The notes beneath the pieces are model-generated. The model saw only the letters and a program-made list of their open reading frames with translations. It was not told the DNA's origin and ran no database searches. 64,000 nucleotides of DNA, from the NCBI GenBank assembly GCA_964411985.1, contig CAYPNF010000005.1, positions 108,974 through 172,973 on the forward strand. The letters are read 5' to 3'. Positions 1 through 64,000 of this stretch are shown piece after piece. Each line of letters starts with the position of its first letter. Positions within the stretch are counted from its first letter, which is position 1. Position numbers and translations under genes: made by a program. Source of the DNA: an uncultured Verrucomicrobiota bacterium (GTDB lineage: Bacteria; Verrucomicrobiota; Verrucomicrobiia; Limisphaerales; J093).

Positions 1-830
1 TGAAAAAGAATGCGGCTTTCCTGGCATGCTTGGCGGTGTCGCCCGTTTTCGCCCAACTTCCCATCTCGGACCTGGAGGCGATTACCGGCGGGACTTTTCT
101 GAACTTCAGGAATAAAACGACGGGGGAAGATCGCAACGGGGTCACGATATCCCCCTTGACTTTGGGGGCTGACGTGACCGACCCCAGGAGCGGCGCTTCC
201 GTAAACTGGCGCGTTGAGGATACTTCCGACAGTGCGTTCTTCGTTGGTGGCCAGTCCGTCGAAGACGACAACAGACGAAGCGGCCTTGTGTCGGGTACTG
301 CCACCCCCGTCGAGCCTGTCGTCGGTACCAGCTATAACCCATTCTCCGTGACCCTCAGCGGTCTGACGGCTGGAACTACCTACTCGCTGAAAGTCGTGGC
401 GGCAGGTCGCCGTTCTGACCCCGTCAGCGATCCGAGTGGCCTGCTTCAGGGCCTCAGACCCGACGCCGGTATTTACAGCTATGACTTCTCCTACGGCTCG
501 AGCGCTGGGTCGTTGACGACAGTCGCCAACACTGCGGCTGGAACGCTGCTTAAGGAGGCCAAAGCGGGCAGTCCCCTCGTAGTTGGCACCGTCAGCTATT
601 ATTACTACACGGGCTCGTATGCTTGTGACATCGGTAATTGGACCGCAGACGGCAGCGGCAACATAAGCCTGTATTTGGGCGAGGGTGCAGTCAATACAGT
701 GCTTACCGGCGCGCGCACCATGCTGGATGGGCTCGTCATTGCGCCTGTGCCCGAGCCGCAAATGCTGGTGCCGGTCGCCATGGGACTGGCCGGTGTCGCT
801 CTGCTGCGGCGCCGAAGTCGAACTGCCTAA
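1..830 (+). CDS. PEP-CTERM sorting-domain secreted protein; 5' end partial, ATG apparently 1 nt before the window start
   Basis: The frame of ORF 30..830 stays open back to position 3 and encodes a signal-peptide-like N-terminus (KKNAAFLACLAVSPVFAQ). The C-terminus PVPEPQMLVPVAMGLAGVALLRRRSRTA is a PEP motif + hydrophobic helix + Arg-rich tail, i.e. an exosortase sorting signal. The mature part is Thr/Ser/Gly-rich. Confidence 0.7.
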   Translation, partial: KKNAAFLACLAVSPVFAQLPISDLEAITGGTFLNFRNKTTGEDRNGVTISPLTLGADVTDPRSGASVNWRVEDTSDSAFFVGGQSVEDDNRRSGLVSGTATPVEPVVGTSYNPFSVTLSGLTAGTTYSLKVVAAGRRSDPVSDPSGLLQGLRPDAGIYSYDFSYGSSAGSLTTVANTAAGTLLKEAKAGSPLVVGTVSYYYYTGSYACDIGNWTADGSGNISLYLGEGAVNTVLTGARTMLDGLVIAPVPEPQMLVPVAMGLAGVALLRRRSRTA

Positions 831-912
831 CCGTGACGCTCCATGTTTCGCCACACCTTGGTCGGCGGGGGGGGCGAGTCTGGCCCGAGGGGCATAGGCT
901 CCCCTCGCTGCA

Positions 913-1764
913 TCATGGCCTCAAGTGCTGACGAAACTCCGTCGGACTCATGTGAGTGTGGTGGCGGAAGAAGTAACTGAACTGGAACTCATTGGAAAAG
1001 TTCAATTGCGCCGCGACATCCTTGATTCGAAGTCGCTCATCGGTGAGGAGCAACCGCGCCTGGTCGAGCCGGACACGGTGGATGTTCTCATGGAGGGTCC
1101 CTTGGCCCGACTTCCGAAACATGGCGCGTAGAACCGAATAGCTGACTTTGGCCAGAGCGGCAAGTTCCTTGGCCCGCCAATCGCGGAGCGGATTGGCGGC
1201 GATGGCGTTGAGCACCCTCACGACGGGGGCAGGTAGTTCCTTGTGAGGTGAGATCAGCAAACCGCGGGACATCAGGAGTTTTCCCAGCATGCTGGTGATG
1301 AGCATGTGCACTTGCCACTCCCAGCCCGTGGGTGTTCGCCGCACCATCCGCAAGAGTTCCTTGTACGTTTGCTTCACGAAACCAAAATCGTCCAGGGCGA
1401 ACTCCGTGTTCTCGATGAGCCGAATCTCCTCGTGCCAGACTTCCAAGGCGGGACCACCAAAGCGGAATCCAGTGAACGTGAGTTGGCCCCGAGTCGATGG
1501 AAGGTAGGTGCGGGGTTTGCCCATATCTACCAACCAGACTTTTCGCCCGGTGGTGAGCGCGAAGTGCCCTGTTTCATGTTCGAGAATACCCTGGCCCGAC
1601 TGGACCCAGAAGAGGTGCGCCCCCGGCTTTTCGAAGGATGTGTGATGATCTGGTTCCACGATCCGCCGCGTTCCAATGGAGAACAAATGCCAGAGCAGGC
1701 GACGGGCGATCGGGGAGGGGTCCACAAAGACGAGTTTGTTGGATGGGGTCAATGACTTTGGCAT
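913..1764 (-). CDS. AraC-family transcriptional regulator (N-terminal cupin-like sensor + C-terminal HTH); longest ORF would extend to 1839
   Basis: The C-terminal region LAALAKVSYSVLRAMFRKSGQGTLHENIHRVRLDQARLLLTDERLRIKDVAAQLNFSNEFQFSYFFRHHTHMSPTEFR is a typical AraC double HTH. Start chosen at the internal Met (MPKSLTP). It is divergent to the large surface protein gene. Confidence 0.75.
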   Translation of the reverse strand: MPKSLTPSNKLVFVDPSPIARRLLWHLFSIGTRRIVEPDHHTSFEKPGAHLFWVQSGQGILEHETGHFALTTGRKVWLVDMGKPRTYLPSTRGQLTFTGFRFGGPALEVWHEEIRLIENTEFALDDFGFVKQTYKELLRMVRRTPTGWEWQVHMLITSMLGKLLMSRGLLISPHKELPAPVVRVLNAIAANPLRDWRAKELAALAKVSYSVLRAMFRKSGQGTLHENIHRVRLDQARLLLTDERLRIKDVAAQLNFSNEFQFSYFFRHHTHMSPTEFRQHLRP

Positions 1765-1939
1765 AGACCCGTGTTTAGCAGATTCGGAAGCAGGGTGTCT
1801 ACCGTAACCGCAAAAGGCACGGCATTGAGCAGTTTTCATATGGACTGTGCCAGATACAGTATGGACGACAAATCAGGAGGAACGCATGCTGGATTCACTG
1901 AATGACACCCGTGACCCGAATCCCCGAGTTCTTCCAACC

Positions 1940-4900
1940 ATGAAAAGACCGACCCTTGCTTTCGCTGTCGGCGCATTCCTCGCGCTTTGCTCCACGTCTG
2001 GCATTGCCGCCGTGCCTGTAGTCGTCTCGACCGTTGAGGACTGGAACGGCCTGGTGAACCCCCACGAAGCGGATGGCGTGACTCTGACCGGGACAGGTGC
2101 GCCCGGAGATCCTGCGGTCTACACGATTCCTTCAGGCCTGACGATTACGGCGGGGGGGGGCATTCGTCTTACCTCCAATCTCGATGACGCTGGCGATAGC
2201 GCCAACATCACTTTTGTCTTGGAGAAGGGGGACCTGCAGATCGAGGAAGGCGGGTTCCTGGAGACCTGTTTGGGCAATCGTGGTGACAACCGGGAATTCG
2301 TGCTCGATCTTGGAGGCGGTTCCGTGAAAGGCGCCGGACGCATCGTCGGTCTTCGCGCCGAAGGCCCCCGAAACCGGAAGCCACGTGGGGTGACGATTCA
2401 GAATGTCGTCAACGTGAGCCTCAAGGAAATCGATCTGCACGTGGAAGACATCAGCAGCGAAGTGCCGGGGGCCCTGAAAATAGTGGCAACCGGCCGAGTG
2501 CACATACCGGGAAAGGTCGATATCAGCGATATCGACACCGGTGGGAATCCAGTCAATGACATCCGTATCGATGCGGAATCCATCGAGATTGGGAGCTTGG
2601 ATACCCGTTCCCTCCGTCCGGCAGGTCGGCGCAGCGGGAGTATTTTCCTGAGGGCGTTGTCAGCTGAGGGAGGCTTTGATCCTGCGGCCGGGGGTAACAC
2701 CATTTCGAATCGCGTGACCCTGAATGGCCCCATCCGAACCGATGGTCTTGGTGACGGTGGCAACGTGACCGTTCAGGGCGTCGTCCTGCAGGTCGGAGGT
2801 AACTTCGGGTTGGCAACCGCGCGGGGAAGTGCCGTGACTCTGAACGCAGGTGTTGATACTCTGGGCACGCCCAAGAACGATCTTTTCATTGACAGCGCCG
2901 GCGCGAATATCGCCCCGCTGGTGAAGTATGCGGTCCAGTGGAACGGGATCGCCGCTGCGGGCAGCGCTCCGGCCTTTTCCACTGACCCGATGACTCGAGC
3001 CAAGGCGGTCCCTGATGCGCCGTACACCGCAACGCTCGCCGGAAGCGCGACGGATCCGGATAACAACACGCTGACTTTTGCCCGTGGGATGGGGCCCGCC
3101 TGGCTTTCTGTGGCCCCGGACGGATCCCTCTCGGGGACACCGACTGCCGGAGATGCAGGCATGAACTCCTGGACCATCTCTGTCAGCGACGGCACACGTG
3201 TGGACATCGCCCAGTTGCGAATCGGCGTGAGTGGCCGCCCCACGTTCCTCACGCATCCCGTGTTGAAACCCAACGGGGCCCAGAATCAACCCTACGCGGA
3301 TACACTCGCGGATACCGCCGCAGATCCTGACGGCGATCCGGTCACTTTTGCGAAACTGGATGGACCTGCATGGTTGAGCGTTGCCGCGAATGGTGCCTTG
3401 AGCGGGACACCCCCCTCGACGGCTACCTCCACGAACCAGTGGACTGTGACGGTTTCCGACGCCACCGGATCCGATAGTGCCCAACTCGTCATTGTTGTGG
3501 GTGGTGTGCCTCGCTGGCTCTCGGACCCGGTCATCAAGCCTGTGGCTAGATCTGGATTGGCCTACGCCGGTTCCGGGCAGACCCTCGCCTTGGATGCGAT
3601 CGATCCCGATGGTGGCCCAGTACAATTCGAAAAGGTTAGCGGTCCTTCCTGGCTCCAGGTTGCCTCGGGTGGTGCCCTGTCCGGGACTCCATCCGATGCT
3701 GACGTCGGAGTTCAGTCGTGGACGGTGCGGGCTTCGGATGGGACGGGGGACAGCGTGGCTACCCTGAAGATCGAAGTCTTTGCCAAGAATGCCACGATCG
3801 AGATCAGCCGTACGGAAGTGTGGGACGGTGTCCAGAACCCGCACGCAGCCGAAGGAGTGGCCCTTACCGGTACTGGCACCGCTGAGGACCCTGCAGTTTA
3901 CACGATTCCCAACGGGCTACGGTTTACCCCGAGCGGAGCCATTCAGATGACGAGTCAGGGCGGGCCGGACAACCATATCAAGTTCGTGGTCTCTGGCGGG
4001 AACATCGAGATGGCATCGGGCTCGGTCATCAATCTGGGCCGCTTGAAGCGCGAAGACCTTTCGACCTGCCTTCTCGACTTGGGTGGTGGCAGTATCCTCG
4101 GCTCCGGGCAGATCCTAGGCCTTCTCCTTTCCGATGACTCTCCACGGCAGCTTACTATCGAGAACGCAAAGGATATCTCGCTCTCCAGCATTGACCTGCA
4201 CGTGGTCAATGCAAACAACGGGAACCGAAACCTTACAATCACGGCCTCAGGCGTGGTCACCATCCCAGCGATTGACATTGGCGACCGGGATTCGGGCGGG
4301 AATCAGGTTGGCAGTGTGATTGTGAAGGCTGACAGCATCATGGTTGGCTCGATCGACGTCCGGAGCATGCGCACTGGTTCCTACCGTGGCAACGGAAACA
4401 TCGAACTGACTGCCTTGGGCGCCCCGGCCTATGACCCCGCCGCGGCGGCAGGGAACGACTTCGCCAACCAGATTGTGGTTACGGGCAGACTCCGATCCCG
4501 TGGTCCTGAGGTGCCCCCTTCGCCTGGGACGGACGGCAACATCACCCTTCAAGGCGTAGCGGTCCATCTGGACTCCTCGGTTGGCCCGGAAGTACCGGAG
4601 GGTTCAACGGTCACGGTGAGCGCCGGGGTAATCCGGAGCGGCACGGTGGCTGGAGACCTTTTCTCGGATCTCTCCGGCACGGTGACGGCCCAACACACTG
4701 TGGAGTGGAGTGGAGGAGTCTCTGTGCCAAGTGCGCCAACCCTGCTGGGAGTAGAGAGTTTTGCAGCCACGGCACTTCGCATCACATGGAGTACCGCAGA
4801 TTTGTTAGCGACCGAATTCCTGGTGGAGCAATCAACTGATGGGGCGGTTTTCACCCAGGCCGCCGCTCTTCCGGGGGGCGTACGGCGCTGCGAAATTGGC

Positions 4901-5668
4901 GGTTTGGCTGCCAACCAAACCTACTACTTCCGTTTGAGAAGCAGCAATTCGGCAGGCACTTCCGCATGGTCGGGTGTGGGCTCCGCTACCACCCCTGACT
5001 GGGGTATCAATGTCAACTTTGCGAGCAGCGAATTCAAGACGGGCGAGCCGGGCTACCCCATCCCCGGGTATCGGGACGACTATGGTGACGTTTTTGGGGA
5101 TCGCGGCAACGGGCAGTCGTATGGTTGGCTTGAGGATAACACCGCGACCACCCGTGTTCGCCGTGCGAGCAATTCGCCAGATCCACGCTACGATACGCTC
5201 ATACACCTTCAGCGGAATGGCGATTTCGTTTGGGAGATGGCTCTCCCCAACGGCTCCTACCAGGTGCGCGTGGTGGCAGGTGATCCTGGAGCTACCGACA
5301 GCATGTTCCAGTTTGATCTGGAGGGCCAGATCACGGATGCCCTGAAGCCTTCCGCAGTCGGAAACGCATACTGGGTTGAGTTCAAAAAGTCCTGCACGGT
5401 ATCCGACGGGAGGCTTACCGTCCGCAGCGGGTCCCAGGCAACCAACAACAAGATCTGTTTCATAGACATCCTTCGAGCATTTGCTGAACCGCCGGCGATC
5501 AAGTCCGTATCGCTAAGCGGCGGCAATGTCAGCATCCAGTGGACTGGCGGCGGCACGCTGCAGGCGGCTCCCAGCATCGAGTCTGTGGCGTGGGTGGATG
5601 TTGCCACCGGAGGGACGTGGACGGAACCTGCCACCGGCGGCGCAAGATTCTACCGAGTGCGACGGTAG
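1940..5668 (+). CDS. Giant secreted surface/adhesin-like protein: duplicated ~280-aa beta-helix-like module, three dystroglycan/cadherin-like Ig domains, FN3 and a malectin/CBM-like C-terminal region
   Basis: Signal peptide at the internal Met (MKRPTLAFAVGAFLALCSTSGIAAV); the ORF tool start is 1847. Two homologous blocks (VEDWNGLVNPHEADGVTLTGTGAPGDPAVYTIPSGL... and TEVWDGVQNPHAAEGVALTGTGTAEDPAVYTIPNGL...). Three repeats of the type DPDNNTLTFARGMGPAWLSVAPDGSLSGTP (cadherin-like/He_PIG). An FN3-like stretch (YYFRLRSSNSAGTSAWS). Confidence 0.7.
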   Translation: MKRPTLAFAVGAFLALCSTSGIAAVPVVVSTVEDWNGLVNPHEADGVTLTGTGAPGDPAVYTIPSGLTITAGGGIRLTSNLDDAGDSANITFVLEKGDLQIEEGGFLETCLGNRGDNREFVLDLGGGSVKGAGRIVGLRAEGPRNRKPRGVTIQNVVNVSLKEIDLHVEDISSEVPGALKIVATGRVHIPGKVDISDIDTGGNPVNDIRIDAESIEIGSLDTRSLRPAGRRSGSIFLRALSAEGGFDPAAGGNTISNRVTLNGPIRTDGLGDGGNVTVQGVVLQVGGNFGLATARGSAVTLNAGVDTLGTPKNDLFIDSAGANIAPLVKYAVQWNGIAAAGSAPAFSTDPMTRAKAVPDAPYTATLAGSATDPDNNTLTFARGMGPAWLSVAPDGSLSGTPTAGDAGMNSWTISVSDGTRVDIAQLRIGVSGRPTFLTHPVLKPNGAQNQPYADTLADTAADPDGDPVTFAKLDGPAWLSVAANGALSGTPPSTATSTNQWTVTVSDATGSDSAQLVIVVGGVPRWLSDPVIKPVARSGLAYAGSGQTLALDAIDPDGGPVQFEKVSGPSWLQVASGGALSGTPSDADVGVQSWTVRASDGTGDSVATLKIEVFAKNATIEISRTEVWDGVQNPHAAEGVALTGTGTAEDPAVYTIPNGLRFTPSGAIQMTSQGGPDNHIKFVVSGGNIEMASGSVINLGRLKREDLSTCLLDLGGGSILGSGQILGLLLSDDSPRQLTIENAKDISLSSIDLHVVNANNGNRNLTITASGVVTIPAIDIGDRDSGGNQVGSVIVKADSIMVGSIDVRSMRTGSYRGNGNIELTALGAPAYDPAAAAGNDFANQIVVTGRLRSRGPEVPPSPGTDGNITLQGVAVHLDSSVGPEVPEGSTVTVSAGVIRSGTVAGDLFSDLSGTVTAQHTVEWSGGVSVPSAPTLLGVESFAATALRITWSTADLLATEFLVEQSTDGAVFTQAAALPGGVRRCEIGGLAANQTYYFRLRSSNSAGTSAWSGVGSATTPDWGINVNFASSEFKTGEPGYPIPGYRDDYGDVFGDRGNGQSYGWLEDNTATTRVRRASNSPDPRYDTLIHLQRNGDFVWEMALPNGSYQVRVVAGDPGATDSMFQFDLEGQITDALKPSAVGNAYWVEFKKSCTVSDGRLTVRSGSQATNNKICFIDILRAFAEPPAIKSVSLSGGNVSIQWTGGGTLQAAPSIESVAWVDVATGGTWTEPATGGARFYRVRR

Positions 5669-5680
5669 CTGTTTTGGACT

Positions 5681-5710
5681 GCCCGAGGGGCACAACGAGG
5701 CTCCTCGGGC
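5681..5710 (+). terminator. GC-rich hairpin just after the stop of the giant protein gene (8-bp stem gcccgagg/cctcgggc); no U-tract, so a weak or non-canonical terminator
   Basis: Inverted repeat read directly: gcccgagg ggcacaacgaggct cctcgggc. Confidence 0.2.
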
Positions 5711-5803
5711 GGCCCTGCCTGCGTGCCGTCCGCTTGAGGCGCTCGAGACTTGCGCCTATTTAGAAAGCGATCGCTTATGGACCATTCTTTCCCATTTCCT
5801 GGC

Positions 5804-6625
5804 ATGCGCCCGCCTTTCGGGACAACTCTCCGACACCACCGCACCGGTCCGCATGGAACCCTTCATCGATGCTACGGCTTTACCTTGATAGAGCTGCTTG
5901 TCGTGATTGCGATCATCGCCATTCTTGCTGGCATGCTTCTGCCGGCGCTGAGCAAGGCCAAAGGTAAAGGCCAACGCACCGCTTGCCTCAACAACATGCG
6001 CCAAGTTGGGCTGGCCTTGGCCATGTATGTCGATGATAATCACGGCGGCATGCCTCCGATAACCCGTGCTTTGTTTGATTTCGCCAGCCAGACAGCGCCT
6101 GACAATTTCCTGAAGGCGCTGCTGCCCTACGTTGGGAGTTCGACAGGCACGAACCGTGCCACCCCTGTCTATGCCTGCCCAACCCTCAAACCCTCTCCAC
6201 TGCCTGCATACAAACCGACGAAGGCGAGCGATTCCGGCTTACTCGCCAATGCCCTGGTCCTGCAACGAAAGGTCGAACAGGTTGCCAATCCGAGTCTCGT
6301 GATTGTACTCCAGGAAAACTGGTGCCGTTGGAATTACCTGCTCAACCAGCCGGAAGGTAGCGACCAAGGGGGGTATACCCAATGGCACACTTGGACGGCA
6401 ACAACAGACACCTCGACTGGGTGGAGTGGAACCGCCCGCGAGCACTTTTCCAACGTGCATGAGCAGGGAGGAAACCTGGTCCACGTGGACGGTCATGCGG
6501 GCTACCGAAAGTATCGGAGTCTGACCAGCGGTGACTTTGGCCTAGTGGACCCATCTACCAAACGGAGCGATGCCTACCAGCCGACGGAGGCACATTCCCG
6601 CAAAACCTATGCGCCAGCCTTCTAG
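5804..6625 (+). CDS. Prepilin-type N-terminal cleavage/methylation protein with C-terminal H-X9-DG motif (DUF1559-type pseudopilin-like protein)
   Basis: G|[28 protein letters not shown] is the class III signal with cleavage site and a Glu at +5. The C-terminus carries [12 protein letters not shown] (H-X9-DG). Start set at the Met giving a 25-aa basic leader; the ORF tool start is 5750. Confidence 0.75.
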
Positions 6626-6696
6626 AGTGTTCTATCATCAGGATACCTTACTGTGAAGGGATAAAAGAGAGTCACACAAGTTGAAAGGCAGCGTGA

Positions 6697-7293
6697 ATGT
6701 CAATGCATGGTAGAGTGGACGATCTCGTCAAGCTTGTGCACCCAACAAGTCGCCTTCGACGGGGACTGGACCTGCTGATGAGCTTTCAAGCCGGTTGCCT
6801 GCCCGATGTGTCCGCGCGCCTTTGCAGTTTGCGGCCAGGAGAATCCTGCCGTTTCGATCTGGAGGGGGGTGCCTTCTACCTGCTCTGCCAGTGCTACTTT
6901 CCAAAGCAGCGAGAGGAGGGACGGTTCGAAGCGCATGCACGCCACACGGACCTGCACTTTCTCTGGAGTGGCCGGGAATGCATCGAGGTGGACGACCTGC
7001 GAAGTCGAAATGTGCCGGCGGATTACGATAAGAATGGCGATGTGCGTTTCCCCATGGAGGACAACTCCTCTTCCCGGCTCGTGCTGGGCCCGGGACAGGT
7101 GGCGGTCCTTACGCCGGAAGATGCCCATGCCCCATGCCTGCGGCCGGCATTCGGGGGTGGGGAGGTGGTGCTGAAAATAGTGGTGAAGATCCAGGATGCC
7201 CATCTGGCCGAGCTTGAGTCCGCACGCCACGACGGGCTCGATGGACAGGTTGATTCCCGAAAGAGCTTGAGTGGCCTTAACCCCGTAGTATAG
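6697..7293 (+). CDS. YhcH/YjgK/YiaL (DUF386) family protein, the sialic-acid-catabolism-associated cupin-like enzyme family
   Basis: Recalled similarity to E. coli YhcH: HARHTDLHFLWSGRECIEV resembles HARYLDIQIVLKGQE; GQVAVLTPEDAHAPCL resembles GDFVVFYPGEVHKPLC; the C-terminal VLKIVVKI matches. Length ~198 aa. Confidence 0.6.
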   Translation: MSMHGRVDDLVKLVHPTSRLRRGLDLLMSFQAGCLPDVSARLCSLRPGESCRFDLEGGAFYLLCQCYFPKQREEGRFEAHARHTDLHFLWSGRECIEVDDLRSRNVPADYDKNGDVRFPMEDNSSSRLVLGPGQVAVLTPEDAHAPCLRPAFGGGEVVLKIVVKIQDAHLAELESARHDGLDGQVDSRKSLSGLNPVV

Positions 7294-7302
7294 AGTGTTA
7301 CC

Positions 7303-8874
7303 ATGGAGAACTGGCGCTGGTTGGATGGGATCATTGTTGTTTTGTATTTTGTGTTGGTGGCGTGGGTCGGGTTTCGATTCTCGCGGCGGCAGACTTCCAC
7401 CGAAACCTACTTTGCGGCGGGGCGCTCTATTCCGCACTGGGCGATGGGGGTTTCGATGTTCGCCACTCTCATCAGCAGCATCACCTTTATCGCTTATCCC
7501 GGTTCGTCCTATGCGGGGAATTGGAGTGAGCTGGTCCCTGGCTTCATGGTCATCGGTGTGCTCGTGCTGGTGGGAACGGTCTTGGTGCCGTTTTTTCGAC
7601 AAGCCGTCGGTTTGAGTGCTTACGAGTACTTTGGACAGCGCTTCGGCTACGGGGCGCGGGCCTACAGCGGACTCGCGTTCAGCGCCGGGCACTTCTCCAA
7701 AATGGGTTTCGTGCTCTACTTGCTGTCGCTCACCGCGAGCAGCATGACGGGTTGGAACATCTACCTTGTGCTGCTGATCACCGGCGTGGTGACGGTGCTT
7801 TACACCGTGTTCGGCGGGCTGGAGGCGGTGATCTGGACCGACGTGGTGCAAGGCCTTATCATGTGTCTCGGCGTCCTGGTGATTCTGGGTTTTCTCGTCT
7901 ACCTCATGCCGGGCGGCATCGGCGCGGCGTTCGCCCTGGCCAGTGAAAAGGGCAAGTTCAGCCTCGGCAATTCGCAGTGGAATTTTGCCGACAAGACCAG
8001 CCTGTGGGTGATGTCGCTCTATGGGTTCTTCTGGTATCTGCAAAAATACTCCGCTGACCAGACGATTGTGCAGCGTTACCTGGTGGCGAAGTCCGACCGC
8101 GAAGCCCTCAAAGGCGTGGCGCTCGGGGCGTTGATGTGCCTACCCATCTGGACGCTCTTCATGCTCATTGGCACGCTCGTGTGGTGCTATTACCAGCTTT
8201 CCGGCACCGCCTTCCCGCCCGAACTGATGGACAAGGCTGGGAAGGTGATTTCCGACAAAGTGTTCCCGCACTTCCTCGTGACCAGAATCCCGGTGGGTTT
8301 ATCCGGCTTGTTCATGGCGGCGGTCTTTGCGGCAGGAATGTCCACGCTGTCCTCGGATCTCAACTGCCTCTCCGCGGTTGGGGTGGAAGATTATTTCCGC
8401 AAGCTCCGCCCGAATGCCTCTGATGGGCGACGGTTGTTCATGGGCAAGTTGATAGTGGGCGTCTGCGGCGGCGCGGCGGTGGGCATCGCGGCGCTCATTG
8501 CGTGGAAAAGCGAGCGGGTATTGTCACTTTATTACGCCGTGTCTTCCATCATTTCCGGCGGGCTCGCGGGCATGTTCATCCTCGCCTTCCTGAGCCGGCG
8601 TGCCAACAAGGAGGGTCTTTGGGTGGGTATCGTTACCAGCCTGGTCTTCACTGCCTGGGCCACGCTCACGAGCGGGAAGAACAAGATGTTCGATCTCGGC
8701 GATTACAATTTCCCCTGGGCGGGCGTGATGATCGGAGTCGGCGCGCACTTGATCGTGCTGGTTGTCGGCTGGATCGCCAGCTACGGTTTTCCCGCGCCAG
8801 CAGAAGCCACCCGCAGCATGACGCTCTGGGGTTGGCTCGAAAAGCGCAAGACCTTGCCGCCGCACCTAACATGA
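7303..8874 (+). CDS. Sodium:solute symporter (SSS family, SiaT/PutP-like)
   Basis: 523 aa with ~13 hydrophobic helices. The N-terminus WLDGIIVVLYFVLVAWVGFRFSRRQTSTETYFAAGRSIPHWAMGVSMFATLISSITFIAYPG is the SSS signature region. Its stop overlaps the next start (ATGA at 8871-8874). Confidence 0.85.
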   Translation: MENWRWLDGIIVVLYFVLVAWVGFRFSRRQTSTETYFAAGRSIPHWAMGVSMFATLISSITFIAYPGSSYAGNWSELVPGFMVIGVLVLVGTVLVPFFRQAVGLSAYEYFGQRFGYGARAYSGLAFSAGHFSKMGFVLYLLSLTASSMTGWNIYLVLLITGVVTVLYTVFGGLEAVIWTDVVQGLIMCLGVLVILGFLVYLMPGGIGAAFALASEKGKFSLGNSQWNFADKTSLWVMSLYGFFWYLQKYSADQTIVQRYLVAKSDREALKGVALGALMCLPIWTLFMLIGTLVWCYYQLSGTAFPPELMDKAGKVISDKVFPHFLVTRIPVGLSGLFMAAVFAAGMSTLSSDLNCLSAVGVEDYFRKLRPNASDGRRLFMGKLIVGVCGGAAVGIAALIAWKSERVLSLYYAVSSIISGGLAGMFILAFLSRRANKEGLWVGIVTSLVFTAWATLTSGKNKMFDLGDYNFPWAGVMIGVGAHLIVLVVGWIASYGFPAPAEATRSMTLWGWLEKRKTLPPHLT

Positions 8875-10016
8875 ACATTGTTACCTTGTTGCAACCGCCG
8901 CGCATCGTTGTCGGCGACGGCTGCGCACCCCAATGCGCCGAGTGTTTTCCTCAGCTTGGAGTGAAGCGCGTTCTGCTTGTGTCCAGCACGCCCGTGCTGC
9001 CGACGTTGACGGGTGTGCTGGAGGCGCTGACGCAGGCCGGCGTTGCCATCGTTCGATCCCTGACGATTGATCGTGAACCGACCCGCGAGATGTTTGAGCA
9101 AGCTCTTGCTGTCGCGCGAAAAGAGAACATCGAAGCTGTCCTCGGCATTGGGGGCGGGAGCGCGATGGACGTCGCCAAACTCGTCGCAGCTCTCACGCAC
9201 GGAAAGCAACACGTTTCGGAAGTGTTCGGCATCGATCTGCTCGCCAACCGCGCGCTGCCGCTTGTCTGTCTGCCGACCACCTCTGGCACCGGCGCCGAAG
9301 TCTCGCCCAACGCGATTCTCCTCGATGAAGCCAACGAATTGAAAAAGGGCGTCGTCAGCCGCTATCTTGTGCCGGACGCGGTGTTCATCGATCCGCGGCT
9401 CACGCTCACCGTTCCGCCCGCCGTCACGGCGGCAACCGGACTCGACGCGCTCACGCACTGCATCGAAGCCTATGCCAACAAGTTCGCGCACCCGGTGGTG
9501 GACGTTTATGCGCTGCAAGGCATTCGGCTCATTGCCGCCAATCTGGAGCTTGCGGTTCGTGATGGCCAGAACCTGGAGGCCCGCAGCGCGCTGGCGCTGG
9601 GCAGTTTCTACGGCGGGCTTTGCCTCGGCCCAGTGAACACCGGGGCCGTGCACGCGCTCTCGTACCCGCTCGGTGGGCGTTTTCATATTGCTCACGGTGT
9701 TGCCAACTCACTGCTATTGCCGCATGTCATCCGCTTCAACGCGCCGGCCGCACTACAGCGTTATGGGGAAGTCGCGCTGGCGCTGGGCGTTCAACCCGGC
9801 ACGAACCCCGCCGATACCGCCGAGCGCGGTGTGGATTTCCTGGCGCGACTTTCCCGCAACTGCGGAGTGCCGCAGACACTCTCGGAACTCAAGATCCCGC
9901 GGGACGCCATCCCGTCCCTCGCCAGAGCGGCGCTGCAGGTGACCCGCTTATTAAAGAACAATCTTCGCACGGTAACCGAGGCTGACGCGGCTGCAATTTA
10001 TGAGACTGCATACTGA
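8871..10016 (+). CDS. Iron-containing (group III) alcohol dehydrogenase, FucO/lactaldehyde-reductase-like
   Basis: Start taken at MNIVTLLQPPRIVVGDGC, which overlaps the symporter stop. GGGSAMDVAKL is the Fe-ADH NAD-binding motif. His residues of the metal site are present (HALSYPLGGRFHIAHG). ORF tool start 8502 rejected because it overlaps the transporter. Confidence 0.8.
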   Translation: MNIVTLLQPPRIVVGDGCAPQCAECFPQLGVKRVLLVSSTPVLPTLTGVLEALTQAGVAIVRSLTIDREPTREMFEQALAVARKENIEAVLGIGGGSAMDVAKLVAALTHGKQHVSEVFGIDLLANRALPLVCLPTTSGTGAEVSPNAILLDEANELKKGVVSRYLVPDAVFIDPRLTLTVPPAVTAATGLDALTHCIEAYANKFAHPVVDVYALQGIRLIAANLELAVRDGQNLEARSALALGSFYGGLCLGPVNTGAVHALSYPLGGRFHIAHGVANSLLLPHVIRFNAPAALQRYGEVALALGVQPGTNPADTAERGVDFLARLSRNCGVPQTLSELKIPRDAIPSLARAALQVTRLLKNNLRTVTEADAAAIYETAY

Positions 10017-10017
10017 A

Positions 10018-10926
10018 ATGATCCAACCGACCAAGTTCGGTGGCGCCGTCGTGCCGATCGTTACGCCTACCACCTCCGATGGGCAACTTGATTTCGCAGC
10101 GCTCGATCGGCTAATCGAATCTCAGATTAGGGGCGGGGTGGAAGGCTTGCTGATCTTGGGAACAACCGGCGAAGGTCCCTGTATCCCGCGGATGTTGCGC
10201 CTTCCGCTCCTGGAGCGGGCCGTGGCTGCCGGCGGCAAACGCCTTCTCATTTATGCGAATGTCGCAGAAAATGCTCTCGCCGACACCCTCACGAGTGCCA
10301 AGGAGTTCATGTCGGCGGGGGCGGACGCGATCGCTGTGCTGCCACCCTTCTATTTTTCGTCAAGTCCGGTGGAGTTGGCCGCCTGGTTTCACGCTTTGCT
10401 CGACGCTGCGCCCGGGCCGGTGGTCCTGTACAACATCCCGCTCACCACGCGTGTCTCCATTCCGCTGGAGGTCATCGGTGAATTGGTCGGCCACCCAAAC
10501 CTGGTCGGCCTGAAGGATTCTGAAAACGATCCCAAGCGCCATGAGGAATTGCTCCGGCGCTTTGGGGGACGGTCGGATTTTTCCATCTTCATCGGGGTCG
10601 GCGCGCTCATGGCGCAAGGGTTGAAGTCAGGGGCGGACGGCATTGTGCCCAGCGTGGGCAATCTGATCCCCCGGGACTGCCAGCAACAAGTCGAAGCCGC
10701 GCGCGCCGGGGACTGGGGGGCGGTGGATGCCATCGCCGCACGACAGGCCGAAATCGCGGCTGTGTATCAAAAGGGCCGCACCCTCACCCAATCGCTCGCC
10801 GCGCTGAAAGGACTGCTCCATCACCGGGGCATCTGCTCCCCGTACGTATTTCCGCCGTTGTTGCCGATGTCGGCGGCTGAACTCGATGGGTTGCGCGGCG
10901 AACTGGCAAAACTGAAGCTACCATGA
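10018..10926 (+). CDS. DapA/NanA-family class I aldolase (dihydrodipicolinate synthase / N-acetylneuraminate lyase family)
   Basis: GTTGEGPCI motif and YNIPLTTRVSIP; candidate Schiff-base Lys in VGLKDSEND. ~303 aa. ATG immediately after the ADH stop; an alternative start at 10000 would overlap by 17 nt. Confidence 0.75.
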   Translation: MIQPTKFGGAVVPIVTPTTSDGQLDFAALDRLIESQIRGGVEGLLILGTTGEGPCIPRMLRLPLLERAVAAGGKRLLIYANVAENALADTLTSAKEFMSAGADAIAVLPPFYFSSSPVELAAWFHALLDAAPGPVVLYNIPLTTRVSIPLEVIGELVGHPNLVGLKDSENDPKRHEELLRRFGGRSDFSIFIGVGALMAQGLKSGADGIVPSVGNLIPRDCQQQVEAARAGDWGAVDAIAARQAEIAAVYQKGRTLTQSLAALKGLLHHRGICSPYVFPPLLPMSAAELDGLRGELAKLKLP

Positions 10927-11942
10927 AACCCCGACCGATTCTCGGACTCACGATGGGCGATCCTGCGGGGATTGGTCCGGAAATCTGCCTCCGCGCACTG
11001 AGCGAGCCGTCCGTGCTGGCCGAGTGCGTGCCGGTGCTGTTCGGGGATGCTGGCGCACTGCGGCTCCTGGCAGAAAAGGGTCTTTCCGCGAGTGTCGCGC
11101 CGGTTGTGTCGCTTGCGGAATTCACTTCGTCTGCCGCGCCGACGACTCCCATCGTGGTGGATTGCTCCACGCTGGACGTAGGCAAGATTGAACCCGGCAA
11201 AGTGTCCGCCGCCTGCGGTCAGGCGGCTTACATCTTCATCGAACAGTCGATTCGAGCCGCTCTCGCGAAGCGGATTGACGGCGTCGTCACCGGGCCGGTT
11301 CACAAGGAGGCTTTGCATCTTGCCGGGGTGGAATTTCCCGGGCACACGGAGATTTTCACCGAGCTCACCGGTGCGAAGCGCAGTTGCATGATGCTCTACT
11401 CCGAGAAAATCGCGGTCAGTATGGTCACCACGCACATCGGCTATCACGAAGTGCCGGGCACACTCTCCGTTGAGAGGGTTTGGAACACCATCGACCTCAC
11501 CGCCGAGGCGATGCGTTGGATGTTGCATCGCGCGCCCCGCATCGGGGTGTGTGGGTTGAACCCGCACGCGGGTGAACACGGTTTGTTCGGCCAGGGGGAG
11601 GAGGAGAAGTACGTTGTGCCCGCCGTCGCCGAGGCAAAGAAGCGGGGTTTGGATGTCACCGGGCCGCTGGTGCCGGACGCGGCGTTCACCACTAGCCTTC
11701 GCCAGAAGTTCGACGCTTTCATCTGTCTCTATCATGACCAGGGCCACATCCCTTTCAAAATGCTGGCGTTCGACACGGGGGTGAATATTACGCTCGGACT
11801 GCCCATCATTCGCACCTCGGTGGATCACGGCACGGCTTTCGACATTGCCTGGCAGGGCAAAGCTGACCCGACTAGTCTGTACTCCGCCGTCCACATCGCC
11901 GCCCAACTCGCAACGGGGCGCTTCAGGAGTGCAGCTCCATAA
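10923..11942 (+). CDS. PdxA-family NAD-dependent dehydrogenase (4-hydroxythreonine-4-phosphate dehydrogenase-like / PdxA2-like)
   Basis: Motifs HTEIFTELTG, TTHIGYHEV and LNPHAGEHGLFG. Start overlaps the previous stop (ATGA). Confidence 0.8.
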   Translation: MKPRPILGLTMGDPAGIGPEICLRALSEPSVLAECVPVLFGDAGALRLLAEKGLSASVAPVVSLAEFTSSAAPTTPIVVDCSTLDVGKIEPGKVSAACGQAAYIFIEQSIRAALAKRIDGVVTGPVHKEALHLAGVEFPGHTEIFTELTGAKRSCMMLYSEKIAVSMVTTHIGYHEVPGTLSVERVWNTIDLTAEAMRWMLHRAPRIGVCGLNPHAGEHGLFGQGEEEKYVVPAVAEAKKRGLDVTGPLVPDAAFTTSLRQKFDAFICLYHDQGHIPFKMLAFDTGVNITLGLPIIRTSVDHGTAFDIAWQGKADPTSLYSAVHIAAQLATGRFRSAAP

Positions 11943-11965
11943 GCCAACGCAAACGCGAGCAGTCC

Positions 11966-13225
11966 ATGAGCAGCATCCTCACGATCCGTAAATACACATT
12001 GGGTGTGGGCGATCGCTTTGCGCAGCAAGCCGTTGCGCAAATTCAAGCTTGCGTCATGGCAGCGCAACAGGGTGTGGAAATCTGTCCCACGTGGAACAAA
12101 TCCAATCGCGAACACGACATCATTGGCTCCGAGCCGGCGAGCGTGCGGGCAGCGGCCGACGCGGCGGTGAAGGCCGCCGGATGGATGAAGCCGTACTACG
12201 TGGATGCTGATCACATCGGGCTCAGGACGGTGGATCGTTTCATGGCGGTTTCCGACTTTTTCACCATTGATGTCGCGGACTATATCGGCAAGTCCGCCGA
12301 AACCAGCGCGGGGAGGGCTTTCGTTGAGCGCCATCCCGAACTGATGGGCAGGGTTTCTATCGCGGGGATCGATTGCCCCTTTGATGTTACGCGCGCCGAA
12401 GTGGAGCGCATCGCGGGCAAGTATTTGCACGCCGTGCAGGAAGCCAGCAAGGTGTATCAATACATCTCGTCGAAGAAGAACGGCGCGTCTTTTGTCACGG
12501 AAGTGTCGATGGACGAAACCGATTCTCCGCAGACGCCGCTGGAGCTACTCTGCATCCTTGCGGCGATGGCCGAAGAGAAGATTCCAATTCAGACCATCGC
12601 GCCGAAGTTCACTGGCCGGTTCAACAAGGGCGTGGATTACGTGGGTGACGTGGCGCAGTTCGAGAAGGAAGTCAACGACGACCTGTGTGTCATTTCACAC
12701 GCCATCCAACGCTACGGCCTGCCGGAAACGCTCAAGCTCAGCGTGCACTCAGGCAGCGATAAGTTCTCGATCTATCCGGCCATCAACCGTGCTTTGAAGA
12801 AGCACGGCTGCGGGGTCCACGTGAAGACGGCAGGTACGACTTGGCTGGAGGAAGTCATCGGGCTCGCCGAGCACGGCGGGGAGGGGTTGAAGCTGGCGAA
12901 GGAAATCTACGCCGGGGCACTGGCGTGCATAGACGAACTTAGCGTACCCTATGCCAGCGTACTTGACATCAAACGCCCGAACCTCCCGACGGCGGAAGAG
13001 GTGAGCAGATGGACGAGTGAACAGTATGTCAGAGCCTTGCGCCACGACCAGATGGACCCTCTGTTCAACGAGAGCCTCCGCCAGTTGCTGCACGTGGGCT
13101 ATAAGGTCGCCGCGAAGATGGGGCCGCGGTATCTTATGCTGCTCGAGGAATGTGAAACCTCGGTGGCACGCAACGTGACGAGTAATCTGTTTGACCGCCA
13201 CATCAAACCCTTGTTTTTGTCTTAA
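11966..13225 (+). CDS. Conserved putative sugar-acid enzyme, possibly UxaE-like (tagaturonate/fructuronate epimerase family); function uncertain
   Basis: 419-aa soluble protein in the operon. Motifs such as SVHSGSDKFS and HVKTAGTTWLE; the UxaE assignment rests on recalled similarity only. Confidence 0.5.
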   Translation: MSSILTIRKYTLGVGDRFAQQAVAQIQACVMAAQQGVEICPTWNKSNREHDIIGSEPASVRAAADAAVKAAGWMKPYYVDADHIGLRTVDRFMAVSDFFTIDVADYIGKSAETSAGRAFVERHPELMGRVSIAGIDCPFDVTRAEVERIAGKYLHAVQEASKVYQYISSKKNGASFVTEVSMDETDSPQTPLELLCILAAMAEEKIPIQTIAPKFTGRFNKGVDYVGDVAQFEKEVNDDLCVISHAIQRYGLPETLKLSVHSGSDKFSIYPAINRALKKHGCGVHVKTAGTTWLEEVIGLAEHGGEGLKLAKEIYAGALACIDELSVPYASVLDIKRPNLPTAEEVSRWTSEQYVRALRHDQMDPLFNESLRQLLHVGYKVAAKMGPRYLMLLEECETSVARNVTSNLFDRHIKPLFLS

Positions 13226-13236
13226 GCAAACCACCC

Positions 13237-16035
13237 ATGTTGTTTCATAACATTACCTTCGTTACGGCCGTAGCCACCATCATCATGGCCCACGCCTTCG
13301 CTCATGCGGCAAGCGATTCGAGAACAAACTCTCTCGGCATGATGATGATTCCAGTGAAATCGGGGAGCTTCGTCATGGGCTCCACGACGATAGATGAACA
13401 TTGGAATGAGCGCCCGGCGCATCGGGTGACGATCAGCCACGGCTTCCTCATGTCGGAGACTGAAGTGACGCTGGCACAGTATCAGCAGTTTCGCCCCGGG
13501 TTTGAGGGCACTCCGGGCTGTGATCCTTACGTGGCCGGGGTCAGTTGGCTGGATGCCACGGCCTTTTGCGAGTGGCTGAGCCACAAGGAAGGAAAGCCTT
13601 ATCGGCTGCCGACCGAGGCCGAGTGGGAATTTGCCTGCCGAGCAGGCACGGTGACTCCGTTTCACACAGGCGCTCAACCGACGGCGCTCGAGACTGCCAA
13701 CGCCTGGGGATTCAAGAACATGCACACCGGCGTGCGAGAATGGTGTTTTGACCGCTACGGCGAATACCCCATCGAGGCGCAGATTGACCCGGCCGGAGCG
13801 GATCAAGGAATTACGCGCGTAGTTCGCGGCGGGGGCATGGACGAGAACCAACCTGAATACGCCCGCTCAACCGCGCGCGGCTCGATGGGTGAGGCTTTTG
13901 GCGCTTATGCGCCGGGAATAGTGGAGGGAAAGCGACTGAGCTTGGCGGAGACTTTCTTTCCAGGTATGGTGGGCCGCTTTTTTGGCGAAGCAAACCTTAC
14001 CCGGCCGCATGACAAGTTCCTGATCCACAAACTCGACCTTAGCAAGAAGGATGGTGAGTTCGACAAGGGTAGCCAGTGGTCCGGCCGCTTTCTCGGTTTC
14101 TTAGAGGCGCCGGTTACCGGCTCGGTCGCTTTCGAAGGGATTGCCGACGACGGCATGGAAGTCCTCGTGGAGGGCAAGAAGATCATTAGCGCCTGGAACC
14201 AGAAGAACACACCCGTGGCCGGCACAGTGGACATGGTGAAAGGCCGCAAGTACGAGGTCGAAATCACGTTCACCCAGAACGGAGGCGATGCGTTCATGCG
14301 CCTTTATTGGAGCTGGCTCGGGCAGGACAAGCAAATCGTTCCGTCGTCGGCGATGTCCTACAGCGGTCTTCAGGAAATGAAAGTTGTGGCCATGGGCACC
14401 GGTGCAACCTCTGAAGTCCCCGGCCATCACCTGATCGGTTTCCGCGTGGTCCAAGGGGCTCCGGCGAAGCGCTTTCTGCGCACCGATGGTCCTTACGCTC
14501 GTCAAGGCGTACGGCAGGATACTAGCATGGCCAAGCAGGGGCCGGATCCGGCCAAGCCCTACTTCCGCAAACGCTCCATGATGCCGACCCCGCTCGAAAA
14601 CAGTGACCGTAAAGTCATCGACTTTGCGGGTCTGCATGCTTCGTTCCGCGACCACAACCACAGCCCGGCACTGGAGGTGTTGCCCAACGGTGACGTGCTG
14701 CTTGTGATCTATACATCCTATCACGAATATGAACCAGGCGTGTCACTAATCGCGGCACGGTTACGCTTCGGCACCGAGGAATGGGATATGCCAAGCCCGT
14801 GGTTGGATTTCGCCCTGGTGAACGACCACGCTCCACTTTTGTGGGTTGAAAGCGGAATCCTGCGGCTCTTCTGGGGCAATCCACGGCTCGCTTCTGCGTT
14901 CCCCTTCCAATGGGTGGAATCCACCGACAACGGAGGGACGCTTGGGCCGGTGTGCTTCCCGAGATTCACGAGCCGCATTGGCCCTCATTCCAAGCAACCC
15001 ATCAACACCGCTTTCCGGGGTTTGGACGGCACGATGTATGTTGCGAGCGACGCCGCGGGAGCTTCCTCTGTTTTGTGGGCGAGCGGCGATAACGGCAAGA
15101 CCTGGTACGACACCGGGGGGCGAAGCGCAGGTCGCCATACCACTTATGCAGTGCTCAAGGATGGTTCGATTCTGGGCATGGGAGGCAAGAACAGCGACAT
15201 TCAGGGCTACATGCCCAAGGTTGTTTCCAAAGACGGCGGTAAGACGTGGGAGAAGAGCAAGACCCCCTTTGCGGCACAGTCCTCCAACCAGCGGCCGAGC
15301 CTGCTCCGCCTCACCAGCGGGCGACTGTTCTTCGCAGGCGACTACCAAGATCGGGAAGGAAAGCAGCCTGATGGCATCAAGGATCGGGGCTCCTATGTCG
15401 CCCTCTCGGACGACGATGGTCAAACCTGGAGGATCAAGCCCTTACTAGGCGCGCAGCCGCACGAGGATGGCAAACTGGCCTCGGCGACCATTGGGTATTC
15501 GGCTGCGCGGCAGGCACCCAACGGCGTCATCCACCTGATCACGACGATGAACCGTCCTAATCTGCACTTCGAAATGAACGAGGCATGGATCCTAGATCCG
15601 AACAGCACACGCGAAGACCCGGTGGCTCCGACCTCCAGCGGTCCACTGATCAATGTCAGTAAGCATACGGAGAAGTATCCTACCGGGCAGACAAGGCTAA
15701 CTTGGAGCGCGGGTAGAGCCTCTGATGGCCGATGCCTTTTGGAGGGTGCTGAGATCTGGTACCATGACAACGGCCGAAAGCAGCGCGAGGCCAAGTACAA
15801 GAAGGGCTTCAAGACAGGAAAGGAGACGTACTGGTCGCGCGACGGCAGGGTCGAATGGACTTGGGATCACCGGCCTGACGGCAGCGCGGTCTGGACACAA
15901 TTCTGGTCCAACGGCCAGAAGAAGGCTGTATCAACCTGGCGGAGTTTCATGTGCGATGGCACGGCGACCTGCTGGGATCCGTCCGGCAAGCAGATCAGCC
16001 AAGTGGAGTTTTCCCGAGGTAGGATCAGGAAATGA
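13237..16035 (+). CDS. Secreted multi-domain protein: formylglycine-generating-enzyme (SUMF1/FGE-sulfatase) domain + PA14 + BNR/Asp-box sialidase-like beta-propeller + C-terminal MORN/YwqK-like repeats
   Basis: N-terminal signal peptide. FGE-like region RLPTEAEWEFACRAGTVTPFHTG...WGFKNMHTGVREW. PA14 region GSVAFEGIADDGMEVLVEGKKIISAW...FMRLYWS. Asp-boxes SGDNGKTW, SKDGGKTW, SDDDGQTW. Repeats WYHDNGRKQREAKYKKG / YWSRDGRVEWTW. Confidence 0.75.
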   Translation: MLFHNITFVTAVATIIMAHAFAHAASDSRTNSLGMMMIPVKSGSFVMGSTTIDEHWNERPAHRVTISHGFLMSETEVTLAQYQQFRPGFEGTPGCDPYVAGVSWLDATAFCEWLSHKEGKPYRLPTEAEWEFACRAGTVTPFHTGAQPTALETANAWGFKNMHTGVREWCFDRYGEYPIEAQIDPAGADQGITRVVRGGGMDENQPEYARSTARGSMGEAFGAYAPGIVEGKRLSLAETFFPGMVGRFFGEANLTRPHDKFLIHKLDLSKKDGEFDKGSQWSGRFLGFLEAPVTGSVAFEGIADDGMEVLVEGKKIISAWNQKNTPVAGTVDMVKGRKYEVEITFTQNGGDAFMRLYWSWLGQDKQIVPSSAMSYSGLQEMKVVAMGTGATSEVPGHHLIGFRVVQGAPAKRFLRTDGPYARQGVRQDTSMAKQGPDPAKPYFRKRSMMPTPLENSDRKVIDFAGLHASFRDHNHSPALEVLPNGDVLLVIYTSYHEYEPGVSLIAARLRFGTEEWDMPSPWLDFALVNDHAPLLWVESGILRLFWGNPRLASAFPFQWVESTDNGGTLGPVCFPRFTSRIGPHSKQPINTAFRGLDGTMYVASDAAGASSVLWASGDNGKTWYDTGGRSAGRHTTYAVLKDGSILGMGGKNSDIQGYMPKVVSKDGGKTWEKSKTPFAAQSSNQRPSLLRLTSGRLFFAGDYQDREGKQPDGIKDRGSYVALSDDDGQTWRIKPLLGAQPHEDGKLASATIGYSAARQAPNGVIHLITTMNRPNLHFEMNEAWILDPNSTREDPVAPTSSGPLINVSKHTEKYPTGQTRLTWSAGRASDGRCLLEGAEIWYHDNGRKQREAKYKKGFKTGKETYWSRDGRVEWTWDHRPDGSAVWTQFWSNGQKKAVSTWRSFMCDGTATCWDPSGKQISQVEFSRGRIRK

Positions 16036-16232
16036 TCGGCGTCATCGTAAACGATTTGACCGGGGCCGCGGCGCTCGCGCGGCAAATGGGCTGGCATCGG
16101 CTGGAGGTGACGGCCGAACTCACGCCGGGTGTGGTCACGCTTTCAATGCCCGGGGAGATCCCCGTCTTGTTCACCATGAAGCCTGGGACATACGAATGGC
16201 TAGAGAGCGTCACACGGTTGCGTCCTCGTTGA
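16032..16232 (+). CDS. Small hypothetical protein (66 aa), translationally coupled to the preceding gene
   Basis: ATGA start/stop overlap at 16032-16035. No recognisable motif; could be spurious. Confidence 0.3.
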   Translation: MIGVIVNDLTGAAALARQMGWHRLEVTAELTPGVVTLSMPGEIPVLFTMKPGTYEWLESVTRLRPR

Positions 16233-16251
16233 AACGAATAACAAGAAACCC

Positions 16252-18210
16252 ATGAAACAACTACGTCACTCAACGCCGCGCTGTACCAATTTCTTGGTGT
16301 CCTTGTCAGCGTTGTGCCTTGTGCTTCTCGTCGCCGCGCGTGGCGAGCAACGCGTTATGCCTGCGTCGATTGCGGAGTCTGCCTCCGAACCAGTCCGCTA
16401 TGTTGGGAACGAGCAGACCGACAAACGGTCTTACGACGGTGCGCTTCGCCACGCCGTTGGTGTCCATTATCACCAGGCGCTGCGCGCCAATCGCACCTGC
16501 CCGACGGAAGGTGGCTCCCTCGGCTGGACTTACAATCACCAGCCCTATTTGGCTTACTGGCATGATCGGTTCTATCTCCAATACCTCAGCACGCCAAAGG
16601 AGGAGCACGTCCCCCCCGGTCGCACACTACTGATGGTCTCCACGAACGGCCAACATTGGTCCAATCCCCGTGTGGTCTTTCCGGAGTATTCCTTGCCGGA
16701 GATCAAGACCGCCGATGGCTGTCTGCCGGCAGGGGCGTTGGCTGTGATGCACCAACGAATGGGCTTTTATGTGGCGCCCAACGGGCGGCTACTTACCTTG
16801 GGCTTTTACAGTTACTGCATTGACCCACTTCCCCAAAAAGGTCCAAACAAGGGGCAGGGATTAGGCCGCGTCGTCCGCGAGATTCGCACCGACAACACAC
16901 TTGGCCCCATCTTCTTCATCCGTTACAACCGGCACGCAGGCTGGAGCGAAACCAACACCAGCTATCCGTTCTACAGGACCAGTCCTGACGCCGGCTTCGT
17001 GCAAGCTTGCGACGCGTTGCTCGCGGACAAGCTGATGACCCTTCAATGGTGGGAGGAGGATCGGGCTACCGACGGCTTCTACACCCTTCAACTGGACAAA
17101 GCCGAACCGAAGGCCTTGAGCTACGTCCACCGCCCGGATGGAACTGTGCTCGGCGTCTGGAAAGCGCACTACGCACTCAGTTCCGATGAGGGTAATTCGT
17201 GGACCAGGCTCGTGGGCGCTCCGACCTTGATGCCTTGTGGCGCTAAGACGTGGGTCCAACGGACCGAAGATGGGCGATATGCGCTTGTCTATAATCACTC
17301 GCTCACGCGCAACAATCGTTTTCCGCTGGTGGTGATGACGAGCGATGATTGCCGGGACTTCACCAACATGCTTTGTCTGCATGGGGAAGTCCCGCCCCGG
17401 CGCTTTGCCGGGCTGTACAAGAACGCTGGTCCGCAATACGTCCGGGGCATCGAGGAAGGCAACGGCAAACCGCCCGGCTCATACCTTTGGAACACCTACA
17501 GCATGAACAAGGAGGATATTTGGGTCAGCCGCACGCGTGTGCCGGTTACGGGAGCGGTTTCACAGCACACTCAGGAGACTTTCGACGACGTGGGGTCGGT
17601 GGCCCAGCTGGAACAGTGGAATCTGTATGAGCCGCAGTGGGCTCCGATTGGCATCGTCAACGACCCGCATCGGCCCGGAAACAAGTGCCTCGAATTGCGC
17701 GACGAGGATCCTTACGACTATGCGCTAGCGGAACGCGCGATTCCCGAAAGCTCGAGGGTCCGGATCGAGTTCCGCGTATTCGCGGAGAAGGTCGCTCACG
17801 GGGTGCTGGAAGTGGAAATACAGGACCGGTATGGCCACCGCCCGCTCAAGTTGCGACTGGATGACAAGTGGCTGGGTCAGGACCAGATGACCCGCTGGGT
17901 TAACGCGATTCCGGTCCCGGAGCGCAGCTGGCTGACAATTCGGCTGGACATCAACTGCGCTCAAGGAAGCTACGACCTTGCATTGAACGGAAAGACCGTC
18001 GGGCTTGGGGTAAAGTTTGCCGAGCAGGCCGAAACCGTCGAGCGCGTGATCTTCCGCACCGGTCCGTATCGCGGCGACGTGCGGGCCATTTTCGTGGAGG
18101 GTGAGCATGCCACCCTGGGCTATACGAGCGAAGACCTGCCAGGTGCGGACCAGCGCGTGCCTCTGAGTGTGTATATGGTTGATGACTTGCGCACTAGCCC
18201 AGTGCAATAA
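16252..18210 (+). CDS. Secreted BNR/Asp-box sialidase-like beta-propeller protein with C-terminal LamG/concanavalin-like domain (paralog 1 of 3)
   Basis: Signal peptide. Shared family blocks PVRYVGNEQTDKRSYDGALRHAVGV, MGFYVAPNGRLL, LMTLQWWEEDRA, GPQYVRGIEEGNGKPPGSYLWNTYSMNKEDIWVS. Asp-box SSDEGNSWT. The same blocks recur in the 19200 and 24480 genes. Confidence 0.8.
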   Translation: MKQLRHSTPRCTNFLVSLSALCLVLLVAARGEQRVMPASIAESASEPVRYVGNEQTDKRSYDGALRHAVGVHYHQALRANRTCPTEGGSLGWTYNHQPYLAYWHDRFYLQYLSTPKEEHVPPGRTLLMVSTNGQHWSNPRVVFPEYSLPEIKTADGCLPAGALAVMHQRMGFYVAPNGRLLTLGFYSYCIDPLPQKGPNKGQGLGRVVREIRTDNTLGPIFFIRYNRHAGWSETNTSYPFYRTSPDAGFVQACDALLADKLMTLQWWEEDRATDGFYTLQLDKAEPKALSYVHRPDGTVLGVWKAHYALSSDEGNSWTRLVGAPTLMPCGAKTWVQRTEDGRYALVYNHSLTRNNRFPLVVMTSDDCRDFTNMLCLHGEVPPRRFAGLYKNAGPQYVRGIEEGNGKPPGSYLWNTYSMNKEDIWVSRTRVPVTGAVSQHTQETFDDVGSVAQLEQWNLYEPQWAPIGIVNDPHRPGNKCLELRDEDPYDYALAERAIPESSRVRIEFRVFAEKVAHGVLEVEIQDRYGHRPLKLRLDDKWLGQDQMTRWVNAIPVPERSWLTIRLDINCAQGSYDLALNGKTVGLGVKFAEQAETVERVIFRTGPYRGDVRAIFVEGEHATLGYTSEDLPGADQRVPLSVYMVDDLRTSPVQ

Positions 18211-18294
18211 CGCGACCCCCTCCAGTTCCAGCGCAACAGGTTTATCATCAAACATCCAACCACGTCCAACTAACCGAGTTACTAACCTCTCGCC

Positions 18295-19170
18295 ATGATC
18301 TGCCGTTACTACCAAAATGGCCAGCAACTGGATGTTGCCGGACTCAACGTTGTCACCGTACTCGTTGACCGTGGTGAAACCCAGCTCACCGAGGTCGGCT
18401 GGAACCGTTGGCGTCAGGGATTAGAAGGGCCACCTCACAACCATGAAGCGAAGGAGCAAATCTTCTACGTTACTGATGGTGAAGGCATAGTATTGGTCGG
18501 GCCAGCCCGTTACTCCGTCCAGCCCGGCAGCTTGATTTATGTGCCGCCGAAGGTCGTCCATCAGACGATCGTGACCGGAGACGCCCCGCTAAGCTATATC
18601 CTATTTAACGCGTTTCTTGACGTCACCAAGGAAGGGCAAGCGTCGTATGCGGAGCACATCGAGAAGGTCAAAGAGGTCCGGCGCCTGCAGGCGCACTTCC
18701 GGCGAGCGGCCGTGGCGGGCGCCGACGCGAGCGGCGTTTCCGATCAACCTGGCAAACATGTCGAGGACATTCACCAGGGCAGGGTGTTTGACTTTGGTTC
18801 AAACACTTCGACTTTGCTCATGGAGCGGAATGAAACCCAGCGTTGCGAAGTCACGCTGGTGACCTGGCCCAAGGGAAACAAGGGCGCTATGGTCGCGCAC
18901 AAAGAGAAGGAACAAACGTTCTTCGTGGTGTCGGGCCGCGGGCAAGTGACGATTGGCACGGAGACCTGCGACGTGGGCGTGGGCGATGTCATCTTCGTTC
19001 CGTGGAACACGCCTCACACCACCGCGGCCCCCGATGTGGAATTAAGCTACCTCTGCTTCAACACCCTCGTCATCGAGCCGCCCGACAAAAGCTTTGCCGA
19101 TTCATACCAACGGGTTGCAAGTGGACGTATTGCCCGGTGGAAATCCGGCGATACAACGGTGGGCGAGTAG
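18295..19170 (+). CDS. Bicupin protein (two cupin_2 domains)
   Basis: PHNHEAKEQIFYVTDGEGIV...YVPPKVVH, and a second module AHKEKEQTFFVVSGRGQV...IFVPWNTPH. 291 aa. Confidence 0.75.
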   Translation: MICRYYQNGQQLDVAGLNVVTVLVDRGETQLTEVGWNRWRQGLEGPPHNHEAKEQIFYVTDGEGIVLVGPARYSVQPGSLIYVPPKVVHQTIVTGDAPLSYILFNAFLDVTKEGQASYAEHIEKVKEVRRLQAHFRRAAVAGADASGVSDQPGKHVEDIHQGRVFDFGSNTSTLLMERNETQRCEVTLVTWPKGNKGAMVAHKEKEQTFFVVSGRGQVTIGTETCDVGVGDVIFVPWNTPHTTAAPDVELSYLCFNTLVIEPPDKSFADSYQRVASGRIARWKSGDTTVGE

Positions 19171-19199
19171 CCTGTGAGGGTCCCCTCTGGACTAACGCT

Positions 19200-20249
19200 T
19201 TGAACATCCTATTCTACTTCGTACAGCCAAGAGCGAGAACACGCATTGTTTCGCTGCTGCTTGCCGTGGCTGGGCTGACGGATGTCTGCGCTCAGACCCC
19301 CGGTACCGCCGCCGAGCCCGTGCGCTACATTGGCACTGAGCAGGCCGATACCACGCACGATGGTGGTCTGCGCTGGGCCATCGGCGTAAAGAGCTGGCAG
19401 GCCTTTCGCGCCAACCGCGCCCACCCCGAACTGGCCGAGGGTTTCGGCTGGACCTACAACCATGCGCCCATGCTCGCCTATTGGCGCGACCGCTTCTGGA
19501 TCGAATACCTCAGTGCGGCCAAGGATGAAAACCGCGGACCGATGCACACGCTGCTCATGTCCTCCGCCGACGGCATCCACTGGGACAAACCGTGTGTGGT
19601 CTTTCCCCAATACACGACGCCCGACGGCAAGATTGCCCAGGTGCATCAGCGCATGGGTTTCTATGTCGCGCCCGATGGCCGGTTGCTCGTGCTCGGTTTC
19701 TACGGCCCCGAACGAAGCCCCAACGAGGGCGGCGGCATTGGACGAACCGTGCGCGAAGTATATGCCGATGGCAATCTCAGCCCGATGTACTTCATTCGCT
19801 ACAGCCTGCACAACGGCTGGAATGAGCGGAACACTTCCTTTCCCTCCTATACCAACTCCCCCGACGCAGGATTCAAACGCGCGTGCGAAGCGTTGCTGGC
19901 CAACAAGCTCATGACCCTTCAATGGTGGGAGGAAGATCGAGCCAAGGACGGCTTCTACCCCGACTTGGGTGAGCAAGTGCTCAAGGCGCTTTCGTTTTAT
20001 CATCGCAAGGATGGTGCGGTGGTCGCCCTTTGGAAAAACTCGTGGACCGCGCTTTCGACCGACGAAGGGCGTACGTGGAGCCGCCCGGTCCAAGCGCCCT
20101 CGCTGGTCATGGCATCGGCCAAAGTCTGGGGGCAGCGCACGTCGCCGACCTTGCGCGATCCCAAATCGCCCGGCGAGGATTTCCCCAATGCCGATCAGCC
20201 CATGCCCGAGGCGATCTTCTGCATTGATGACGTGTCGGTGAGCGAGTAG
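19200..20249 (+). CDS. BNR/sialidase-like propeller protein, paralog 2 of 3; lacks the C-terminal LamG-like domain; only plausible start is TTG, so possibly decaying
   Basis: Clear homology to 16252..18210 over ~320 aa (AEPVRYIGTEQADTTHDGGLRWAIGV, MGFYVAPDGRLL, LMTLQWWEEDRA). The first in-frame start after the cupin stop is TTG at 19200, giving the signal-like MNILFYFVQPRARTRIVSLLLAVAGLTDVCA. ORF tool start 18843 overlaps the cupin gene by 327 nt. Confidence 0.55.
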   Translation: MNILFYFVQPRARTRIVSLLLAVAGLTDVCAQTPGTAAEPVRYIGTEQADTTHDGGLRWAIGVKSWQAFRANRAHPELAEGFGWTYNHAPMLAYWRDRFWIEYLSAAKDENRGPMHTLLMSSADGIHWDKPCVVFPQYTTPDGKIAQVHQRMGFYVAPDGRLLVLGFYGPERSPNEGGGIGRTVREVYADGNLSPMYFIRYSLHNGWNERNTSFPSYTNSPDAGFKRACEALLANKLMTLQWWEEDRAKDGFYPDLGEQVLKALSFYHRKDGAVVALWKNSWTALSTDEGRTWSRPVQAPSLVMASAKVWGQRTSPTLRDPKSPGEDFPNADQPMPEAIFCIDDVSVSE

Positions 20250-20269
20250 CACAAAGGAGTAGCGCATCT

Positions 20270-21538
20270 ATGAGTATGAAACGCACAACGATCTTCCGGT
20301 TGATCTCTTGGCTGGCTTGCCGCTTGCCGGTGACACCGGCACTGACCAACACCAAGCTTCTTCTGCTGGTCAGTCTTGTATTCGCCATCGCCATCAGCGG
20401 CTGCAAACACCCTCCAGCCGGCCATGGAGCCCAGCCGATGAAGGATGTCGTCGTCGCCAGCGAAGTCGGCAAGTTTTGCGGCTGGCCGGCCAACAACGGC
20501 CTTTGGCGCTGGGACAACGGCCGGGAGATCCTGGTGGGGTTCTCCTTCGGGGATTTCGTCGAACAGCAGGGCCACAACCTCAAGGGCGGGAGCGATGCCA
20601 CGTTGGGCGTCGTGAGCCGCCTGGCGCGCAGTCGAGACGGCGGCCTGACCTGGACGGTCGAGGATCCGGACAGGTTCGTCGGAGACGGGGGCGTGGCGGC
20701 AGATTCCCCTGGTGGATTCGACTTTCAGGCCCCGGGCTTCGCCCTGCGAGTCGTGGGCGTGGGCTATCACGGGTCCCAGGACCCGGCAGGTTCACTTTTC
20801 GTCTCCGGCGACCGGGGGCGGACCTGGCGGGGCCCCTACCGGTTCGGCGCGCTCATGAAGGATGCCAACCTTCAGGGGATGGCCTTGACCGCCCGCACGC
20901 GCTATTTGGCGACCGGCCCGGGTTCCTGCCTGCTGTTCATGTCGGCGCGCCCCAGTGCCAGCGTCCCGGGACAGATTGCGACGGACAAGAGCTTCGTGGC
21001 TGAGACGACCGACGGAGGGCGAAGCTTCCACTTCGTCTCTTGGGTCGTGCCGCTCCAGGATCCTTATCGGGCGGTGATGCCGGCGGTGGGACGACTGGCC
21101 GACGGAACGATCCTCGCTGTGCTCCGCCGTCGCGACGTTGCCGACAATCATGCCCCGTGCTGGGTGGATTGTTATGCTTCGCGGGACAACGGACGCTCGT
21201 GGAGCTTCTCGAGCCTGGTAGGCCAGACCGGCGCAGAAAACGGAAATCCGCCGGCGCTAACGGTGCTCCAGGACGGGCGGGTGGTTTGCGCCTATGGCGA
21301 CCGCTCGTGCGATAAACTCTTCGCCCGGGTAAGCGCTGACGGAGGCACATCGTGGGGTGAGGAGATTGTGCTGCGCGAGGATTTTCAACCGGACAGATTT
21401 GGCGACCATGATTTTGGATATCCCCAGTTGACTACGAATGAACGGGGTGAGGTGGTTACCCTATATTACTGGGCCACAAAGGAACTGACGCAGCAGCACA
21501 TTGCTGCGACGATTTGGAAACCGGGCATTCGTCACTGA
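20270..21538 (+). CDS. BNR/Asp-box repeat lipoprotein (exo-alpha-sialidase-like beta-propeller)
   Basis: Lipobox-like AISGC. Five Asp-boxes: SRDGGLTW, SGDRGRTW, TTDGGRSF, SRDNGRSW, SADGGTSW. Confidence 0.8.
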   Translation: MSMKRTTIFRLISWLACRLPVTPALTNTKLLLLVSLVFAIAISGCKHPPAGHGAQPMKDVVVASEVGKFCGWPANNGLWRWDNGREILVGFSFGDFVEQQGHNLKGGSDATLGVVSRLARSRDGGLTWTVEDPDRFVGDGGVAADSPGGFDFQAPGFALRVVGVGYHGSQDPAGSLFVSGDRGRTWRGPYRFGALMKDANLQGMALTARTRYLATGPGSCLLFMSARPSASVPGQIATDKSFVAETTDGGRSFHFVSWVVPLQDPYRAVMPAVGRLADGTILAVLRRRDVADNHAPCWVDCYASRDNGRSWSFSSLVGQTGAENGNPPALTVLQDGRVVCAYGDRSCDKLFARVSADGGTSWGEEIVLREDFQPDRFGDHDFGYPQLTTNERGEVVTLYYWATKELTQQHIAATIWKPGIRH

Positions 21539-21541
21539 GCC

Positions 21542-24370
21542 GTGCGCCAAACCAGTCCAACCATGAGTACACCCTGTAAAGACGCGAAGAGTATGACAGC
21601 GTGGTTTCTGCCTACCCAGGCTGCGGGACTGTTATGCCTGGCGCTGGCGATTGAAGTGAGCGCAGTGGCTGCGGAACCGGACGGGGTGCGCCGGGTGTAC
21701 TCCCATTTGCTCGAGCCGAGCGAGCATCCGGATTACGGCCGTCGGACGGTGAAGCCGCCGACGTGGGTGACTTTCAAGAACCGCACCCAATTCACCTGCC
21801 TGCGCGGGTTCGCTACTAAGGACGGACAGTTGGTTGGCTTTGCTGAAGAGCTGGAGAAGTTCACGCGGACACACGAGCTGGGCGACGTCATCTGGCCTTC
21901 CTACGAAGTGCTGTTCGCGAAGAACCTCGGAGAGGTGGCCGATGAGATTAAGCGCCGTGACCTTTACCTCTTCGACATCTGGGGCTATGTGCCGGGGTCA
22001 GGTCCGGGCGGCTATTGGCAGCAGTTCACCCCGCCCGCAGGCGCGTTGGCCACTCTCGAATCCACCCTCGGCGAACACTGGTTGGGCACGGACATCGGCG
22101 AACAGGATGGCCGCTACATTGGTGGTTATGCGGATCAGATGACGCCCGCCTCGGCCAGTCGCTTCGAGCAATACCTGAATTTCCAGCGTCACTTCGAAAA
22201 GATGGGTGACGATCTCGGTCACAAGCACGCGACCTTGGTATCGCTGAATTTCGGCCATTACTTCCTGAAGGAGGGAACTTACACGCTCATCGGCGCTGAG
22301 ACGGCCCAAGCCTTGCCGAACAACCAGGTCTATTACGCGTTCATCCGCGGTGCTGGGAAACAATACGGCGTGCCGTGGTTTGGCAACGCCTCTCTCTTCA
22401 ATCGCTGGGGCTACAAGACCTACGGCTCAGCGGGCGGCAGTGGTGGCGATACACACAGCCCGACCCACGGCACGAGCCTGAGCCTAATGAAGCGCTTGCT
22501 CTACTCTCACATTCTTTACAACTGCGTCGCGGTCGGTTTCGAGAACGGGTGGTTTGAAGGCGAAAAGCTCTCACCCATTGGTCGGATTCAGCAGGCCGCC
22601 CAGCGCTGGGTCAAGGAGAATGGTCAACCCGGCGTCATGCACACCCCAGTGGCGCTGCTTCTCGATTTCTATTCCGGTTGGACATTTCCGCGTCATCTTT
22701 ACTGGGCTGATGTCTACCGCGTTTGGGGCAACTTGCCTTACGAGCCGGGCGATTATCTGACCGACGTGGTGCTTGACGCCCTCTATCCCGGCTATCAGAA
22801 CTCGTCGTACTTCCACGATGAATCCGCTTTCATCGCCCCGACCCCTTACGGTGACCTAGCGGATTGCCTGCTGAGCGACGCTCCACTGTGGGTGTTAGAG
22901 CGCTACCCGGTCGTGATCGTGGCCGGTGAACTCCGAGGCAGCCGCGAGGTGCGCGACAAACTTCAGTCCTACGTTGAGCGCGGCGGGCACGTGGTCATCA
23001 CGGCGGGCAATCTCGCCAAACTCCCCGGCGGTTTGGCCGGACGAACCGAAGCGGTCAACGCGACAGTCTCGTGCGGCCGGGGGCAAGTGACTCTCTTTGC
23101 CAGTCCGTTCGGCGTGAAACCCCAACAGCTGCCGGAGCAGCTGCTGCGCAGCGAAATAGACAAGCCGTTGCCGAAGCCATATGCACTCGAACCCGACGTC
23201 CGGAGACGGCTGGAGCAAATCTTCCGATCGCAGCAACTCTTCCAGTTACACGGCGAAGGGCTGAGCCTCATCACCTGCCGCAGGCAGGCCGGCGAATACA
23301 CCATCGGCATCGCGAACAACACCTGGCGAGAACAGCCGTTTCGTCTCGAGTCGCTCTGCGGCGAGATAGAGTCGTTCCGCGAGTTGCCGCTGGACCAATC
23401 AGAGAAAGGGGCGATCGGGCAAACCCCCATCGGTGTCGACGCCACGCAGTTGGGTGCGGGCGGCGAGGGTAAGATCGCCGGCGGGGATGTGAGCATTTTC
23501 GCGGTTAAGGTGAAGGAAACTGGCCTTGAGGAAATTCAGCACGTTACGCCACCGCCGCGTCCTCATGATTGCTTCCTCACCCTGCGGCACGCAAGTTCGA
23601 TCAAGGAGGAAATCCTGGCACGGCCCACGTTTTTCGAGCATTTCGACGGCGTGTGCGTGGACTGGAGGGTTTTGCACGAGCGCGAGCGGGCGACGCTGCA
23701 GAAAGAAGCCCGCTGGCTCAAACGGCAGGCCGTGCGCATCATTGTGGATTTTAGTTCCGGCTTGAATCTATACCCAACGCTCCGGTTGCTCAACAACGTG
23801 CCTGCCGATTACGAAGCCAGTATGATGGTCTGGACTGATGTGCTGGCGAAGATGGAAATCCTGGGTGCGAAGGACGTTATCTTCTCGCTGCACCGGAATC
23901 CTGAAAACAACTTCACCGGTGAGCAGGAGAATGCGGGCTATTGGAGCACGCTGAAGAACCTGGCCGGGCAGGCTGCGGCGCTCGGAGTCACGCTGCATCT
24001 GCGCGTTGGGGCGGGAAAGCCGCCGCGGAACTTTCCCGAAGCCTTTCATTACCTCGAGCCCGTGAACGCGCCCAACCTGAAGCTGGCCGTGGAGACAGCG
24101 ATGCTGGACGGGCAACCCATCGACAGTGAGTTACTTGCTCGCCTGAAGGGCCGTGTCGGGATATGGCTTGTCGCCGCACAGAAAACCGACATCGGCGGCA
24201 AGGTGTGGGACAACCATGCCGCGCTCCAATCCCTGCGGGATCGCAAAGCCGTTGCCCAATGGCTGGCCACTTCTCCGGGTGCGCCGAAAATTCTCGACGG
24301 GGTGTACGCAAGCCAAGACGACGAGTATCTGGACGTGCTCATCTTGGACCGGATGCTGAAGGAACAATGA
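21542..24370 (+). CDS. Large secreted fusion protein: glycoside-hydrolase-like TIM barrel with GH42-type GATase1-like trimerisation domain + C-terminal sugar-phosphate isomerase/epimerase (xylose-isomerase-like TIM) domain; function unknown
   Basis: Probable signal peptide at the internal Met (MTAWFLPTQAAGLLCLALAIEVSAVAA). The motif PVVIVAGELRGSREVRDKLQSYVERGGHVVITAGN resembles the beta-galactosidase trimerisation domain. The C-terminal 300 aa (RIIVDFSSGLNLYP...VTLHLRVGAG) resemble the AP-endonuclease-2 / sugar phosphate isomerase family. Confidence 0.65.
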   Translation: MRQTSPTMSTPCKDAKSMTAWFLPTQAAGLLCLALAIEVSAVAAEPDGVRRVYSHLLEPSEHPDYGRRTVKPPTWVTFKNRTQFTCLRGFATKDGQLVGFAEELEKFTRTHELGDVIWPSYEVLFAKNLGEVADEIKRRDLYLFDIWGYVPGSGPGGYWQQFTPPAGALATLESTLGEHWLGTDIGEQDGRYIGGYADQMTPASASRFEQYLNFQRHFEKMGDDLGHKHATLVSLNFGHYFLKEGTYTLIGAETAQALPNNQVYYAFIRGAGKQYGVPWFGNASLFNRWGYKTYGSAGGSGGDTHSPTHGTSLSLMKRLLYSHILYNCVAVGFENGWFEGEKLSPIGRIQQAAQRWVKENGQPGVMHTPVALLLDFYSGWTFPRHLYWADVYRVWGNLPYEPGDYLTDVVLDALYPGYQNSSYFHDESAFIAPTPYGDLADCLLSDAPLWVLERYPVVIVAGELRGSREVRDKLQSYVERGGHVVITAGNLAKLPGGLAGRTEAVNATVSCGRGQVTLFASPFGVKPQQLPEQLLRSEIDKPLPKPYALEPDVRRRLEQIFRSQQLFQLHGEGLSLITCRRQAGEYTIGIANNTWREQPFRLESLCGEIESFRELPLDQSEKGAIGQTPIGVDATQLGAGGEGKIAGGDVSIFAVKVKETGLEEIQHVTPPPRPHDCFLTLRHASSIKEEILARPTFFEHFDGVCVDWRVLHERERATLQKEARWLKRQAVRIIVDFSSGLNLYPTLRLLNNVPADYEASMMVWTDVLAKMEILGAKDVIFSLHRNPENNFTGEQENAGYWSTLKNLAGQAAALGVTLHLRVGAGKPPRNFPEAFHYLEPVNAPNLKLAVETAMLDGQPIDSELLARLKGRVGIWLVAAQKTDIGGKVWDNHAALQSLRDRKAVAQWLATSPGAPKILDGVYASQDDEYLDVLILDRMLKEQ

Positions 24371-24479
24371 CGGTGGAAAGCGCACCGTGGCGGCACCAAA
24401 TGATCTCCAACGCTGGGAAATGGTGACGCTGCGAGCGGAATTGTGAGAGTGGACCTATGACGGGCAAAAGTAAGAACTT

Positions 24480-26321
24480 ATGAAGACCATTCCTTCTTCA
24501 AGACACCTGAAACGGTGTTTCTTTCTCGGACAGAAAGCTGGACTTTTATGCCTGGCGCTTGCAGCTAGCGCTGCACCAGCCCAACCGCTAACCTACACGG
24601 GCGGCATTTATGGGGATGCCCTTTCTGCCCATGACGGGAAGTTGCGCTGGGCGGTTGGTGTCCAGAATGTCCAGGTATCCCGATCGGCTCCGGACAATCC
24701 GGGTGCGACGGATGGCAGCACAACCCTATACCGCCATCATCAGATGATCGCCTACTGGGGCGGGCGATTCTGGTCGTTCCACTCCGGGGGTGTTCAATTG
24801 TGCTGGTCTACAAACGGTTTGGATTGGTATCCCGGCGCGGATTCCTCCAATGTCATTCATGGCGGCGCTTCGAGAATGGCCTTCTATGTCGCTCCGAACG
24901 GTCGGTTCCTCGTCAGTCAGGCGAACGCAGGACGTTCCGGCGGGCCGGGCGAGAGGTTGGTCAGGGAAATCCTGGGACCGAAGTCCTACGGACCCGAGAC
25001 CTACAATGTGAAGACCAACTTCGCAGGGCCGCTCGCGCGAATGGCTCCCTACTACACGAGTTCGAGCGATGCTGGCTTCAGGGCTGCCTGTGAAGCACTG
25101 CTCGGTGACCCCCTTTTCTGCCAGCAATGGCAGGAGGAGGACCAGGATCCCAACTTCTACACCATCAGCACCGAGACCCTTCCCCGAGTGCGTGAATGGA
25201 AGGCATTTAATTGGTATCGGCTCGCTGACAACCGGATTGTGGGGGCTTGGAAAAAGCACTACATGGCTGTGAGCACTGGAACAAACTGGACCAGGGACAT
25301 GGTTCCCGCTCCCGCCGAGGTGACATCGTTTGGCTTCAATCCCAGCGCCAAGGTGTGGGGGACACGCACGAAGGATGGTCGCTATGCGTTTGTAGGGTGC
25401 ACGCCTGGAAGACCCGGTGGTGATTTGCACCGGCGATGGCCATTGGCAGTGACCACATCGGGAGACGGCTTGAAGTTCGACACCCCTTACCTGGTGATTG
25501 CCGGGGATATGCCCCCGCAGCGCTATGAGAATGCCGCCGGTGATGATAAGAACTCCGGGCCCCAGTATGTTCGTGGTATCTGCCCGGGGAATGGGGACCC
25601 GCCCGGGAGAGACCTCTGGCTGACCTACAGCATGAACAAGGAAGATATCTGGGTGGCCTGCGTGCCCACACCCATCTTGGGACAGGTGACCAATGAGGTG
25701 CGCGAGGACTTCCAGGCCCAACCGCTAGGACACCGCATCGAGGGCTGGAATACCTACAGCCCTCAGTGGGCTCCGGTGACGATTGCTGCTGAAGGCACAA
25801 ACTGCTTCCTGCAGCTCGAGGATCGCGATCCCTGCGACTATGCCAGCGCGATGCGCATTTTCCGACAGAGCCCTTCGGCGCGTCTGGCTTTCCAAATCCG
25901 GGCGCACGAGGCAAATGCCCGCAGCGCGCCTTTGGAGATTGATGTGGTCTCTGGCGACGGCACCCGCGCCGTGGCACTCTCCTTCAACCCGACGAACAGT
26001 CACCTTATGGCCTGGAATGGTGGCATGCGGCAGAACGTGAAGGCCTACACCACGAACCGTTGGATCAGCGTGGAGCTGGCTGTGGATGCTGGTAGCCAGT
26101 TCTATTCCCTCAAGGTGGACGGCAGCCCGGTGCTCACCAACGCATCGTTTCTTGAAGCCGCCAGCAGTGTTGAGCGCATCGTGTTTCGCACAGGCGAGTT
26201 TCGGTTGCGCGATTTTACGCGGCGTCCCCAGGTGGATGGAACCTGGCTGACGAACCGCATTCCAAATGCTGATGTGTTGCAGCCGACCAGCCGCTATGAC
26301 TTGGACGATGTCGCACTTTAG
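24480..26321 (+). CDS. Secreted BNR/sialidase-like propeller protein with C-terminal LamG-like domain (paralog 3 of 3)
   Basis: Signal peptide with the same GLLCLALA core as the 21542 gene. Family blocks GPQYVRGICPGNGDPPGRDLWLTYSMNKEDIWVA and WNTYSPQWAPV. C-terminal domain (VERIVFRTGEF) collinear with paralog 1. Confidence 0.8.
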   Translation: MKTIPSSRHLKRCFFLGQKAGLLCLALAASAAPAQPLTYTGGIYGDALSAHDGKLRWAVGVQNVQVSRSAPDNPGATDGSTTLYRHHQMIAYWGGRFWSFHSGGVQLCWSTNGLDWYPGADSSNVIHGGASRMAFYVAPNGRFLVSQANAGRSGGPGERLVREILGPKSYGPETYNVKTNFAGPLARMAPYYTSSSDAGFRAACEALLGDPLFCQQWQEEDQDPNFYTISTETLPRVREWKAFNWYRLADNRIVGAWKKHYMAVSTGTNWTRDMVPAPAEVTSFGFNPSAKVWGTRTKDGRYAFVGCTPGRPGGDLHRRWPLAVTTSGDGLKFDTPYLVIAGDMPPQRYENAAGDDKNSGPQYVRGICPGNGDPPGRDLWLTYSMNKEDIWVACVPTPILGQVTNEVREDFQAQPLGHRIEGWNTYSPQWAPVTIAAEGTNCFLQLEDRDPCDYASAMRIFRQSPSARLAFQIRAHEANARSAPLEIDVVSGDGTRAVALSFNPTNSHLMAWNGGMRQNVKAYTTNRWISVELAVDAGSQFYSLKVDGSPVLTNASFLEAASSVERIVFRTGEFRLRDFTRRPQVDGTWLTNRIPNADVLQPTSRYDLDDVAL

Positions 26322-26557
26322 CCTAAGCCCAGCGATCAGACATATGACCCACGTTGAGCGTCCGATAGCACGCACGCGATTTCCAGAAGACCCTGCCTTC
26401 TAAGTTACTCCTCTTTATCAGACACCTACCTCCGCAGGCAAAGTTGGCTTCGTTTCCAGTCTCCGGTGGGATGACTCTTGCGGCAGAGATGAGGCCTGAA
26501 TCTGACTCGACTTCGGGTGCTGAAACCGGCATGTTTGAGCGTTGGGTTTGAAGGTTT

Positions 26558-27532
26558 ATGAACAGGAATTCGGAAGCAGATGGCTCGGCCCCGGTTTTGG
26601 GTTTGATCGGTAACACCCCGATGGTTCCGCTACTTTTTCGGAAGGAGGGTGTGACGGTCTATGTGAAGTGTGAGTATCTGAATCCGAGCGGCAGCATCAA
26701 GGATCGGCTTGCCAAGACAGTGATCCTGGACGCTGAAGCGCGGGGTTTGTTGCAGCCTGGAGCGGTGATCCTCGAGTGCACAAGCGGGAATACGGGGGTC
26801 TCGCTGGCGATGGTCGGTACCGCGAAGGGGTATGGGGTGACGATTTTAATGTCCGAAAGAGCCAGCGAAGAGCGTCGGCACCTCATTCGCCAACTGGGCG
26901 CTGAACTGATTCTTTTCCCGAGCGAAGGTCGATATCAGACCGGGATTGATCTATCACGGGAAATGGCAGCCAAGGATCCTCGGTATTTCCTGCCGCGCCA
27001 GTTTGAGAATCCTCTCAATACCCAGGATCACCTTGAACACACGGGGCAGGAGATCCTCAGACAAGTTCCCGGGCCAATCGATGCCTTCGTGGCCGGGTAC
27101 GGCACTGGGGGCACTCTCAGCGGCTGTGGAAAGGCCATCAAAGCCCGTCACCCGCACGCTCGGATTCTGGCCATGGAACCTGCGGAAAGCGCTTTGCTGG
27201 CGGGGGAATGCCCATGCTGCCACTTCATCGAAGGGATTGCAGGCGGTTTTATACCGCCGCTGCTTCGAGATGCCCCGCTGGATGGCAGTGTCAAAGTGAG
27301 CAGCCAGGACGCCATGGCGATGACCAAGCGGCTCCACCGCGAGTTTGGGTTGTTGGTGGGGACAAGTTCAGGAGCCAACGTGGCAGCGGCGGTTCAGATT
27401 GCCCTGGAGGCAGGCCCTTCCAGCGTGATCGTGACCATGCTCTGCGATAGTGCGGACCGGTATTTCAGTACGCTCTTGTTTCGGGAGGGATCTGCACGGT
27501 CCTCGGGCCAGCCCGGGGATTGCGGACATTGA
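26558..27532 (+). CDS. cysK: Cysteine synthase / PLP-dependent beta-replacement enzyme (CysK/CysM family)
   Basis: GNTPMVPL, PSGSIKDRLA (PLP-binding Lys), TSGNTGVSLA, GTGGT motifs. 324 aa. Confidence 0.85.
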   Translation: MNRNSEADGSAPVLGLIGNTPMVPLLFRKEGVTVYVKCEYLNPSGSIKDRLAKTVILDAEARGLLQPGAVILECTSGNTGVSLAMVGTAKGYGVTILMSERASEERRHLIRQLGAELILFPSEGRYQTGIDLSREMAAKDPRYFLPRQFENPLNTQDHLEHTGQEILRQVPGPIDAFVAGYGTGGTLSGCGKAIKARHPHARILAMEPAESALLAGECPCCHFIEGIAGGFIPPLLRDAPLDGSVKVSSQDAMAMTKRLHREFGLLVGTSSGANVAAAVQIALEAGPSSVIVTMLCDSADRYFSTLLFREGSARSSGQPGDCGH

Positions 27533-27631
27533 CCGACTTCCTTTCCACGGCTTCGGCACGTGGAAGCACTACCGGGTCGCGTTCGCCTTCGGATCCTGCC
27601 TTCGTCTCGGCAGTGCTTCGAACATCCGATC

Positions 27632-29050
27632 CTATTTCCGCGTGGCCGCAGATCGAAACCCCGGCTCGGTGATGGAGCGAGTCTCCATCTTGGGGGCGTA
27701 TTTCTTCACCGCGTCGCCAATTTCGGAGGCTTTCCCGATGAGTACATAGACCAGATTCTCCAAGGGGAAGTGTTTACGAATGGCAGATTTTACGTCATCA
27801 GCAGTGAGGGCGTCGATCTGCACAAAGCGATCGTTGACTTCCTTTTCATCGAGACCATAGAAGGAGAGTTGAGTCAGCAGCGACGCGAGTTGGTCGGGGG
27901 TCTCGATGCGTGGGGGGAACTGTCCTTTCAGGTAGGCTTTCACGGAGTCGAGTTGTGCAGGGGTCAAACCATCGCGGTGCAGGGTCTTCAGGAGGTCGAG
28001 CGTCATGTCCATGGCTTGCACGGTGGACGCGTTCTTGGTGTAGGTGGAGATGGCGAATTCCCCGGGGACCTTGCTCATGTTGAATCGGGAGCGGGCTCCG
28101 TAGGTGAGACCGGCTTCCACCCTGAGGGCGTTGTTGAGCATGGACGTGAAGCGGCCACCGAAGGCGGTGTTGGCTGCGTCAATAGCGACCCGGTCGGGAT
28201 CGGTCCGCGACACGCCTACGTTGCCGATCATGAAGAAGGTCTGGGTGGCGTCGGGCTTGTCGATCAGCAACAACTTCTTTCCTCGGACTTCTGCGGGCAC
28301 TGGTAAACCCTCCTTGGGCGGGGCTGCTTTGGACTTCCAGTCGTCGAAATGCATCAGGATCGCACGCTCCATCACTTTCGTGTCGAAGTCCCCGACTACG
28401 GCAATGGTGGTAGTGGCGGGCCCATACCACTGCTCATGAAACTTTGCCAGGTCGGATCGACCAATTTTGGCAAGAGTCTGCTCCTCACCGGAGGCAGGAC
28501 GGCCATAGGGGTGGGCGTCAAACAGGAAGGCGTCGAAGTACAAACCAAGCACGCTCTGCGGCTCATCCTTGGCCTGCTTTATTTCATCGATGTTTGCACG
28601 GACGCGGTTGGCGACTTCTTTTCCCGGAAACTTAGGGTTTCGAAGAACGTCTGCCAGGAGTTCCAGGGCCTTCGCTGCGTCCTTCTTTAGGAATTCGGCA
28701 GAGCCTTGGACGAAGTCAGGCGAAGCGCTGAAATCCAAGTGGGCTCCAATGAAATCCAATTCCTCCGAGACCTGTTCGGGGCTGCGTTTCTTTGTCCCGC
28801 GTCGCATGAGCTCCGCAGTGAGCGAAGCCGTGCCTTCTTTTCCTAGCGGGTCGAGGGAACTGCCGGCCTGGACAAGGATGCTTACGCTCACCAGTGGGAC
28901 CTCATGTTGTTCCATGAGCAACAGGGTGAGGCCGTTCGTCAACGAGGTCTGAGTATAAGGAGGAAGCCTGAGGGACGGGGAGTTGTCCGCCGCAATCGCC
29001 TGGAGCCCAAGAGCCGTCAGGGTGGAGAGCAGGATGCAGAAGTGTTTCAT
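27632..29050 (-). CDS. M16-family (pitrilysin/insulinase-like) peptidase, probably the non-catalytic subunit (no HxxEH)
   Basis: Signal peptide. M16 N- and C-terminal domain organisation, paired with the adjacent HxxEH-containing M16 gene. Confidence 0.8.
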   Translation of the reverse strand: MKHFCILLSTLTALGLQAIAADNSPSLRLPPYTQTSLTNGLTLLLMEQHEVPLVSVSILVQAGSSLDPLGKEGTASLTAELMRRGTKKRSPEQVSEELDFIGAHLDFSASPDFVQGSAEFLKKDAAKALELLADVLRNPKFPGKEVANRVRANIDEIKQAKDEPQSVLGLYFDAFLFDAHPYGRPASGEEQTLAKIGRSDLAKFHEQWYGPATTTIAVVGDFDTKVMERAILMHFDDWKSKAAPPKEGLPVPAEVRGKKLLLIDKPDATQTFFMIGNVGVSRTDPDRVAIDAANTAFGGRFTSMLNNALRVEAGLTYGARSRFNMSKVPGEFAISTYTKNASTVQAMDMTLDLLKTLHRDGLTPAQLDSVKAYLKGQFPPRIETPDQLASLLTQLSFYGLDEKEVNDRFVQIDALTADDVKSAIRKHFPLENLVYVLIGKASEIGDAVKKYAPKMETRSITEPGFRSAATRK

Positions 29051-29062
29051 AGGCGCCTTGTG

Positions 29063-30418
29063 CTAGAGTTTCTTGGCTTTGGGCTCCTGCTGCTTCTCAG
29101 GCAAGAGCGTAGCGACGGTGCGGTTCTTTGCCTGGAAATAGGTCTTGGCTGCCCTCTGGACGTCCTCCTTGGTCACTTTTTCGAAGGCGTCTCCGCGGGT
29201 GAAAAGGGTGCGATAATCTCCAAAGAACACCTCGGCGTTTCCGAGGGCATGAGCCTTTCCGTCCAGCGTTTTGAGATCCCGATAGAGGTTGGCAAGCGCG
29301 TTGTTCTTCGCTTTCTGCAGCTCTGGATCGGTGACTCCTTCCAGAGTCACCCGCTCCAGTTCATCAAAGAGTGCCTTCTCAAGCCGGCTTAGATCGACAC
29401 CCTCTCGAGGTTGTACGGCGATCGTGAAGAGCGTGGGATCGAAGGCGGTGTTCATGGATGCTTCGACCTGGGTGGCCAGGCTCTTTCCGTCCACAAGCAA
29501 GCGGTACATGCGGGAGCTCTGACCGGAGAAGAGGATGCTGCGGAGCACCTGTAGCGGGTAATAGTCTGTATGGCGAGCCTCGGGCACGTGGTACCCGACC
29601 ATCAAGATTGGGAGTTGTGCGAACTTGCTCACCTGAACGCGGCGCTCTCCCTGTTGCTCGGGTTCCTTGGTGGTTACGGGTGGCGGGGGGGCGTGTGCGG
29701 GGATGGGTTCGAGGTAGCGTTTGGCCAGCTGCGTGACCCGGCCATAGTCGATGGCCCCTGCGACCACCATAGTAGCGTTGGCTGGGGAATAACCCATGCG
29801 AAAGTGGTTTTGGAGGTCTTCCATCTTCCATTGTTCAATGTCCGACATCCAACCGATCACCGGCCAATGATACGGATGGGCCGTAAAGGCGGCCGCCCAC
29901 AACTGCTCGTCCAGCAAGTTGTTGTTGTTCGCCTCGACCGACATTCGCCTTTCCGAGGATACCACCCCGCGTTCGGACTCAACGACACTGGGAACAAAAG
30001 CCAGGTTCTCGATCCGGTCAGCCTCCAGGTCGAAGATGAGTTCCAGCGCGGAAACGGGGAACCAATTCATGTAAACAGTGGTGTCATAGGAGGTGTAGGC
30101 GTTGTTGGCGCCACCCGCCGCTTCCATCACATTGTCGAACTGTTTCGGACCGTAGATCTTCGCGCCATTGAACATCATGTGTTCAAAGAAGTGCGATATG
30201 CCCGTGGTGCCGGGGCGCTCGTTCCGGGAGCCGATTCGGTAGAAGATGTAGGTGACGGCATTGGGGATCGAGTCGTCCTTGTGCATCAGGACCTTCAGGC
30301 CGTTGGTGAGAGTCAGACTCTGGACTTCAAAGGATTGGGCGGACGCGGTGCAACGAGGCCAGAGGAGTGCACAGGCGAGCCCGAGAACGCTGGCAGGGAG
30401 GAGTAGACAGGGTTTCAT
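29063..30418 (-). CDS. M16-family zinc metallopeptidase (active subunit)
   Basis: HFFEHMMFNG is the inverted zincin HxxEH motif, with a downstream Glu-rich region. Signal peptide present. Confidence 0.85.
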   Translation of the reverse strand: MKPCLLLPASVLGLACALLWPRCTASAQSFEVQSLTLTNGLKVLMHKDDSIPNAVTYIFYRIGSRNERPGTTGISHFFEHMMFNGAKIYGPKQFDNVMEAAGGANNAYTSYDTTVYMNWFPVSALELIFDLEADRIENLAFVPSVVESERGVVSSERRMSVEANNNNLLDEQLWAAAFTAHPYHWPVIGWMSDIEQWKMEDLQNHFRMGYSPANATMVVAGAIDYGRVTQLAKRYLEPIPAHAPPPPVTTKEPEQQGERRVQVSKFAQLPILMVGYHVPEARHTDYYPLQVLRSILFSGQSSRMYRLLVDGKSLATQVEASMNTAFDPTLFTIAVQPREGVDLSRLEKALFDELERVTLEGVTDPELQKAKNNALANLYRDLKTLDGKAHALGNAEVFFGDYRTLFTRGDAFEKVTKEDVQRAAKTYFQAKNRTVATLLPEKQQEPKAKKL

Positions 30419-30514
30419 GGAGCGTGTCCGTTTTTCTTTCGCACGGAACTCAGCCTACCGAGGTCGGTGGGTGCGTGCAAATAGAACTTCGGAAGTGATT
30501 TCCGCCCGGACGCC

Positions 30515-31027
30515 TTAGCCCACAGCCTTTTCAAAGGTCATGTGGGTTCGCTCCGGGTCCGTGAATCGAGCGTAGTAGAGCTCGACCGACATTCCGAGGT
30601 GGAAAAGTACGTGCGTAAAGGCCTTACCCACCAAGGATAAGTCCTCGCGCGAATGCTGGGCGATGCCGTGCCAGCGCTGCCCAAGGAAGCCGTAGACTTT
30701 CTGCTTGATCGAATCGTAGTAGTGGCAGTCCTCGTGGTTGATCAGCACGATGCGTCGTACCGTCGGGAACACCTCACGGTAGAACTCCAAGCGGTCGCGC
30801 AGGAATTTGAACTCCTTGGGCAACTGCTCAGGGTGGGCGAGGACGCCTGCACCGCCCCCGACGACGATGGGGATATACGATCCTTTGGCCAATCCCAATT
30901 CGTGTTCAACAAACTGCTCGAACGCGGCCTGCATCCGTGGATCGCTACAGTGCACAACGACGGCCTGGGGCTTCAGGTCTCGCTGCACCTCATAAACCGG
31001 GCTCACCTTGTTGGGTTGGGTTGGCAT
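30515..31027 (-). CDS. Beta-carbonic-anhydrase-like protein (divergent)
   Basis: VVVHCSDPRM is C-x-D-x-R-like and LINHEDCHYY is H-x-x-C-like, with spacing compatible with the beta-CA zinc site. No Gly after the second Cys, so divergent. Confidence 0.5.
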   Translation of the reverse strand: MPTQPNKVSPVYEVQRDLKPQAVVVHCSDPRMQAAFEQFVEHELGLAKGSYIPIVVGGGAGVLAHPEQLPKEFKFLRDRLEFYREVFPTVRRIVLINHEDCHYYDSIKQKVYGFLGQRWHGIAQHSREDLSLVGKAFTHVLFHLGMSVELYYARFTDPERTHMTFEKAVG

Positions 31028-31108
31028 AGGGTCTTCCGGATCGGCAGATTCTAGAACCGCGCTGGCCCCAGACGGAGGACTCGCAGAGCCTGGGGCGGGG
31101 GATGAAAC

Positions 31109-32893
31109 CTACTGACCTTGGTCCACAGGGGGTGTCGGAGGCTCTGGCGGCGTCGGGTGAATACCCATGCTCGGCCCCACCATCTTGCTGATCGCGCTGA
31201 TATCAATGCCTGCTTTACGCGCAAGATCGTTTAAATCGATACCGGTGGCTTTCAGCGTTGCCAAGGTCTTTACGACGGTGTTAGGCACCAGCGTTGCCAG
31301 TTGGTCCAGGCCCTTCCCGTTGCCTCCCATGTCCACGATATGGATTGAGTCAATATTCCCCAGCGGAGCTGCAATCCCTGAGAATGTTGCCCGGGCGATC
31401 TTCTCGCCGGCCTCACCTCCCAATTCGATGAGTTTTGGCAACCGGTCCAGTATCATGATGAGCTTGGCGGCGTCCGTCATCTTGGCGAGGGCTTCCGCCA
31501 ACCGTGCGGTGCCTTCCGCTTCGGCGAGGAGGACTTTGCCTTTCATGGCGGCTTGACCTTCGGCTTCCGCGAAGAGCGCCTGTTTCTTGATCGCGGCTTC
31601 ACCTTCCGCCTTGGCGGTGAGCGTGGCGCGGAGTTTGGAGGCCTCACCTTCGCCCTGCAAGGCGTTTGCTTGTTTCTCACCTTCAGCCCGTCGGATGGCA
31701 GCCTCGCTCTGCGCCTCAGCTCCCAGCACCGCTACGGACTTCGCCGCTTCAGCCTCGATGACGGCCTTCTGCCGGGCGGCTTGGGCCACTTGCACGACGG
31801 TCGCGTTGAGTTCTTGTTGTTTACGGGCGCCTTCCTTTTCCTGAACCTTGATCTGGGCCTCCTTTTCGGCGGCGTCGCGTTCGGCCTGGCGCACTTTCAG
31901 GATTTTTTCCTGTTCCGCCGAGGCGATGTTGAGCGCCTGATTGGCTTTGGCCAACTCCGTGTCAGCCGCAACCTTGAATTGTGCGCGCTTCACGTCCCGG
32001 TCCCGGTCCGCCTCCGCGACCGAGACTGCATTGGAGGCCTCGACGACCGCGGCTTCCCGCTCGGCATCGCTCCTCCGTTTTCTGGTTTCAGCCGCTGCCT
32101 GCGCTACCTTGATGTCCTGGTCCCGCTTGGCCTCCGCGATCTTGATCTCCTGCTCCTTTTGGGCCTCTGCGATCCGGCTGGCTCTTTCCCGCTCGGCCTC
32201 GGCCACTTGAATGCCTGCATCGCGTCGGGCCTGGGCGACTGTTTTCTCACCCAGGTAGTTGATGTAGCCTTTCTCGTCGCTGACATCCGTAATGACAAGG
32301 GTGATGATTTGAATGCCGAGTCGCTTCAACTCCTCGGTGGATTCCTCGATCACACGACGGTTGAAAGTGTCCCGTTGCCGAAGGATTTCGTCGATGTCCA
32401 GCTTGCCGATGATCGAGCGTAGATGACCGATGAGGATGTTCTTCACGAACCCGTTCAACTCCGCCTCGGACTTGCCCAGAAACGCCATGGCGGCATTGTG
32501 GAGGTCCTCCGGTGCCGACGAGATTTTGCACGTGGCGATGCCTTCCACACTGATCTTCACGTTATCCTTGTTCGGGATGTTGGATTCCTTGATCTCCGTC
32601 TGAAAGGCGGAGGTGGAAAGCTGCTGGAAATCTTCCACCAACGGCCAAAGCAGGGAACCTCCACCAGCGACGATTCGGAAGCCCCGGACCTTTACCTTTC
32701 CGTCCGTGGGATCGGTCCACTTGTACCTGCGCCCGTAGAAGATGCCAATGTAGTTGGGTGCGATCTTCTTATACCGGCTCGACATGGCTTTGACCACGAG
32801 GACGAAGGCGACGGCGAGCAGAAGGAATGCGAAGGGAATGAATAGCATCCGCGCTGTCGCATTCAAATCAGCCAAGATCATCAGTTCGTTCAT
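31109..32893 (-). CDS. Flotillin/SPFH (band 7) family protein, YqiK-like, with long Ala/Glu/Lys coiled-coil repeats
   Basis: N-terminal TM + SPFH domain, followed by ~200 aa of AEAE/KAQA heptad-like repeats. Follows the NfeD gene. Confidence 0.85.
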   Translation of the reverse strand: MNELMILADLNATARMLFIPFAFLLLAVAFVLVVKAMSSRYKKIAPNYIGIFYGRRYKWTDPTDGKVKVRGFRIVAGGGSLLWPLVEDFQQLSTSAFQTEIKESNIPNKDNVKISVEGIATCKISSAPEDLHNAAMAFLGKSEAELNGFVKNILIGHLRSIIGKLDIDEILRQRDTFNRRVIEESTEELKRLGIQIITLVITDVSDEKGYINYLGEKTVAQARRDAGIQVAEAERERASRIAEAQKEQEIKIAEAKRDQDIKVAQAAAETRKRRSDAEREAAVVEASNAVSVAEADRDRDVKRAQFKVAADTELAKANQALNIASAEQEKILKVRQAERDAAEKEAQIKVQEKEGARKQQELNATVVQVAQAARQKAVIEAEAAKSVAVLGAEAQSEAAIRRAEGEKQANALQGEGEASKLRATLTAKAEGEAAIKKQALFAEAEGQAAMKGKVLLAEAEGTARLAEALAKMTDAAKLIMILDRLPKLIELGGEAGEKIARATFSGIAAPLGNIDSIHIVDMGGNGKGLDQLATLVPNTVVKTLATLKATGIDLNDLARKAGIDISAISKMVGPSMGIHPTPPEPPTPPVDQGQ

Positions 32894-32930
32894 GAGTTGA
32901 TTCCTTTGTCTTTTCTGCCGTTGTCGAAAA

Positions 32931-33476
32931 CTACACCTTTTCTACCACGAGTTGGCTGCCCATCGTCCGCACCACCCGCACCGACTGACCCTTGCCAATC
33001 GGTTTCCCGTCGGCCGAACTTGCCACGAAAGTGGAGTACTGGCCTTCCAGTTCCAGCGCTACTTCGCCCTGTGCGCTTTCCCCGATGGACACCGTGACGC
33101 GGCCTGTACAGCCTACTGCTGAATTGGTCGATACCAGGGAGGAAGCCTGTTGCCGGTAAAAGAGACTCAAGACGCCATACATGGCTGCTCCCAGGAGGAG
33201 GCCGCTTCCAAGGCCGATGAGGGAGGCCACGAGATAGCTTAGTTCGTAGCTGCGGGCGATGGCTCCCGCGGCGCCGAATCCCATCAAGAGAGTGGCGATG
33301 ACCTTGGACGAGAAGATGCTGATCGTGGGCTCAGAATCGCCGCCCCCGCCGTCATGCCCCGCATCCCCGTCGTGTCCTGCATCATGGTCACTCCCGAATA
33401 AGAAGGAACCCGCGACGATGATGAACGCCGCTATGGCGATGGAGATAAAGATAACCATACGTCCAGCCTGACCCAA
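32931..33476 (-). CDS. NfeD-family membrane protein (YqiJ-like partner of flotillin)
   Basis: Two to three TM helices, a His/Asp/Gly-rich loop, and a C-terminal OB-fold-like beta domain. Immediately upstream of the flotillin gene on the same strand. Confidence 0.7.
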   Translation of the reverse strand: MGQAGRMVIFISIAIAAFIIVAGSFLFGSDHDAGHDGDAGHDGGGGDSEPTISIFSSKVIATLLMGFGAAGAIARSYELSYLVASLIGLGSGLLLGAAMYGVLSLFYRQQASSLVSTNSAVGCTGRVTVSIGESAQGEVALELEGQYSTFVASSADGKPIGKGQSVRVVRTMGSQLVVEKV

Positions 33477-33676
33477 CCGGCGGCTGCTTGCGGACGGGAC
33501 CGGGCTTCCCTACGCCCAATGGCGGAAAGAAGCAGGTCGGCTCCCATCACGCCAGAACCCGCCAAACTCCGATTTCCATTAGACGACGAAATAACCACCC
33601 GCGCAAGCAGGAAAACAGGCACGGTAATTCGTGAAACCGATGCTTTCCCCATCTTCCGCTTGATTCGGACGGAGGC

Positions 33677-36600
33677 TTGGCTTCAAATGAAGGCATGAAA
33701 CCCCGCAAGGCCAGCATCCTTTCCCCTTTGTCTCTGGCGTTCTTTGTCGTAGCCAGTTTCATGGGCCACGATTCCCAGGCAGGCAGCTTCGAGTCCTTCC
33801 CGCTTCGAGAAGATGGAACGGTTCCCGTTTGGGTCGTTGCAGGCCCATTTCCAAGCGACACCAGCCGGAGCGGCTTGCGGCAGGACTTCCTGCAGGCCAA
33901 CGGGGGGGAGACGGGTGCCGCGCCCGCCGAGGGGAATCGGGTGCCGACGGGTTCGGGAAACGAGGTGGCTTGGCGGGCTACGCTCAGCGATTCTTCCGGG
34001 AATTTGGACTTCATCAACGCCTTCTCGGCCAACCGGGAGATGACAGCCGCTGCTTATGCATTCTGCTATCTGGAGTCCGATGAGTCGCAGGAAGTTGGGT
34101 TCAAAGTCCGGCATAACGATGGTTGTCGGCTCTGGCTGAATGGCTCCCTGGTGATGGATAGACCTGAGTTGGGGACGATGGACGCAAGGGCAAATGAGAC
34201 CAAAGTTACCTTGAAGCCCGGACGAAATGCGGTGCTGTGCAAGGTCGACCAGGTCGGTGGGGAATGGGGGCTCAGTCTAGCGGTGGTGGACAAAGAGGGG
34301 AAGCCAGCCAAGAAAGTGACCGTGGCGGTTGAGGTCCGCGAGCCGCTGCGTGGGAGAATCTTTAGTGGAACCTTTGCGGTGGCTCCACTCGTGCTAAAGA
34401 CTGCCGCCGGCGAGAAGTGCATTCTCCAGGCAGACTTGGACTCAGGCGGGATCGCCGGGGCAAACCTTCAGGTTTCCTGTTCTTCCTGGGCGGCGCCAGT
34501 GACGAAAGTTTTAGGCGATCTGCCCCTGGGACGTTACCATACGGAGGTGGAGATCCCCTCCCTTAGCGGCCCGGTGACGGTGGACGTTAAAGTGTCCTCG
34601 GCGGGTGGCGAAAAGGTCTTTCCAGGGGTTAAGCTGACCGCGCCGCGGCGATGGACGGTTTACCTAACCCAGCACACCCATACCGACATCGGGTACACGC
34701 GCCCTCAGACGGAGATTCTGCCCGAACACCTCCGGTACATCGATTATGCGCTGGAGTTCTGTGATCAAACGGATGCGTATCCTGAGGATGCCAAGTTCCG
34801 CTGGACCTGTGAGACCTCCTGGGCGGTTCAGGAGTACTTGCGGCGCCGGCCTGCGGCACAAATCGAACGGCTGAAGAAACGGTTGCGTGAAGGGCGGATC
34901 GAAGTGGCAGGCATGCTGGTGAACATGGCGGAAATTGCGCCCGAAAGCGGGATCGCTTCGGTTCTGACCCCGCTTCGTGAGCTGAAGCAAAGCTTGGGGA
35001 TGAACATCCGCACCGCGATGCAAAACGATGTCAACGGCGCTGCCTGGTGCCTGGTGGACTACTTCCAGGGGATCGGCATCCGCTACCTCAGCATGGGCAT
35101 CAACAAGACCCGATCGCTTCTCCCGTTCGATAAGCCGACCGCCTTCTGGTGGGAATCTCCTTCGGGCAACCGTATCCTGGCCTACCGTTCTGACCACTAC
35201 ATGACGGCCAACTTCTGGCAGATCAATCAGGGCAAGCTGGAGGTCTTCAAGCCGGGAGTACTCAATTACCTCCGATCTCTGGAAGAACGCGGGTACGCCT
35301 TTGACCGCATTGGGGTGCAGTTCTCCGGGTATTTCACGGACAATTCCCCACCGTCCACTGTGGGCAGCGATGTCGTGAAGGCTTGGAATGAGCAGTACGC
35401 TTGGCCCAAGCTGAGGATTTCGACGGCCCAGGAATTTCTGGAGTACGTCGAGAAAGAGCATGGCAAGGAGCTTGCCGTGCACCGACAGGCTTGGCCGGAT
35501 TGGTGGACCGATGGATTTGGATCTGCCGCGCGTGAAACTGCCGCCGCGCGCGAAATGCACGCGACCATGGAGGCCAACGAAACCTTGTTGGCGATGGCGA
35601 GCGTCTTGGGGGCTCCTATCCGACCTGAAACGCTTCGCCGGGTGGCTGCGGTGCAGGAAGACCTTCTGTTCTATGATGAGCACACTTACGGCGCGGCGGA
35701 GAGCGTCGACGATCCTTTGGCAGAGAATACCCAGGTACAGTGGGGTGAAAAGGCGTCCTATGCTTGGAATGCAGTAAAGCACGCCACGATGCTTCGCGAG
35801 GAGGCCCTGGGTCTGGTCCAGGAGTACCTGCCTCGCGCATCGGTGCCCACCCTGGCTGTCCTCAATACGCTGAGTTGGCCGAGATCGGGGCTGGTTCGAG
35901 TCTTCATTGATCACGAAATCCTCCCCAAAGACCGGGAAGTGCGCATGGTGGACGCCAGCACGGGGGAAGCCCTGGCGGCGCAGCCGATGAACACTCGGGC
36001 CGAGGGAACCTACTGGGGCGTGTGGGTGAAGGATGTGCCTCCGCTGGGATATCGTACTGTGCGGATCGAGGTGAGTGAAAAGCCCAGCGCGGCCAAGGCC
36101 GAAACTGCCGCGGAGGGTACACTGGAAAACGCCCATTACCGTTTGGTGGTCGATCCGAAGAAAGGAGCGATTGTAAGTTTGGTGGACAAGGCTTCAGGGA
36201 AGGAACTGGTGGATTCTACCGGCGCGTGGGGTTTGGGACAGTGCCTGTATGAGACCCTGCCCAAAGGACGTGACCTGGTGCGGGAGCAATTCCGACGCGA
36301 GCCTTGGAAAAACGTTCGGATGGAGGCCGGAGCCCGTGGTCCAGTTTGGCGGAGTATTTGGCTGAAGGCCGACATGGCGGGGTGCTCAACGAACCAAGGG
36401 GTCAGCGCGGAAATGCGGTTGTATGAGACCGAGAAGCGGATCGAGTTCCACTACGCGTTGCGAAAGCTGCCGGTGACCTCGGCGGAGGCGGTTTATGTGG
36501 CGTTTCCCTTCCAGCTCCCAGGAGCACAAGTTGAGTACGAAGGGCAGGGGGGGACAGTCATTCCGGGACGGGGACAAATACCCGGCTCTTCCTCGGATTG

Positions 36601-37204
36601 GCAGACGATTCAGAGCTACGTGTCCGTTCGAGGCGCGGATGGACAGATCATCCTTGGCTGTGACCAGGTACCGCTGGTGCAGTTGGGAGATCTGAACCTC
36701 GGGAAATGGCAACCGATCACCGTGGTGGAGAAGCCGCACGTCTATTCATGGGTCCTAAACAACTATTGGTTTACGAATTTCCGGGTGAGTCAGGAGGGAG
36801 AATTCCGGTGGCACTACTATTTGACCTCGATTCCTGATTCCTCTCGTTCCGCGGCGACCCGCTTCGGTTGGGGTTCACGGACCCCCCTGGTTACGCGGGT
36901 TCTTCCCGCCGCCAAACAAAGCATGACGGAACGGCCGCTTTCACTATCCGTTCTCGCACTCAAGTCTCCCAACGTCGCCATCGTCAGAGCCTATCCAGCC
37001 CACTCTGGGGATGCGGTGGTCTTTCAGTTGCGCGAACTGGAGGGGCAGTCCGCGGTGCTGGATCCTCAGACTGTCTCCAGCATGGTGCCAATCAAGAGTG
37101 CGGATGAAGTGAACGTGCTCGAGGAGCCAGTCCGGCAGGGCGTCGAGTCTCTGGAGATCAAACCTTTCGAGGCACGCTTCGTGCGGGTGCGTTTTGGCCA
37201 ATGA
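33677..37204 (+). CDS. GH38 alpha-mannosidase-like glycoside hydrolase with N-terminal PA14-like lectin domain
   Basis: Signal peptide. PA14-like GFKVRHNDGCRLWLNGSLVMD. GH38 catalytic N-domain signature WTVYLTQHTHTDIGYT. Large C-terminal beta-rich region. 1175 aa. Confidence 0.8.
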   Translation: MASNEGMKPRKASILSPLSLAFFVVASFMGHDSQAGSFESFPLREDGTVPVWVVAGPFPSDTSRSGLRQDFLQANGGETGAAPAEGNRVPTGSGNEVAWRATLSDSSGNLDFINAFSANREMTAAAYAFCYLESDESQEVGFKVRHNDGCRLWLNGSLVMDRPELGTMDARANETKVTLKPGRNAVLCKVDQVGGEWGLSLAVVDKEGKPAKKVTVAVEVREPLRGRIFSGTFAVAPLVLKTAAGEKCILQADLDSGGIAGANLQVSCSSWAAPVTKVLGDLPLGRYHTEVEIPSLSGPVTVDVKVSSAGGEKVFPGVKLTAPRRWTVYLTQHTHTDIGYTRPQTEILPEHLRYIDYALEFCDQTDAYPEDAKFRWTCETSWAVQEYLRRRPAAQIERLKKRLREGRIEVAGMLVNMAEIAPESGIASVLTPLRELKQSLGMNIRTAMQNDVNGAAWCLVDYFQGIGIRYLSMGINKTRSLLPFDKPTAFWWESPSGNRILAYRSDHYMTANFWQINQGKLEVFKPGVLNYLRSLEERGYAFDRIGVQFSGYFTDNSPPSTVGSDVVKAWNEQYAWPKLRISTAQEFLEYVEKEHGKELAVHRQAWPDWWTDGFGSAARETAAAREMHATMEANETLLAMASVLGAPIRPETLRRVAAVQEDLLFYDEHTYGAAESVDDPLAENTQVQWGEKASYAWNAVKHATMLREEALGLVQEYLPRASVPTLAVLNTLSWPRSGLVRVFIDHEILPKDREVRMVDASTGEALAAQPMNTRAEGTYWGVWVKDVPPLGYRTVRIEVSEKPSAAKAETAAEGTLENAHYRLVVDPKKGAIVSLVDKASGKELVDSTGAWGLGQCLYETLPKGRDLVREQFRREPWKNVRMEAGARGPVWRSIWLKADMAGCSTNQGVSAEMRLYETEKRIEFHYALRKLPVTSAEAVYVAFPFQLPGAQVEYEGQGGTVIPGRGQIPGSSSDWQTIQSYVSVRGADGQIILGCDQVPLVQLGDLNLGKWQPITVVEKPHVYSWVLNNYWFTNFRVSQEGEFRWHYYLTSIPDSSRSAATRFGWGSRTPLVTRVLPAAKQSMTERPLSLSVLALKSPNVAIVRAYPAHSGDAVVFQLRELEGQSAVLDPQTVSSMVPIKSADEVNVLEEPVRQGVESLEIKPFEARFVRVRFGQ

Positions 37205-37229
37205 GGGAACCTGTGTGCAGTGTGCACTG

Positions 37230-37847
37230 CTAGATGCCATTCGCCTTGAGGAAGGCCAGGCATTTGGTCGTGTGGGTCATGGAAATTAGGTGGCCTCCGT
37301 TCACGGAGAGATCCACATGGCTCGGGCGTGAAATGACGTGATCGTGTGTGCCGTGAAGTCGGAGAAGGTTGGGGTTCGCCCCCCGGAGGCCCTCCCAGGC
37401 GAAGATCGCTTTGCACATGTTGCGGATGAAATCGGCATCCGCTGCCGCGAACATCGGTCCCAGATTGCCGGGCATCCTTTGCGCCCGCCGCTGCAGTCTC
37501 TTCAGAGGTGCAAACCTCGATAGGGGATGGATCCAGCGTAGGAAAGGATTAATTTCGCGATTGGAGATCGCACTGCCGATCAGAACCAATCGACTGAGTG
37601 CCACCCGTTCTGCGATCTCGCATCCGACCATCCCGCCCAGGGAGGAGCCGATTACCACATCGCCGTCACGGATCTGATGGTCCTCGAGGATTCGCTGCGC
37701 AGCGAAGGGAATAGTCAGTTCCGACGAGTAGGGTCCCCACTCCACGAACTGGATGCCCGGAATCGAGTCCCACGGCTGCGGATACATCCGCCGATCTGCA
37801 GCCATGCCAGGCAACGCGAAGACTCGCCTCTCTCGATTCGTCCTCAT
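37230..37847 (-). CDS. Alpha/beta-hydrolase fold esterase
   Basis: Nucleophile elbow GSSLGG and a C-terminal His region; ~205 aa. Confidence 0.6.
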   Translation of the reverse strand: MRTNRERRVFALPGMAADRRMYPQPWDSIPGIQFVEWGPYSSELTIPFAAQRILEDHQIRDGDVVIGSSLGGMVGCEIAERVALSRLVLIGSAISNREINPFLRWIHPLSRFAPLKRLQRRAQRMPGNLGPMFAAADADFIRNMCKAIFAWEGLRGANPNLLRLHGTHDHVISRPSHVDLSVNGGHLISMTHTTKCLAFLKANGI

Positions 37848-37918
37848 TGGGAGTGTTCAAGAAAGGCTCGGAGAAACTCCCCGACCTGTTTGCGCCATTT
37901 GCCTGGGAAGCGAGCCAA

Positions 37919-39058
37919 TTACGGTGGGTCGGTTGAGTTCCATGCTTGTGCGGCTCTTTCAGCGAGGATCTCTAGATAATGGGCCGGCGACTGCATGGCC
38001 TGCTGGCGATTCGCCAACTCAGGAACGATGCCCCAGATTCCGTCAAAGGCCCCTCGGCTCTCTTCTCCAATATCCACCGAACCTGCAAATCCCAGGCAGG
38101 GGACGTGCGCCTTTCGGCAGAGGGCCGCGAGGCCCCCAACCCCTTTTCCCATTTCGACGGTAGTGCGATCGATGGAGCCTTCCGCAGTGAGAACGATGTC
38201 GGCTTCGCGGACTGCTTGGTCCAGACCCGTGGTTGCTGCGAACAGCGCGAAGCCGGAGACGAATTCACCACCCAGAAAGGCATGTAGCCCAAATCCCAGG
38301 CCTCCCGCTGCACCGGATCCGGGTAGAGTATCGTGGGGTTGGTCCCAACCCAAGCTCACCTGAGCCTGCCGGGCGAGTGCTGCGAGACAACCTTCGGCCT
38401 GGGCCAAGTCAGACGGCCGGAGGCCCTTCTGAGGTCCGTAGACCGGAGACGCGCCGATGGGTCCCAGCAAAGGGTTCTGGACGTCGACCGCGATCTGGAC
38501 CTTTCCGAGTCCTAGTGGCTCCTCAGGCGACTCGATCCTCGACAGCGCGGCCAGATCGGTCCACCGAGTGATCGAATGCCCATCCGGTGCGAGGAACTTC
38601 CAGCCAAGGGCCTGGGCAAAGCCAAAGCCTCCATCGTTGGTCGCGCTACCACCGATCCCAATGATGCATCGCTTCGGGCCGAGTTTGGCAGCTGCGTTGA
38701 GGACCTGGGCCAATCCTGTGGTGTCCAGTTCGAAGGGATGGTACTGTCCCGGAGGCAGGAGAGCCAGGCCGATGACCCTGGCGGACTCAATGATGGCGAG
38801 TCGCTCAGCTTCAACCCACCAGAACTTGCCAATCACCGGCCGACCGGCGGCGTCCACGGTGGTAACCTCTCGTTCCTCTGCCTGCAAGGCTTTGCCAACC
38901 AGTTCGCCGAAGCCATCCCCACCGTCGCTGATGGGCAAGAGGGTAGGGCGGTCACCCGGACGACCCCGAAGCCAGCCCGTAGCCAAGGCCTTGGCGGCTA
39001 GCTCGGCAGCCAGCGTGGCCTTTAGTTTATCGGGAGCTACGAGGATGCGAAGTCCCAT
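37919..39058 (-). CDS. Glycerate kinase (GlxK/GarK family)
   Basis: MGLRILVAPDKLKATL N-terminus; motifs SDGGDGF and GGSATNDGG typical of glycerate kinases. ORF tool start 39079 is 7 codons longer. Confidence 0.8.
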   Translation of the reverse strand: MGLRILVAPDKLKATLAAELAAKALATGWLRGRPGDRPTLLPISDGGDGFGELVGKALQAEEREVTTVDAAGRPVIGKFWWVEAERLAIIESARVIGLALLPPGQYHPFELDTTGLAQVLNAAAKLGPKRCIIGIGGSATNDGGFGFAQALGWKFLAPDGHSITRWTDLAALSRIESPEEPLGLGKVQIAVDVQNPLLGPIGASPVYGPQKGLRPSDLAQAEGCLAALARQAQVSLGWDQPHDTLPGSGAAGGLGFGLHAFLGGEFVSGFALFAATTGLDQAVREADIVLTAEGSIDRTTVEMGKGVGGLAALCRKAHVPCLGFAGSVDIGEESRGAFDGIWGIVPELANRQQAMQSPAHYLEILAERAAQAWNSTDPP

Positions 39059-39120
39059 GGCGCTCCATTCTGACCGCAAGACCGACTCCCCGAACTGGGA
39101 GTCGGTCTTGGTAAAGGAAT

Positions 39121-40575
<1,455 letters not shown>

Positions 40576-40799
40576 TGTATCAAAGTCGTTTCATGACACC
40601 TTTTGGCGTCACCGGAAACCATACAGGAGGCCCAAGTTCAGACCAGCAGAATTTCCTGCTGGAAAACAAGCCTGGTTACCGCCGAAATCACAGGGTGCCA
40701 GGCATATGGAGCGCTGGCCCGTGAGTGGCTTGCGGCTTGGTGGTCTAATCCGCCCTTAACTTTCGGCCAGAGTATGCCGTTAGGAGACTTGGTAGCCGC

Positions 40800-43700
40800 A
40801 TGGATAACCTGGGATCGAACGGTCACGCACGCCGACACGGCAGGGCAGACCTGCTGCTCTGGTTGGCCGTCGTTTCTGCAGCTACGTTCCTCTCGGGCTT
40901 GTGCCTTTCCGCCGAAGGGACTTCTGAAGCACCCATCACCTCCACCGCCAACCTGCGTGCTCTGTCACAGAGCGAGCCATCTCGCGCGTGCTGGGTGGAC
41001 CTGGACGCCCGAATCCTGGACTTCGGGCCGCACAAGGTTCTTCTGCAGGATAGTACAGGCAACCTGCTTCTGGAGGTTCCCTCGTTGCCACCAGGTGCCA
41101 AACCGGGAGCCAGGGTTCGGCTTCGGGGGCTGGCTATGGCAAGAGAGGGCTGGGTCTTCGCCGGTCGCTTGCCGCTTCTGGTGAATGATGGGATTCATGC
41201 CGAGTCTGAGGTTGCTTCGCGCGTCTGGTTTTCAGCAGGGAAATACCCCATCCATGCCGAGTTCTTCCAAGGAGCGGGGGAACAGGTGCTGGACTTGGCT
41301 TATGAAGGACCGGGGATGGCCCTGGCACCCATTCCGCCCTCCGCCTGGTCCCATGATCCGGTTCCCGGAACGAGCGCGAAATCTGAGCCAGGCCTCAAAT
41401 ACGCTTACTACGAGGGGACTTGGTCCGCCTTGCCCGATTTCCGGACTCTGACCGCTGTGAAGCAAGGGGTTGTAGACCAGATCCAACTTGCCGGACGCGC
41501 TCGCAATGAGAACTACGGATTCTGCTTTGATGGCTATCTCCATCTGCCGAAGGACGGAGAGTATACTCTGCATCTCAAGTCTGATGACGGCGCGCGATTG
41601 GTGGTGGAGAGCTACTCGTGCGAGATCCTCGAATCGACAGGGGGTGTGACACAGCCGAAGCCCATCCAACCGGGCCAACCCATGGCAGACAGCAACGAAC
41701 TCGTCTGGTCAGAAGTGGCCGCCAAGGTTCGGTTTGTCGGCGAGACCGAGGACTCCCTGCAGGTGGAGTTGACCACGGAAAGTGGCCGGATGACGGCGGA
41801 GGTTTTCGAGAAGATGGAGGGCCTTCGACTGCTCCTGCCTGAGAGCGAGGTGCGGATGCGGGGCGCGGTGCAGGGAGTGTTCAACGCCCATGGGGAGGTC
41901 ATCGCAGGACGCCTGCTGGTTCCAGGTCTTCAAACCCTGTCTATTGACCAAATCCCCAGCGCACGCTGGCTTCGCAGGCCAATCGAAAGCCTCTCCAATC
42001 TCGCATCCAGGATCGATCGCAAGCATACCGGTGAGTTGGTGAGGTTGAAAGGTACGATCCTTCGTGCGCAGAAAGAAGATGTGCCCTGCCTGGACGACGC
42101 CACGGGACGCGCGCTCCTGTACGGGATGGGGCAGATTCCTGATGAGCACGGCTCGAATGTCGAAGCGTTTGGCTTCCTGAGCCGGGAAGGAACCCATTGG
42201 GTGATGCGACCTGCTTTTGTAAGGCCAGCCTTAGCGCAGCCTGAGTCCATCCAGCGTCCAATCCTAACCAACGTTGTCCAAATTCAAGAACTGACGCCCG
42301 AGGAAGCGAATCGCAGATATCCGGTGGAGGTTCGTGGAGTGATCACTACTCGCAGCACGGGAGCAGCCCGAGTGCAGGATCGAACCCGCGGCATCTATGT
42401 GGCAGGGGTGGTGGGAGGCGAGGGAGACGGCCCACTGCCAGGTGGAGTCTATGTGGTGAAGGGTAATTCAGATCCCGGAGCGTTCGGCCCCACCCTGGCC
42501 ACCACCGGGATGGTCTACCTGGGACGGGGGCAGATGCCTGAACCCATTCACCCAACCTGGGAACAGCTGATCACGGGCAGTCTGGACGGGACCTTCATCG
42601 AGGTGGAGGGCGTGGTGCAGAAAGTGGAGGGACAAACCATGACCCTCGCGGTCAAGGGCGGGTATCTGAAGGTGTACGTGGAACGTCTGGGGAATGTGAA
42701 CCTTGCGGAGTATGATGGCTGCACGGTGACCATCCGAGGGGCCTTTAATCCGCAATTTAACGCCGAGACCCGACAGATCACTGGGGCCGGCCTCGATGTC
42801 CCTTCGCCGGCTTGCATCCAGATCGAGGAACTTGCGCCCAAGGACCCTTTCGCTACCCAATCCAAGAAGATCAGCGAGCTTAGGCACTTTGACATTCGTT
42901 CCAGCTACTTTCATCAAGTGAAGCTTCTGGGACAGGTGTTACACGCGGGAGTCGATCACAGTTTCTTGTTGGATGAGACTGGCGGGATCCGGTTCATTCA
43001 ACGAATATTTATGCCCTTGGCTCCTGGCGATCAGGTGGCGATCGTAGGGTATCCTGATCTAAGCGGCCCTTTTCCTGTCCTGCGCCAGGCCCGGGTTGCG
43101 AGGCAAGGCTCCGGATCCCTCCCCGATCCCAAGCCCATTCAAGCGGACGAGGTTTCGGGCCTGGAGTTGGATTGCAGGCTCGTCGAGATCGAGGGAACTC
43201 TGGTGGACATTTCTACCGGCCAGAACGAAACCACCCTGCAGATCCAATCGGGCGCACGATTGTTCGCTGCCCGGCTGCCGATGGACCGCAAAAAAACCAA
43301 AGTCATCGCTAAAGGAAGTGTGCTGCGGTTGACGGGCGTCTGCGCAATGCTACCCCCCTTGGTCCCAGGCTCGCCCCCGGAGAGTTTTGAGTTGCATCTG
43401 AATTCGTCTGATGACGTTACCGTTCTTCAGCACCCCAGCTGGTGGACTTTGAAGCACAGCCTGGCCCTGGCGGGAGGGTTGAGCGCCGTCCTGCTCCTCT
43501 CGGCTCTCTGGATCCGACAACTCCATCGGCGTGTGGAGTTGAGGACTCAGCAGTTGCGGAATGAGGTGGACGGACACAAGCAAACGGCTGCTCAATTACA
43601 GGAGAAGACCAAGGCACTCGAGATCGAGGTGGAGGAGCGCAAGAGAGCCGAGCAGGAAGCCAGGAAAGCGGAGGTGGCAGCTCAAGCCGCCAACAAGGCC

Positions 43701-45269
43701 AAAAGTGAGTTTCTCGCCAATATGAGCCATGAGATCCGCACCCCGATGAACGCCATCATTGGGATGAGCAGCCTCATGCTCGATACCAAGCTGGATGAGG
43801 AACAAGCCGAATTCGCCACCACCGTACGCACCAGTGGCGAGGCCCTTCTGGGCATTATTAATGATATCCTTGATTTCTCGAAAATCGAAGCCGGCAAACT
43901 CCATTTCGAGGCCCTCGATTTCAGCCTCTCCGATGTGGTCGAGAGTACCGCCGAACTCGTCGCAGAAAAAGCCCAGGCAAAGGGCGTCGAACTCGCCCTC
44001 CTGATCGAAAGCCAGGTTCCCGTCGCGCTGCGCGGGGATGCCGGACGCCTCCGGCAAATCCTGCTCAACCTCCTCAGCAACGCTGTCAAGTTCACGGAAA
44101 AAGGGGAAGTCTGCCTTGAAGTCACCCAACTCGACTCTAACGCGCGGGAAGTAACCCTTCGTTTCAGCGTGCGCGATACTGGGAAGGGCATCGCCCCAGG
44201 AGCCCTTGGCCGCCTCTTCAACCCTTTCGAACAGGAGGATTCTTCGACGACTCGCCGGTTTGGAGGCACGGGGCTTGGCCTGGCTATTTGCCGTAAGCTG
44301 GTGGAGATCATGCGTGGCAGGATTTGGGCTGAAAGCGTCGTCGGCGCCGGCTCCACGTTCTACTTCACCGCGGTTTTCGAGAAGCAGGACGCCGCAGGCA
44401 CTCCCACTCTCGCGCCGGAGCTCGGCCTTGCTGACCTGCGGGTTCTTGCGGTGGATGACAACGCTACGAATCGGAAGATCCTGCAATACCAGTTGCGGAG
44501 CTTCGGCATCTCTCATTTGGGCGAGGCTGCTAGTGGCGCGGAAGCGTTGGCTCTGATGGAGCAATCAGCCGAGAATGGGGAGCCTTTCCAGCTCGCCATC
44601 CTTGATTTTCAGATGCCAGGCATGGACGGCCAGATGCTCGCTACGCGGACCCAGGAACACCCCTTGCTGGAAGGCACCCGGCTGATCCTCCTAACCTCCA
44701 TCTGCCAACGGCTCGATCCGGAGCGACTCAAACAGGCCGGGATCGATGGCTGCCTGGTGAAACCTGCAAAACCGGCACAACTCCTGGATTGCATCCGTCG
44801 CGTGATGTCCGCCGTGAAACCAAGAATGTCGCAACGGGCGAAACCTGTGACTCCAGACTTGATTGTGATACCCGAGGGCAGAGGCAAACCTGTTCGCATT
44901 TTGCTGGCTGAAGACAACATCGTGAACCAGAAAGTGGCCCTCAAACAACTTCAGAAACTGGGTATCACCGCCGATGCGGTGGCGAACGGAATCGAAGTTC
45001 TGGAGGCCACCAGGCGAATCGATTACGATATCATCCTCATGGATTGTCTCATGCCGGAAATGGACGGCTTTGCCGCCGCCCGCACGATCCGTGGTCGGGA
45101 GGAAATGAGCGGTTCCCCTCCTATCCGGATCATTGCCATGACCGCGAATGCCCTGCAAGGGGATCGGGAAAAATGCTTAGAGGCTGGAATGGACGACTAC
45201 ATTGCCAAACCGGTGAGGCTGGAGGAACTGAGCAAAGTCATTGAGAGAAACCTGCCCGTTCGCTCGTGA
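40800..45269 (+). CDS. Hybrid sensor histidine kinase/response regulator with a large periplasmic sensor containing a PA14-like domain, one TM, HisKA+HATPase, and two receiver domains
   Basis: Signal/TM at N-terminus. PA14-like [58 protein letters not shown]. Coiled coil. H-box [13 protein letters not shown]; G-box [16 protein letters not shown]1 [11 protein letters not shown]...DFQMPGMDG; REC2 [13 protein letters not shown]...DCLMPEMDG. Confidence 0.85.
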
Positions 45270-45289
45270 CCCGCCCCCTTCGGGTGGAT

Positions 45290-45628
45290 CTACTGTCCCA
45301 GAAACCAGTAGAGGATGCCGGCTAGACCGCAAGCCAGCAGCACGATCCAAACCCGCATCTCCACTTTGGAAGCAGCCGCGAGATCATCCGCAGCGCAGTT
45401 GCACAGCACTCGCAAGTGACAGTGTACGTTGCTGCAAGTCTTCCTGGATGGACACGAGCGGAGGAGATTCTTGCCAAGAAAAGCCTTGATCCATTCAGGA
45501 CAAGCCATCCACGCGGTCCCGCTTCCCGAGGATCCACCAGATGAGCGGTGGGAAGGCACCGGCTCCGAGTTCATCTCCTTCCGAGGTTGGGCGACTCGCC
45601 GCTGGTCATCATTGGGTTTGTTACTCAT
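45290..45628 (-). CDS. Small Cys-rich protein with C-terminal TM helix (hypothetical)
   Basis: 112 aa with CSNVHCHLRVLCNC and a C-terminal hydrophobic segment. Convergent with the sensor kinase. Weak coding evidence. Confidence 0.3.
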   Translation of the reverse strand: MSNKPNDDQRRVAQPRKEMNSEPVPSHRSSGGSSGSGTAWMACPEWIKAFLGKNLLRSCPSRKTCSNVHCHLRVLCNCAADDLAAASKVEMRVWIVLLACGLAGILYWFLGQ

Positions 45629-46097
45629 ACTTCACACAAGTCGCTTTTCAAATTCTACCTGCATCCCTGGCCCGATCTTTGGGCCAATCAAAGTGTAAGA
45701 ATGCCTGATATCAATAATTAAGTACACTGCGGTCCGCATTTTGGCAAGCAGACATTAAGAGTCTTCTTAAGTGTGTTCCGTGTGAACTAGGTATAATGTA
45801 ATATATTGTCCGTAAGATAGTTAAACTAGATTCTGGCCCTCCAAGGACTATCAAAGAAAACATTCTTGCGTGGGAAACTTACTCTTTGGCTAGCAAATGT
45901 CTGGCGAGGATTCCCCCCTGCGGTGAGGTCGCTTGGAAAGAGAAACTATGATGAACATGAAGGAACAGGAAGAGGGTTCTTCTTCATGCATCATCATGAA
46001 CTTCACGGTGAACTCCCTTTTCTCTTGCTCTAGCCGCAGGGACATCGTAAGTAAGTCACCACTCTTCGCGCCCTTCTGGCGTAGGGAGGTGGTGCAA

Positions 46098-46182
46098 GCC
46101 CGCGTGGCGGAATTGGCAGACGCGCTAGATTCAGGTTCTAGTAGGTAACACTGTACAGGTTCAAGTCCTGTCGCGGGCACCA
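46098..46182 (+). tRNA. tRNA-Leu (anticodon CAG), CCA encoded
   Basis: Cloverleaf folded by hand. Acceptor GCCCGCG/CGCGGGC; anticodon stem CTAGA/TCTAG; loop TTCAGGT (CAG with G37); 13-nt variable arm; T-arm ACAGG-TTCAAGT-CCTGT; A73; CCA. Confidence 0.9.
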
Positions 46183-46769
46183 TCTTTCTTCATCAGGAAT
46201 GGTGTTCGAGGCACGGGCTCGGACTAAGAATCCTGGACTATGCAGACTCGCGTGAGTTCAGTCGAAAAGGTGGAACCCTCAACGATGTTAACCACCCTGA
46301 AGGAGTACGGAGTGAGCCAAGATTTCACTATTCAAGGGGATCTAAGCTGGGAAGCTTGAGTACCGCGAGGGTTGGATATGGGGTAACGTGTATCTGCGCG
46401 CGTTGCGGAGGCAACTGGAGACCTGCATCGCCAAGAATCTTGGCTCCCGCCATTTGGAGGATACCAAGCACCGGGCGGAGTTGCGCAAAATCAAGAAGGA
46501 GATGGCAGGGCTGAAGAAGAAACTGTCTGCGCTTCAGGTCCGAAAGGCTCAGTTGGCGCGAGAGACCGGAAAGTAGCTGATCACGTCCGATCTGTTGCCG
46601 GTTCGAGAAACAGTTCAACCTTAGGCCGAACGGGGCCTGAAACGTCGCAGGTTAGGACTGTCCCGATGATGTTGAGGGCGTAGGCTCCCCTGACTCGGAA
46701 CTTGGGTATCGCAGGCAGTGTTTGAGGAACGGGGGGGACGCCTGCGGCCGGCGACCTTGTCTTCCATCG

Positions 46770-46935
46770 CAAACTATTCCTTGGCTCCATCGATTTGCTT
46801 CGGGCTTGCATGCAGGGACCCCTTTTTGCGGTCTCACGAGTCCAAACTCAGTTTGCCAGAGTGATGGCCACCAACATCAGGTCTGGTCGCCACGACGATC
46901 ATGGTTTTCATCAGGGTGAAAACCCTGTTCCTGGA
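46770..46935 (-). pseudogene. Decayed 5' fragment copy of the type IV pilin-like gene at 47186..47560
   Basis: ~75% nucleotide identity to the first ~150 nt of the intact pilin gene (gttttcaccctgatgaaaaccatgatcgtcgtggcga vs ggcttcaccctggtggaaatcatgatcgtcgtggcga). Translation gives a corrupted FTLMKTMIVVATR class-III signal followed by a stop; no intact ORF. Confidence 0.45.
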
Positions 46936-47120
46936 CGGTTTGATTCTCAGCTTGTGCCCTTGTGTTACTGAGTTGTTGCTGCTGTCGGGCGAGTTGAACC
47001 TCAGGGGATGATTGGTGATTAGGTGCCAACCTCCATCCGCATGATTCGTCACAGGTCGAATTGAGCCGAAACCCTGTCCCTTCGATTGTTTTGAGAAATG
47101 GCGGGGGGATGGCAGACCTC

Positions 47121-47148
47121 AAAAAGAAAAGGGCCTCAATCGAGGCCC
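47121..47148 (-). terminator. Rho-independent terminator of the pilin-like gene
   Basis: On the minus strand: GGGCCTCGATTGAGGCCC hairpin followed by TTTTCTTTTT, 40 nt after the pilin stop. Confidence 0.6.
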
Positions 47149-47185
47149 TCCTGTTCTTGAGCAAAGGTTGCTGAAAGCATCGTTC

Positions 47186-47560
47186 TTACGGTGCCGGTGC
47201 CGGAGCTGCAGCTGCAGCGCCACCAGGAAGGACGTGGTTAGCCACGTCACACGTGGGATCCGCTCCCAGGACTCCGGGAGTGTATTTGCCGCCCGCTGGG
47301 CAGGTAGGCACAACGCCATTCTTCAAATAGTTCGCGTAGTTAGGAACGGCTACCCCGTTGGCAATCTTCTCCTCAAGACCGCACTGCTCTTTGGCGCCAT
47401 CGATTTGTTTAAGGTTTGCTATGCAAGCATTCTTTTGGGCCGTCTGGCGAGCCTTGACGAAGTTCGGCAAGGCAATTGCCGCAAGCAAACCAATGATCGC
47501 CACGACGATCATGATTTCCACCAGGGTGAAGCCCGCTTTCTTGGAGGTGTTAATCTTCAT
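47186..47560 (-). CDS. Type IV pilin / type II secretion pseudopilin-like protein (prepilin-type N-terminal cleavage/methylation domain)
   Basis: MKINTSKKAG|FTLVEIMIVVAIIGLLAAIALPNF is the class III signal with Glu+5. Cys pair in the C-terminal half; Ala/Pro-rich tail; SD AAGGA 8 nt upstream. Confidence 0.8.
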   Translation of the reverse strand: MKINTSKKAGFTLVEIMIVVAIIGLLAAIALPNFVKARQTAQKNACIANLKQIDGAKEQCGLEEKIANGVAVPNYANYLKNGVVPTCPAGGKYTPGVLGADPTCDVANHVLPGGAAAAAPAPAP

Positions 47561-47958
47561 GCTTTTCCTTTATAGTTATAGGTTGTTGTTACTCGCTTAG
47601 CGGTGTGAACCCCTATGGAGAGCTTCTGATTATTGCTTTTCTCGGTTCACGCATTGCTATCCACAGACCGCACTCTATCCTCTAAGCATTGATTATGCCA
47701 CTAAGGTGCTGAACTTTCAATGGATTTTCTTTGGCTCTGTAAGTAACTGTAAGCAAAAATGTTGTGATGTTATTGGTGTTGAACTGGGTAGGCACTGGCT
47801 AAGTGACTCTGCAGAAAGTGTCCAACTTCTAGGCACAAAATGCCTTAATTCTTTTTAGCGAGCCCAGGTTTGTATCGATGGGTCTAGACCGTTATAGAGC
47901 GACTTGAGCCCTGGATTTTAGATGATTTCCAAAATGCCGATAACTAAGGTGGTCTGAT
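47561..47958. promoter_or_regulatory. AT-rich divergent intergenic region between the pilin-like gene and the GT-C-like membrane protein gene (probable divergent promoters)
   Basis: ~400 nt markedly AT-rich relative to the ~60% GC surroundings, with no ORF of substance; inferred only from composition and gene arrangement. Confidence 0.3.
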
Positions 47959-49500
47959 ATGTTGACTAAGGATGAATCGGTTGGGGAGCCGCTCCCGGGT
48001 TCGCCGCAGCACGCGTGCGATGAACGCGACCGTTTGGCGAGGCTCTTGATATGGGCGATAGCCTTTTTAGTGTTACTATTTTCAATCCTCAAAGTCGTCA
48101 TGCTTGGCTATTTGCCAATTGATGATGCTCTGAGGTATGCAGCGCGAGCCGTGGCTGGCAAGAGTTGGGACCAGATCCTCGTGCTGCGTCCCGATGCCCC
48201 ACTCGATCATAACCCAGGATGGAACTTGCTCCTTGGAGGAGTTCATAGGGTCGCGAATTGGAATCAGGACGAGCTGGTTACGGGCAGCGTGGTTTCTCTC
48301 TTCTGCCTCTTTTGTGTTTCACCGTTGTTTCTCTTTCGACGCCCGGAGGCTTGGATCACGTCGTTGGCCATCAGTTGCCTCACTCTGGGCTTTGCTGATC
48401 GGATTACTATTGGCCGGCCTTTCCTAATTACCATGGCATTCTCGGTTTTTGTTTTGGTGCTTTGGGGGCGTACTGAAGCAAAGAACTGGAGGCTTTGGGG
48501 CATTACTACCTTGGGCTTTGCCGCAACTTCCTATTTTCACGGTAGTTGGTATCAGAGCGTTCTGTTGGTGGGCGCGTTTCTCTTATCGGGCCGAGTGGCA
48601 CGATCGATCGAATTGGGCAGTTGCTGGTTGGCTGGGAGTTTGGCTGGTGCCGTGTTTACCGGGGATCCAGTTCGCTACCTGGCTGATGGCGTGAGTATTG
48701 CTTTCAGTTCAGCGACTACGGCTCCTGTGGCCCGGTTGAACGTGATCGAGCTTCAGCCTTCGGGTGGGGTTTTCATTGCCGTGATCATTGTGATCCTCAT
48801 CCTGGTGGTCCGTAGTATGCTTGGTCTGAAGCCCACAGATGTGTTAAGGGATCCCGCTTTCATCCTGGCAGTAATAGGCTGGTTGCTGGGAATGAAGATT
48901 CTCAGATTCTGGGTCGACTGGGGCATGGTGGGTTTCCTCGTTTGGATGACGTTTCGTCTGGAGGAGATCTTCGACGCGATTCTCTCGGGCTCGATCAAGC
49001 GGCGACTTGCTGCTTGTTGTTTCCTCTATATGACCTTCTTTCTGACCCTGACTGGTGATACTGGAGGACGGTGGTCGAGCGCGCTTACCTGGGAGTTTGT
49101 TGAGGAGAAGAATCCGGAGTTAGCGGAATGGATCCCTCAGCCGGGGGGCATCGTCTACACTGCGGACATGATTCTCTTTTACCGCACCTTCTTCAAGAAC
49201 CCTCATGCCCCTTGGCGTTACATCCTCGGTTTTGAGTGTACTTTCATGCCAAAGGAGGACCTTGAGGTCTACCGGAAGATTCTTTGGAATTTCGGGACTC
49301 ACAAAGCCTACGCGCCTTGGGTAGCCAAAATGAGACCCGAAGACCGGCTTTTCATCCGGGCCAATTCTGGGGCGCAGCCTCGAATATCGGAGTTGGAGTG
49401 GTACTACGCTGCTACTGATACTTGGATCGGTCGCTTGCCCCGGGGGGCTACCTCAGCAGGCCCTGCGGCTACCCCCGCTTTGGCACCCGCAACCAAATAG
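47959..49500 (+). CDS. Polytopic membrane protein, probable GT-C-fold glycosyltransferase (ArnT/GtrC/PMT-like)
   Basis: 513 aa with ~11-13 TM helices. Asp-Asp motif immediately after TM1 in the first external loop (LGYLPIDDALRY). Followed by a polyprenyl-phosphate-sugar-type GT2. Confidence 0.65.
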   Translation: MLTKDESVGEPLPGSPQHACDERDRLARLLIWAIAFLVLLFSILKVVMLGYLPIDDALRYAARAVAGKSWDQILVLRPDAPLDHNPGWNLLLGGVHRVANWNQDELVTGSVVSLFCLFCVSPLFLFRRPEAWITSLAISCLTLGFADRITIGRPFLITMAFSVFVLVLWGRTEAKNWRLWGITTLGFAATSYFHGSWYQSVLLVGAFLLSGRVARSIELGSCWLAGSLAGAVFTGDPVRYLADGVSIAFSSATTAPVARLNVIELQPSGGVFIAVIIVILILVVRSMLGLKPTDVLRDPAFILAVIGWLLGMKILRFWVDWGMVGFLVWMTFRLEEIFDAILSGSIKRRLAACCFLYMTFFLTLTGDTGGRWSSALTWEFVEEKNPELAEWIPQPGGIVYTADMILFYRTFFKNPHAPWRYILGFECTFMPKEDLEVYRKILWNFGTHKAYAPWVAKMRPEDRLFIRANSGAQPRISELEWYYAATDTWIGRLPRGATSAGPAATPALAPATK

Positions 49501-50738
49501 GTAATAGCGCGTGCCATGCCGTGAACACCCACGAAAAACCAGAACGCAGTCCGGACGAGGACTTGATTCCTTTTCAGGAGTCCTCGGTCGAGTTGACCAT
49601 CCTGATGCCGTGCCTCGATGAGGCGGAGACCCTGGCAGCTTGCGTGAGCAAGGCCCTTACTTTTCTGAGAACAGCAGGAATCAGCGGGGAAGTCCTCATT
49701 GCTGATAACGGGAGCACCGACGGCTCTCAGGAGATTGGCAGGGCTGCAGGGGCGCGCGTGGTGCAAATCCGGGAAAAAGGATACGGGAGTGCCCTGCGCG
49801 GTGGAATTGAAGCGGCGAAGGGGCGTTACATCATCATGGGGGATGCCGACGACAGTTATGACTTTCTAGCGGCAGCCCCTTTTCTCGAAAAAATGCGCGA
49901 AGGCTGCCAATTGGTCATGGGAAATAGGTTTCTGGGAGGGATCCAACCAGGCGCCATGCCTTTCCTCCATAGATACCTGGGAAACCCGGTGCTGAGTTTT
50001 CTGGGGCGACTCTTCTTTGGCGGACCGATCGGCGATTTTCACTGTGGGCTGCGCGGCTTCGACCGTGAGGCGATCCGGGCGTTGGGACTGCACACCCCCG
50101 GCATGGAGTTTGCCACCGAGATGGTCGTTAAGGCATCAACGGCCGGCTTGAGGATTGGTGAGGTGCCTACGACGCTCTCTCCGGATGGGCGCTCGCGGCC
50201 GCCCCACTTGCGAACGTGGCGGGATGGTTGGCGCCACCTTCGGTTCATGCTGCTGTACAGTCCGCGGTGGCTTTTCCTTTACCCGGGTCTGCTGCTTATG
50301 GTCCTGGGATTCGGCGTGGGCTTCTGGGTCTGGCTAGCACCGCGCAAGATTGGGAGTCTGACCCTCGACGTCCATACGCTTCTTTTCTGTGGTTTGGCTG
50401 GCATGCTTGGCTTTCAAGCGGTCTGCTTTGCGGTCTTCACTAAGGCATTCGCTATCCGCCAGGGACTCCTCCCGCCCGACGCGCGTTTCCAGAACATTCT
50501 CAGGTTTGCCCGCCTTGAGGTGGGACTGATCTTGGGCGGGTTTCTCCTCGCCATGGGTTTCTGGATGGGCTGGCAAGCTTTCTCCACTTGGCAGCATGTC
50601 TCTTTCGGTCCGCTGAATCCTTCGGAGACCTTGCGCCTCGTGATTCCCAGTTTCCTGGCCATCGATTTGGGTGCGCAGGTTTGCCTGACCAGCTTCTTTG
50701 TCACTGTCCTCGGGCTGGGTGCTAGGCAGGCACAATAA
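49422..50738 (+). CDS. GT2-family polyprenyl-phosphate glycosyltransferase (GtrB/ArnC/DPM1-like) with C-terminal TM domain
   Basis: LTILMPCLDEAETL, IADNGSTDGS and IIMGDADDSYDF (DAD) motifs, plus four C-terminal TM helices. The real start may be the GTG near 49521, just after the upstream stop; the ORF tool ATG overlaps the upstream gene by 79 nt. Confidence 0.8.
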   Translation: MDRSLAPGGYLSRPCGYPRFGTRNQIGNSACHAVNTHEKPERSPDEDLIPFQESSVELTILMPCLDEAETLAACVSKALTFLRTAGISGEVLIADNGSTDGSQEIGRAAGARVVQIREKGYGSALRGGIEAAKGRYIIMGDADDSYDFLAAAPFLEKMREGCQLVMGNRFLGGIQPGAMPFLHRYLGNPVLSFLGRLFFGGPIGDFHCGLRGFDREAIRALGLHTPGMEFATEMVVKASTAGLRIGEVPTTLSPDGRSRPPHLRTWRDGWRHLRFMLLYSPRWLFLYPGLLLMVLGFGVGFWVWLAPRKIGSLTLDVHTLLFCGLAGMLGFQAVCFAVFTKAFAIRQGLLPPDARFQNILRFARLEVGLILGGFLLAMGFWMGWQAFSTWQHVSFGPLNPSETLRLVIPSFLAIDLGAQVCLTSFFVTVLGLGARQAQ

Positions 50739-50740
50739 CC

Positions 50741-51301
50741 ATGACCCCTCTAGATCTCCTTTTGCAGAAATGGCGCATTGCCCAGGTCAAACCTTGGGTA
50801 CCAGCGGATGCGCGGGTGCTGGATATCGGCTGCGCGGAGGGGGCACTTTTTGAGCAGTTGGGCAATCGCCTCGCCTCTGGGTTGGGATTGGATCCAGATC
50901 TAAAAGAGTCGAAAACCTGCGGATTGTACAAGCTCTTGCCTGGCGGCTTCCCGGACGGCACGCCGGCAGGGACCGAACCCTTTGATATCATCACGATGCT
51001 CGCCGTCCTGGAGCACGTTCCTTGTGACCTGCAGGAAGACTGGGCGAGGGCTTGCCATCGCTTGTTGAAACCCAACGGCATGGTTCTTATCACGGTGCCT
51101 TCCCCGCTGGTGGACCCCATCCTCCACCTGCTCAGCAAGCTTCGGCTGGTTCATGGAATGTGTCTCGAGCAACACTACGGCTTTGCGGCTGCGAAGACCC
51201 CAGAGATCTTCCGACCCCACGGCTTCACTCTAGTTCGACACCAACGTTTTGAGTTGGGCCTGAACCACTTCTTCGCGTTCCGGAAAACAACCCAGACCTA
51301 A
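50741..51301 (+). CDS. Class I SAM-dependent methyltransferase
   Basis: Motif I VLDIGCAEGALF; short 186-aa Rossmann-type methyltransferase. 2-nt gap after the GT2 gene. Confidence 0.75.
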   Translation: MTPLDLLLQKWRIAQVKPWVPADARVLDIGCAEGALFEQLGNRLASGLGLDPDLKESKTCGLYKLLPGGFPDGTPAGTEPFDIITMLAVLEHVPCDLQEDWARACHRLLKPNGMVLITVPSPLVDPILHLLSKLRLVHGMCLEQHYGFAAAKTPEIFRPHGFTLVRHQRFELGLNHFFAFRKTTQT

Positions 51302-51521
51302 TCTTCGGCCCAAACCCAGCTGGCGATCGCGGTTGACGAAGGAGGCAACAGCGTCCGTTAGATTTGACGATGTCGTGAAGCTGGGCTATTCTCCCCCCCG
51401 CATGGCAAAACCCGCTGGTACTGAGAGGTCACTGGGCAGTTTACCCACCTGACTTGAAACCAGCCGATGTTGTGATTGTTAAGCAGCTAATATTAAAATA
51501 AAGCAGAATCAAATAATTATT

Positions 51522-52265
51522 ATGCGTTCTTATGCACCGAGGCTCCAGGCCTCCTTCCTCTGTGGGTTAGCAGTCGTCACTCTTCCTGGCGTTTTAGGCG
51601 AAGATGCGCCTGAAAATCCCACGGCTTGGAAGAGCAGCGCTGCTCTGAGTCTCACCGCCACCGCTGGCAATACCGAGCAGTTGATGGTGGCTGGTAACCT
51701 CTTGACTGCCAAGAAGTGGGAGAAAAACGAGCTGGGATTTGGCGCCAACTTCACCTATGGCGAAGACCAAGGCGACAAGAACGCGGAGAGCGTGGGTGGT
51801 TTCGGACAGTATAACCGCCTATTCAGCGACAAGTTCTATGTGTACGGCCGCGTGGATGCTTTGCACGATGCGATTGCCGACATCGAGTACCGCGTCTCGC
51901 TGAGCCCGGGTGCTGGTTACTATTTCCTGAAGAATGATCGTTTCACGCTCAGCGGTGAGTTCGGTCCTGGCTACGTTTTTGAAAAGCTGGGTTCCGACAC
52001 GCGTGACTACCTGACCCTGCGTTTTGGGGAGAGGTTCACCTGGAAGATCAGCGACCGCGCGCGGCTCTGGCAGTCGGCGGACTACAATCCCCGAACGGAG
52101 AATTTCGGTGACTACGTACTGAACGCTGAGGTTGGGGTGGAAAGCGACATTTCGAAGCATGTTGCCCTGCAGGCCTATGTTCAGGACAGCTACCGCAGCG
52201 AGCCAGCGGCAGGACGTGAGAGCAACGACCTCAAGGTCATGGCCGGTATCAAATACAAGTTCTAA
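51522..52265 (+). CDS. DUF481 (YdiY-like) outer-membrane beta-barrel protein
   Basis: Signal peptide. Alternating amphipathic beta-strands. C-terminal GIKYKF with terminal Phe. AT-rich sequence immediately upstream. Confidence 0.7.
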   Translation: MRSYAPRLQASFLCGLAVVTLPGVLGEDAPENPTAWKSSAALSLTATAGNTEQLMVAGNLLTAKKWEKNELGFGANFTYGEDQGDKNAESVGGFGQYNRLFSDKFYVYGRVDALHDAIADIEYRVSLSPGAGYYFLKNDRFTLSGEFGPGYVFEKLGSDTRDYLTLRFGERFTWKISDRARLWQSADYNPRTENFGDYVLNAEVGVESDISKHVALQAYVQDSYRSEPAAGRESNDLKVMAGIKYKF

Positions 52266-52290
52266 TCAACGCCCGAAAGAGCATTCTCCT

Positions 52291-52336
52291 GCCCGGTCTG
52301 TGTTTTCCATCAAAACGCAGGCCGGGTTTTTCTTTC
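52291..52336 (+). terminator. Intrinsic terminator after the DUF481 gene, potentially bidirectional for the convergent VWA gene
   Basis: gcccggtctg...(loop)...caggccggg stem followed by tttttctttc. Confidence 0.5.
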
Positions 52337-52366
52337 GTGGGGAAGTCGGGGAACCCCACTTTCCCC

Positions 52367-55237
52367 CTACTGATTCATCTTCTTGGCTGCTCGCTTCTTG
52401 GCGTCCAGCAACCGGCTCGCAGTGGCAACCGGTTTTGGAGCAGGCCCAGCGGTTTTCGCCGTTTCTGACTTCTCCGTAGACCCAGCCTTGGCCTTGGCGA
52501 GTTGGGCCGTGGACTCGCCCTTGGCCGCTTCCACGTTCGCTCCTTCGCTTGCCGGACGGGTGGAGCGCACTTGGTTACGGGTGGCCAGCAGTGCCGTCAG
52601 AGACTCGGTGGATTCAGCCACCGTTTCGGAACGCCGCCAGAAAAAAAGACGCCGACGCACCAATACAGCTACCCGCGACCACTCCTCCCGGTCGAGGAAG
52701 ATCCGTCGCACCGCCACGTCCAGCACGAACAGCACCACCGCAAACTTAAGCAGGCCTTCCCAGAGATCGCGAGGTTGGTAGGTCTTTTGGCGATCGTGCA
52801 GATAGGGGTTTGGAGGCTCCCCTGATGGCGTCCCCATCGACAGAACGCGGCCTCCTCCGGACTCAGCGACCTGTTGCAGGAGGCTATGATTGGGCTCCGT
52901 GGTGCTGAACTCTGGCGAATAGCTGACGGCTGCCCCGACCGACTGGGCCGCAACCGTTTGTCCGTTGCGAATCTCAGCTACATTGAGCAGATAGGCTCCT
53001 ACCTCCGTGGCAGGGAACCTGGCTTCGTATCGTCCTGGCCCTGTCTGCTGAAGCCGAGCCGTGATCCGTTCGCCTTTGGGGCTGACCACAGCGGCCTGCA
53101 AATTCAGGAAACTCCGATAATTGCCCTCCGCATCCATGGCTTCGACCGTGAGAACTCCTTCGCCTCGGTCAATGCTCACCTCCGGGTTCAGGTCTGCCGT
53201 GTCGACTCGCTTCAGCGACCACCTGGCGGTCTGCGACCAAAACTGGCGGTACTTCTCCCATGCCACCCAATCCGCGGCCCATCGGGCTTTGGCGTCCGAG
53301 GTGAAAGCAACGGAGCGACCCAACCCATACTGCCAGTGGGCGAGGACCGGGTCCCCGTTCGGGGAGAGAAGAGGCACTTCGGCCCGTCCCTTGGGTGTGG
53401 CGCACACATATCCTTTGAGTTCTGGATACTCGGAGGCAGAGATGCCGCGAACCAGTTCCGTGGTCGCGGCCAATTGCGGACGGAACGGCTCTTCAAAGAT
53501 GGCCGACTTGAGAATCACCATGGCCTCTTTAATGAAGATCTGGGGCAGGCTTCCCGGGTCTCGTACATCATAGAATCGCCCTCGGCCCTGTTCCGCGATC
53601 CGGATCATCGTTTCTGGCCCAGCGTGTCCAGAGATCAGGACGGTACTGACGGTGATGCGGTCGTTCACGATCGCCTGCATCAGCTCTGAAGTGGGTGGTC
53701 CGGGGTCCCCGTCGCTGAACACGATGATATGCTTTAGGTTCGCAGTCGATTTCTTCAGCCCTTCGTGCGCCATTTCCATCACATGTTGGAAGGTGGGCAG
53801 GTCGCCCTGGTTCATGCCAGAGATTTGCCGGCCGAGTTCTTTCTTGTCGCCAGCTTTCGTCAAGGGGAAGAGCCATCGGTCCGTTCCATCCCAAAGAACC
53901 ACTCCCAGTTCGTCCTGAGGGCCAAGGGCGTCGAGAGCCGCCAGGGCGGTTTCCCGGGCCACCTGGTTGCCGTTGTTGAATTCCATGCCATGCATGATCA
54001 GGGCGAGCGCTCCGCTGGGCAGAACCTTCTTGCTGTTGAGTTCCATGTCGACCGGGAGCGCTTTCTCCAGAGGTGTGCCTCGATACGCCCCGGCCGCATA
54101 CGCTTGATCACCGCCGATGCACACGAGGCCTACCCCAAAGTCCCGGACCGCGCTTTCCAGCAACCGCATGAAAACCTCACCCAGGTCGCCCGCCGCAACG
54201 TTGCTGAGGAACACGGCGTCGAAGCTCTGGATCTCAGCGAGCGAACCCGGGAGAGCGGTGGCATCGACCGCCTTGACTTCCAATCGGGAGGCACGAAGTG
54301 CATTCACCAAGGGCGCGTCTTGCGCGGGATCGGACGAGAGAAGCAGGATGCGCGGGTCACCTCGGACGGCGGCGAAAGTCGAGGCTCGGTTGTTCTGAGC
54401 CACAGGATCGCCTGGGGCCTCCAGTTGCACGTCGTAGCTGTAAAATCCGGCTTCGGTGATGGTTTGTGGGAGAGCGAAGAGGTTCTTGCCTGCACTCAGT
54501 TCCACCGGCTGTTCCCCGAGGAATTGGTTGTTACGAAAGAACCGCAGTTTGGCGCTCCGTGCCCGGTCTGCCTGGGCCAGAATCCGCACCTCGAATGCCT
54601 GCCCGCGTTTGAGCTTGGGGGGGATGGTAAGCTTCTGCAGAGAGACATCCCCGCTGCGGCTGACCCCGAGAGGCACGACATCGAGCGAGACGCCAAGAGT
54701 CCTGGCAGCCGCCATGGCGCTGGCGACGCTTCCGGCGTTCTCGTTGCCATCCGAGAGCAGCACCAGTCTCTTCTGACCCGTCTCGGGAAAGGCTGCACTT
54801 CCCAGGCGCACGGCCGAGGCCGCGTCCGTTCGTTCCCCGCCGATCACCGCCTGGACCTTCTGCACGTCCACGCGCGGGCTAGCCGCACTCTCGATGCTGG
54901 CTCCGTTGCCGAAGACAATCACCCCGCCTTTGTCGATGGTCTTCTTCTTCGCGGAGGCCTGGTTCACATACTCCCGCGCCTGCTCTTGCTGGGTCGTGGG
55001 GATGCTGTCAGAGCGGTCTAGCAGGAAGAAGACCGTCATCCCTTCCAGCGGTTTCAGCCATTGCAGGCCAGTGAGGGCGAGCGCGAGACAAAGGGTGACC
55101 ACCAGACGAACCACGAGCGCGGCCCACTTTCGAACCGGAGTGAGCTGAACATCCGAAGTTCTGCTGAGCCAGACAATCCAGGCTACCGCCAGCGGCAGCA
55201 GGACGATCCAGGCGGGGTTGGTCAGCTGAAACTTCAT
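52367..55237 (-). CDS. Large BatA/BatB-like membrane-anchored VWA-domain protein (~956 aa), last gene of the MoxR operon
   Basis: Start chosen at MKFQLTNPAWIVLLPLAVAWIVWL (BatA_N-like), forming an ATGA overlap with the upstream gene; the ORF tool start is 55390. VWA MIDAS-like LLDRSDS. Lys/Ala-rich C-terminal tail. Confidence 0.75.
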   Translation of the reverse strand: MKFQLTNPAWIVLLPLAVAWIVWLSRTSDVQLTPVRKWAALVVRLVVTLCLALALTGLQWLKPLEGMTVFFLLDRSDSIPTTQQEQAREYVNQASAKKKTIDKGGVIVFGNGASIESAASPRVDVQKVQAVIGGERTDAASAVRLGSAAFPETGQKRLVLLSDGNENAGSVASAMAAARTLGVSLDVVPLGVSRSGDVSLQKLTIPPKLKRGQAFEVRILAQADRARSAKLRFFRNNQFLGEQPVELSAGKNLFALPQTITEAGFYSYDVQLEAPGDPVAQNNRASTFAAVRGDPRILLLSSDPAQDAPLVNALRASRLEVKAVDATALPGSLAEIQSFDAVFLSNVAAGDLGEVFMRLLESAVRDFGVGLVCIGGDQAYAAGAYRGTPLEKALPVDMELNSKKVLPSGALALIMHGMEFNNGNQVARETALAALDALGPQDELGVVLWDGTDRWLFPLTKAGDKKELGRQISGMNQGDLPTFQHVMEMAHEGLKKSTANLKHIIVFSDGDPGPPTSELMQAIVNDRITVSTVLISGHAGPETMIRIAEQGRGRFYDVRDPGSLPQIFIKEAMVILKSAIFEEPFRPQLAATTELVRGISASEYPELKGYVCATPKGRAEVPLLSPNGDPVLAHWQYGLGRSVAFTSDAKARWAADWVAWEKYRQFWSQTARWSLKRVDTADLNPEVSIDRGEGVLTVEAMDAEGNYRSFLNLQAAVVSPKGERITARLQQTGPGRYEARFPATEVGAYLLNVAEIRNGQTVAAQSVGAAVSYSPEFSTTEPNHSLLQQVAESGGGRVLSMGTPSGEPPNPYLHDRQKTYQPRDLWEGLLKFAVVLFVLDVAVRRIFLDREEWSRVAVLVRRRLFFWRRSETVAESTESLTALLATRNQVRSTRPASEGANVEAAKGESTAQLAKAKAGSTEKSETAKTAGPAPKPVATASRLLDAKKRAAKKMNQ

Positions 55238-57642
55238 GACTGGTTTCCTGATGCGATGGGTTTGCCGTTTGCCACTCCTGCTGGACGCGTTGACCCGGAG
55301 AGAGGGTGGCGCCGGGTCAGCTTTTGTACTCGATGGTTTCCCGCGTCCGCGACGTAGAGGTTGCCGCAGGAGTCCAGGGCGACGCCCCACGGGTTGCTGA
55401 ACTCGCCCGGGGCAGTCCCGCGGCAGCCGATGATCTCGCTGCTTTTTCCCCGCGTATCGAAAACCTGGATGCGGCTGTTGCCAAACTCACAGACGAATCG
55501 CATCCCGGTCGCATCGATTTTGACATCGTACGGGTACCCTAATTGGCCGATCCCAGAACCGGGTTCGCCGTAGCTCTCGACCGCTTCCAGCGTTGGGGAC
55601 AGGATCTGGATCCGGTGGTTGCAGGAGTCCGCCACATGAAGATTACCTTGGGCATCCAATCCCAGACCCTCCGGACGGTTAAACTGCCCCAACTCCTTGC
55701 CGTAGGTTCCAATCGACTTGACCCAGTTCGATCCTCCGGCCGAGAAGAGTTGCACCCTCTCGACGACTCCGTACTCGCTCAGGAAAGTCTGGCCTTGTGG
55801 GTTGACCGCGATGGCGCGCGGAAACGAAAGTTCACTCGAATTGGTGCCCTTGCGTCCCCACTGGTGCAGTAAGGTTCCATCCCTCGCATAGGAATTGACC
55901 CGCGAATAGTGTGGCTCCAACACCGTGATCCGACCGTCCTGATCCAGGCACATGCCTTTCGGTTTGCCCAGATCGGTCTGGGGGAGTTGCCACGACTTCA
56001 GGAAGACGCCCGTCGAGGAAAACTTCTGAACCCTTCCGGTCATGTCCACCACATAAAGATTGTCGTCGGCGTCGACTGTGACAGAGCGAGGCTTGTTCAG
56101 TTGGCCGGGATTCGTGCCACGCGAACCAATGACGTCGACCCGCGCGAACAAAGGATCATTCAACTCCCGGGAACTTGGGCTCTTGGGGGAACATCCTGGC
56201 AGTAGAAGACAAAGCGAAACTCCTCCCAGCACCACGGATCTCCTGCCGAGCCAGCCGCTGCCGCTGAGTTGTCGTCCCAACGCTCCCCAGCCCAGGTAGA
56301 GGATTGCGGGAACCATGGCCAACCCCACCAACCAGAGGGTCAGGGCGGTGATCTCCGGGTTGTGGCCGTAGTGGAGAAGGTTGAAAATGCGCAGCGAGGC
56401 GGTCTCGATGCCTGGGGGAATGATGAGCAGAAGGGTCTCCAGATCCCAGAGACAGAGCAGGTAGGTCGCGTACCAGGCGGCGCAGACTTGCGGCAGGATC
56501 TGAGGCCATTCTGCATGCCTGAACACGGTCCAGCGGTGGGAGGTCTCCAGGTGCACCATGTCCGTCAAGGCTGTACCGGCCGACCTTCGAGCCAGGGAAC
56601 TCCCGCCCCAACCGACCACGAAGTAGCGCAGGCACAACGCCAACACCACGATGATGGGGCTGGAATACAGGAGCCCGGTTAGGTCGTGGTTGAAAACGAG
56701 AATCATCGCGAGTCCGATGAGCACTCCGGGGGTGAAGAAGGGAATCCAGACCCACCACCCCAGCCTTTTTCGGTGAAACAGCAGGCCACCTGCAGCGCTC
56801 AGGCTGGCTACGGTTGCGCCAAAGAACAGCGACCAGCCCAGCGTGGGAGCGGAGGCATGGAAGGACGAGACCAGCGAACTTCCCGAAACAGATCCCCAAA
56901 GGAGAAAGACGAGCGGAACGGCGGCAGCCAAGGCAAACGTTATGGCCGTTGTGGCGCGGCAAAACCACAAGAGCGCACTTCCCAGCCGTTGTCTGAAAAC
57001 CTCGTAACCAGCCGTCTTTACGGGCGGGTAGTGGAACTCGCTGGTACTGAGCCACCAAACGCCCGCCAGTGGCAAGAGGATCATCGGGATGGCCGTCTGC
57101 ATGGCTGCCATGTAATCCCAAGTCGTGCTAAACCGGACGTAGAACTCGGCTGGGAAGACCTTCACCTGGAGAATGGACGGTATGGTGAATTGGTTGAACG
57201 TGAGTACAAAAACCACCAAGCCCGAGTGGAGCAAGCCAGCTTTAGCGGCTGGCCAAAGGAGGTGTTGAGCCAGCAGTCCTCCGGACAGGTCGGGTTCTGC
57301 TTCCAAAAGTGAGTTGCCCAGCCGCATCAAGGCCCCTGCGACGGCGAAAGCCGGCAAAGGCCAGTAAAGCAGGGCCAGTAGCCAGGAGGCACCTCCCAAA
57401 GAGTAGATGGAGCAGGGGATGATGCCGCGCAGACTTCCCTCATGGCCGAGCAGGGCCAACCAACAGTCAGCTACGAGAAACGGGGGCAGCATCAGGACCA
57501 GAATGGCCGTCATCGTGAGGAACCTGCGGAGCCTGGGCCCAGACGCCAGCCAGCAAAGCGCTGCTATGCTTCCCAAGGCCAGCGCACCGGTAGTGGCGAG
57601 CAGACTTGAGGCGAGTGAGTTCAGTAGCAGGCTCCAGCTCAT
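55234..57642 (-). CDS. Fused double ABC-transporter permease (FbpB/ThiP-like, ~12 TM) with a C-terminal six-bladed NHL-repeat beta-propeller
   Basis: N-terminal 470 aa contain two permease halves (~12 hydrophobic helices). C-terminal 330 aa carry six NHL repeats: LNKPRSVTVDADDNLYVVD, FPRAIAVNPQGQTFLSEYG, FNRPEGLGLDAQGNLHVADSCNHRIQIL, FSNPWGVALDSCGNLYVADAGNHRVQKL and two more. Confidence 0.75.
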   Translation of the reverse strand: MSWSLLLNSLASSLLATTGALALGSIAALCWLASGPRLRRFLTMTAILVLMLPPFLVADCWLALLGHEGSLRGIIPCSIYSLGGASWLLALLYWPLPAFAVAGALMRLGNSLLEAEPDLSGGLLAQHLLWPAAKAGLLHSGLVVFVLTFNQFTIPSILQVKVFPAEFYVRFSTTWDYMAAMQTAIPMILLPLAGVWWLSTSEFHYPPVKTAGYEVFRQRLGSALLWFCRATTAITFALAAAVPLVFLLWGSVSGSSLVSSFHASAPTLGWSLFFGATVASLSAAGGLLFHRKRLGWWVWIPFFTPGVLIGLAMILVFNHDLTGLLYSSPIIVVLALCLRYFVVGWGGSSLARRSAGTALTDMVHLETSHRWTVFRHAEWPQILPQVCAAWYATYLLCLWDLETLLLIIPPGIETASLRIFNLLHYGHNPEITALTLWLVGLAMVPAILYLGWGALGRQLSGSGWLGRRSVVLGGVSLCLLLPGCSPKSPSSRELNDPLFARVDVIGSRGTNPGQLNKPRSVTVDADDNLYVVDMTGRVQKFSSTGVFLKSWQLPQTDLGKPKGMCLDQDGRITVLEPHYSRVNSYARDGTLLHQWGRKGTNSSELSFPRAIAVNPQGQTFLSEYGVVERVQLFSAGGSNWVKSIGTYGKELGQFNRPEGLGLDAQGNLHVADSCNHRIQILSPTLEAVESYGEPGSGIGQLGYPYDVKIDATGMRFVCEFGNSRIQVFDTRGKSSEIIGCRGTAPGEFSNPWGVALDSCGNLYVADAGNHRVQKLTRRHPLSGSTRPAGVANGKPIASGNQS

Positions 57643-57643
57643 T

Positions 57644-58609
57644 CTATCTTACAAAAAGGGTCTCAAGTTTCGTGGTTGTATCCACCAATTCCTTCGCGAG
57701 GTCGGTTAACAGTCGGTCCCAGTCGGTCTGCAGCGTCGCTTGTCCCACTCGCGAGGGATCCTCTCCCTCCAGTGCATCGGCTTTCACCAAAGCCTGGAGC
57801 GTCGATGACGAACGCAGGAATTCCGCTAACCGCTCCGCTTCGGTCGGGTGGGGACACCGTGCGACGATCCCCACGCTGTTCCGAATGAGAAGCATCTCCT
57901 CGCTCAGATCCAGGATGGCTATGGGGGCTCCACGGCGAAGCTGCCCTAGGGCGTCGTCGGAGTCGGTTAGGCCGATCCAGGCTTCCCCGGACGCGACCAA
58001 CTTGGCAACCACGGAATTCCCGTCCACCACCATGACCTTGTTGATGAGAAGGTCTTGGCACCAGCGATGCCAGCGCTCCTCACCCCAGCGTTGGTGGAGG
58101 GCTGCGAAGTGGGCTGCGGTGGTCCCAAACACGGGATAAGCCATCGCGACCTTGCCGCGCCAGGCGAACTGGGTGAGGTCCGCCAGAGAGCGGGGGGCCT
58201 GTGTTGCCTGGAGATGGTTGGTGTTGTAGATCAGTCGGCGGCTCCGGTACCCAACGCTGAACCATCCGTTGGTTTCGCGGAAAACTCCTGCCGTCGCGAG
58301 TTGCCTCGTGCGCAGCTCTTCGTTGCTCCAGAAGACGTCGCACTGCGGGCGTGCCTTCTCCGCCAGTAACCGGTTGGCCAGGCCGACGGTCTTCACTGCT
58401 TCGCTGTCGTATACCGCGCGCACTTGGATTCCGGTTTGTTCGGTGAACTTGCGCAGGAGGGGCTCGGCAAAGACCTGGTCCTGGGAAGTGTAGATCACCA
58501 CTTGGGGAGTCGGAGGAGCACAGCCGAACAGGGCCAGCACCAGGCATAACAGAGCCAGGAATCCGTGCAGCGGATGCCAAGTTCGTGGTGATGCAGGAGG
58601 AGGGCGCAT
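57644..58609 (-). CDS. ABC transporter periplasmic substrate-binding lipoprotein (FbpA/ThiB/PotD-cluster, iron(III)/thiamine-type)
   Basis: Lipobox LALFGC at the internal Met start; the ORF tool start 58675 overlaps the upstream gene. Type II SBP pattern. Confidence 0.7.
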   Translation of the reverse strand: MRPPPASPRTWHPLHGFLALLCLVLALFGCAPPTPQVVIYTSQDQVFAEPLLRKFTEQTGIQVRAVYDSEAVKTVGLANRLLAEKARPQCDVFWSNEELRTRQLATAGVFRETNGWFSVGYRSRRLIYNTNHLQATQAPRSLADLTQFAWRGKVAMAYPVFGTTAAHFAALHQRWGEERWHRWCQDLLINKVMVVDGNSVVAKLVASGEAWIGLTDSDDALGQLRRGAPIAILDLSEEMLLIRNSVGIVARCPHPTEAERLAEFLRSSSTLQALVKADALEGEDPSRVGQATLQTDWDRLLTDLAKELVDTTTKLETLFVR

Positions 58610-58619
58610 GAGGTGTTGG

Positions 58620-60461
58620 TCAGGCGGTTCGTCGGTGGTAATACCACCATTCCCACAAAAGCAGGGCAAAGGCACCCAGGGCCGCCCATCGCCATAGCTC
58701 GCGGCTTGCCGACGCCTGCCGGCTGGCTGCGACTCGCGTATACCGTCCCAGCTTGATCTCCGCTTGGGGTGTTGTGTCCGTCTCCGGCGCGTCCAGGAGG
58801 TTTACACAAAACTTGGCTTGGTTCGTTCCGGCAGAAAGTTCGTAGATCCCGCAACGCAAGGTGTCACCGAACACGACCTCGCGATCGCCCAAGAGCGCTG
58901 GTAACTCCTGCGTTGGCCCGGTCCCCCGTCGCACGCTGGCAGTCTGAATCGCAGTCCCGGCCGGTATCTGCAGGCGCAACGGGTCACCCGCTTTGACCAT
59001 CGAAGCAGACGATTTCGCGCCCGCCGGATTCAGCCACTCCAGAGCGTTGGCGATGAAGATGGGGAAGGAAACCCGGAGCGGCCAGGTGCTCTGCAACGGG
59101 TCGAACGCCAGCCAGATCAGGCGTCGTCGCGCTTGCTCCCCGGCAAGCAGAAGGGGTGCGTTCTGGCCGTCTACGATCGATTGCCCCCAACCGGGAGTCT
59201 GCGCAGCCAAAGCCTCGGTGATTTGCACATTCTCCAAACCCACAAATCGCAGGATGGGGTGCGTGGTGTTCCAGTCCACAATGGAGGGAGACTCTACCTT
59301 GCCTGTCACGGTCAGCCAGTTGGTCTGGCTCCCGCGCACCGCCAGCAGATTTCCGGTGGGCCAAACCAGAGGCGGAACGTCGTCCAATACCACGATGTCC
59401 ACATCGGGCGAAGCTTCAGCGAGATCCGGAGCCACTCCGAGCTCCACCCTGGGCGCCGAGGTCAGGGCTTTCTCGAGAAAACGGTTGCCCTTCGTAACCA
59501 GCAGCACGCGGATCGGTTGAGGCAGCAGGCTTTGAATGGAGACTTCATTATCCACCGCCAGGTCGTCCTCCAGATTGAGGCGCAACGTGAATACTCCATC
59601 CTGGTCTTGCGCCACCGTGAAGACTTCGCCTGAGGTTTGCCGTGCCTTCAGTTCCACCCCACGACTGCTGATAAAGCCTCCTTCAAAATGGAGTTCGAGG
59701 GTGCCGGCCAAGTCGTTCGTCGAGGCGTTGAAGAGGTTGACAAACACCGCGCGCCGGCTGGGATCGTCGGGGTGCGCACGAACATCCAAGTTCACGATTC
59801 CCGCGTTGCGCGCGGCTTTGCCGGAGGCATGGTAGATCAGGTTCAAGTTCTCGTTTTCGAACTCCGTGAGTGCCGGGAATGCGCCGTCACTGAAAAGGTG
59901 AATCTCCGCCTCGCTCCGGTCCTTCACCAAAGACAACGCCAGTTTGAACGCATCCACCAGCCGGGTGGGGCCATCGGAAACCGTGCAGGCATCGAGGGCT
60001 CTTTTCAGTGCCACCTTGCTGCCAGTGGGCGACTGCATGACCTGGGTCTGCGGACCCGCAAGCAACACCACCATCTGGTCACTATCCTGAATGGACTGGG
60101 CCAGTTGGGAGGCTTCGGCTCGAGCCTTTTCGAACCGGGAAGGGGACTCATCCTTGCTCTGCATGGAGGCGGAGCCATCGAGAATGACGACCAGCAGTCG
60201 GCCTATTGCGGTCTTACTGGAGAGATAGGGACGCGCCAGTGCCACGACCGCGAAAGCAAGCAGGAGAATCTGGAGCACCAGCAGCCAATTGTGCCTCAGT
60301 TTTTGGAACGGAGCGCTCGCCTGGGTCTCCGCCAGAAACTTCTTCCAGAGGAGCGTGCTGGGGACAAGTTTCACCACCCTTTTGCGCTTCAGCAAGTAGA
60401 ACAGGATGACCACGGGAATCGTGGCCGCAAAGAGGAACGCGACTGGAGCAAGGAAGCTCAT
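58620..60461 (-). CDS. BatA-like aerotolerance-related membrane protein (BatA_N domain + VWA-like region)
   Basis: MSFLAPVAFLFAATIPVVILFYLLKRKR...LLVLQILLLAFAVVALARP matches the BatA N-terminal two-TM signature. Confidence 0.8.
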   Translation of the reverse strand: MSFLAPVAFLFAATIPVVILFYLLKRKRVVKLVPSTLLWKKFLAETQASAPFQKLRHNWLLVLQILLLAFAVVALARPYLSSKTAIGRLLVVILDGSASMQSKDESPSRFEKARAEASQLAQSIQDSDQMVVLLAGPQTQVMQSPTGSKVALKRALDACTVSDGPTRLVDAFKLALSLVKDRSEAEIHLFSDGAFPALTEFENENLNLIYHASGKAARNAGIVNLDVRAHPDDPSRRAVFVNLFNASTNDLAGTLELHFEGGFISSRGVELKARQTSGEVFTVAQDQDGVFTLRLNLEDDLAVDNEVSIQSLLPQPIRVLLVTKGNRFLEKALTSAPRVELGVAPDLAEASPDVDIVVLDDVPPLVWPTGNLLAVRGSQTNWLTVTGKVESPSIVDWNTTHPILRFVGLENVQITEALAAQTPGWGQSIVDGQNAPLLLAGEQARRRLIWLAFDPLQSTWPLRVSFPIFIANALEWLNPAGAKSSASMVKAGDPLRLQIPAGTAIQTASVRRGTGPTQELPALLGDREVVFGDTLRCGIYELSAGTNQAKFCVNLLDAPETDTTPQAEIKLGRYTRVAASRQASASRELWRWAALGAFALLLWEWWYYHRRTA

Positions 60462-60468
60462 GCCCGGA

Positions 60469-61362
60469 TCAGCCCAGCACCTCCGCTTCCCGAAAGCGCC
60501 GTAGCAACAAGTCCTCCAGAGCGGTCGATGAACTCACCATGAAATGACCCGCTCCCCGCGCACCAGCGTAGTCCCTCAGCTCTCCCACAAACTGCTCCAA
60601 GGTCTGGAGATAGGCTTGAAGTCGGAATTTTCCAAAGGTTAACTCCTGCTCGAAGCCGGTCTCCGAATCCACCAATTTCAGGTCCCCGTACGTCGATGGC
60701 TGGAGCTCTTCGGGCGAAAGTACCTGAACGAGGGTCACTTCGCTGCCGCGGGCCAGCAGCGCTTTGAGGCCGGCCTGATAGCCCTCGGGATCAAGAAAAT
60801 CACTCAGGACGATGGATACCCCGGTGCGGCGCATTTGCAGGGCGCCACGACGCAGGCACTCGCCGATCCCAGCCGCCCCGCCCGCTCGGAGCTTTTCCAG
60901 ATTCTGGAAGAACCGGAGCGTCGATCGTTTTCCCCTGACCTGGCGTAGTTCGGCCTGCGCCAGTGGGGGGATGGCGGTTGTGGGGAAAGGGACTACGCTC
61001 ACTCGGTCAAAACTGCAGAGGGCGACATATCCGATCGCTGCCGCGAGCCGACGGGCAAAATCGAACTTTGAAGGTTCCCCAAATCCCATCGATTCGCTGC
61101 AGTCCAGGAAGAGGGTCACTGGCAGTTCTCTCTCCTCCTCGTAAAGTTTGAGGAACAGTCGGTCGAGCCGGCCGTAGAGGTTCCAGTCCAGGTAACGCAG
61201 ATCGTCCCCGGCGACGTAGTTGCGGTAATCGGCAAACTCTACGGAGTGTCCGCGCGCACGGCTTCGCCTCTCCCCCTTGGCGGAGGTTTTGGTTCTACGG
61301 GCTGCCAGCAGTTGGCACTGCTCCAACTGGCGCAGCAGCGAAGGAGGGAGCAGAGCGCTCAT
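60469..61362 (-). CDS. DUF58-family protein (MoxR-associated, VWA-like)
   Basis: GHSVEFADYRNYVAGDDLRYLDW...ELPVTLFLDCSESM is the DUF58 signature. ATGA overlap with the MoxR stop. Confidence 0.85.
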   Translation of the reverse strand: MSALLPPSLLRQLEQCQLLAARRTKTSAKGERRSRARGHSVEFADYRNYVAGDDLRYLDWNLYGRLDRLFLKLYEEERELPVTLFLDCSESMGFGEPSKFDFARRLAAAIGYVALCSFDRVSVVPFPTTAIPPLAQAELRQVRGKRSTLRFFQNLEKLRAGGAAGIGECLRRGALQMRRTGVSIVLSDFLDPEGYQAGLKALLARGSEVTLVQVLSPEELQPSTYGDLKLVDSETGFEQELTFGKFRLQAYLQTLEQFVGELRDYAGARGAGHFMVSSSTALEDLLLRRFREAEVLG

Positions 61363-62408
61363 GCGACCGTCTGCGCCTTGGCCGCCGGCACTTCACGCGG
61401 AACGAGCTTGAGAATCTCCGCCGCGACGTGGTCTGAAGTGATTCCCTCCGCTTCGGCTTCAAAATTGACCAGCAACCGATGCCGCAAGGCTGGCAGTACC
61501 GCCACCTCGATGTCCTCGAAACCTACGTTGAATCGTCCCTGCGCCAGAGCTCGCACCTTTCCTGCCAGGATCAGCGCTTGCGCCCCACGCGGACTGCTGC
61601 CAAACCGGAGGAACTGATTGACCATGGGCAACGCCGTCGCGGTTTTGGGGTGGCTCGCCAGAACCAGGCGAACGGCGTAGTCTTTGACGTGCGAAGCCAC
61701 CGGCACTTCCCGGACCAGCCGTTGGAGCTGGATCAGTCGGTTCCCGTCAATGATCTTTGAGATTTGGGAACGCACGTTCTCGGTAGTGCGGTTCAGTACC
61801 TCGGTCAATTCTGAAGCGCTGGGATAGCTGACCACCAATTTGAAAAAGAAACGATCCAACTGCGCCTCTGGCAGGGGGTAGGTTCCCTCCTGATCGATCG
61901 GATTCTGAGTGGCGAGCACGAAGAACGGTTCGGCAAGCTTGCGCACTTCGCCCCCCGCCGTGACGCTGTGTTCCTGCATCGCTTCGAGCATGGCGGATTG
62001 CGTCTTGGGGGTCGCGCGGTTGATTTCGTCCGCCAGGATCAGATTGGCGAACACCGGGCCGCGCTGGAACTGAAACGCCCTTCCGCCTCCCGGGCTTTCC
62101 ACCACCATGTTCGTTCCCAGGATGTCCGCTGGCATCAGGTCCGGGGTGAATTGAATGCGGTTGAAGGACAAATCCAGGACTTCGCCCAAGGTTCGCACCA
62201 AGAGAGTTTTTCCCAATCCTGGCACGCCCTCCAGCAGCACGTGCCCCGCCGCCAGGATCGCAGTGAGCGTTCCGTCAACGATCGATTCGTGCCCGACAAT
62301 CACCTTGGCGATTTCTTTCCGCAGATCCTCGTACGTTACGCGAAACTGGGCAATTTCCTGCTCGGTACTCATGTTTCCTTTCGATTCCTTACTTCTTGAG
62401 GTCGTCAA
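61359..62408 (-). CDS. moxR: MoxR-family AAA+ ATPase
   Basis: Walker A GVPGLGKT; Walker B LLADEINRA; sensor motifs of the MoxR subfamily. ~349 aa. Confidence 0.9.
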   Translation of the reverse strand: MTTSRSKESKGNMSTEQEIAQFRVTYEDLRKEIAKVIVGHESIVDGTLTAILAAGHVLLEGVPGLGKTLLVRTLGEVLDLSFNRIQFTPDLMPADILGTNMVVESPGGGRAFQFQRGPVFANLILADEINRATPKTQSAMLEAMQEHSVTAGGEVRKLAEPFFVLATQNPIDQEGTYPLPEAQLDRFFFKLVVSYPSASELTEVLNRTTENVRSQISKIIDGNRLIQLQRLVREVPVASHVKDYAVRLVLASHPKTATALPMVNQFLRFGSSPRGAQALILAGKVRALAQGRFNVGFEDIEVAVLPALRHRLLVNFEAEAEGITSDHVAAEILKLVPREVPAAKAQTVA

Positions 62409-63981
62409 AGTATTCTTTCACTGCGTTTTGGTAGGCCCGGGGCACCTGATCCTGGCTCAAGGCGCTCTCCGCTTCTGTCTGAGCTGCACTGACCGCCTCT
62501 TGAATCACGACCGTGCTCTGTCCCTTTAGGCTGACACCCCTGAGGGTCACACTAGGCATCTGCCCCCCTGGGGACATCTGCCCCTTGAGCCTCGTCGGGA
62601 CAATGCCTTCAGGCAGCTTGCCTTCCCCTCGGTCGGCGAGCCCTTTGGCCTCCGCGTCCTGACGTTGCACGCCGCTATTGTCCCACATTTCCGCCTCCGT
62701 CGGGGGTTCCATCCAGAGCGACTCATCAGCCCAGGTCCCCACGCCCTTGCCCGGTTTTCCCCCCTGCTTACCAGAGCCACCCGGTCGTTGAGCCATGGAC
62801 CAGCCACTCCCATTCCCGAGCCCAGCTTGGGCCTTCCCCAAAGCCTGAAGCGCCGACTGGAGATCCTCCATGCCAGCCATCTGTTCCTGCAGCTCATCCA
62901 ATTCCTTCGCAGCCTGCTGCATAGAACTACCGGATTCCGTCTTCTGACCTTGCCGCAACTCCCTCAACGCCTTCTGCAGCTGATCGGAAACCTTGCCGTA
63001 GTCCTTCGCCGGGCCGATTGCTTTCTCCAGTTCCTGCTCCATCTTTTTCAATTGCTCGGCCGAAGGGGTGCCTGACGTGAGTTGCTTGGCCATCTTACGC
63101 AGCGTCTCCGCTGCCGGGGCGGTTTGCCCTCGCTCCAACTGCTCGGACAGCGTTTTACCCATGGCCTGAGCCTGTTGCTGCATTTTTTGTAGTGCCTTGG
63201 TCAGCTCCATCATCTTGGAAAGATCCTGGTCTGAGGCCTCCAAATTCTTGAGCACCTGGTCAATTTTCGCGGTCTGGAAAGACTCCATTGCCTGTTCCAG
63301 GCCATCCAGCGGAACATTCAGCCCCTGCGCTTGTTTTGAAAGGTTCGACAGCGCTTCCGAGAGGGCCTGTTTCTGCTCCGGGGTGGCGGCGGGACCTTGC
63401 GCGAACATTTGTGCCGCAGCCTCCCTGGCTTTCTGCAGCGCCTGTTCTAGTTTCTGCAGCGCTTCGGGAGCTGGAGATTTTTCTCCGAGCTGCTTCTGGA
63501 GCGCCTCCATCTGTTGCTGCAACTGCTCTGGGCTGGTTGTCTGCCCAGGGGCGCTGCTGCGCGCCATCTTCTCCAGATTCCGCAAAGCTGGGTTCTGGGC
63601 CAGGTTTTTGGCCTCCTGCCGAATCCTGTCTCCTACCTTTGCCAGTTCCTTCAAAGCTTCCTGCACAGCGGGTGGTTGGCGGCTCAATTGCGCACCCAGG
63701 TCGCCCACCGCCTTCAGAGCCTCTTGAGCCTTTTCCAGCGATGGAGACTTCCGTTCCGGGATCTTGCGCACTACTTCGACCAGTCCCTTCCCCACCTCCC
63801 GCACTTGCTCTTTTCCCTTCTCTTTCTGCTGATGAGCCTTGGATCGGTACTCAGGCGCGAATCCCACTGCGAAGGCCAGGGTGAGCAAAAGGAGCACGTA
63901 CCGGCTGCAATGGGGAAGAGAGAAGGGTAAAAGGTGCCCGGCCGGTTTGGCCTTGAGCTGGTTGGAGGCGTCCAACACCAC
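62389..63981 (-). CDS. Membrane-anchored Gln/Ala/Lys/Glu-rich coiled-coil protein (hypothetical) leading the MoxR operon
   Basis: N-terminal hydrophobic anchor (YVLLLLTLAFAVGFA), ~350 aa of heptad-rich low-complexity sequence, and a Gly-rich C-terminal region. 20-nt overlap with moxR. The start Met is 20 nt from the window edge, so the true start could lie outside. Confidence 0.55.
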   Translation of the reverse strand: MVLDASNQLKAKPAGHLLPFSLPHCSRYVLLLLTLAFAVGFAPEYRSKAHQQKEKGKEQVREVGKGLVEVVRKIPERKSPSLEKAQEALKAVGDLGAQLSRQPPAVQEALKELAKVGDRIRQEAKNLAQNPALRNLEKMARSSAPGQTTSPEQLQQQMEALQKQLGEKSPAPEALQKLEQALQKAREAAAQMFAQGPAATPEQKQALSEALSNLSKQAQGLNVPLDGLEQAMESFQTAKIDQVLKNLEASDQDLSKMMELTKALQKMQQQAQAMGKTLSEQLERGQTAPAAETLRKMAKQLTSGTPSAEQLKKMEQELEKAIGPAKDYGKVSDQLQKALRELRQGQKTESGSSMQQAAKELDELQEQMAGMEDLQSALQALGKAQAGLGNGSGWSMAQRPGGSGKQGGKPGKGVGTWADESLWMEPPTEAEMWDNSGVQRQDAEAKGLADRGEGKLPEGIVPTRLKGQMSPGGQMPSVTLRGVSLKGQSTVVIQEAVSAAQTEAESALSQDQVPRAYQNAVKEYFDDLKK

Positions 63982-64000
63982 CAGATCCCGCCAAGGGCTC

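Follow-up and report, generated by a model that had tools for sequence, protein, structure and literature searches.

Bat-type sets of MoxR, DUF58 and VWA proteins are widespread, with the BatA-like protein described here matching more than 2300 cluster representatives at E<=1e-30, and to our knowledge these sets have no known client beyond methanol dehydrogenase maturation. The locus analyzed here raises the question of what such a set may be doing with an ABC importer module embedded within it. It lies at one end of a 64-kb window, by which we mean the whole stretch of verrucomicrobial DNA that was analyzed, and contains genes for a binding protein (SBP) and a permease located between two genes for VWA proteins. 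A first-pass annotation, made from the sequence alone, had described this locus as one operon in which a metal/vitamin-type importer is coupled to a Bat aerotolerance-like set, and had suggested a dedicated uptake-and-maturation unit, which we retain as a hypothesis. The locus additionally raises the question of what powers an importer module that is never encoded alongside its ATPase. Literature searches found nothing on this arrangement of a MoxR-VWA set with an ABC module. The reading that we favor, while giving it slightly less than an even chance, is that the module is a real binding-protein-dependent transporter that obtains its ATPase from elsewhere and is physically integrated with a Bat/Mxa-like MoxR-VWA envelope machine.

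The cluster consists of seven ORFs, all on the minus strand, that extend from position 52367 to the end of the window at the places given by the first-pass annotation, and searches of Pfam and NCBIfam agree with its picture of tightly packed, co-directional genes and with the domains that it named. When measured with start codons that are backed by homologue alignments, the junctions from gene 1 to gene 7 comprise a gap of 16 nt between the first gene (cc) and MoxR, an ATGA overlap (-4 nt) of MoxR with DUF58, 7 nt between DUF58 and BatA, 10 nt between BatA and the SBP gene, 1 nt between the SBP and permease genes and a second ATGA overlap (-4 nt) of the permease gene with that of a giant VWA protein. 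Two of these values correct earlier ones. A 20-nt overlap between cc and MoxR requires a TTG start that makes MoxR 12 residues longer than does the ATG start, and the ATG is backed by a 333-aa homologue (locus L001); the gap between DUF58 and BatA, previously given as 8 nt, is 7 nt. No sigma-70-like promoter was found across 51.5-64 kb and terminator-like sites are not enriched relative to shuffled sequences (17 versus 13.5 +/- 3.7), with no promoter- or terminator-like break that would separate the transporter genes from the MoxR set. Given the tight packing, the two ATGA overlaps and the lack of an internal break, transcription of all seven genes as one transcript is likely, as had been proposed. 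The only strong hairpin (52291 to 52327, strand unassigned; 16 pairs, 8 of them G-C) occurs just past the last gene, where the cluster converges with a DUF481 outer-membrane protein gene. It probably terminates transcription, although its action on the minus-strand transcript is something that we infer because its T-run is on the plus strand.

The cluster begins with three genes that would supply an envelope coiled-coil protein and the cytoplasmic part of the machine. The product of gene 1 (cc, 62389 to 64000, minus strand) is a membrane protein that has a long coiled coil in the periplasm and is conserved in its C-terminal region; the 5' end of the gene is missing. The start previously placed at 63981 is a window-edge artefact, since no stop occurs in this frame from 63981 to the window end and since alignment to a 643-aa homologue (48% identity over homologue residues 111-643) begins at residue 111; the window edge thus cuts the gene, which runs past the window and lacks about 110 codons. 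Full-length homologues have three TM helices and an Arg-rich N-terminus followed by a coiled coil of about 480 aa, with no Pfam family matched by gene 1 beyond weak coiled-coil or BAR-like hits. In relatives this gene leads the conserved cluster, without any conserved gene upstream of it. The MoxR-type AAA+ ATPase (61359 to 62372, minus strand; 337 aa, cytoplasmic) matches AAA_3 (PF07726) at 208.8 bits against a cut-off of 27 and AAA_lid_2 (PF17863) at 51.3 bits, has intact Walker A (GVPGLGKT) and Walker B (LADEINR) motifs and is about 75% identical to its orthologues at related loci. Its cytoplasmic VWA-like partner, the DUF58 protein (60469 to 61362, minus strand; PF01882, 102.9 bits), has an intact MIDAS (DCSES at 61090-61104), with D.S.SM present in 98 of 98 orthologues.

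The two VWA proteins flank the ABC module, and their topologies, like those of the other cluster proteins, are predicted by hydropathy and the positive-inside rule only. The BatA_N-anchored protein (58620 to 60461, minus strand; 613 aa, Pfam BatA_N and VWA_2) would consist of two TM helices with a conserved Lys/Arg-rich loop, a periplasmic VWA domain, beta-sandwiches, a GATase1/ThuA-like domain and a C-terminal TM helix. Its MIDAS (DGSAS at 60165-60179) is a motif that is intact in 127 of 130 BatA-like proteins. The giant BatA_N-like protein (52367 to 55237, minus strand; 956 aa, Pfam VWA twice and GATase1_like) has a predicted order of two TM helices, VWA1, a second VWA, GATase1_like, an Ig/filamin-like domain, a C-terminal TM helix and a basic tail. 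The MIDAS of VWA1 (DRSDS at 55004-55018) is intact in 93 of 94 cases; a reading of the second VWA found no D-x-S-x-S motif. A BatA profile matches weakly at the N-terminus of every orthologue of the giant protein, and its PDB sequence matches include the GATase1-like structures 3soz and 2gk3 and, marginally, BatB (3ibs). The cluster thereby shares MoxR, DUF58 and a double-TM BatA_N anchor with VWA with the Bat operon and MoxR-proper sets (MoxR, DUF58, BatA, BatB), and to this extent its description as Bat aerotolerance-like stands. However, none of the seven proteins has a Pfam match to the TPR domains of BatC/BatE or to BatD, the VWA proteins far exceed their Bat counterparts in size and include GATase1-like and Ig-like domains, the first gene encodes a 3-TM coiled-coil protein, and the SBP/permease-NHL module is located between the two VWA genes.

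The SBP (57644 to 58609, minus strand) is a 321-aa lipoprotein of FbpA/AfuA-class fold (SBP_bac_11, 65.9 bits) with a lipobox (LFGC) at 58520-58531. Its AF2 model (pLDDT 92) is matched by Foldseek to FbpA, HitA, FutA, AfuA, P5PA and MctA at 17-22% identity, with a probability of 1.0 to FbpA-class structures. An acidic motif, TDSDD (57953-57967), stands where the Fe3+-binding NNYY would be, and profile alignment against the PDB places the Asp-Asp pair of the family opposite the Tyr-Tyr pair of VmFbpA (7w3w). The T-D-x-D-D motif is present in all 110 family members examined and D218 and D219 are invariant in the family alignment, so the Fe3+ ligands of FbpA, HitA and FutA (Tyr195/Tyr196 in H. 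influenzae numbering) are replaced by Asp-Asp throughout the family. We therefore reject Fe3+ held via tyrosinates as the solute. The pocket retains FbpA-type anion-binding positions together with the universal carboxylates Asp44, Asp216, Asp218 and Asp219, and would fit a cation, a metal-anion complex or an amino-phosph(on)ate-like zwitterion. In NCBIfam the SBP falls far under every curated cut-off (sfuA, 30.4 versus 93.4; phnS2, 53.7 versus 392.75; PhnS, 24.1 versus 395.3), and neither the window nor six complete related clusters yielded a TPP or other riboswitch. Of the earlier label of an FbpA/ThiB-type lipoprotein, the FbpA-class fold and the lipobox hold but the ThiB/SfuA assignment does not. 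The metal/vitamin-type importer likewise finds no backing, given the Tyr-Tyr to Asp-Asp replacement, the low ThiB/SfuA and PhnS scores and the absence of riboswitches.

The gene downstream had been called a double permease, and it does encode two TMD halves, but a 13th helix, an internal lipoprotein signal and an NHL propeller had been overlooked. Residues 1-455 of this 802-aa protein (56278 to 57642, minus strand) comprise a fused pair of type-I ABC importer TMD halves with 12 TM helices. A permease profile aligns over both halves with an iron ABC permease (9j4r_A, E 8e-16) and with PotC (E 1e-14), including the coupling loops and the P-x-G-x-x-T-L pathway segment, and NCBIfam matches to PhnV, PhnU2 and PotC are all under cut-off. 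EAA loop 1 (57277-57306, minus strand) is conserved in the family at E 92%, G 97% and P 100%, and EAA loop 2 (56539-56565, minus strand) has the form D/E-A-A-x3-G in 134 members, with Gly at 99%, Ala at 89% and Pro at 96%. This strong conservation argues for an ATPase partner and real transport. The window permease is a long branch (mean identity of 40% versus 51% within the family) that keeps loop 1 and is an outlier in loop 2, which reads DMVHLETS and has lost the Gly and both Ala; transport in the source organism may thus be impaired. A 13th hydrophobic helix (56191 to 56247, minus strand) ends in a lipobox, LLPGC, at Cys484. This Cys is invariant in the permease-NHL alignment, a Cys follows the hydrophobic segment in 113 of 113 NHL-containing ORFs, and the commonest boxes before the NHL domain are LAGC, LTGC and LSGC. 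The helix appears to be an internalised lipoprotein signal peptide that would put the NHL domain in the periplasm. The latter is a six-bladed NHL beta-propeller with a short tail (55234 to 56190, minus strand; blades at about 55318-56106) that scores 96 bits to Pfam NHL, also matches SGL, reaches 150.8 bits to the NCBIfam ScyF-like model, which is under cut-off, and matches the NHL domains of TRIM71, TRIM2, Brat and PknD in the PDB with E values down to 1e-65.

Analysis of the surroundings bore out the earlier observation that the cluster has no ATPase gene. No ABC ATPase gene is present anywhere in the 64-kb window and none adjoins the module in 161 related loci with flanks of up to 10 kb. 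We assume that the ATPase subunit is encoded elsewhere and acts in trans. The module is like the FbpABC, AfuABC, PhnSTUV, PotABCD and ThiBPQ importers in its FbpA-class type II SBP fold and in a double permease that aligns over both halves; it differs from them in having no nearby ATPase gene, in the substitution of the Tyr ligands by Asp and in the extra helix, lipobox and NHL domain on the permease. In ABC importers of the OpuA and GlnPQ type an additional TM helix links a binding domain to the permease. The permease-NHL protein is similar in carrying an extracytoplasmic domain on the TMD C-terminus via an added signal-anchor-like helix, whereas here the attached domain is NHL and not SBP, the SBP has a separate gene and the linker has a complete lipobox with an invariant Cys.

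The insertion of the SBP and permease genes is conserved among relatives and is not accidental, and the possibility raised by the first-pass annotation that all related genomes would lack it was not borne out. Of 59 judgeable species genomes, 53 have one or more ABC-type genes beside the BatA-like gene and 6 have none; the full BatA-SBP-permease/NHL-VWA order is present in 40, and part of the module beside BatA in 13 more. In 68 of 71 permease-anchored metagenome loci the next gene after permease-NHL is that of the giant VWA protein, most commonly with a 4-nt ATGA-type overlap, and about 130 loci with protein identities of 40-60% retain the adjacency. Within one bacterial order the conservation of the cluster is vertical and not patchy. 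Outside this group, the two BatA_N/VWA genes adjoin without an ABC module between them (outgroup L031) or are fused into one 1473-aa protein (outgroup L162), and a third outgroup locus shows a fusion with a different break, in which a 1003-aa protein combines BatA_N, VWA_2 and further VWA domains and the next gene encodes a separate VWA/GATase1_like protein. Judged by these gene orders, the insertion of the ABC module between two BatA_N/VWA paralogues is specific to this clade. Partial clusters keep together DUF58-BatA-SBP, DUF58-BatA-SBP-permease or BatA-permease/NHL-VWA. Additionally, there are single ORFs in which BatA is joined to permease-NHL (L063) or permease-NHL to VWA (L119), both of which may be assembly errors. 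With conservation in well over a hundred related genomes the arrangement is probably one functional unit. The coupling is not obligatory, as the SBP is absent from at least two or three sub-lineages that retain permease-NHL and as 6 of the 59 genomes have no ABC-type gene beside BatA. MoxR and cc are missing from the neighborhood in 21 of 58 loci, so the module is tied more closely to DUF58-BatA-VWA than to MoxR.

We propose that a module resembling a type-I ABC importer entered the gene set of a Bat/Mxa-type envelope MoxR-VWA machine, between the two BatA_N/VWA genes. The machine would have five parts, namely the 3-TM coiled-coil protein, the cytoplasmic MoxR, its cytoplasmic DUF58/VWA partner and the two inner-membrane VWA proteins, both of whose VWA/MIDAS and GATase1-like domains are predicted to face the periplasm. 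The module would have three, namely the lipoprotein SBP, the fused double permease and a periplasmic NHL propeller tethered by the internalised signal peptide. It is most likely a working transporter with its ATPase elsewhere in the genome and a solute other than Fe3+ bound via tyrosinates. The permease-NHL and giant VWA proteins are probably synthesized in a fixed ratio and may form a joint periplasm-facing complex, which MoxR-DUF58 would assemble, metal-load or gate from the cytoplasm through the conserved BatA_N loops. A precedent is offered by MxaR/MxaS with MxaA/C/K/L, on which Ca2+ insertion into periplasmic methanol dehydrogenase depends, in a system that also has an SBP-fold chaperone (MxaJ) and a periplasmic propeller as client (PMC12276312).

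The alternative that survives best, which we nevertheless regard as unlikely, is that of a non-transport, Mxa-like maturation unit in which the TMD is an anchor or platform, the NHL domain is the client or an integrin-like VWA/MIDAS partner, the SBP is a chaperone or metallochaperone like MxaJ and MoxR is the sole ATPase needed. In MxaRSACKL, which with MxaJ serves the insertion of Ca2+ and PQQ into periplasmic methanol dehydrogenase, the MoxR ATPase MxaR, the DUF58/VWA protein MxaS and the VWA proteins MxaC and MxaL act together and the Ca2+ step requires them. This establishes for the Mxa system the metal-insertion role that the first-pass annotation had mentioned for MoxR-VWA sets, and the gene set includes an SBP-fold chaperone, MxaJ, that binds the periplasmic beta-propeller client (PMC12276312). 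Our cluster is alike in combining MoxR, DUF58, two membrane VWA proteins, an SBP fold and a periplasmic propeller, which by analogy suggests a functional likeness, but its propeller is six-bladed, of NHL type and tethered to an ABC permease, and its SBP belongs to the FbpA class. A PQQ dehydrogenase domain was not found when the cluster and 15 other window ORFs were scanned with Pfam. A maturation unit would account for the consistent lack of an adjoining ABC ATPase in the 161 loci, for the degenerate loop 2 of the window permease and for an NHL domain that is better conserved than the TMD (51-63% versus 30-45% identity to the window protein). It also fits an SBP that is dispensable in some lineages and that in three complete chromosomes is located beside BatA with no permease gene within the next 9-10 kb. 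A mere anchor is hard to square with the strong conservation of the EAA loops and pathway motifs (Gly 99%, Pro 96-100%). Moreover, the permease of two marine lineages lacks an NHL domain altogether, and alignments and PDB profiles of the NHL repeats reveal a generic structural consensus only, with no recognisable catalytic or metal site.

Rather improbable is an ordinary nutrient importer, for example of an aminophosphonate, polyamine, metal-chelate or sugar-phosphate, that uses a multitask ATPase and is co-transcribed with the MoxR-VWA genes without joint function. The internal position of the module speaks against this, as it does not lie at the operon edge and its flanking genes are fused in an outgroup, as does the permease/VWA junction, which is the most conserved of all and usually overlapping. 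Adjacency over about 130 divergent loci and the survival of BatA-SBP pairs without a nearby permease gene are also difficult to reconcile with chance co-transcription, and we know of no described importer that includes an NHL lipoprotein. Such an importer would be in keeping with the canonical SBP fold and TMD motifs, with the shared ATPases that are established in other ABC importer families and encoded apart from the SBP and permease, such as the MsiK type of actinobacterial sugar importers, and with a modular cluster whose parts are found without the others.

We give a slim chance to an NBD-less ABC-type permease that is assembled, gated or energised by MoxR AAA+, DUF58 and VWA proteins, with the NHL domain metal-loaded or part of an integrin-like propeller-VWA head. 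If this holds, a Bat-type MoxR-VWA system would have its first defined membrane client, and the mode of coupling would be new for an ABC-type permease. Outright replacement of the ABC ATPase by MoxR, which through DUF58 and the BatA_N proteins would drive or gate the permease, is very unlikely. The evidence in its favor is that an ABC ATPase gene is consistently absent while DUF58 and BatA are consistently beside the module; against it, MoxR is itself missing from the neighborhood in the 21 of 58 loci noted above, the EAA loops keep the canonical form for docking ABC nucleotide-binding domains, and literature searches showed no precedent, nor is one known to us. Finally, a MoxR-vWA-beta-propeller ternary conflict or defence system (bpMoxR, PF20030) has the same three component classes and a weak bpMoxR match of 43.7 bits in its favor, but is disfavored to the point of being negligible by the far higher AAA_3 score, by a propeller that is an NHL domain, permease-fused and predicted periplasmic in a membrane setting, by PADLOC searches without a match save coiled-coil noise, and by a vertical rather than patchy phyletic pattern.

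The permease-NHL and giant VWA proteins constitute a concrete, testable pair for asking what MoxR-VWA machines do. The candidate partner of such a machine, an ABC-type permease that bears a periplasmic propeller, comes with a binding protein and is translationally coupled to a VWA protein, has been kept inside such an operon by a whole order, the Limisphaerales/Pedosphaerales-type Verrucomicrobiota, which are common in soil and fresh water. The locus also raises the question of whether a lipoprotein signal peptide that sits behind twelve TM helices is still lipidated and cleaved. At one related locus (L090) the NHL protein is encoded by a separate gene and has a lipoprotein signal peptide of its own (...FALPGC).

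Seven minus-strand open reading frames run from position 52367 to the end of the window, with domains called by Pfam and NCBIfam. In the order of transcription, the first encodes a coiled-coil protein without a family. Next come genes for a MoxR ATPase (AAA_3 at 208.8 bits) and for a DUF58 protein scoring 102.9 bits, and the fourth product is a BatA-like protein of 613 aa in which a VWA_2 domain accompanies the BatA_N double-transmembrane anchor. The fifth is a solute-binding protein (SBP; SBP_bac_11). In the sixth, 802 aa long, both halves match ABC permeases weakly and there is a strong NHL-repeat match. The last is a large protein carrying a pair of VWA domains together with one GATase1_like and one filamin-like domain (the giant VWA protein). 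With start codons chosen to fit alignments of homologues, the six junctions are a 16-nt gap, a 4-nt overlap (ATGA), gaps of 7, 10 and 1 nt, and another 4-nt overlap (ATGA). No sigma-70-like promoter was detected across 51.5-64 kb, terminator-like sites are no more frequent than in shuffled sequence, and the sole strong hairpin (52291-52327) lies immediately past the last gene, with a convergent gene for a DUF481 outer-membrane protein beyond it. Thus, the tight junctions, the lack of a promoter-like break and the single terminal hairpin establish that the seven-gene cluster recognized in the first-pass annotation is real.

The window edge truncates the coiled-coil gene: its frame is open up to base 64000, and what is present of the product matches a 643-aa homologue from residue 111 onward (48% identity). 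The GTG at 63981 that had been taken as its start is therefore wrong, and the gene runs past the edge. Full-length homologues have an Arg-rich N-terminus, three transmembrane helices, a coiled coil of ~480 residues and a conserved C-terminal region, of which the latter two would be periplasmic by the positive-inside rule. The C-terminal region (62389-62800) is well conserved among the window copy and its orthologues (GKPGKGVGTWAD ... VPRAYQ-x-AVK-x-YFDD-x-KK) and matches no Pfam family. An operon extending upstream of this gene was considered and rejected, as clustering of upstream ORFs from 34 loci revealed no conserved gene.

The SBP and the fused double permease-NHL protein constitute an ABC module that is located between two BatA_N/VWA genes, and this arrangement is retained in relatives. 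With the BatA-like protein as anchor (an alignment of 11 close sequences), a search through one genome for each species recovered 80 Verrucomicrobiota loci (Limisphaerales, Pedosphaera and "subdivision 3") at 46-61% identity, 59 of which were long enough for gene order to be judged. The complete order BatA-SBP-permease/NHL-giant VWA is present in 40 of the 59; the remainder comprise the same order minus the SBP (seven loci), BatA-SBP alone (three), BatA-SBP-permease without NHL (two), a missing VWA gene (one), BatA followed directly by the giant VWA gene (one) and none of these genes behind BatA (five). On the upstream side, coiled coil-MoxR-DUF58 is found in 30 of 58 loci and DUF58 only in 21. 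A reciprocal metagenome scan anchored on the permease-NHL protein located the giant VWA gene immediately downstream in 68 of 71 loci, most commonly with a 4-nt overlap. Nothing lies between the two BatA_N/VWA parts in three outgroup loci: they are adjacent in one (L031), joined in a 1473-aa protein in another (L162), and on the contig of the third a separate VWA/GATase1_like gene comes directly after that for a 1003-aa BatA/VWA protein. Together, the outgroup state and the conserved gene order indicate that the ABC module entered the operon specifically in this clade and has been retained since; the embedding first described for this one cluster recurs in many of its relatives.

Variants of the arrangement were also observed. 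The SBP has been lost in one larger clade and in one or two smaller ones. In two related loci a single ORF joins the BatA-like protein to the permease-NHL protein (L063, 4927-9003) or the latter to the giant VWA protein (L119, 5032-10602), which are either natural fusions or artefacts of assembly. In three complete Limisphaerales/Pedosphaera chromosomes (L064, L075 and L081, at ~9000-12800) the operon has shrunk to DUF58-BatA-SBP, and matches to the permease, NHL domain, giant VWA protein, MoxR and coiled-coil protein are all absent from these ~22-kb loci. Thus, the SBP stays beside BatA there with no permease gene nearby.

The transmembrane domain (TMD) of the 802-aa protein stops near residue 455. 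Its profile matches the iron ABC permease of known structure 9j4r_A over both halves (E 8e-16) and also PotC, with the two EAA coupling loops and the pathway segment P-x-G-x-x-T-L inside the aligned region. Among 134 family members EAA loop 2 reads D/E-A-A-R-L-x-G-A with Gly at 99%, and loop 1 retains Glu at 92%, Gly at 97% and Pro at 100%. In contrast to these relatives, the window copy is an outlier in which loop 2 is DMVHLETS (56539-56565) and the hallmark residues are lost; its TMD is a long-branch member with a mean identity to the family of 40% versus 51% within the family. The absence of an ATPase gene from the importer module, noted at first reading, is borne out. The window and 161 loci were searched both by motif and by jackhmmer from a genuine ABC nucleotide-binding domain as seed; no ABC ATPase is encoded in the 64 kb, and ABC ATPase-like ORFs turned up in only seven of the 161 loci, none adjacent to the module, which disposes of an ATPase hidden nearby. 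ABC_tran domains are absent from the 120 best permease homologues. Even so, that the EAA loops are strongly conserved argues for the existence of an ATPase partner, which would then be encoded elsewhere in the genome.

What had been annotated simply as a "double permease" is accurate up to residue ~455 but omits what follows: after a basic loop comes a 13th hydrophobic helix whose last residues are LLPGC, and behind this a six-bladed NHL propeller. Cys484 of this motif is invariant in the permease-NHL alignment, and in all 113 ORFs the propeller is preceded by a Cys that follows a hydrophobic stretch, in most cases as part of a canonical lipobox (LAGC, LTGC, LSGC). In one related locus (L090) the permease and NHL protein are encoded by separate genes, the latter having at its N-terminus a standard lipoprotein signal peptide that closes with ALPGC. 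Taken together, these features suggest that a lipoprotein signal peptide has been internalised in the fusion. A periplasmic location is predicted for the propeller, which is possibly lipidated or even cleaved off. The propeller sequence is similar to NHL domains that bind protein or RNA (TRIM71, TRIM2 and Brat) and to the extracellular sensor domain of PknD, and has no recognisable catalytic site. Two marine lineages have the permease without any NHL domain.

The SBP is a predicted lipoprotein (lipobox LFGC) from a highly conserved family, with 55-64% identity among its best 120 matches and a close relative at 89% identity. Its AlphaFold model is confident (pLDDT 92), and the nearest structures are FbpA, HitA, FutA, AfuA, P5PA and MctA at 17-22% identity, in agreement with a PDB profile search (VmFbpA, E 1e-18). 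In the VmFbpA profile alignment the invariant Asp218-Asp219 is opposite the ferric-binding Tyr-Tyr pair, and T-D-x-D-D occurs in all 110 family members from related loci. The SBP is thus FbpA-like in fold and no tyrosinate Fe3+ binder. For H. influenzae FbpA we take the anion site to comprise Arg101, the helix N-terminus at Ser139-Ala141 and Asn175, to which Arg122, Gly162, Thr164 and Asn198 of the SBP, together with Thr163, would correspond; the first four are invariant and Thr163 is nearly so (at least 90%). A metal/vitamin-type importer as originally proposed is not supported by these data. The Tyr-Tyr ligands of an Fe3+ importer are missing in 110 of 110 members; for thiamine or another riboswitch-controlled vitamin, SfuA/ThiB, like PhnS2 and PhnS, scores far under its NCBIfam cut-off, and Rfam detected one tRNA only in the window and nothing in six complete related clusters. 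As judged from alignments, the acid-rich pocket would suit a ligand that is cationic, contains metal or is of the amino-phosph(on)ate type.

The likeness to Bat systems is confined to the MoxR-DUF58-BatA/BatB core, since TPR and BatD domains were not found by Pfam in any cluster protein; the earlier Bat-like designation stands for this core and fails beyond it. The Walker motifs of MoxR are intact. The D-x-S-x-S MIDAS motif is kept in 98 of 98 DUF58 proteins, 127 of 130 BatA-like proteins and 93 of 94 orthologues for the first VWA domain of the giant protein. A connection of the GATase1_like domain to GldG/ABC_transp_aux is a tentative lead at most, as Pfam gave no such match at E<=10. In a distant lineage (L164, 9129-13459) genes for an ABC ATPase (ABC_tran) and an ABC-2-type membrane protein (ABC2_membrane) come directly after those for DUF58 and a BatA-like protein; this is a second and different kind of ABC transporter adjoining BatA.

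We tentatively favor, at somewhat short of an even chance, an SBP-dependent transporter whose ATPase is supplied in trans and which is physically integrated with the MoxR-VWA machine. The transporter would be bound into a periplasm-facing complex of both BatA_N/VWA proteins and the coiled-coil protein, on which MoxR-DUF58 would work from the cytoplasm. The precedent is the mxa cluster, where MxaR (MoxR), MxaS (DUF58/VWA), MxaA, MxaC, MxaK and MxaL are needed for Ca2+ incorporation into periplasmic methanol dehydrogenase and the SBP-fold MxaJ is a chaperone for its propeller subunit (PMC12276312). A non-transport, Mxa-like maturation unit would fit an SBP-fold chaperone and a propeller, and has to be set beside the conserved coupling loops; we consider it unlikely. 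It is rather improbable that an independent importer is merely co-transcribed with the MoxR-VWA genes, the module having been retained between two VWA genes. That MoxR takes the place of the ABC ATPase is very improbable, the EAA loops of the family being those of an ABC permease. A MoxR-vWA-propeller conflict system is dismissed as remote, as PADLOC is negative and the bpMoxR match weak.

Each component is of a known kind: MoxR-proper with DUF58, BatA/BatB-type VWA anchors, an FbpA-class SBP, an FbpB/PotC-type permease and an NHL propeller. What differs is their combination, with an ABC module embedded between two VWA genes, no accompanying ATPase gene, a buried-signal NHL tether and an Asp-rich SBP pocket. 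The literature searched yielded no description of such a MoxR-VWA and ABC module association. This well-conserved and clearly delimited neighborhood provides a candidate client for an enigmatic, widespread chaperone system.

Outside the cluster the window carries housekeeping and glycan-degradation genes with no relation to it. Several secreted proteins connected with glycans are grouped at 13237-26321 (plus strand), among them an FGE-sulfatase/PA14/BNR protein (13237-16035, plus), two proteins with a BT_1020-like propeller and a sialidase-like CBM (16252-18210 and 24480-26321, plus) and a 942-aa ORF without a Pfam match (21542-24370). A GH38 alpha-mannosidase (33677-37204) and a 1489-aa hybrid histidine kinase with PA14, HisKA, HATPase_c and two receiver-domain matches (40800-45269, plus) follow. 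A ~2.7-kb stretch (45270-47958) has no ORF of at least 150 aa and contains one tRNA gene (46098-46179, plus). Next to it, a 513-aa ORF without a Pfam match (47959-49500, plus) lies upstream of GT2 glycosyltransferase, methyltransferase and DUF481 genes, and these genes converge on the end of the cluster.

Follow-up and report, generated by a model that had tools for sequence, protein, structure and literature searches.

The locus examined here raises the question of what is made from a single reading frame that begins as an ABC-type permease and ends as an NHL β-propeller, and of what such a product might do within a gene cluster of the Bat type. In the following, the window is the whole stretch of 64,000 nucleotides that was analysed. 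The parts of the gene, all on the minus strand, are these:

55234..57642, minus strand: whole permease-NHL reading frame, 802 aa, comprising permease, internal lipoprotein signal and NHL propeller
56266..57642, minus strand: FbpB-type fused double permease, residues 1-459; 5+6 TM helices, N-terminus on the outer side
57244..57321, minus strand: first EAA-type coupling-helix motif, residues 108-133, LEAEPDLSGG...LWP
56497..56583, minus strand: second EAA motif, residues 354-382, DMVHLETSHRW..WPQI in the window copy, degenerate
56191..56265, minus strand: internal lipoprotein-type signal, residues 460-484, with n-region GRQLSGSGWLGRR, h-region SVVLGGVSLCLLL and lipobox LPG-C484
56191-56193, minus strand: codon of Cys484
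55312..56172, minus strand: six-bladed NHL β-propeller, residues 491-777, predicted periplasmic

The fused reading frame is conserved across a family

A reading-frame check of the window found the permease-NHL ORF to be unbroken from its ATG to its TGA. A sequence-only reading of this DNA had proposed an ABC permease and a six-bladed NHL propeller in one ORF, and this is confirmed: the frame is continuous and both domains could be identified. A homologue search for orthologues with the same fusion recovered this architecture in more than 120 protein clusters (identity 45-53%, coverage 97-100%), and the family occurs in at least 580 species-representative genomes, essentially all of them from the Verrucomicrobiota (Limisphaerales/Pedosphaera). 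When 82 loci, those of the best full-length matches to the permease-NHL query, were fetched, 79 were found to carry the fused ORF in independent assemblies. Split versions do occur in other genomes, and it was considered whether a sequencing or assembly frameshift had artificially joined two genes in the window copy. The recurrence of the same continuous ORF in more than 120 independent clusters and in all but three of the fetched loci leaves this a negligible chance. Because the fused ORF is conserved, an artefact of this kind, one of the outcomes that the sequence-only reading had set against its own proposal, was rejected and is ruled out at the level of the family.

The same reading knew of no characterised permease with such a fusion, and neither the profile databases nor the literature searches yielded a curated family or a paper describing one. 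The gene is not a one-off, however, as its presence in hundreds of genomes attests. Members of the family have already been annotated automatically, as "ABC transporter permease subunit" or "6-bladed beta-propeller", and carry the JGI label "ABC-type Fe3+ transport system permease".

The N-terminal part resembles FbpB-type double permeases

Transmembrane helices were taken from an AlphaFold2 (AF2) model, and the counts of Lys and Arg in the loops agree with the positive-inside rule. Instead of the ~12 TM helices read earlier as the permease core, the model gives 11 (5+6), with the twelfth hydrophobic helix (residues 465-480) corresponding to a lipoprotein-type signal sequence. A profile of the family matches Thermus FbpB (9j4r_A) with an E-value of 2e-19 over positions 2-451 and PotC with an E-value of 8e-17, and a Foldseek comparison of the permease part with 9j4r_A gives a target TM-score of 0.76. 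The NCBIfam models PhnU2, PhnV and PotC match both halves of the permease; the window protein by itself falls below the Pfam threshold for BPD_transp_1 (PF00528), which matches 29 of 34 orthologues. Both TMD halves, arranged in tandem, are homologous to BPD_transp_1, as is characteristic of type-I ABC importer permeases.

In common with FbpB (Thermus thermophilus FbpBC, PDB 9J4R), PotB/PotC and PhnU/PhnV, a single chain contains two tandem type-I importer TMD halves, with EAA coupling motifs in the family consensus and a conserved post-EAA segment (NNFAVPAILQVKVFPAE / LWDVETLVLIVPPGGETL..FNLLHYGH). The permease-NHL protein (5+6 helices by model and positive-inside counts) differs from FbpB in that it lacks the N-terminal ~30 residues, is not accompanied by a linked ATPase, and carries a signal-like helix and an NHL propeller at its C-terminus. 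The first EAA motif has the family consensus LESDPALxG..LLRWLLLP, with conservation of 90% or more at E114, G121 and P131. The second is canonical across the family (DAARLEGASRW..WPQI) but reads DMVHLETS in the window copy, with Thr in place of Gly, and because of this degeneracy ATPase coupling may have been lost in the window organism.

The C-terminal part matches six-bladed NHL propellers

The C-terminal part matches Pfam NHL with an E-value of 5.6e-28. In the AlphaFold2 model of the window protein (pLDDT 83.5, pTM 0.71), residues 491-777 form 24 strands arranged as six four-stranded blades, and Foldseek places this part close to the NHL domains of TRIM71, TRIM2 and Thin, with target TM-scores of about 0.9. 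Six repeat units could be aligned, anchored on P518, P561, P608, P657, P704 and P751, and the residue after the proline of each blade is invariant, giving a ring of R519, K562, R609, E658, Y705 and W752. Pfam, model, Foldseek and repeat alignment agree on six NHL repeats in a six-bladed propeller fold. The six repeats had been recognised from the sequence, where they were assigned to ~330 aa; the domain itself covers ~290 aa and is followed by a 25-aa disordered tail. Its proposed location in the periplasm agrees with the prediction made here.

TRIM/Brat NHL domains bind ligands through a basic top face. The six-bladed NHL fold is shared with TRIM71, TRIM2 and Brat and with the extracellular NHL sensor of PknD (25-30% identity, target TM-scores of 0.8-0.9), whereas the propeller described here is bacterial, predicted to be periplasmic and predicted to be lipoprotein-anchored. 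An enzymatic role, in which the NHL domain would act on the transported solute as a periplasmic PAL-like lyase or SMP30-like lactonase, appears very unlikely. In its favour, the central top-face residues are invariant, and there are weak Pfam matches to SGL and Vgb_lyase and a match to PAL (3fvz) at an E-value of 3e-14, but by far the best matches are to non-enzymatic NHL domains of the TRIM/Brat/PknD type (E 1e-66; target TM-score 0.9), and an enzyme of either type is for this reason not favoured. In addition, R, K, R, E, Y and W stand at the blade positions that we take to be those of the Zn-binding histidines of PAL, and their ring looks more like a surface for binding than like a site for a metal.

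A conserved lipoprotein-type signal lies at the junction

Cys484, at the end of the linker between the two domains, is invariant in 34 of 34 and in 80 of 80 sequences, whereas the linker columns have a mean identity of 0.27. The residue at -1 is G, S or A in 100% of family sequences, the median h-region is 16 aa long, and the n-region typically contains 2 K/R (median). A loose rule ([GAS]-Cys after at least 8 uncharged residues) is passed by 79 of 79 sequences and a strict, PROSITE-like lipobox rule by 64 of 79; the window lipobox, LLPGC, passes the loose rule only and fails the strict pattern because of the Pro at -2. At the family level, a basic n-region, a hydrophobic h-region and a lipobox of the form [LVI][ASTVI][GAS]-Cys are all found, and the junction, as judged by sequence, keeps every element of a signal-peptidase-II signal. 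In the AF2 model a helix spans residues 465-480 with a pLDDT of about 55, and since the pLDDT falls below 50 at residues 482-486 there is no sign of a structural role for Cys484. Alternatively, Cys484 could be a metal ligand or the disulfide partner of the invariant C674 or C718. This conserved signal had been missed in the sequence-only reading.

The position of the signal is not that of ordinary lipoproteins: in the window protein it begins at residue 460, after 11 TM helices, and it is N-terminal only in split or stand-alone NHL orthologues. Searches of the literature on internal lipoboxes and lipoprotein polyproteins gave no precedent for a polytopic protein that is lipidated or cleaved at such a site. 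A parallel is the cytochrome b-c1 polyprotein FbcH of Bradyrhizobium, in which, as Thony-Meyer et al. reportedly described in 1989 and 1991, an internal signal peptide is cleaved after insertion. In both cases one chain combines a polytopic membrane protein with a protein that has a periplasmic domain, and an internal signal peptide lies at the joint; FbcH uses a type-I signal peptidase site, whereas the permease-NHL protein has a type-II (lipoprotein) signal, at which cleavage is presumed.

Split and stand-alone NHL genes in relatives

Unfused NHL orthologues share 57-64% identity and have lipoprotein signals at their N-termini. In close relatives the NHL lipoprotein gene overlaps a separate permease gene, adjoins a VWA gene without a permease, or stands alone. 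One locus (L085) has the full cluster with separate, overlapping genes for the permease (473 aa) and the NHL protein (347 aa), another (L084) has separate genes for permease, NHL and VWA proteins, and two (L083 and L087) have the permease and NHL genes only. In P0158 and P0242 the NHL gene is adjacent to and overlaps the gene for the VWA-GATase1-like protein, with no permease, and in L018 and L076 an in-frame stop separates the permease and NHL halves. Seven cases on long contigs were counted as real, whereas elsewhere a simple classifier could not separate true stand-alone genes from truncated fragments; among the matches listed for an NHL-only query there were almost only short proteins, many of them on contigs of 1-3 kb. 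Because the junction is a conserved lipoprotein signal and the NHL part is a separate lipoprotein gene in relatives, the mature products may be two proteins, and "fusion" may describe the gene more than the working machine.

The fused form is nonetheless dominant among the 82 best full-length matches, which would be unexpected if cleavage made the fused and split forms equivalent. This predominance favours a different reading, in which helix 12 simply anchors the chain as a twelfth TM segment, the NHL domain remains covalently part of the permease and serves it as a receptor or gate in the periplasm, and the lipobox is a relic or is lipidated but uncleaved. The pTM of 0.71 over the entire two-domain chain is consistent with such a permanent tether, and pairs of permease and NHL genes persist without SBP or VWA genes, so both parts would seem to function together. 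An extra TM helix that exports a C-terminal periplasmic domain is also a known solution in ABC permeases with fused periplasmic substrate-binding domains (the OpuA and GlnPQ type), which van der Heide and Poolman reportedly treated in 2002. There, as here, the periplasmic domain is C-terminal to a type-I TMD and is reached through an extra membrane-crossing helix, but the domain fused here is an NHL propeller and not an SBP fold, a separate SBP is present as well, and what crosses the membrane is a complete lipoprotein signal whose lipobox Cys is invariant. A relic would not be expected to hold both the Cys and a small -1 residue in 100% of sequences in a linker that is otherwise 27% conserved. 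Moreover, since split and stand-alone NHL genes with N-terminal lipoprotein signals exist, the covalent link is dispensable. A permanent tether is thus considered possible but doubtful.

The gene lies in a MoxR/DUF58/VWA operon

The neighbours of the permease-NHL gene in the window are encoded on the same strand:

52367..55237, minus strand: VWA-VWA-GATase1_like-Ig membrane protein (giant VWA protein; Pfam)
57644..58609, minus strand: FbpA-like substrate-binding protein (SBP), a lipoprotein (signal ...LALFGC; Pfam SBP_bac_11)
58620..60461, minus strand: membrane protein with BatA N-terminal domain and VWA domain (Pfam BatA and VWA_2)
60469..61362, minus strand: DUF58 protein (Pfam)
61359..62408, minus strand: MoxR AAA+ ATPase (AAA_3, E 3e-62)
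62389..63981, minus strand: 530-aa protein in which no domain reached significance, encoded by the first gene of the cluster

The gene order is MoxR, DUF58, BatA-VWA, FbpA-like lipoprotein SBP, permease-NHL and VWA-GATase1-like. At the junctions, the ATG of the VWA gene at 55237 overlaps the TGA of the permease-NHL gene as ATGA, and the SBP gene ends 1 nt upstream of the permease ATG; judging from these junctions, the operon is translationally coupled. The VWA-GATase1-like gene lies downstream of permease-NHL in 66 of 67 loci and the BatA-VWA gene upstream in 61 of 63. Of 63 loci, 50 include the SBP gene and 13 (about 20%) do not, and MoxR, like the homologue of the 530-aa first gene upstream of it, is found in 33 of 46. 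One seeming exception without the VWA gene (L078) has a restriction-modification insertion between the BatA and permease genes.

Clustering of MoxR, DUF58 and BatA-N-terminal VWA genes, here with conserved synteny, is the hallmark of Bat (Bacteroides aerotolerance) or MoxR-DUF58-VWA operons (BatA-E; BB0170-0176 of Borrelia; bat of Leptospira), in which MoxR AAA_3, DUF58 and membrane proteins with a BatA N-terminus and VWA domain are likewise encoded together. Classical Bat operons are without an ABC permease, SBP or NHL protein, all three of which are present here. The BatA-type VWA domain of Borrelia BB0173 has been placed in the periplasm experimentally (PMC5700661), and deletion of bat in Leptospira gave no oxidative-stress phenotype (PMC3557215). 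The MoxR-vWA-beta-propeller ternary conflict system (Kaur et al. 2020, PMC7159879) was also compared. In that system a vWA protein has a C-terminal, roughly four-bladed propeller, and the third component combines a variable N-terminus with TPR and a propeller. In the present locus the VWA proteins have no propeller, their other domains being BatA-N or GATase1_like/Ig, its MoxR matches AAA_3 at 3e-62 as against 2e-11 for bpMoxR, and its propeller is a six-bladed NHL domain on a permease or lipoprotein. The conflict system was rejected on this mismatch of architecture.

The transporter genes lack a linked ATPase

No ABC signature or Walker A motif was found in frame in any real ORF of the 64-kb window, and among the 82 loci a linked ABC ATPase was suggested in one only, by a MalK-type match on the opposite strand. 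The cognate ATPase of a type-I ABC importer is absent from the window and from 81 of the 82 loci; the cognate substrate-binding protein is present, as the SBP_bac_11 lipoprotein gene that adjoins the permease. The sequence-only reading had also suggested that the NHL domain gates the transporter or binds the SBP. Such a simple role is not favoured, because no ATPase is linked and about 20% of loci have no SBP.

These data also bear on whether the genes encode an ordinary FbpABC-type ferric-iron importer, with an accessory periplasmic domain on its permease, an ATPase encoded elsewhere and only an incidental location among Bat genes. Among solved structures, FbpA of T. thermophilus is closest to the SBP (E 2.7e-14) and FbpB of the same species to the permease, an FbpA-like SBP gene lies directly upstream of the permease as in FbpABC, the EAA motifs are conserved in the family, and the JGI label names Fe3+ transport. 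The Fe3+ ligands of TtFbpA include Tyr219/Tyr220 (PMC10804667). In an ungapped extension of the alignment, however, TNH-Y219-Y220 of TtFbpA aligns with TDS-D-D of the window SBP, which lacks the tyrosinate (Tyr-Tyr) ligands of FbpABC, and TDSDD or TDMDD is kept in the SBPs of four orthologues. Besides the missing ATPase and the 13 loci without an SBP, the genes are embedded in a MoxR/VWA operon, the near-universal position between BatA-VWA and VWA-GATase1-like genes, with overlapping codons, is not what an incidental location would predict, and NHL and VWA gene pairs occur without any permease. The canonical ferric importer is weakened by the change from Tyr-Tyr to Asp-Asp and the absence of a linked ATPase, and is considered unlikely.

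A proposed lipidated NHL hub between permease and VWA proteins

The reading that fits best, to which we give an even chance, is that the gene is an evolutionary fusion of a permease gene and a lipoprotein gene, with the NHL domain periplasmic, lipidated, probably cleaved, and forming a link between the permease and VWA proteins of the periplasm. The genes that fused would have been neighbours with coupled translation, one for an FbpB-type type-I ABC permease and the other, downstream, for a six-bladed NHL lipoprotein. The 11 permease helices would leave the end of the chain in the cytoplasm, and helix 12 would cross outward like a signal peptide, bringing Cys484 and the propeller into the periplasm. 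Lgt would then attach lipid to Cys484, which we regard as somewhat probable. Cleavage before Cys484 by LspA, for which the chances are at best evenly balanced, would release a membrane-anchored NHL lipoprotein still functionally paired with the permease.

In the proposed fusion the propeller would be the hub of the module, its basic and aromatic top face (R519, K562, R609, E658, Y705, W752) docking a ligand or partner, and would connect the permease with the periplasmic VWA domains of the Bat-type proteins encoded on either side. From the cytoplasm, the MoxR/DUF58 pair may remodel these Bat-type proteins. Of the partners named in the sequence-only reading, the giant VWA protein fits best, as its gene still adjoins and overlaps the NHL gene in loci without a permease; we infer physical contact between NHL and VWA proteins from this gene adjacency. 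If the permease transports, its ATPase would be encoded elsewhere, the EAA motifs being kept at the family level. A bolder version is put forward tentatively, as a membrane "polyprotein" in which permease and lipoprotein are made as one chain and are separated, or at least lipid-anchored, at the internal lipobox by Lgt/LspA. Once released, the NHL lipoprotein would form a bridge from an FbpB-like permease lacking an ATPase to the periplasmic VWA proteins of a Bat envelope machine driven by MoxR, transporter parts having been recruited to a non-canonical, MoxR/VWA-linked function.

If the internal signal is used, the substrate range of Lgt and LspA would extend to a site inside a 12-helix membrane protein, and the polyprotein, if true, would be a rare bacterial case of such processing at the membrane. 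The fused, split, permease-less and stand-alone forms that occur in nature make up a series that maps which parts must act together, and the SBP, permease and NHL lipoprotein offer testable handles, through a ligand of the SBP and a partner of the NHL face, on the targets of the periplasmic VWA proteins in the widespread Bat/MoxR-VWA operons. The permease-NHL family spans hundreds of soil and freshwater species of Verrucomicrobiota, in which it has so far been annotated only generically.

Architecture of the permease–NHL protein

The permease–NHL gene lies in a minus-strand cluster whose genes, with domains assigned by Pfam, are listed in order.

62389–63981, minus: first gene of the cluster, 530 aa, no significant Pfam domain
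second in order, minus: MoxR (AAA_3, E 3e-62)
after MoxR, minus: DUF58
after DUF58, minus: protein with BatA N-terminal and VWA domains
57644–58609, minus: SBP_bac_11 protein (SBP), a lipoprotein with its own lipobox, LALFGC
55234–57642, minus: permease–NHL ORF, uninterrupted, 802 codons from ATG to TGA
after permease–NHL, minus: VWA–GATase1-like protein of ~955 aa, with two VWA, a GATase1-like and an Ig-like domain

As the sequence-only reading had claimed, a permease and six NHL repeats are encoded in one unbroken frame. The propeller occupies the C-terminal 290 residues (Pfam NHL, E 5.6e-28). An AlphaFold2 model made from 34 orthologues (mean pLDDT 83.5, pTM 0.71) shows six four-stranded blades at residues 491–777, and six regular repeat units could also be seen once the blades were aligned at a conserved Pro. 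Foldseek superposed the NHL domains of TRIM71, TRIM2, and Thin on this part with target TM-scores near 0.9.

Ahead of the propeller, the first 460 residues form a divergent ABC permease. Searched singly, the window protein missed the Pfam BPD_transp_1 threshold; PF00528 matched 29 of 34 orthologues, and both permease halves were matched by NCBIfam PhnU2, PhnV, and PotC. The family profile matched the Thermus thermophilus FbpB chain 9j4r_A over positions 2–451 (E 2e-19) as well as PotC (E 8e-17), and 9j4r_A aligned with the model at a target TM-score of 0.76. The earlier description of a double permease of about 12 transmembrane helices holds for the two halves, but not for the helix number, because the modeled permease has 11 helices, arranged 5+6, with short coupling helices at 110–115 and 357–366. 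An extra helix is modeled at 465–480, with low confidence near 482–486.

Distribution of the fused form

A search for orthologues with the same fusion, performed against a collection of 5.8 billion proteins, returned more than 120 clusters of 770–830 aa with PF00528 and PF01436 on one chain (45–53% identity, 97–100% query coverage), every named one from the Verrucomicrobiota (Limisphaerales, Pedosphaera). When one genome was scanned for each GTDB species, at least 580 proved to encode a relative, and the two parts form one ORF in 79 of 82 fetched loci. Given this identical architecture in clusters and loci alike, a false joining of two genes during assembly of the window can hardly be credited. 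An NCBIfam search found no curated model covering the family, whose members carry only source labels such as "ABC transporter permease subunit," "6-bladed beta-propeller," or "Fe3+ transport permease/YncE." Some contigs with typical Limisphaerales clusters (L024, L025, L035, L052, L054, L070, L071, L073, and L079) are labeled Methylomirabilota, Acidoferrum, Bifidobacteriaceae, Baltobacteraceae, Limnocylindrales, or Akkermansia, which look like errors of MAG binning or labeling.

An internal lipoprotein signal

Loop Lys/Arg counts satisfy the positive-inside rule with the N-terminus outside and both coupling loops cytoplasmic, and the same counts place residues 450–466 (GRQLSGSGWLGRR) in the cytoplasm. 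Together with the model, these charges predict that helix 12 crosses outward and that the propeller is periplasmic, an answer to the question of placement that the sequence-only reading had raised.

Helix 12 and its flanks read as a complete lipoprotein signal peptide, in which basic residues are followed by an uncharged stretch and then L-P-G-C484. Cys484 is conserved in 100% of 80 fused sequences (and in 34 of 34 in the smaller orthologue set), whereas the 24 linker columns preceding it average 27% identity. In the 79 sequences scored, the median length of the uncharged run is 16 residues, with a median of two Lys/Arg ahead of it; the −1 position is always Gly, Ser, or Ala, and 73 sequences have Ser, Ala, Gly, or Thr at +2, where Asp never occurs. 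A PROSITE-like lipobox pattern was passed by 64 of the 79 and a looser one by all; the window's own lipobox, with Pro at −2, failed the strict pattern. None of these features would be required of a plain anchor helix, and the simplest reading is that Lgt lipid-modifies Cys484. LspA could then cut before Cys484, since only small residues occur at −1. An uncleaved tether, in which the NHL part stays covalently joined to the permease, seems to us somewhat unlikely.

Separate NHL lipoproteins

In 2 of the 82 loci (L018 and L076), an in-frame stop falls within the variable linker, and the ORF that follows opens with an ordinary lipoprotein signal, e.g. MCFPTQNYKRHRTVRTWSMLLVMLLGFLCMVGGC in L076. 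A search with the NHL part by itself also returned many proteins of 300–380 aa with 57–64% identity and N-terminal lipoprotein signals. Many of these came from short contigs and are possibly fragments; therefore, seven cases on long contigs were examined for gene context, and all seven proved to be true separate genes. The entire cluster is present in L085, with overlapping genes for a 473-aa permease and a 347-aa NHL protein, and in L084 the permease, NHL, and VWA–GATase1-like genes are each linked via ATGA-type overlaps. L083 and L087 have permease and NHL only, the loci of the stand-alone proteins P0158 and P0242 have the NHL and VWA–GATase1-like genes with a 4-nt overlap and no permease, and in L086 the NHL gene stands by itself. 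The separate permeases are 40–44% identical to the N-terminal half of the window protein. The NHL lipoprotein thus forms an autonomous module, partnered by the permease, the VWA protein, or both, and in the window gene a permease–lipoprotein gene pair is seen in its fused state.

Where the NHL part is fused to a permease or encoded next to one, the +2 residue after the lipobox Cys is Ser, Ala, Gly, or Thr. It is Asp in P0158 and Glu in P0242, whose genes directly precede the VWA–GATase1-like gene, and Asp also in P0199, another stand-alone NHL lipoprotein. In Escherichia coli lipoproteins, Asp at +2 signals inner-membrane retention, a rule that may differ in the Verrucomicrobiota.

The propeller face

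Across the family, there is little or no variation at the residue after the conserved Pro of each blade (R519, K562, R609, E658, Y705, and W752), and the neighboring K517, R656, and Y703 are conserved too. We take this position to be the start of the innermost strand, lining the top entrance; the zinc histidines of PAL lie there, and TRIM/Brat NHL domains bind RNA there. A basic and aromatic ring with a single acidic residue suggests that the face serves to bind an anionic ligand or a partner peptide and not to catalyze a reaction, and it is very doubtful that the domain is an enzyme.

Operon context

One nucleotide separates the SBP stop from the permease ATG, and the permease–NHL TGA overlaps the next ATG as ATGA. 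Among loci with enough flanking sequence, the VWA–GATase1-like gene lies downstream in 66 of 67 and the BatA–VWA gene upstream in 61 of 63; the SBP gene was found in 50 of 63, MoxR in 33 of 46, and a homologue of the 530-aa first gene upstream of MoxR in 33 of 46. The only experimentally tested BatA-type VWA domain, that of Borrelia BB0173, is periplasmic (PMC5700661), and in the window's two flanking VWA proteins, charges near the N-terminal helices fit the same orientation. The MoxR–vWA–beta-propeller conflict systems of Kaur et al. (PMC7159879) do not match the window cluster, because there the vWA protein itself carries the fused propeller, which has about four blades.

L078, which lacks the downstream VWA–GATase1-like gene, has a restriction–modification pair (5973–8828; PLD-like nuclease and Eco57I-type methyltransferase) between BatA–VWA and permease–NHL, and L085 has a Uma2-family endonuclease gene (3236–3808) between MoxR and DUF58, with the rest of the cluster intact. 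A few kb past the VWA–GATase1-like gene, a gene for a DUF481 outer-membrane beta-barrel recurs (window 51522–52265, plus; L084 15681–16706; L085 16310–17314), accompanied in L084 and L085 by acylphosphatase, metallophosphoesterase, and GT9 genes, and may mark a conserved wider synteny. Elsewhere, the window encodes a hybrid histidine kinase of 1489 aa (40800–45269, plus) that has two receiver domains and, at its N-terminus, a PA14 domain, a pair of M16 peptidases (27632–30418), a GH38 alpha-mannosidase, and a BT_1020-like propeller/sialidase-CBM protein; the surroundings are the ordinary chromosome of a polysaccharide-degrading verrucomicrobium.

Transport and ATPase coupling

Among solved structures, T. 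thermophilus FbpA comes closest to the SBP (E 2.7e-14) and FbpB of the same species to the permease, as a plain Fbp-type importer would have it. However, TtFbpA binds Fe3+ through Tyr219–Tyr220 (PMC10804667), and the window SBP has TDSDD, with Asp-Asp opposite that pair, gap-free after the aligned TNH. TDSDD or TDMDD is retained in the four orthologue SBPs read (L004, L036, L056, and L076). With Asp-Asp replacing Tyr-Tyr, the ligand is probably something other than tyrosinate-bound ferric iron, and such an importer appears quite unlikely.

No in-frame LSGGQ or Walker A motif was found in a real ORF of the window, no ABC ATPase appeared in its Pfam scans, and a MalK query matched in only 1 of 82 loci. 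Both EAA motifs are nevertheless kept family-wide as well as the helices are (E114, G121, P131; DAARLEGASRW..WPQ), also in lineages without an adjacent SBP, which argues that the family still engages an ATPase encoded elsewhere.

56497–56583, minus: second EAA motif, degenerate in the window (DMVHLETSHRW), canonical in the family (DAARLEGASRW)

The window copy is a family outlier in this motif, and ATPase coupling may be weakened in this organism.

Discussion

Permease, NHL, and operon parts each belong to known families. Our literature searches turned up no account of their combination, in which a conserved internal lipobox connects an NHL lipoprotein to a type-I permease that has no linked ATPase and a fixed position within a Bat/MoxR–VWA operon. 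The closest precedents are the SBD-fused permeases OpuA and GlnPQ and the FbcH cytochrome b–c1 polyprotein; the latter is cut at an internal type-I signal, whereas the window linker is a lipoprotein-type signal with a lipobox.

In the best-supported account, which we hold with middling confidence, the product would be inserted as a 12-helix protein, lipidated at Cys484 on the outer face, and probably cut. The NHL lipoprotein would remain with the permease and with the periplasmic VWA proteins of the flanking genes, and the cytoplasmic MoxR/DUF58 pair would work on that membrane complex. Transport by the permease, if any, would rely on an unlinked ATPase, together with the lipoprotein SBP in most lineages.
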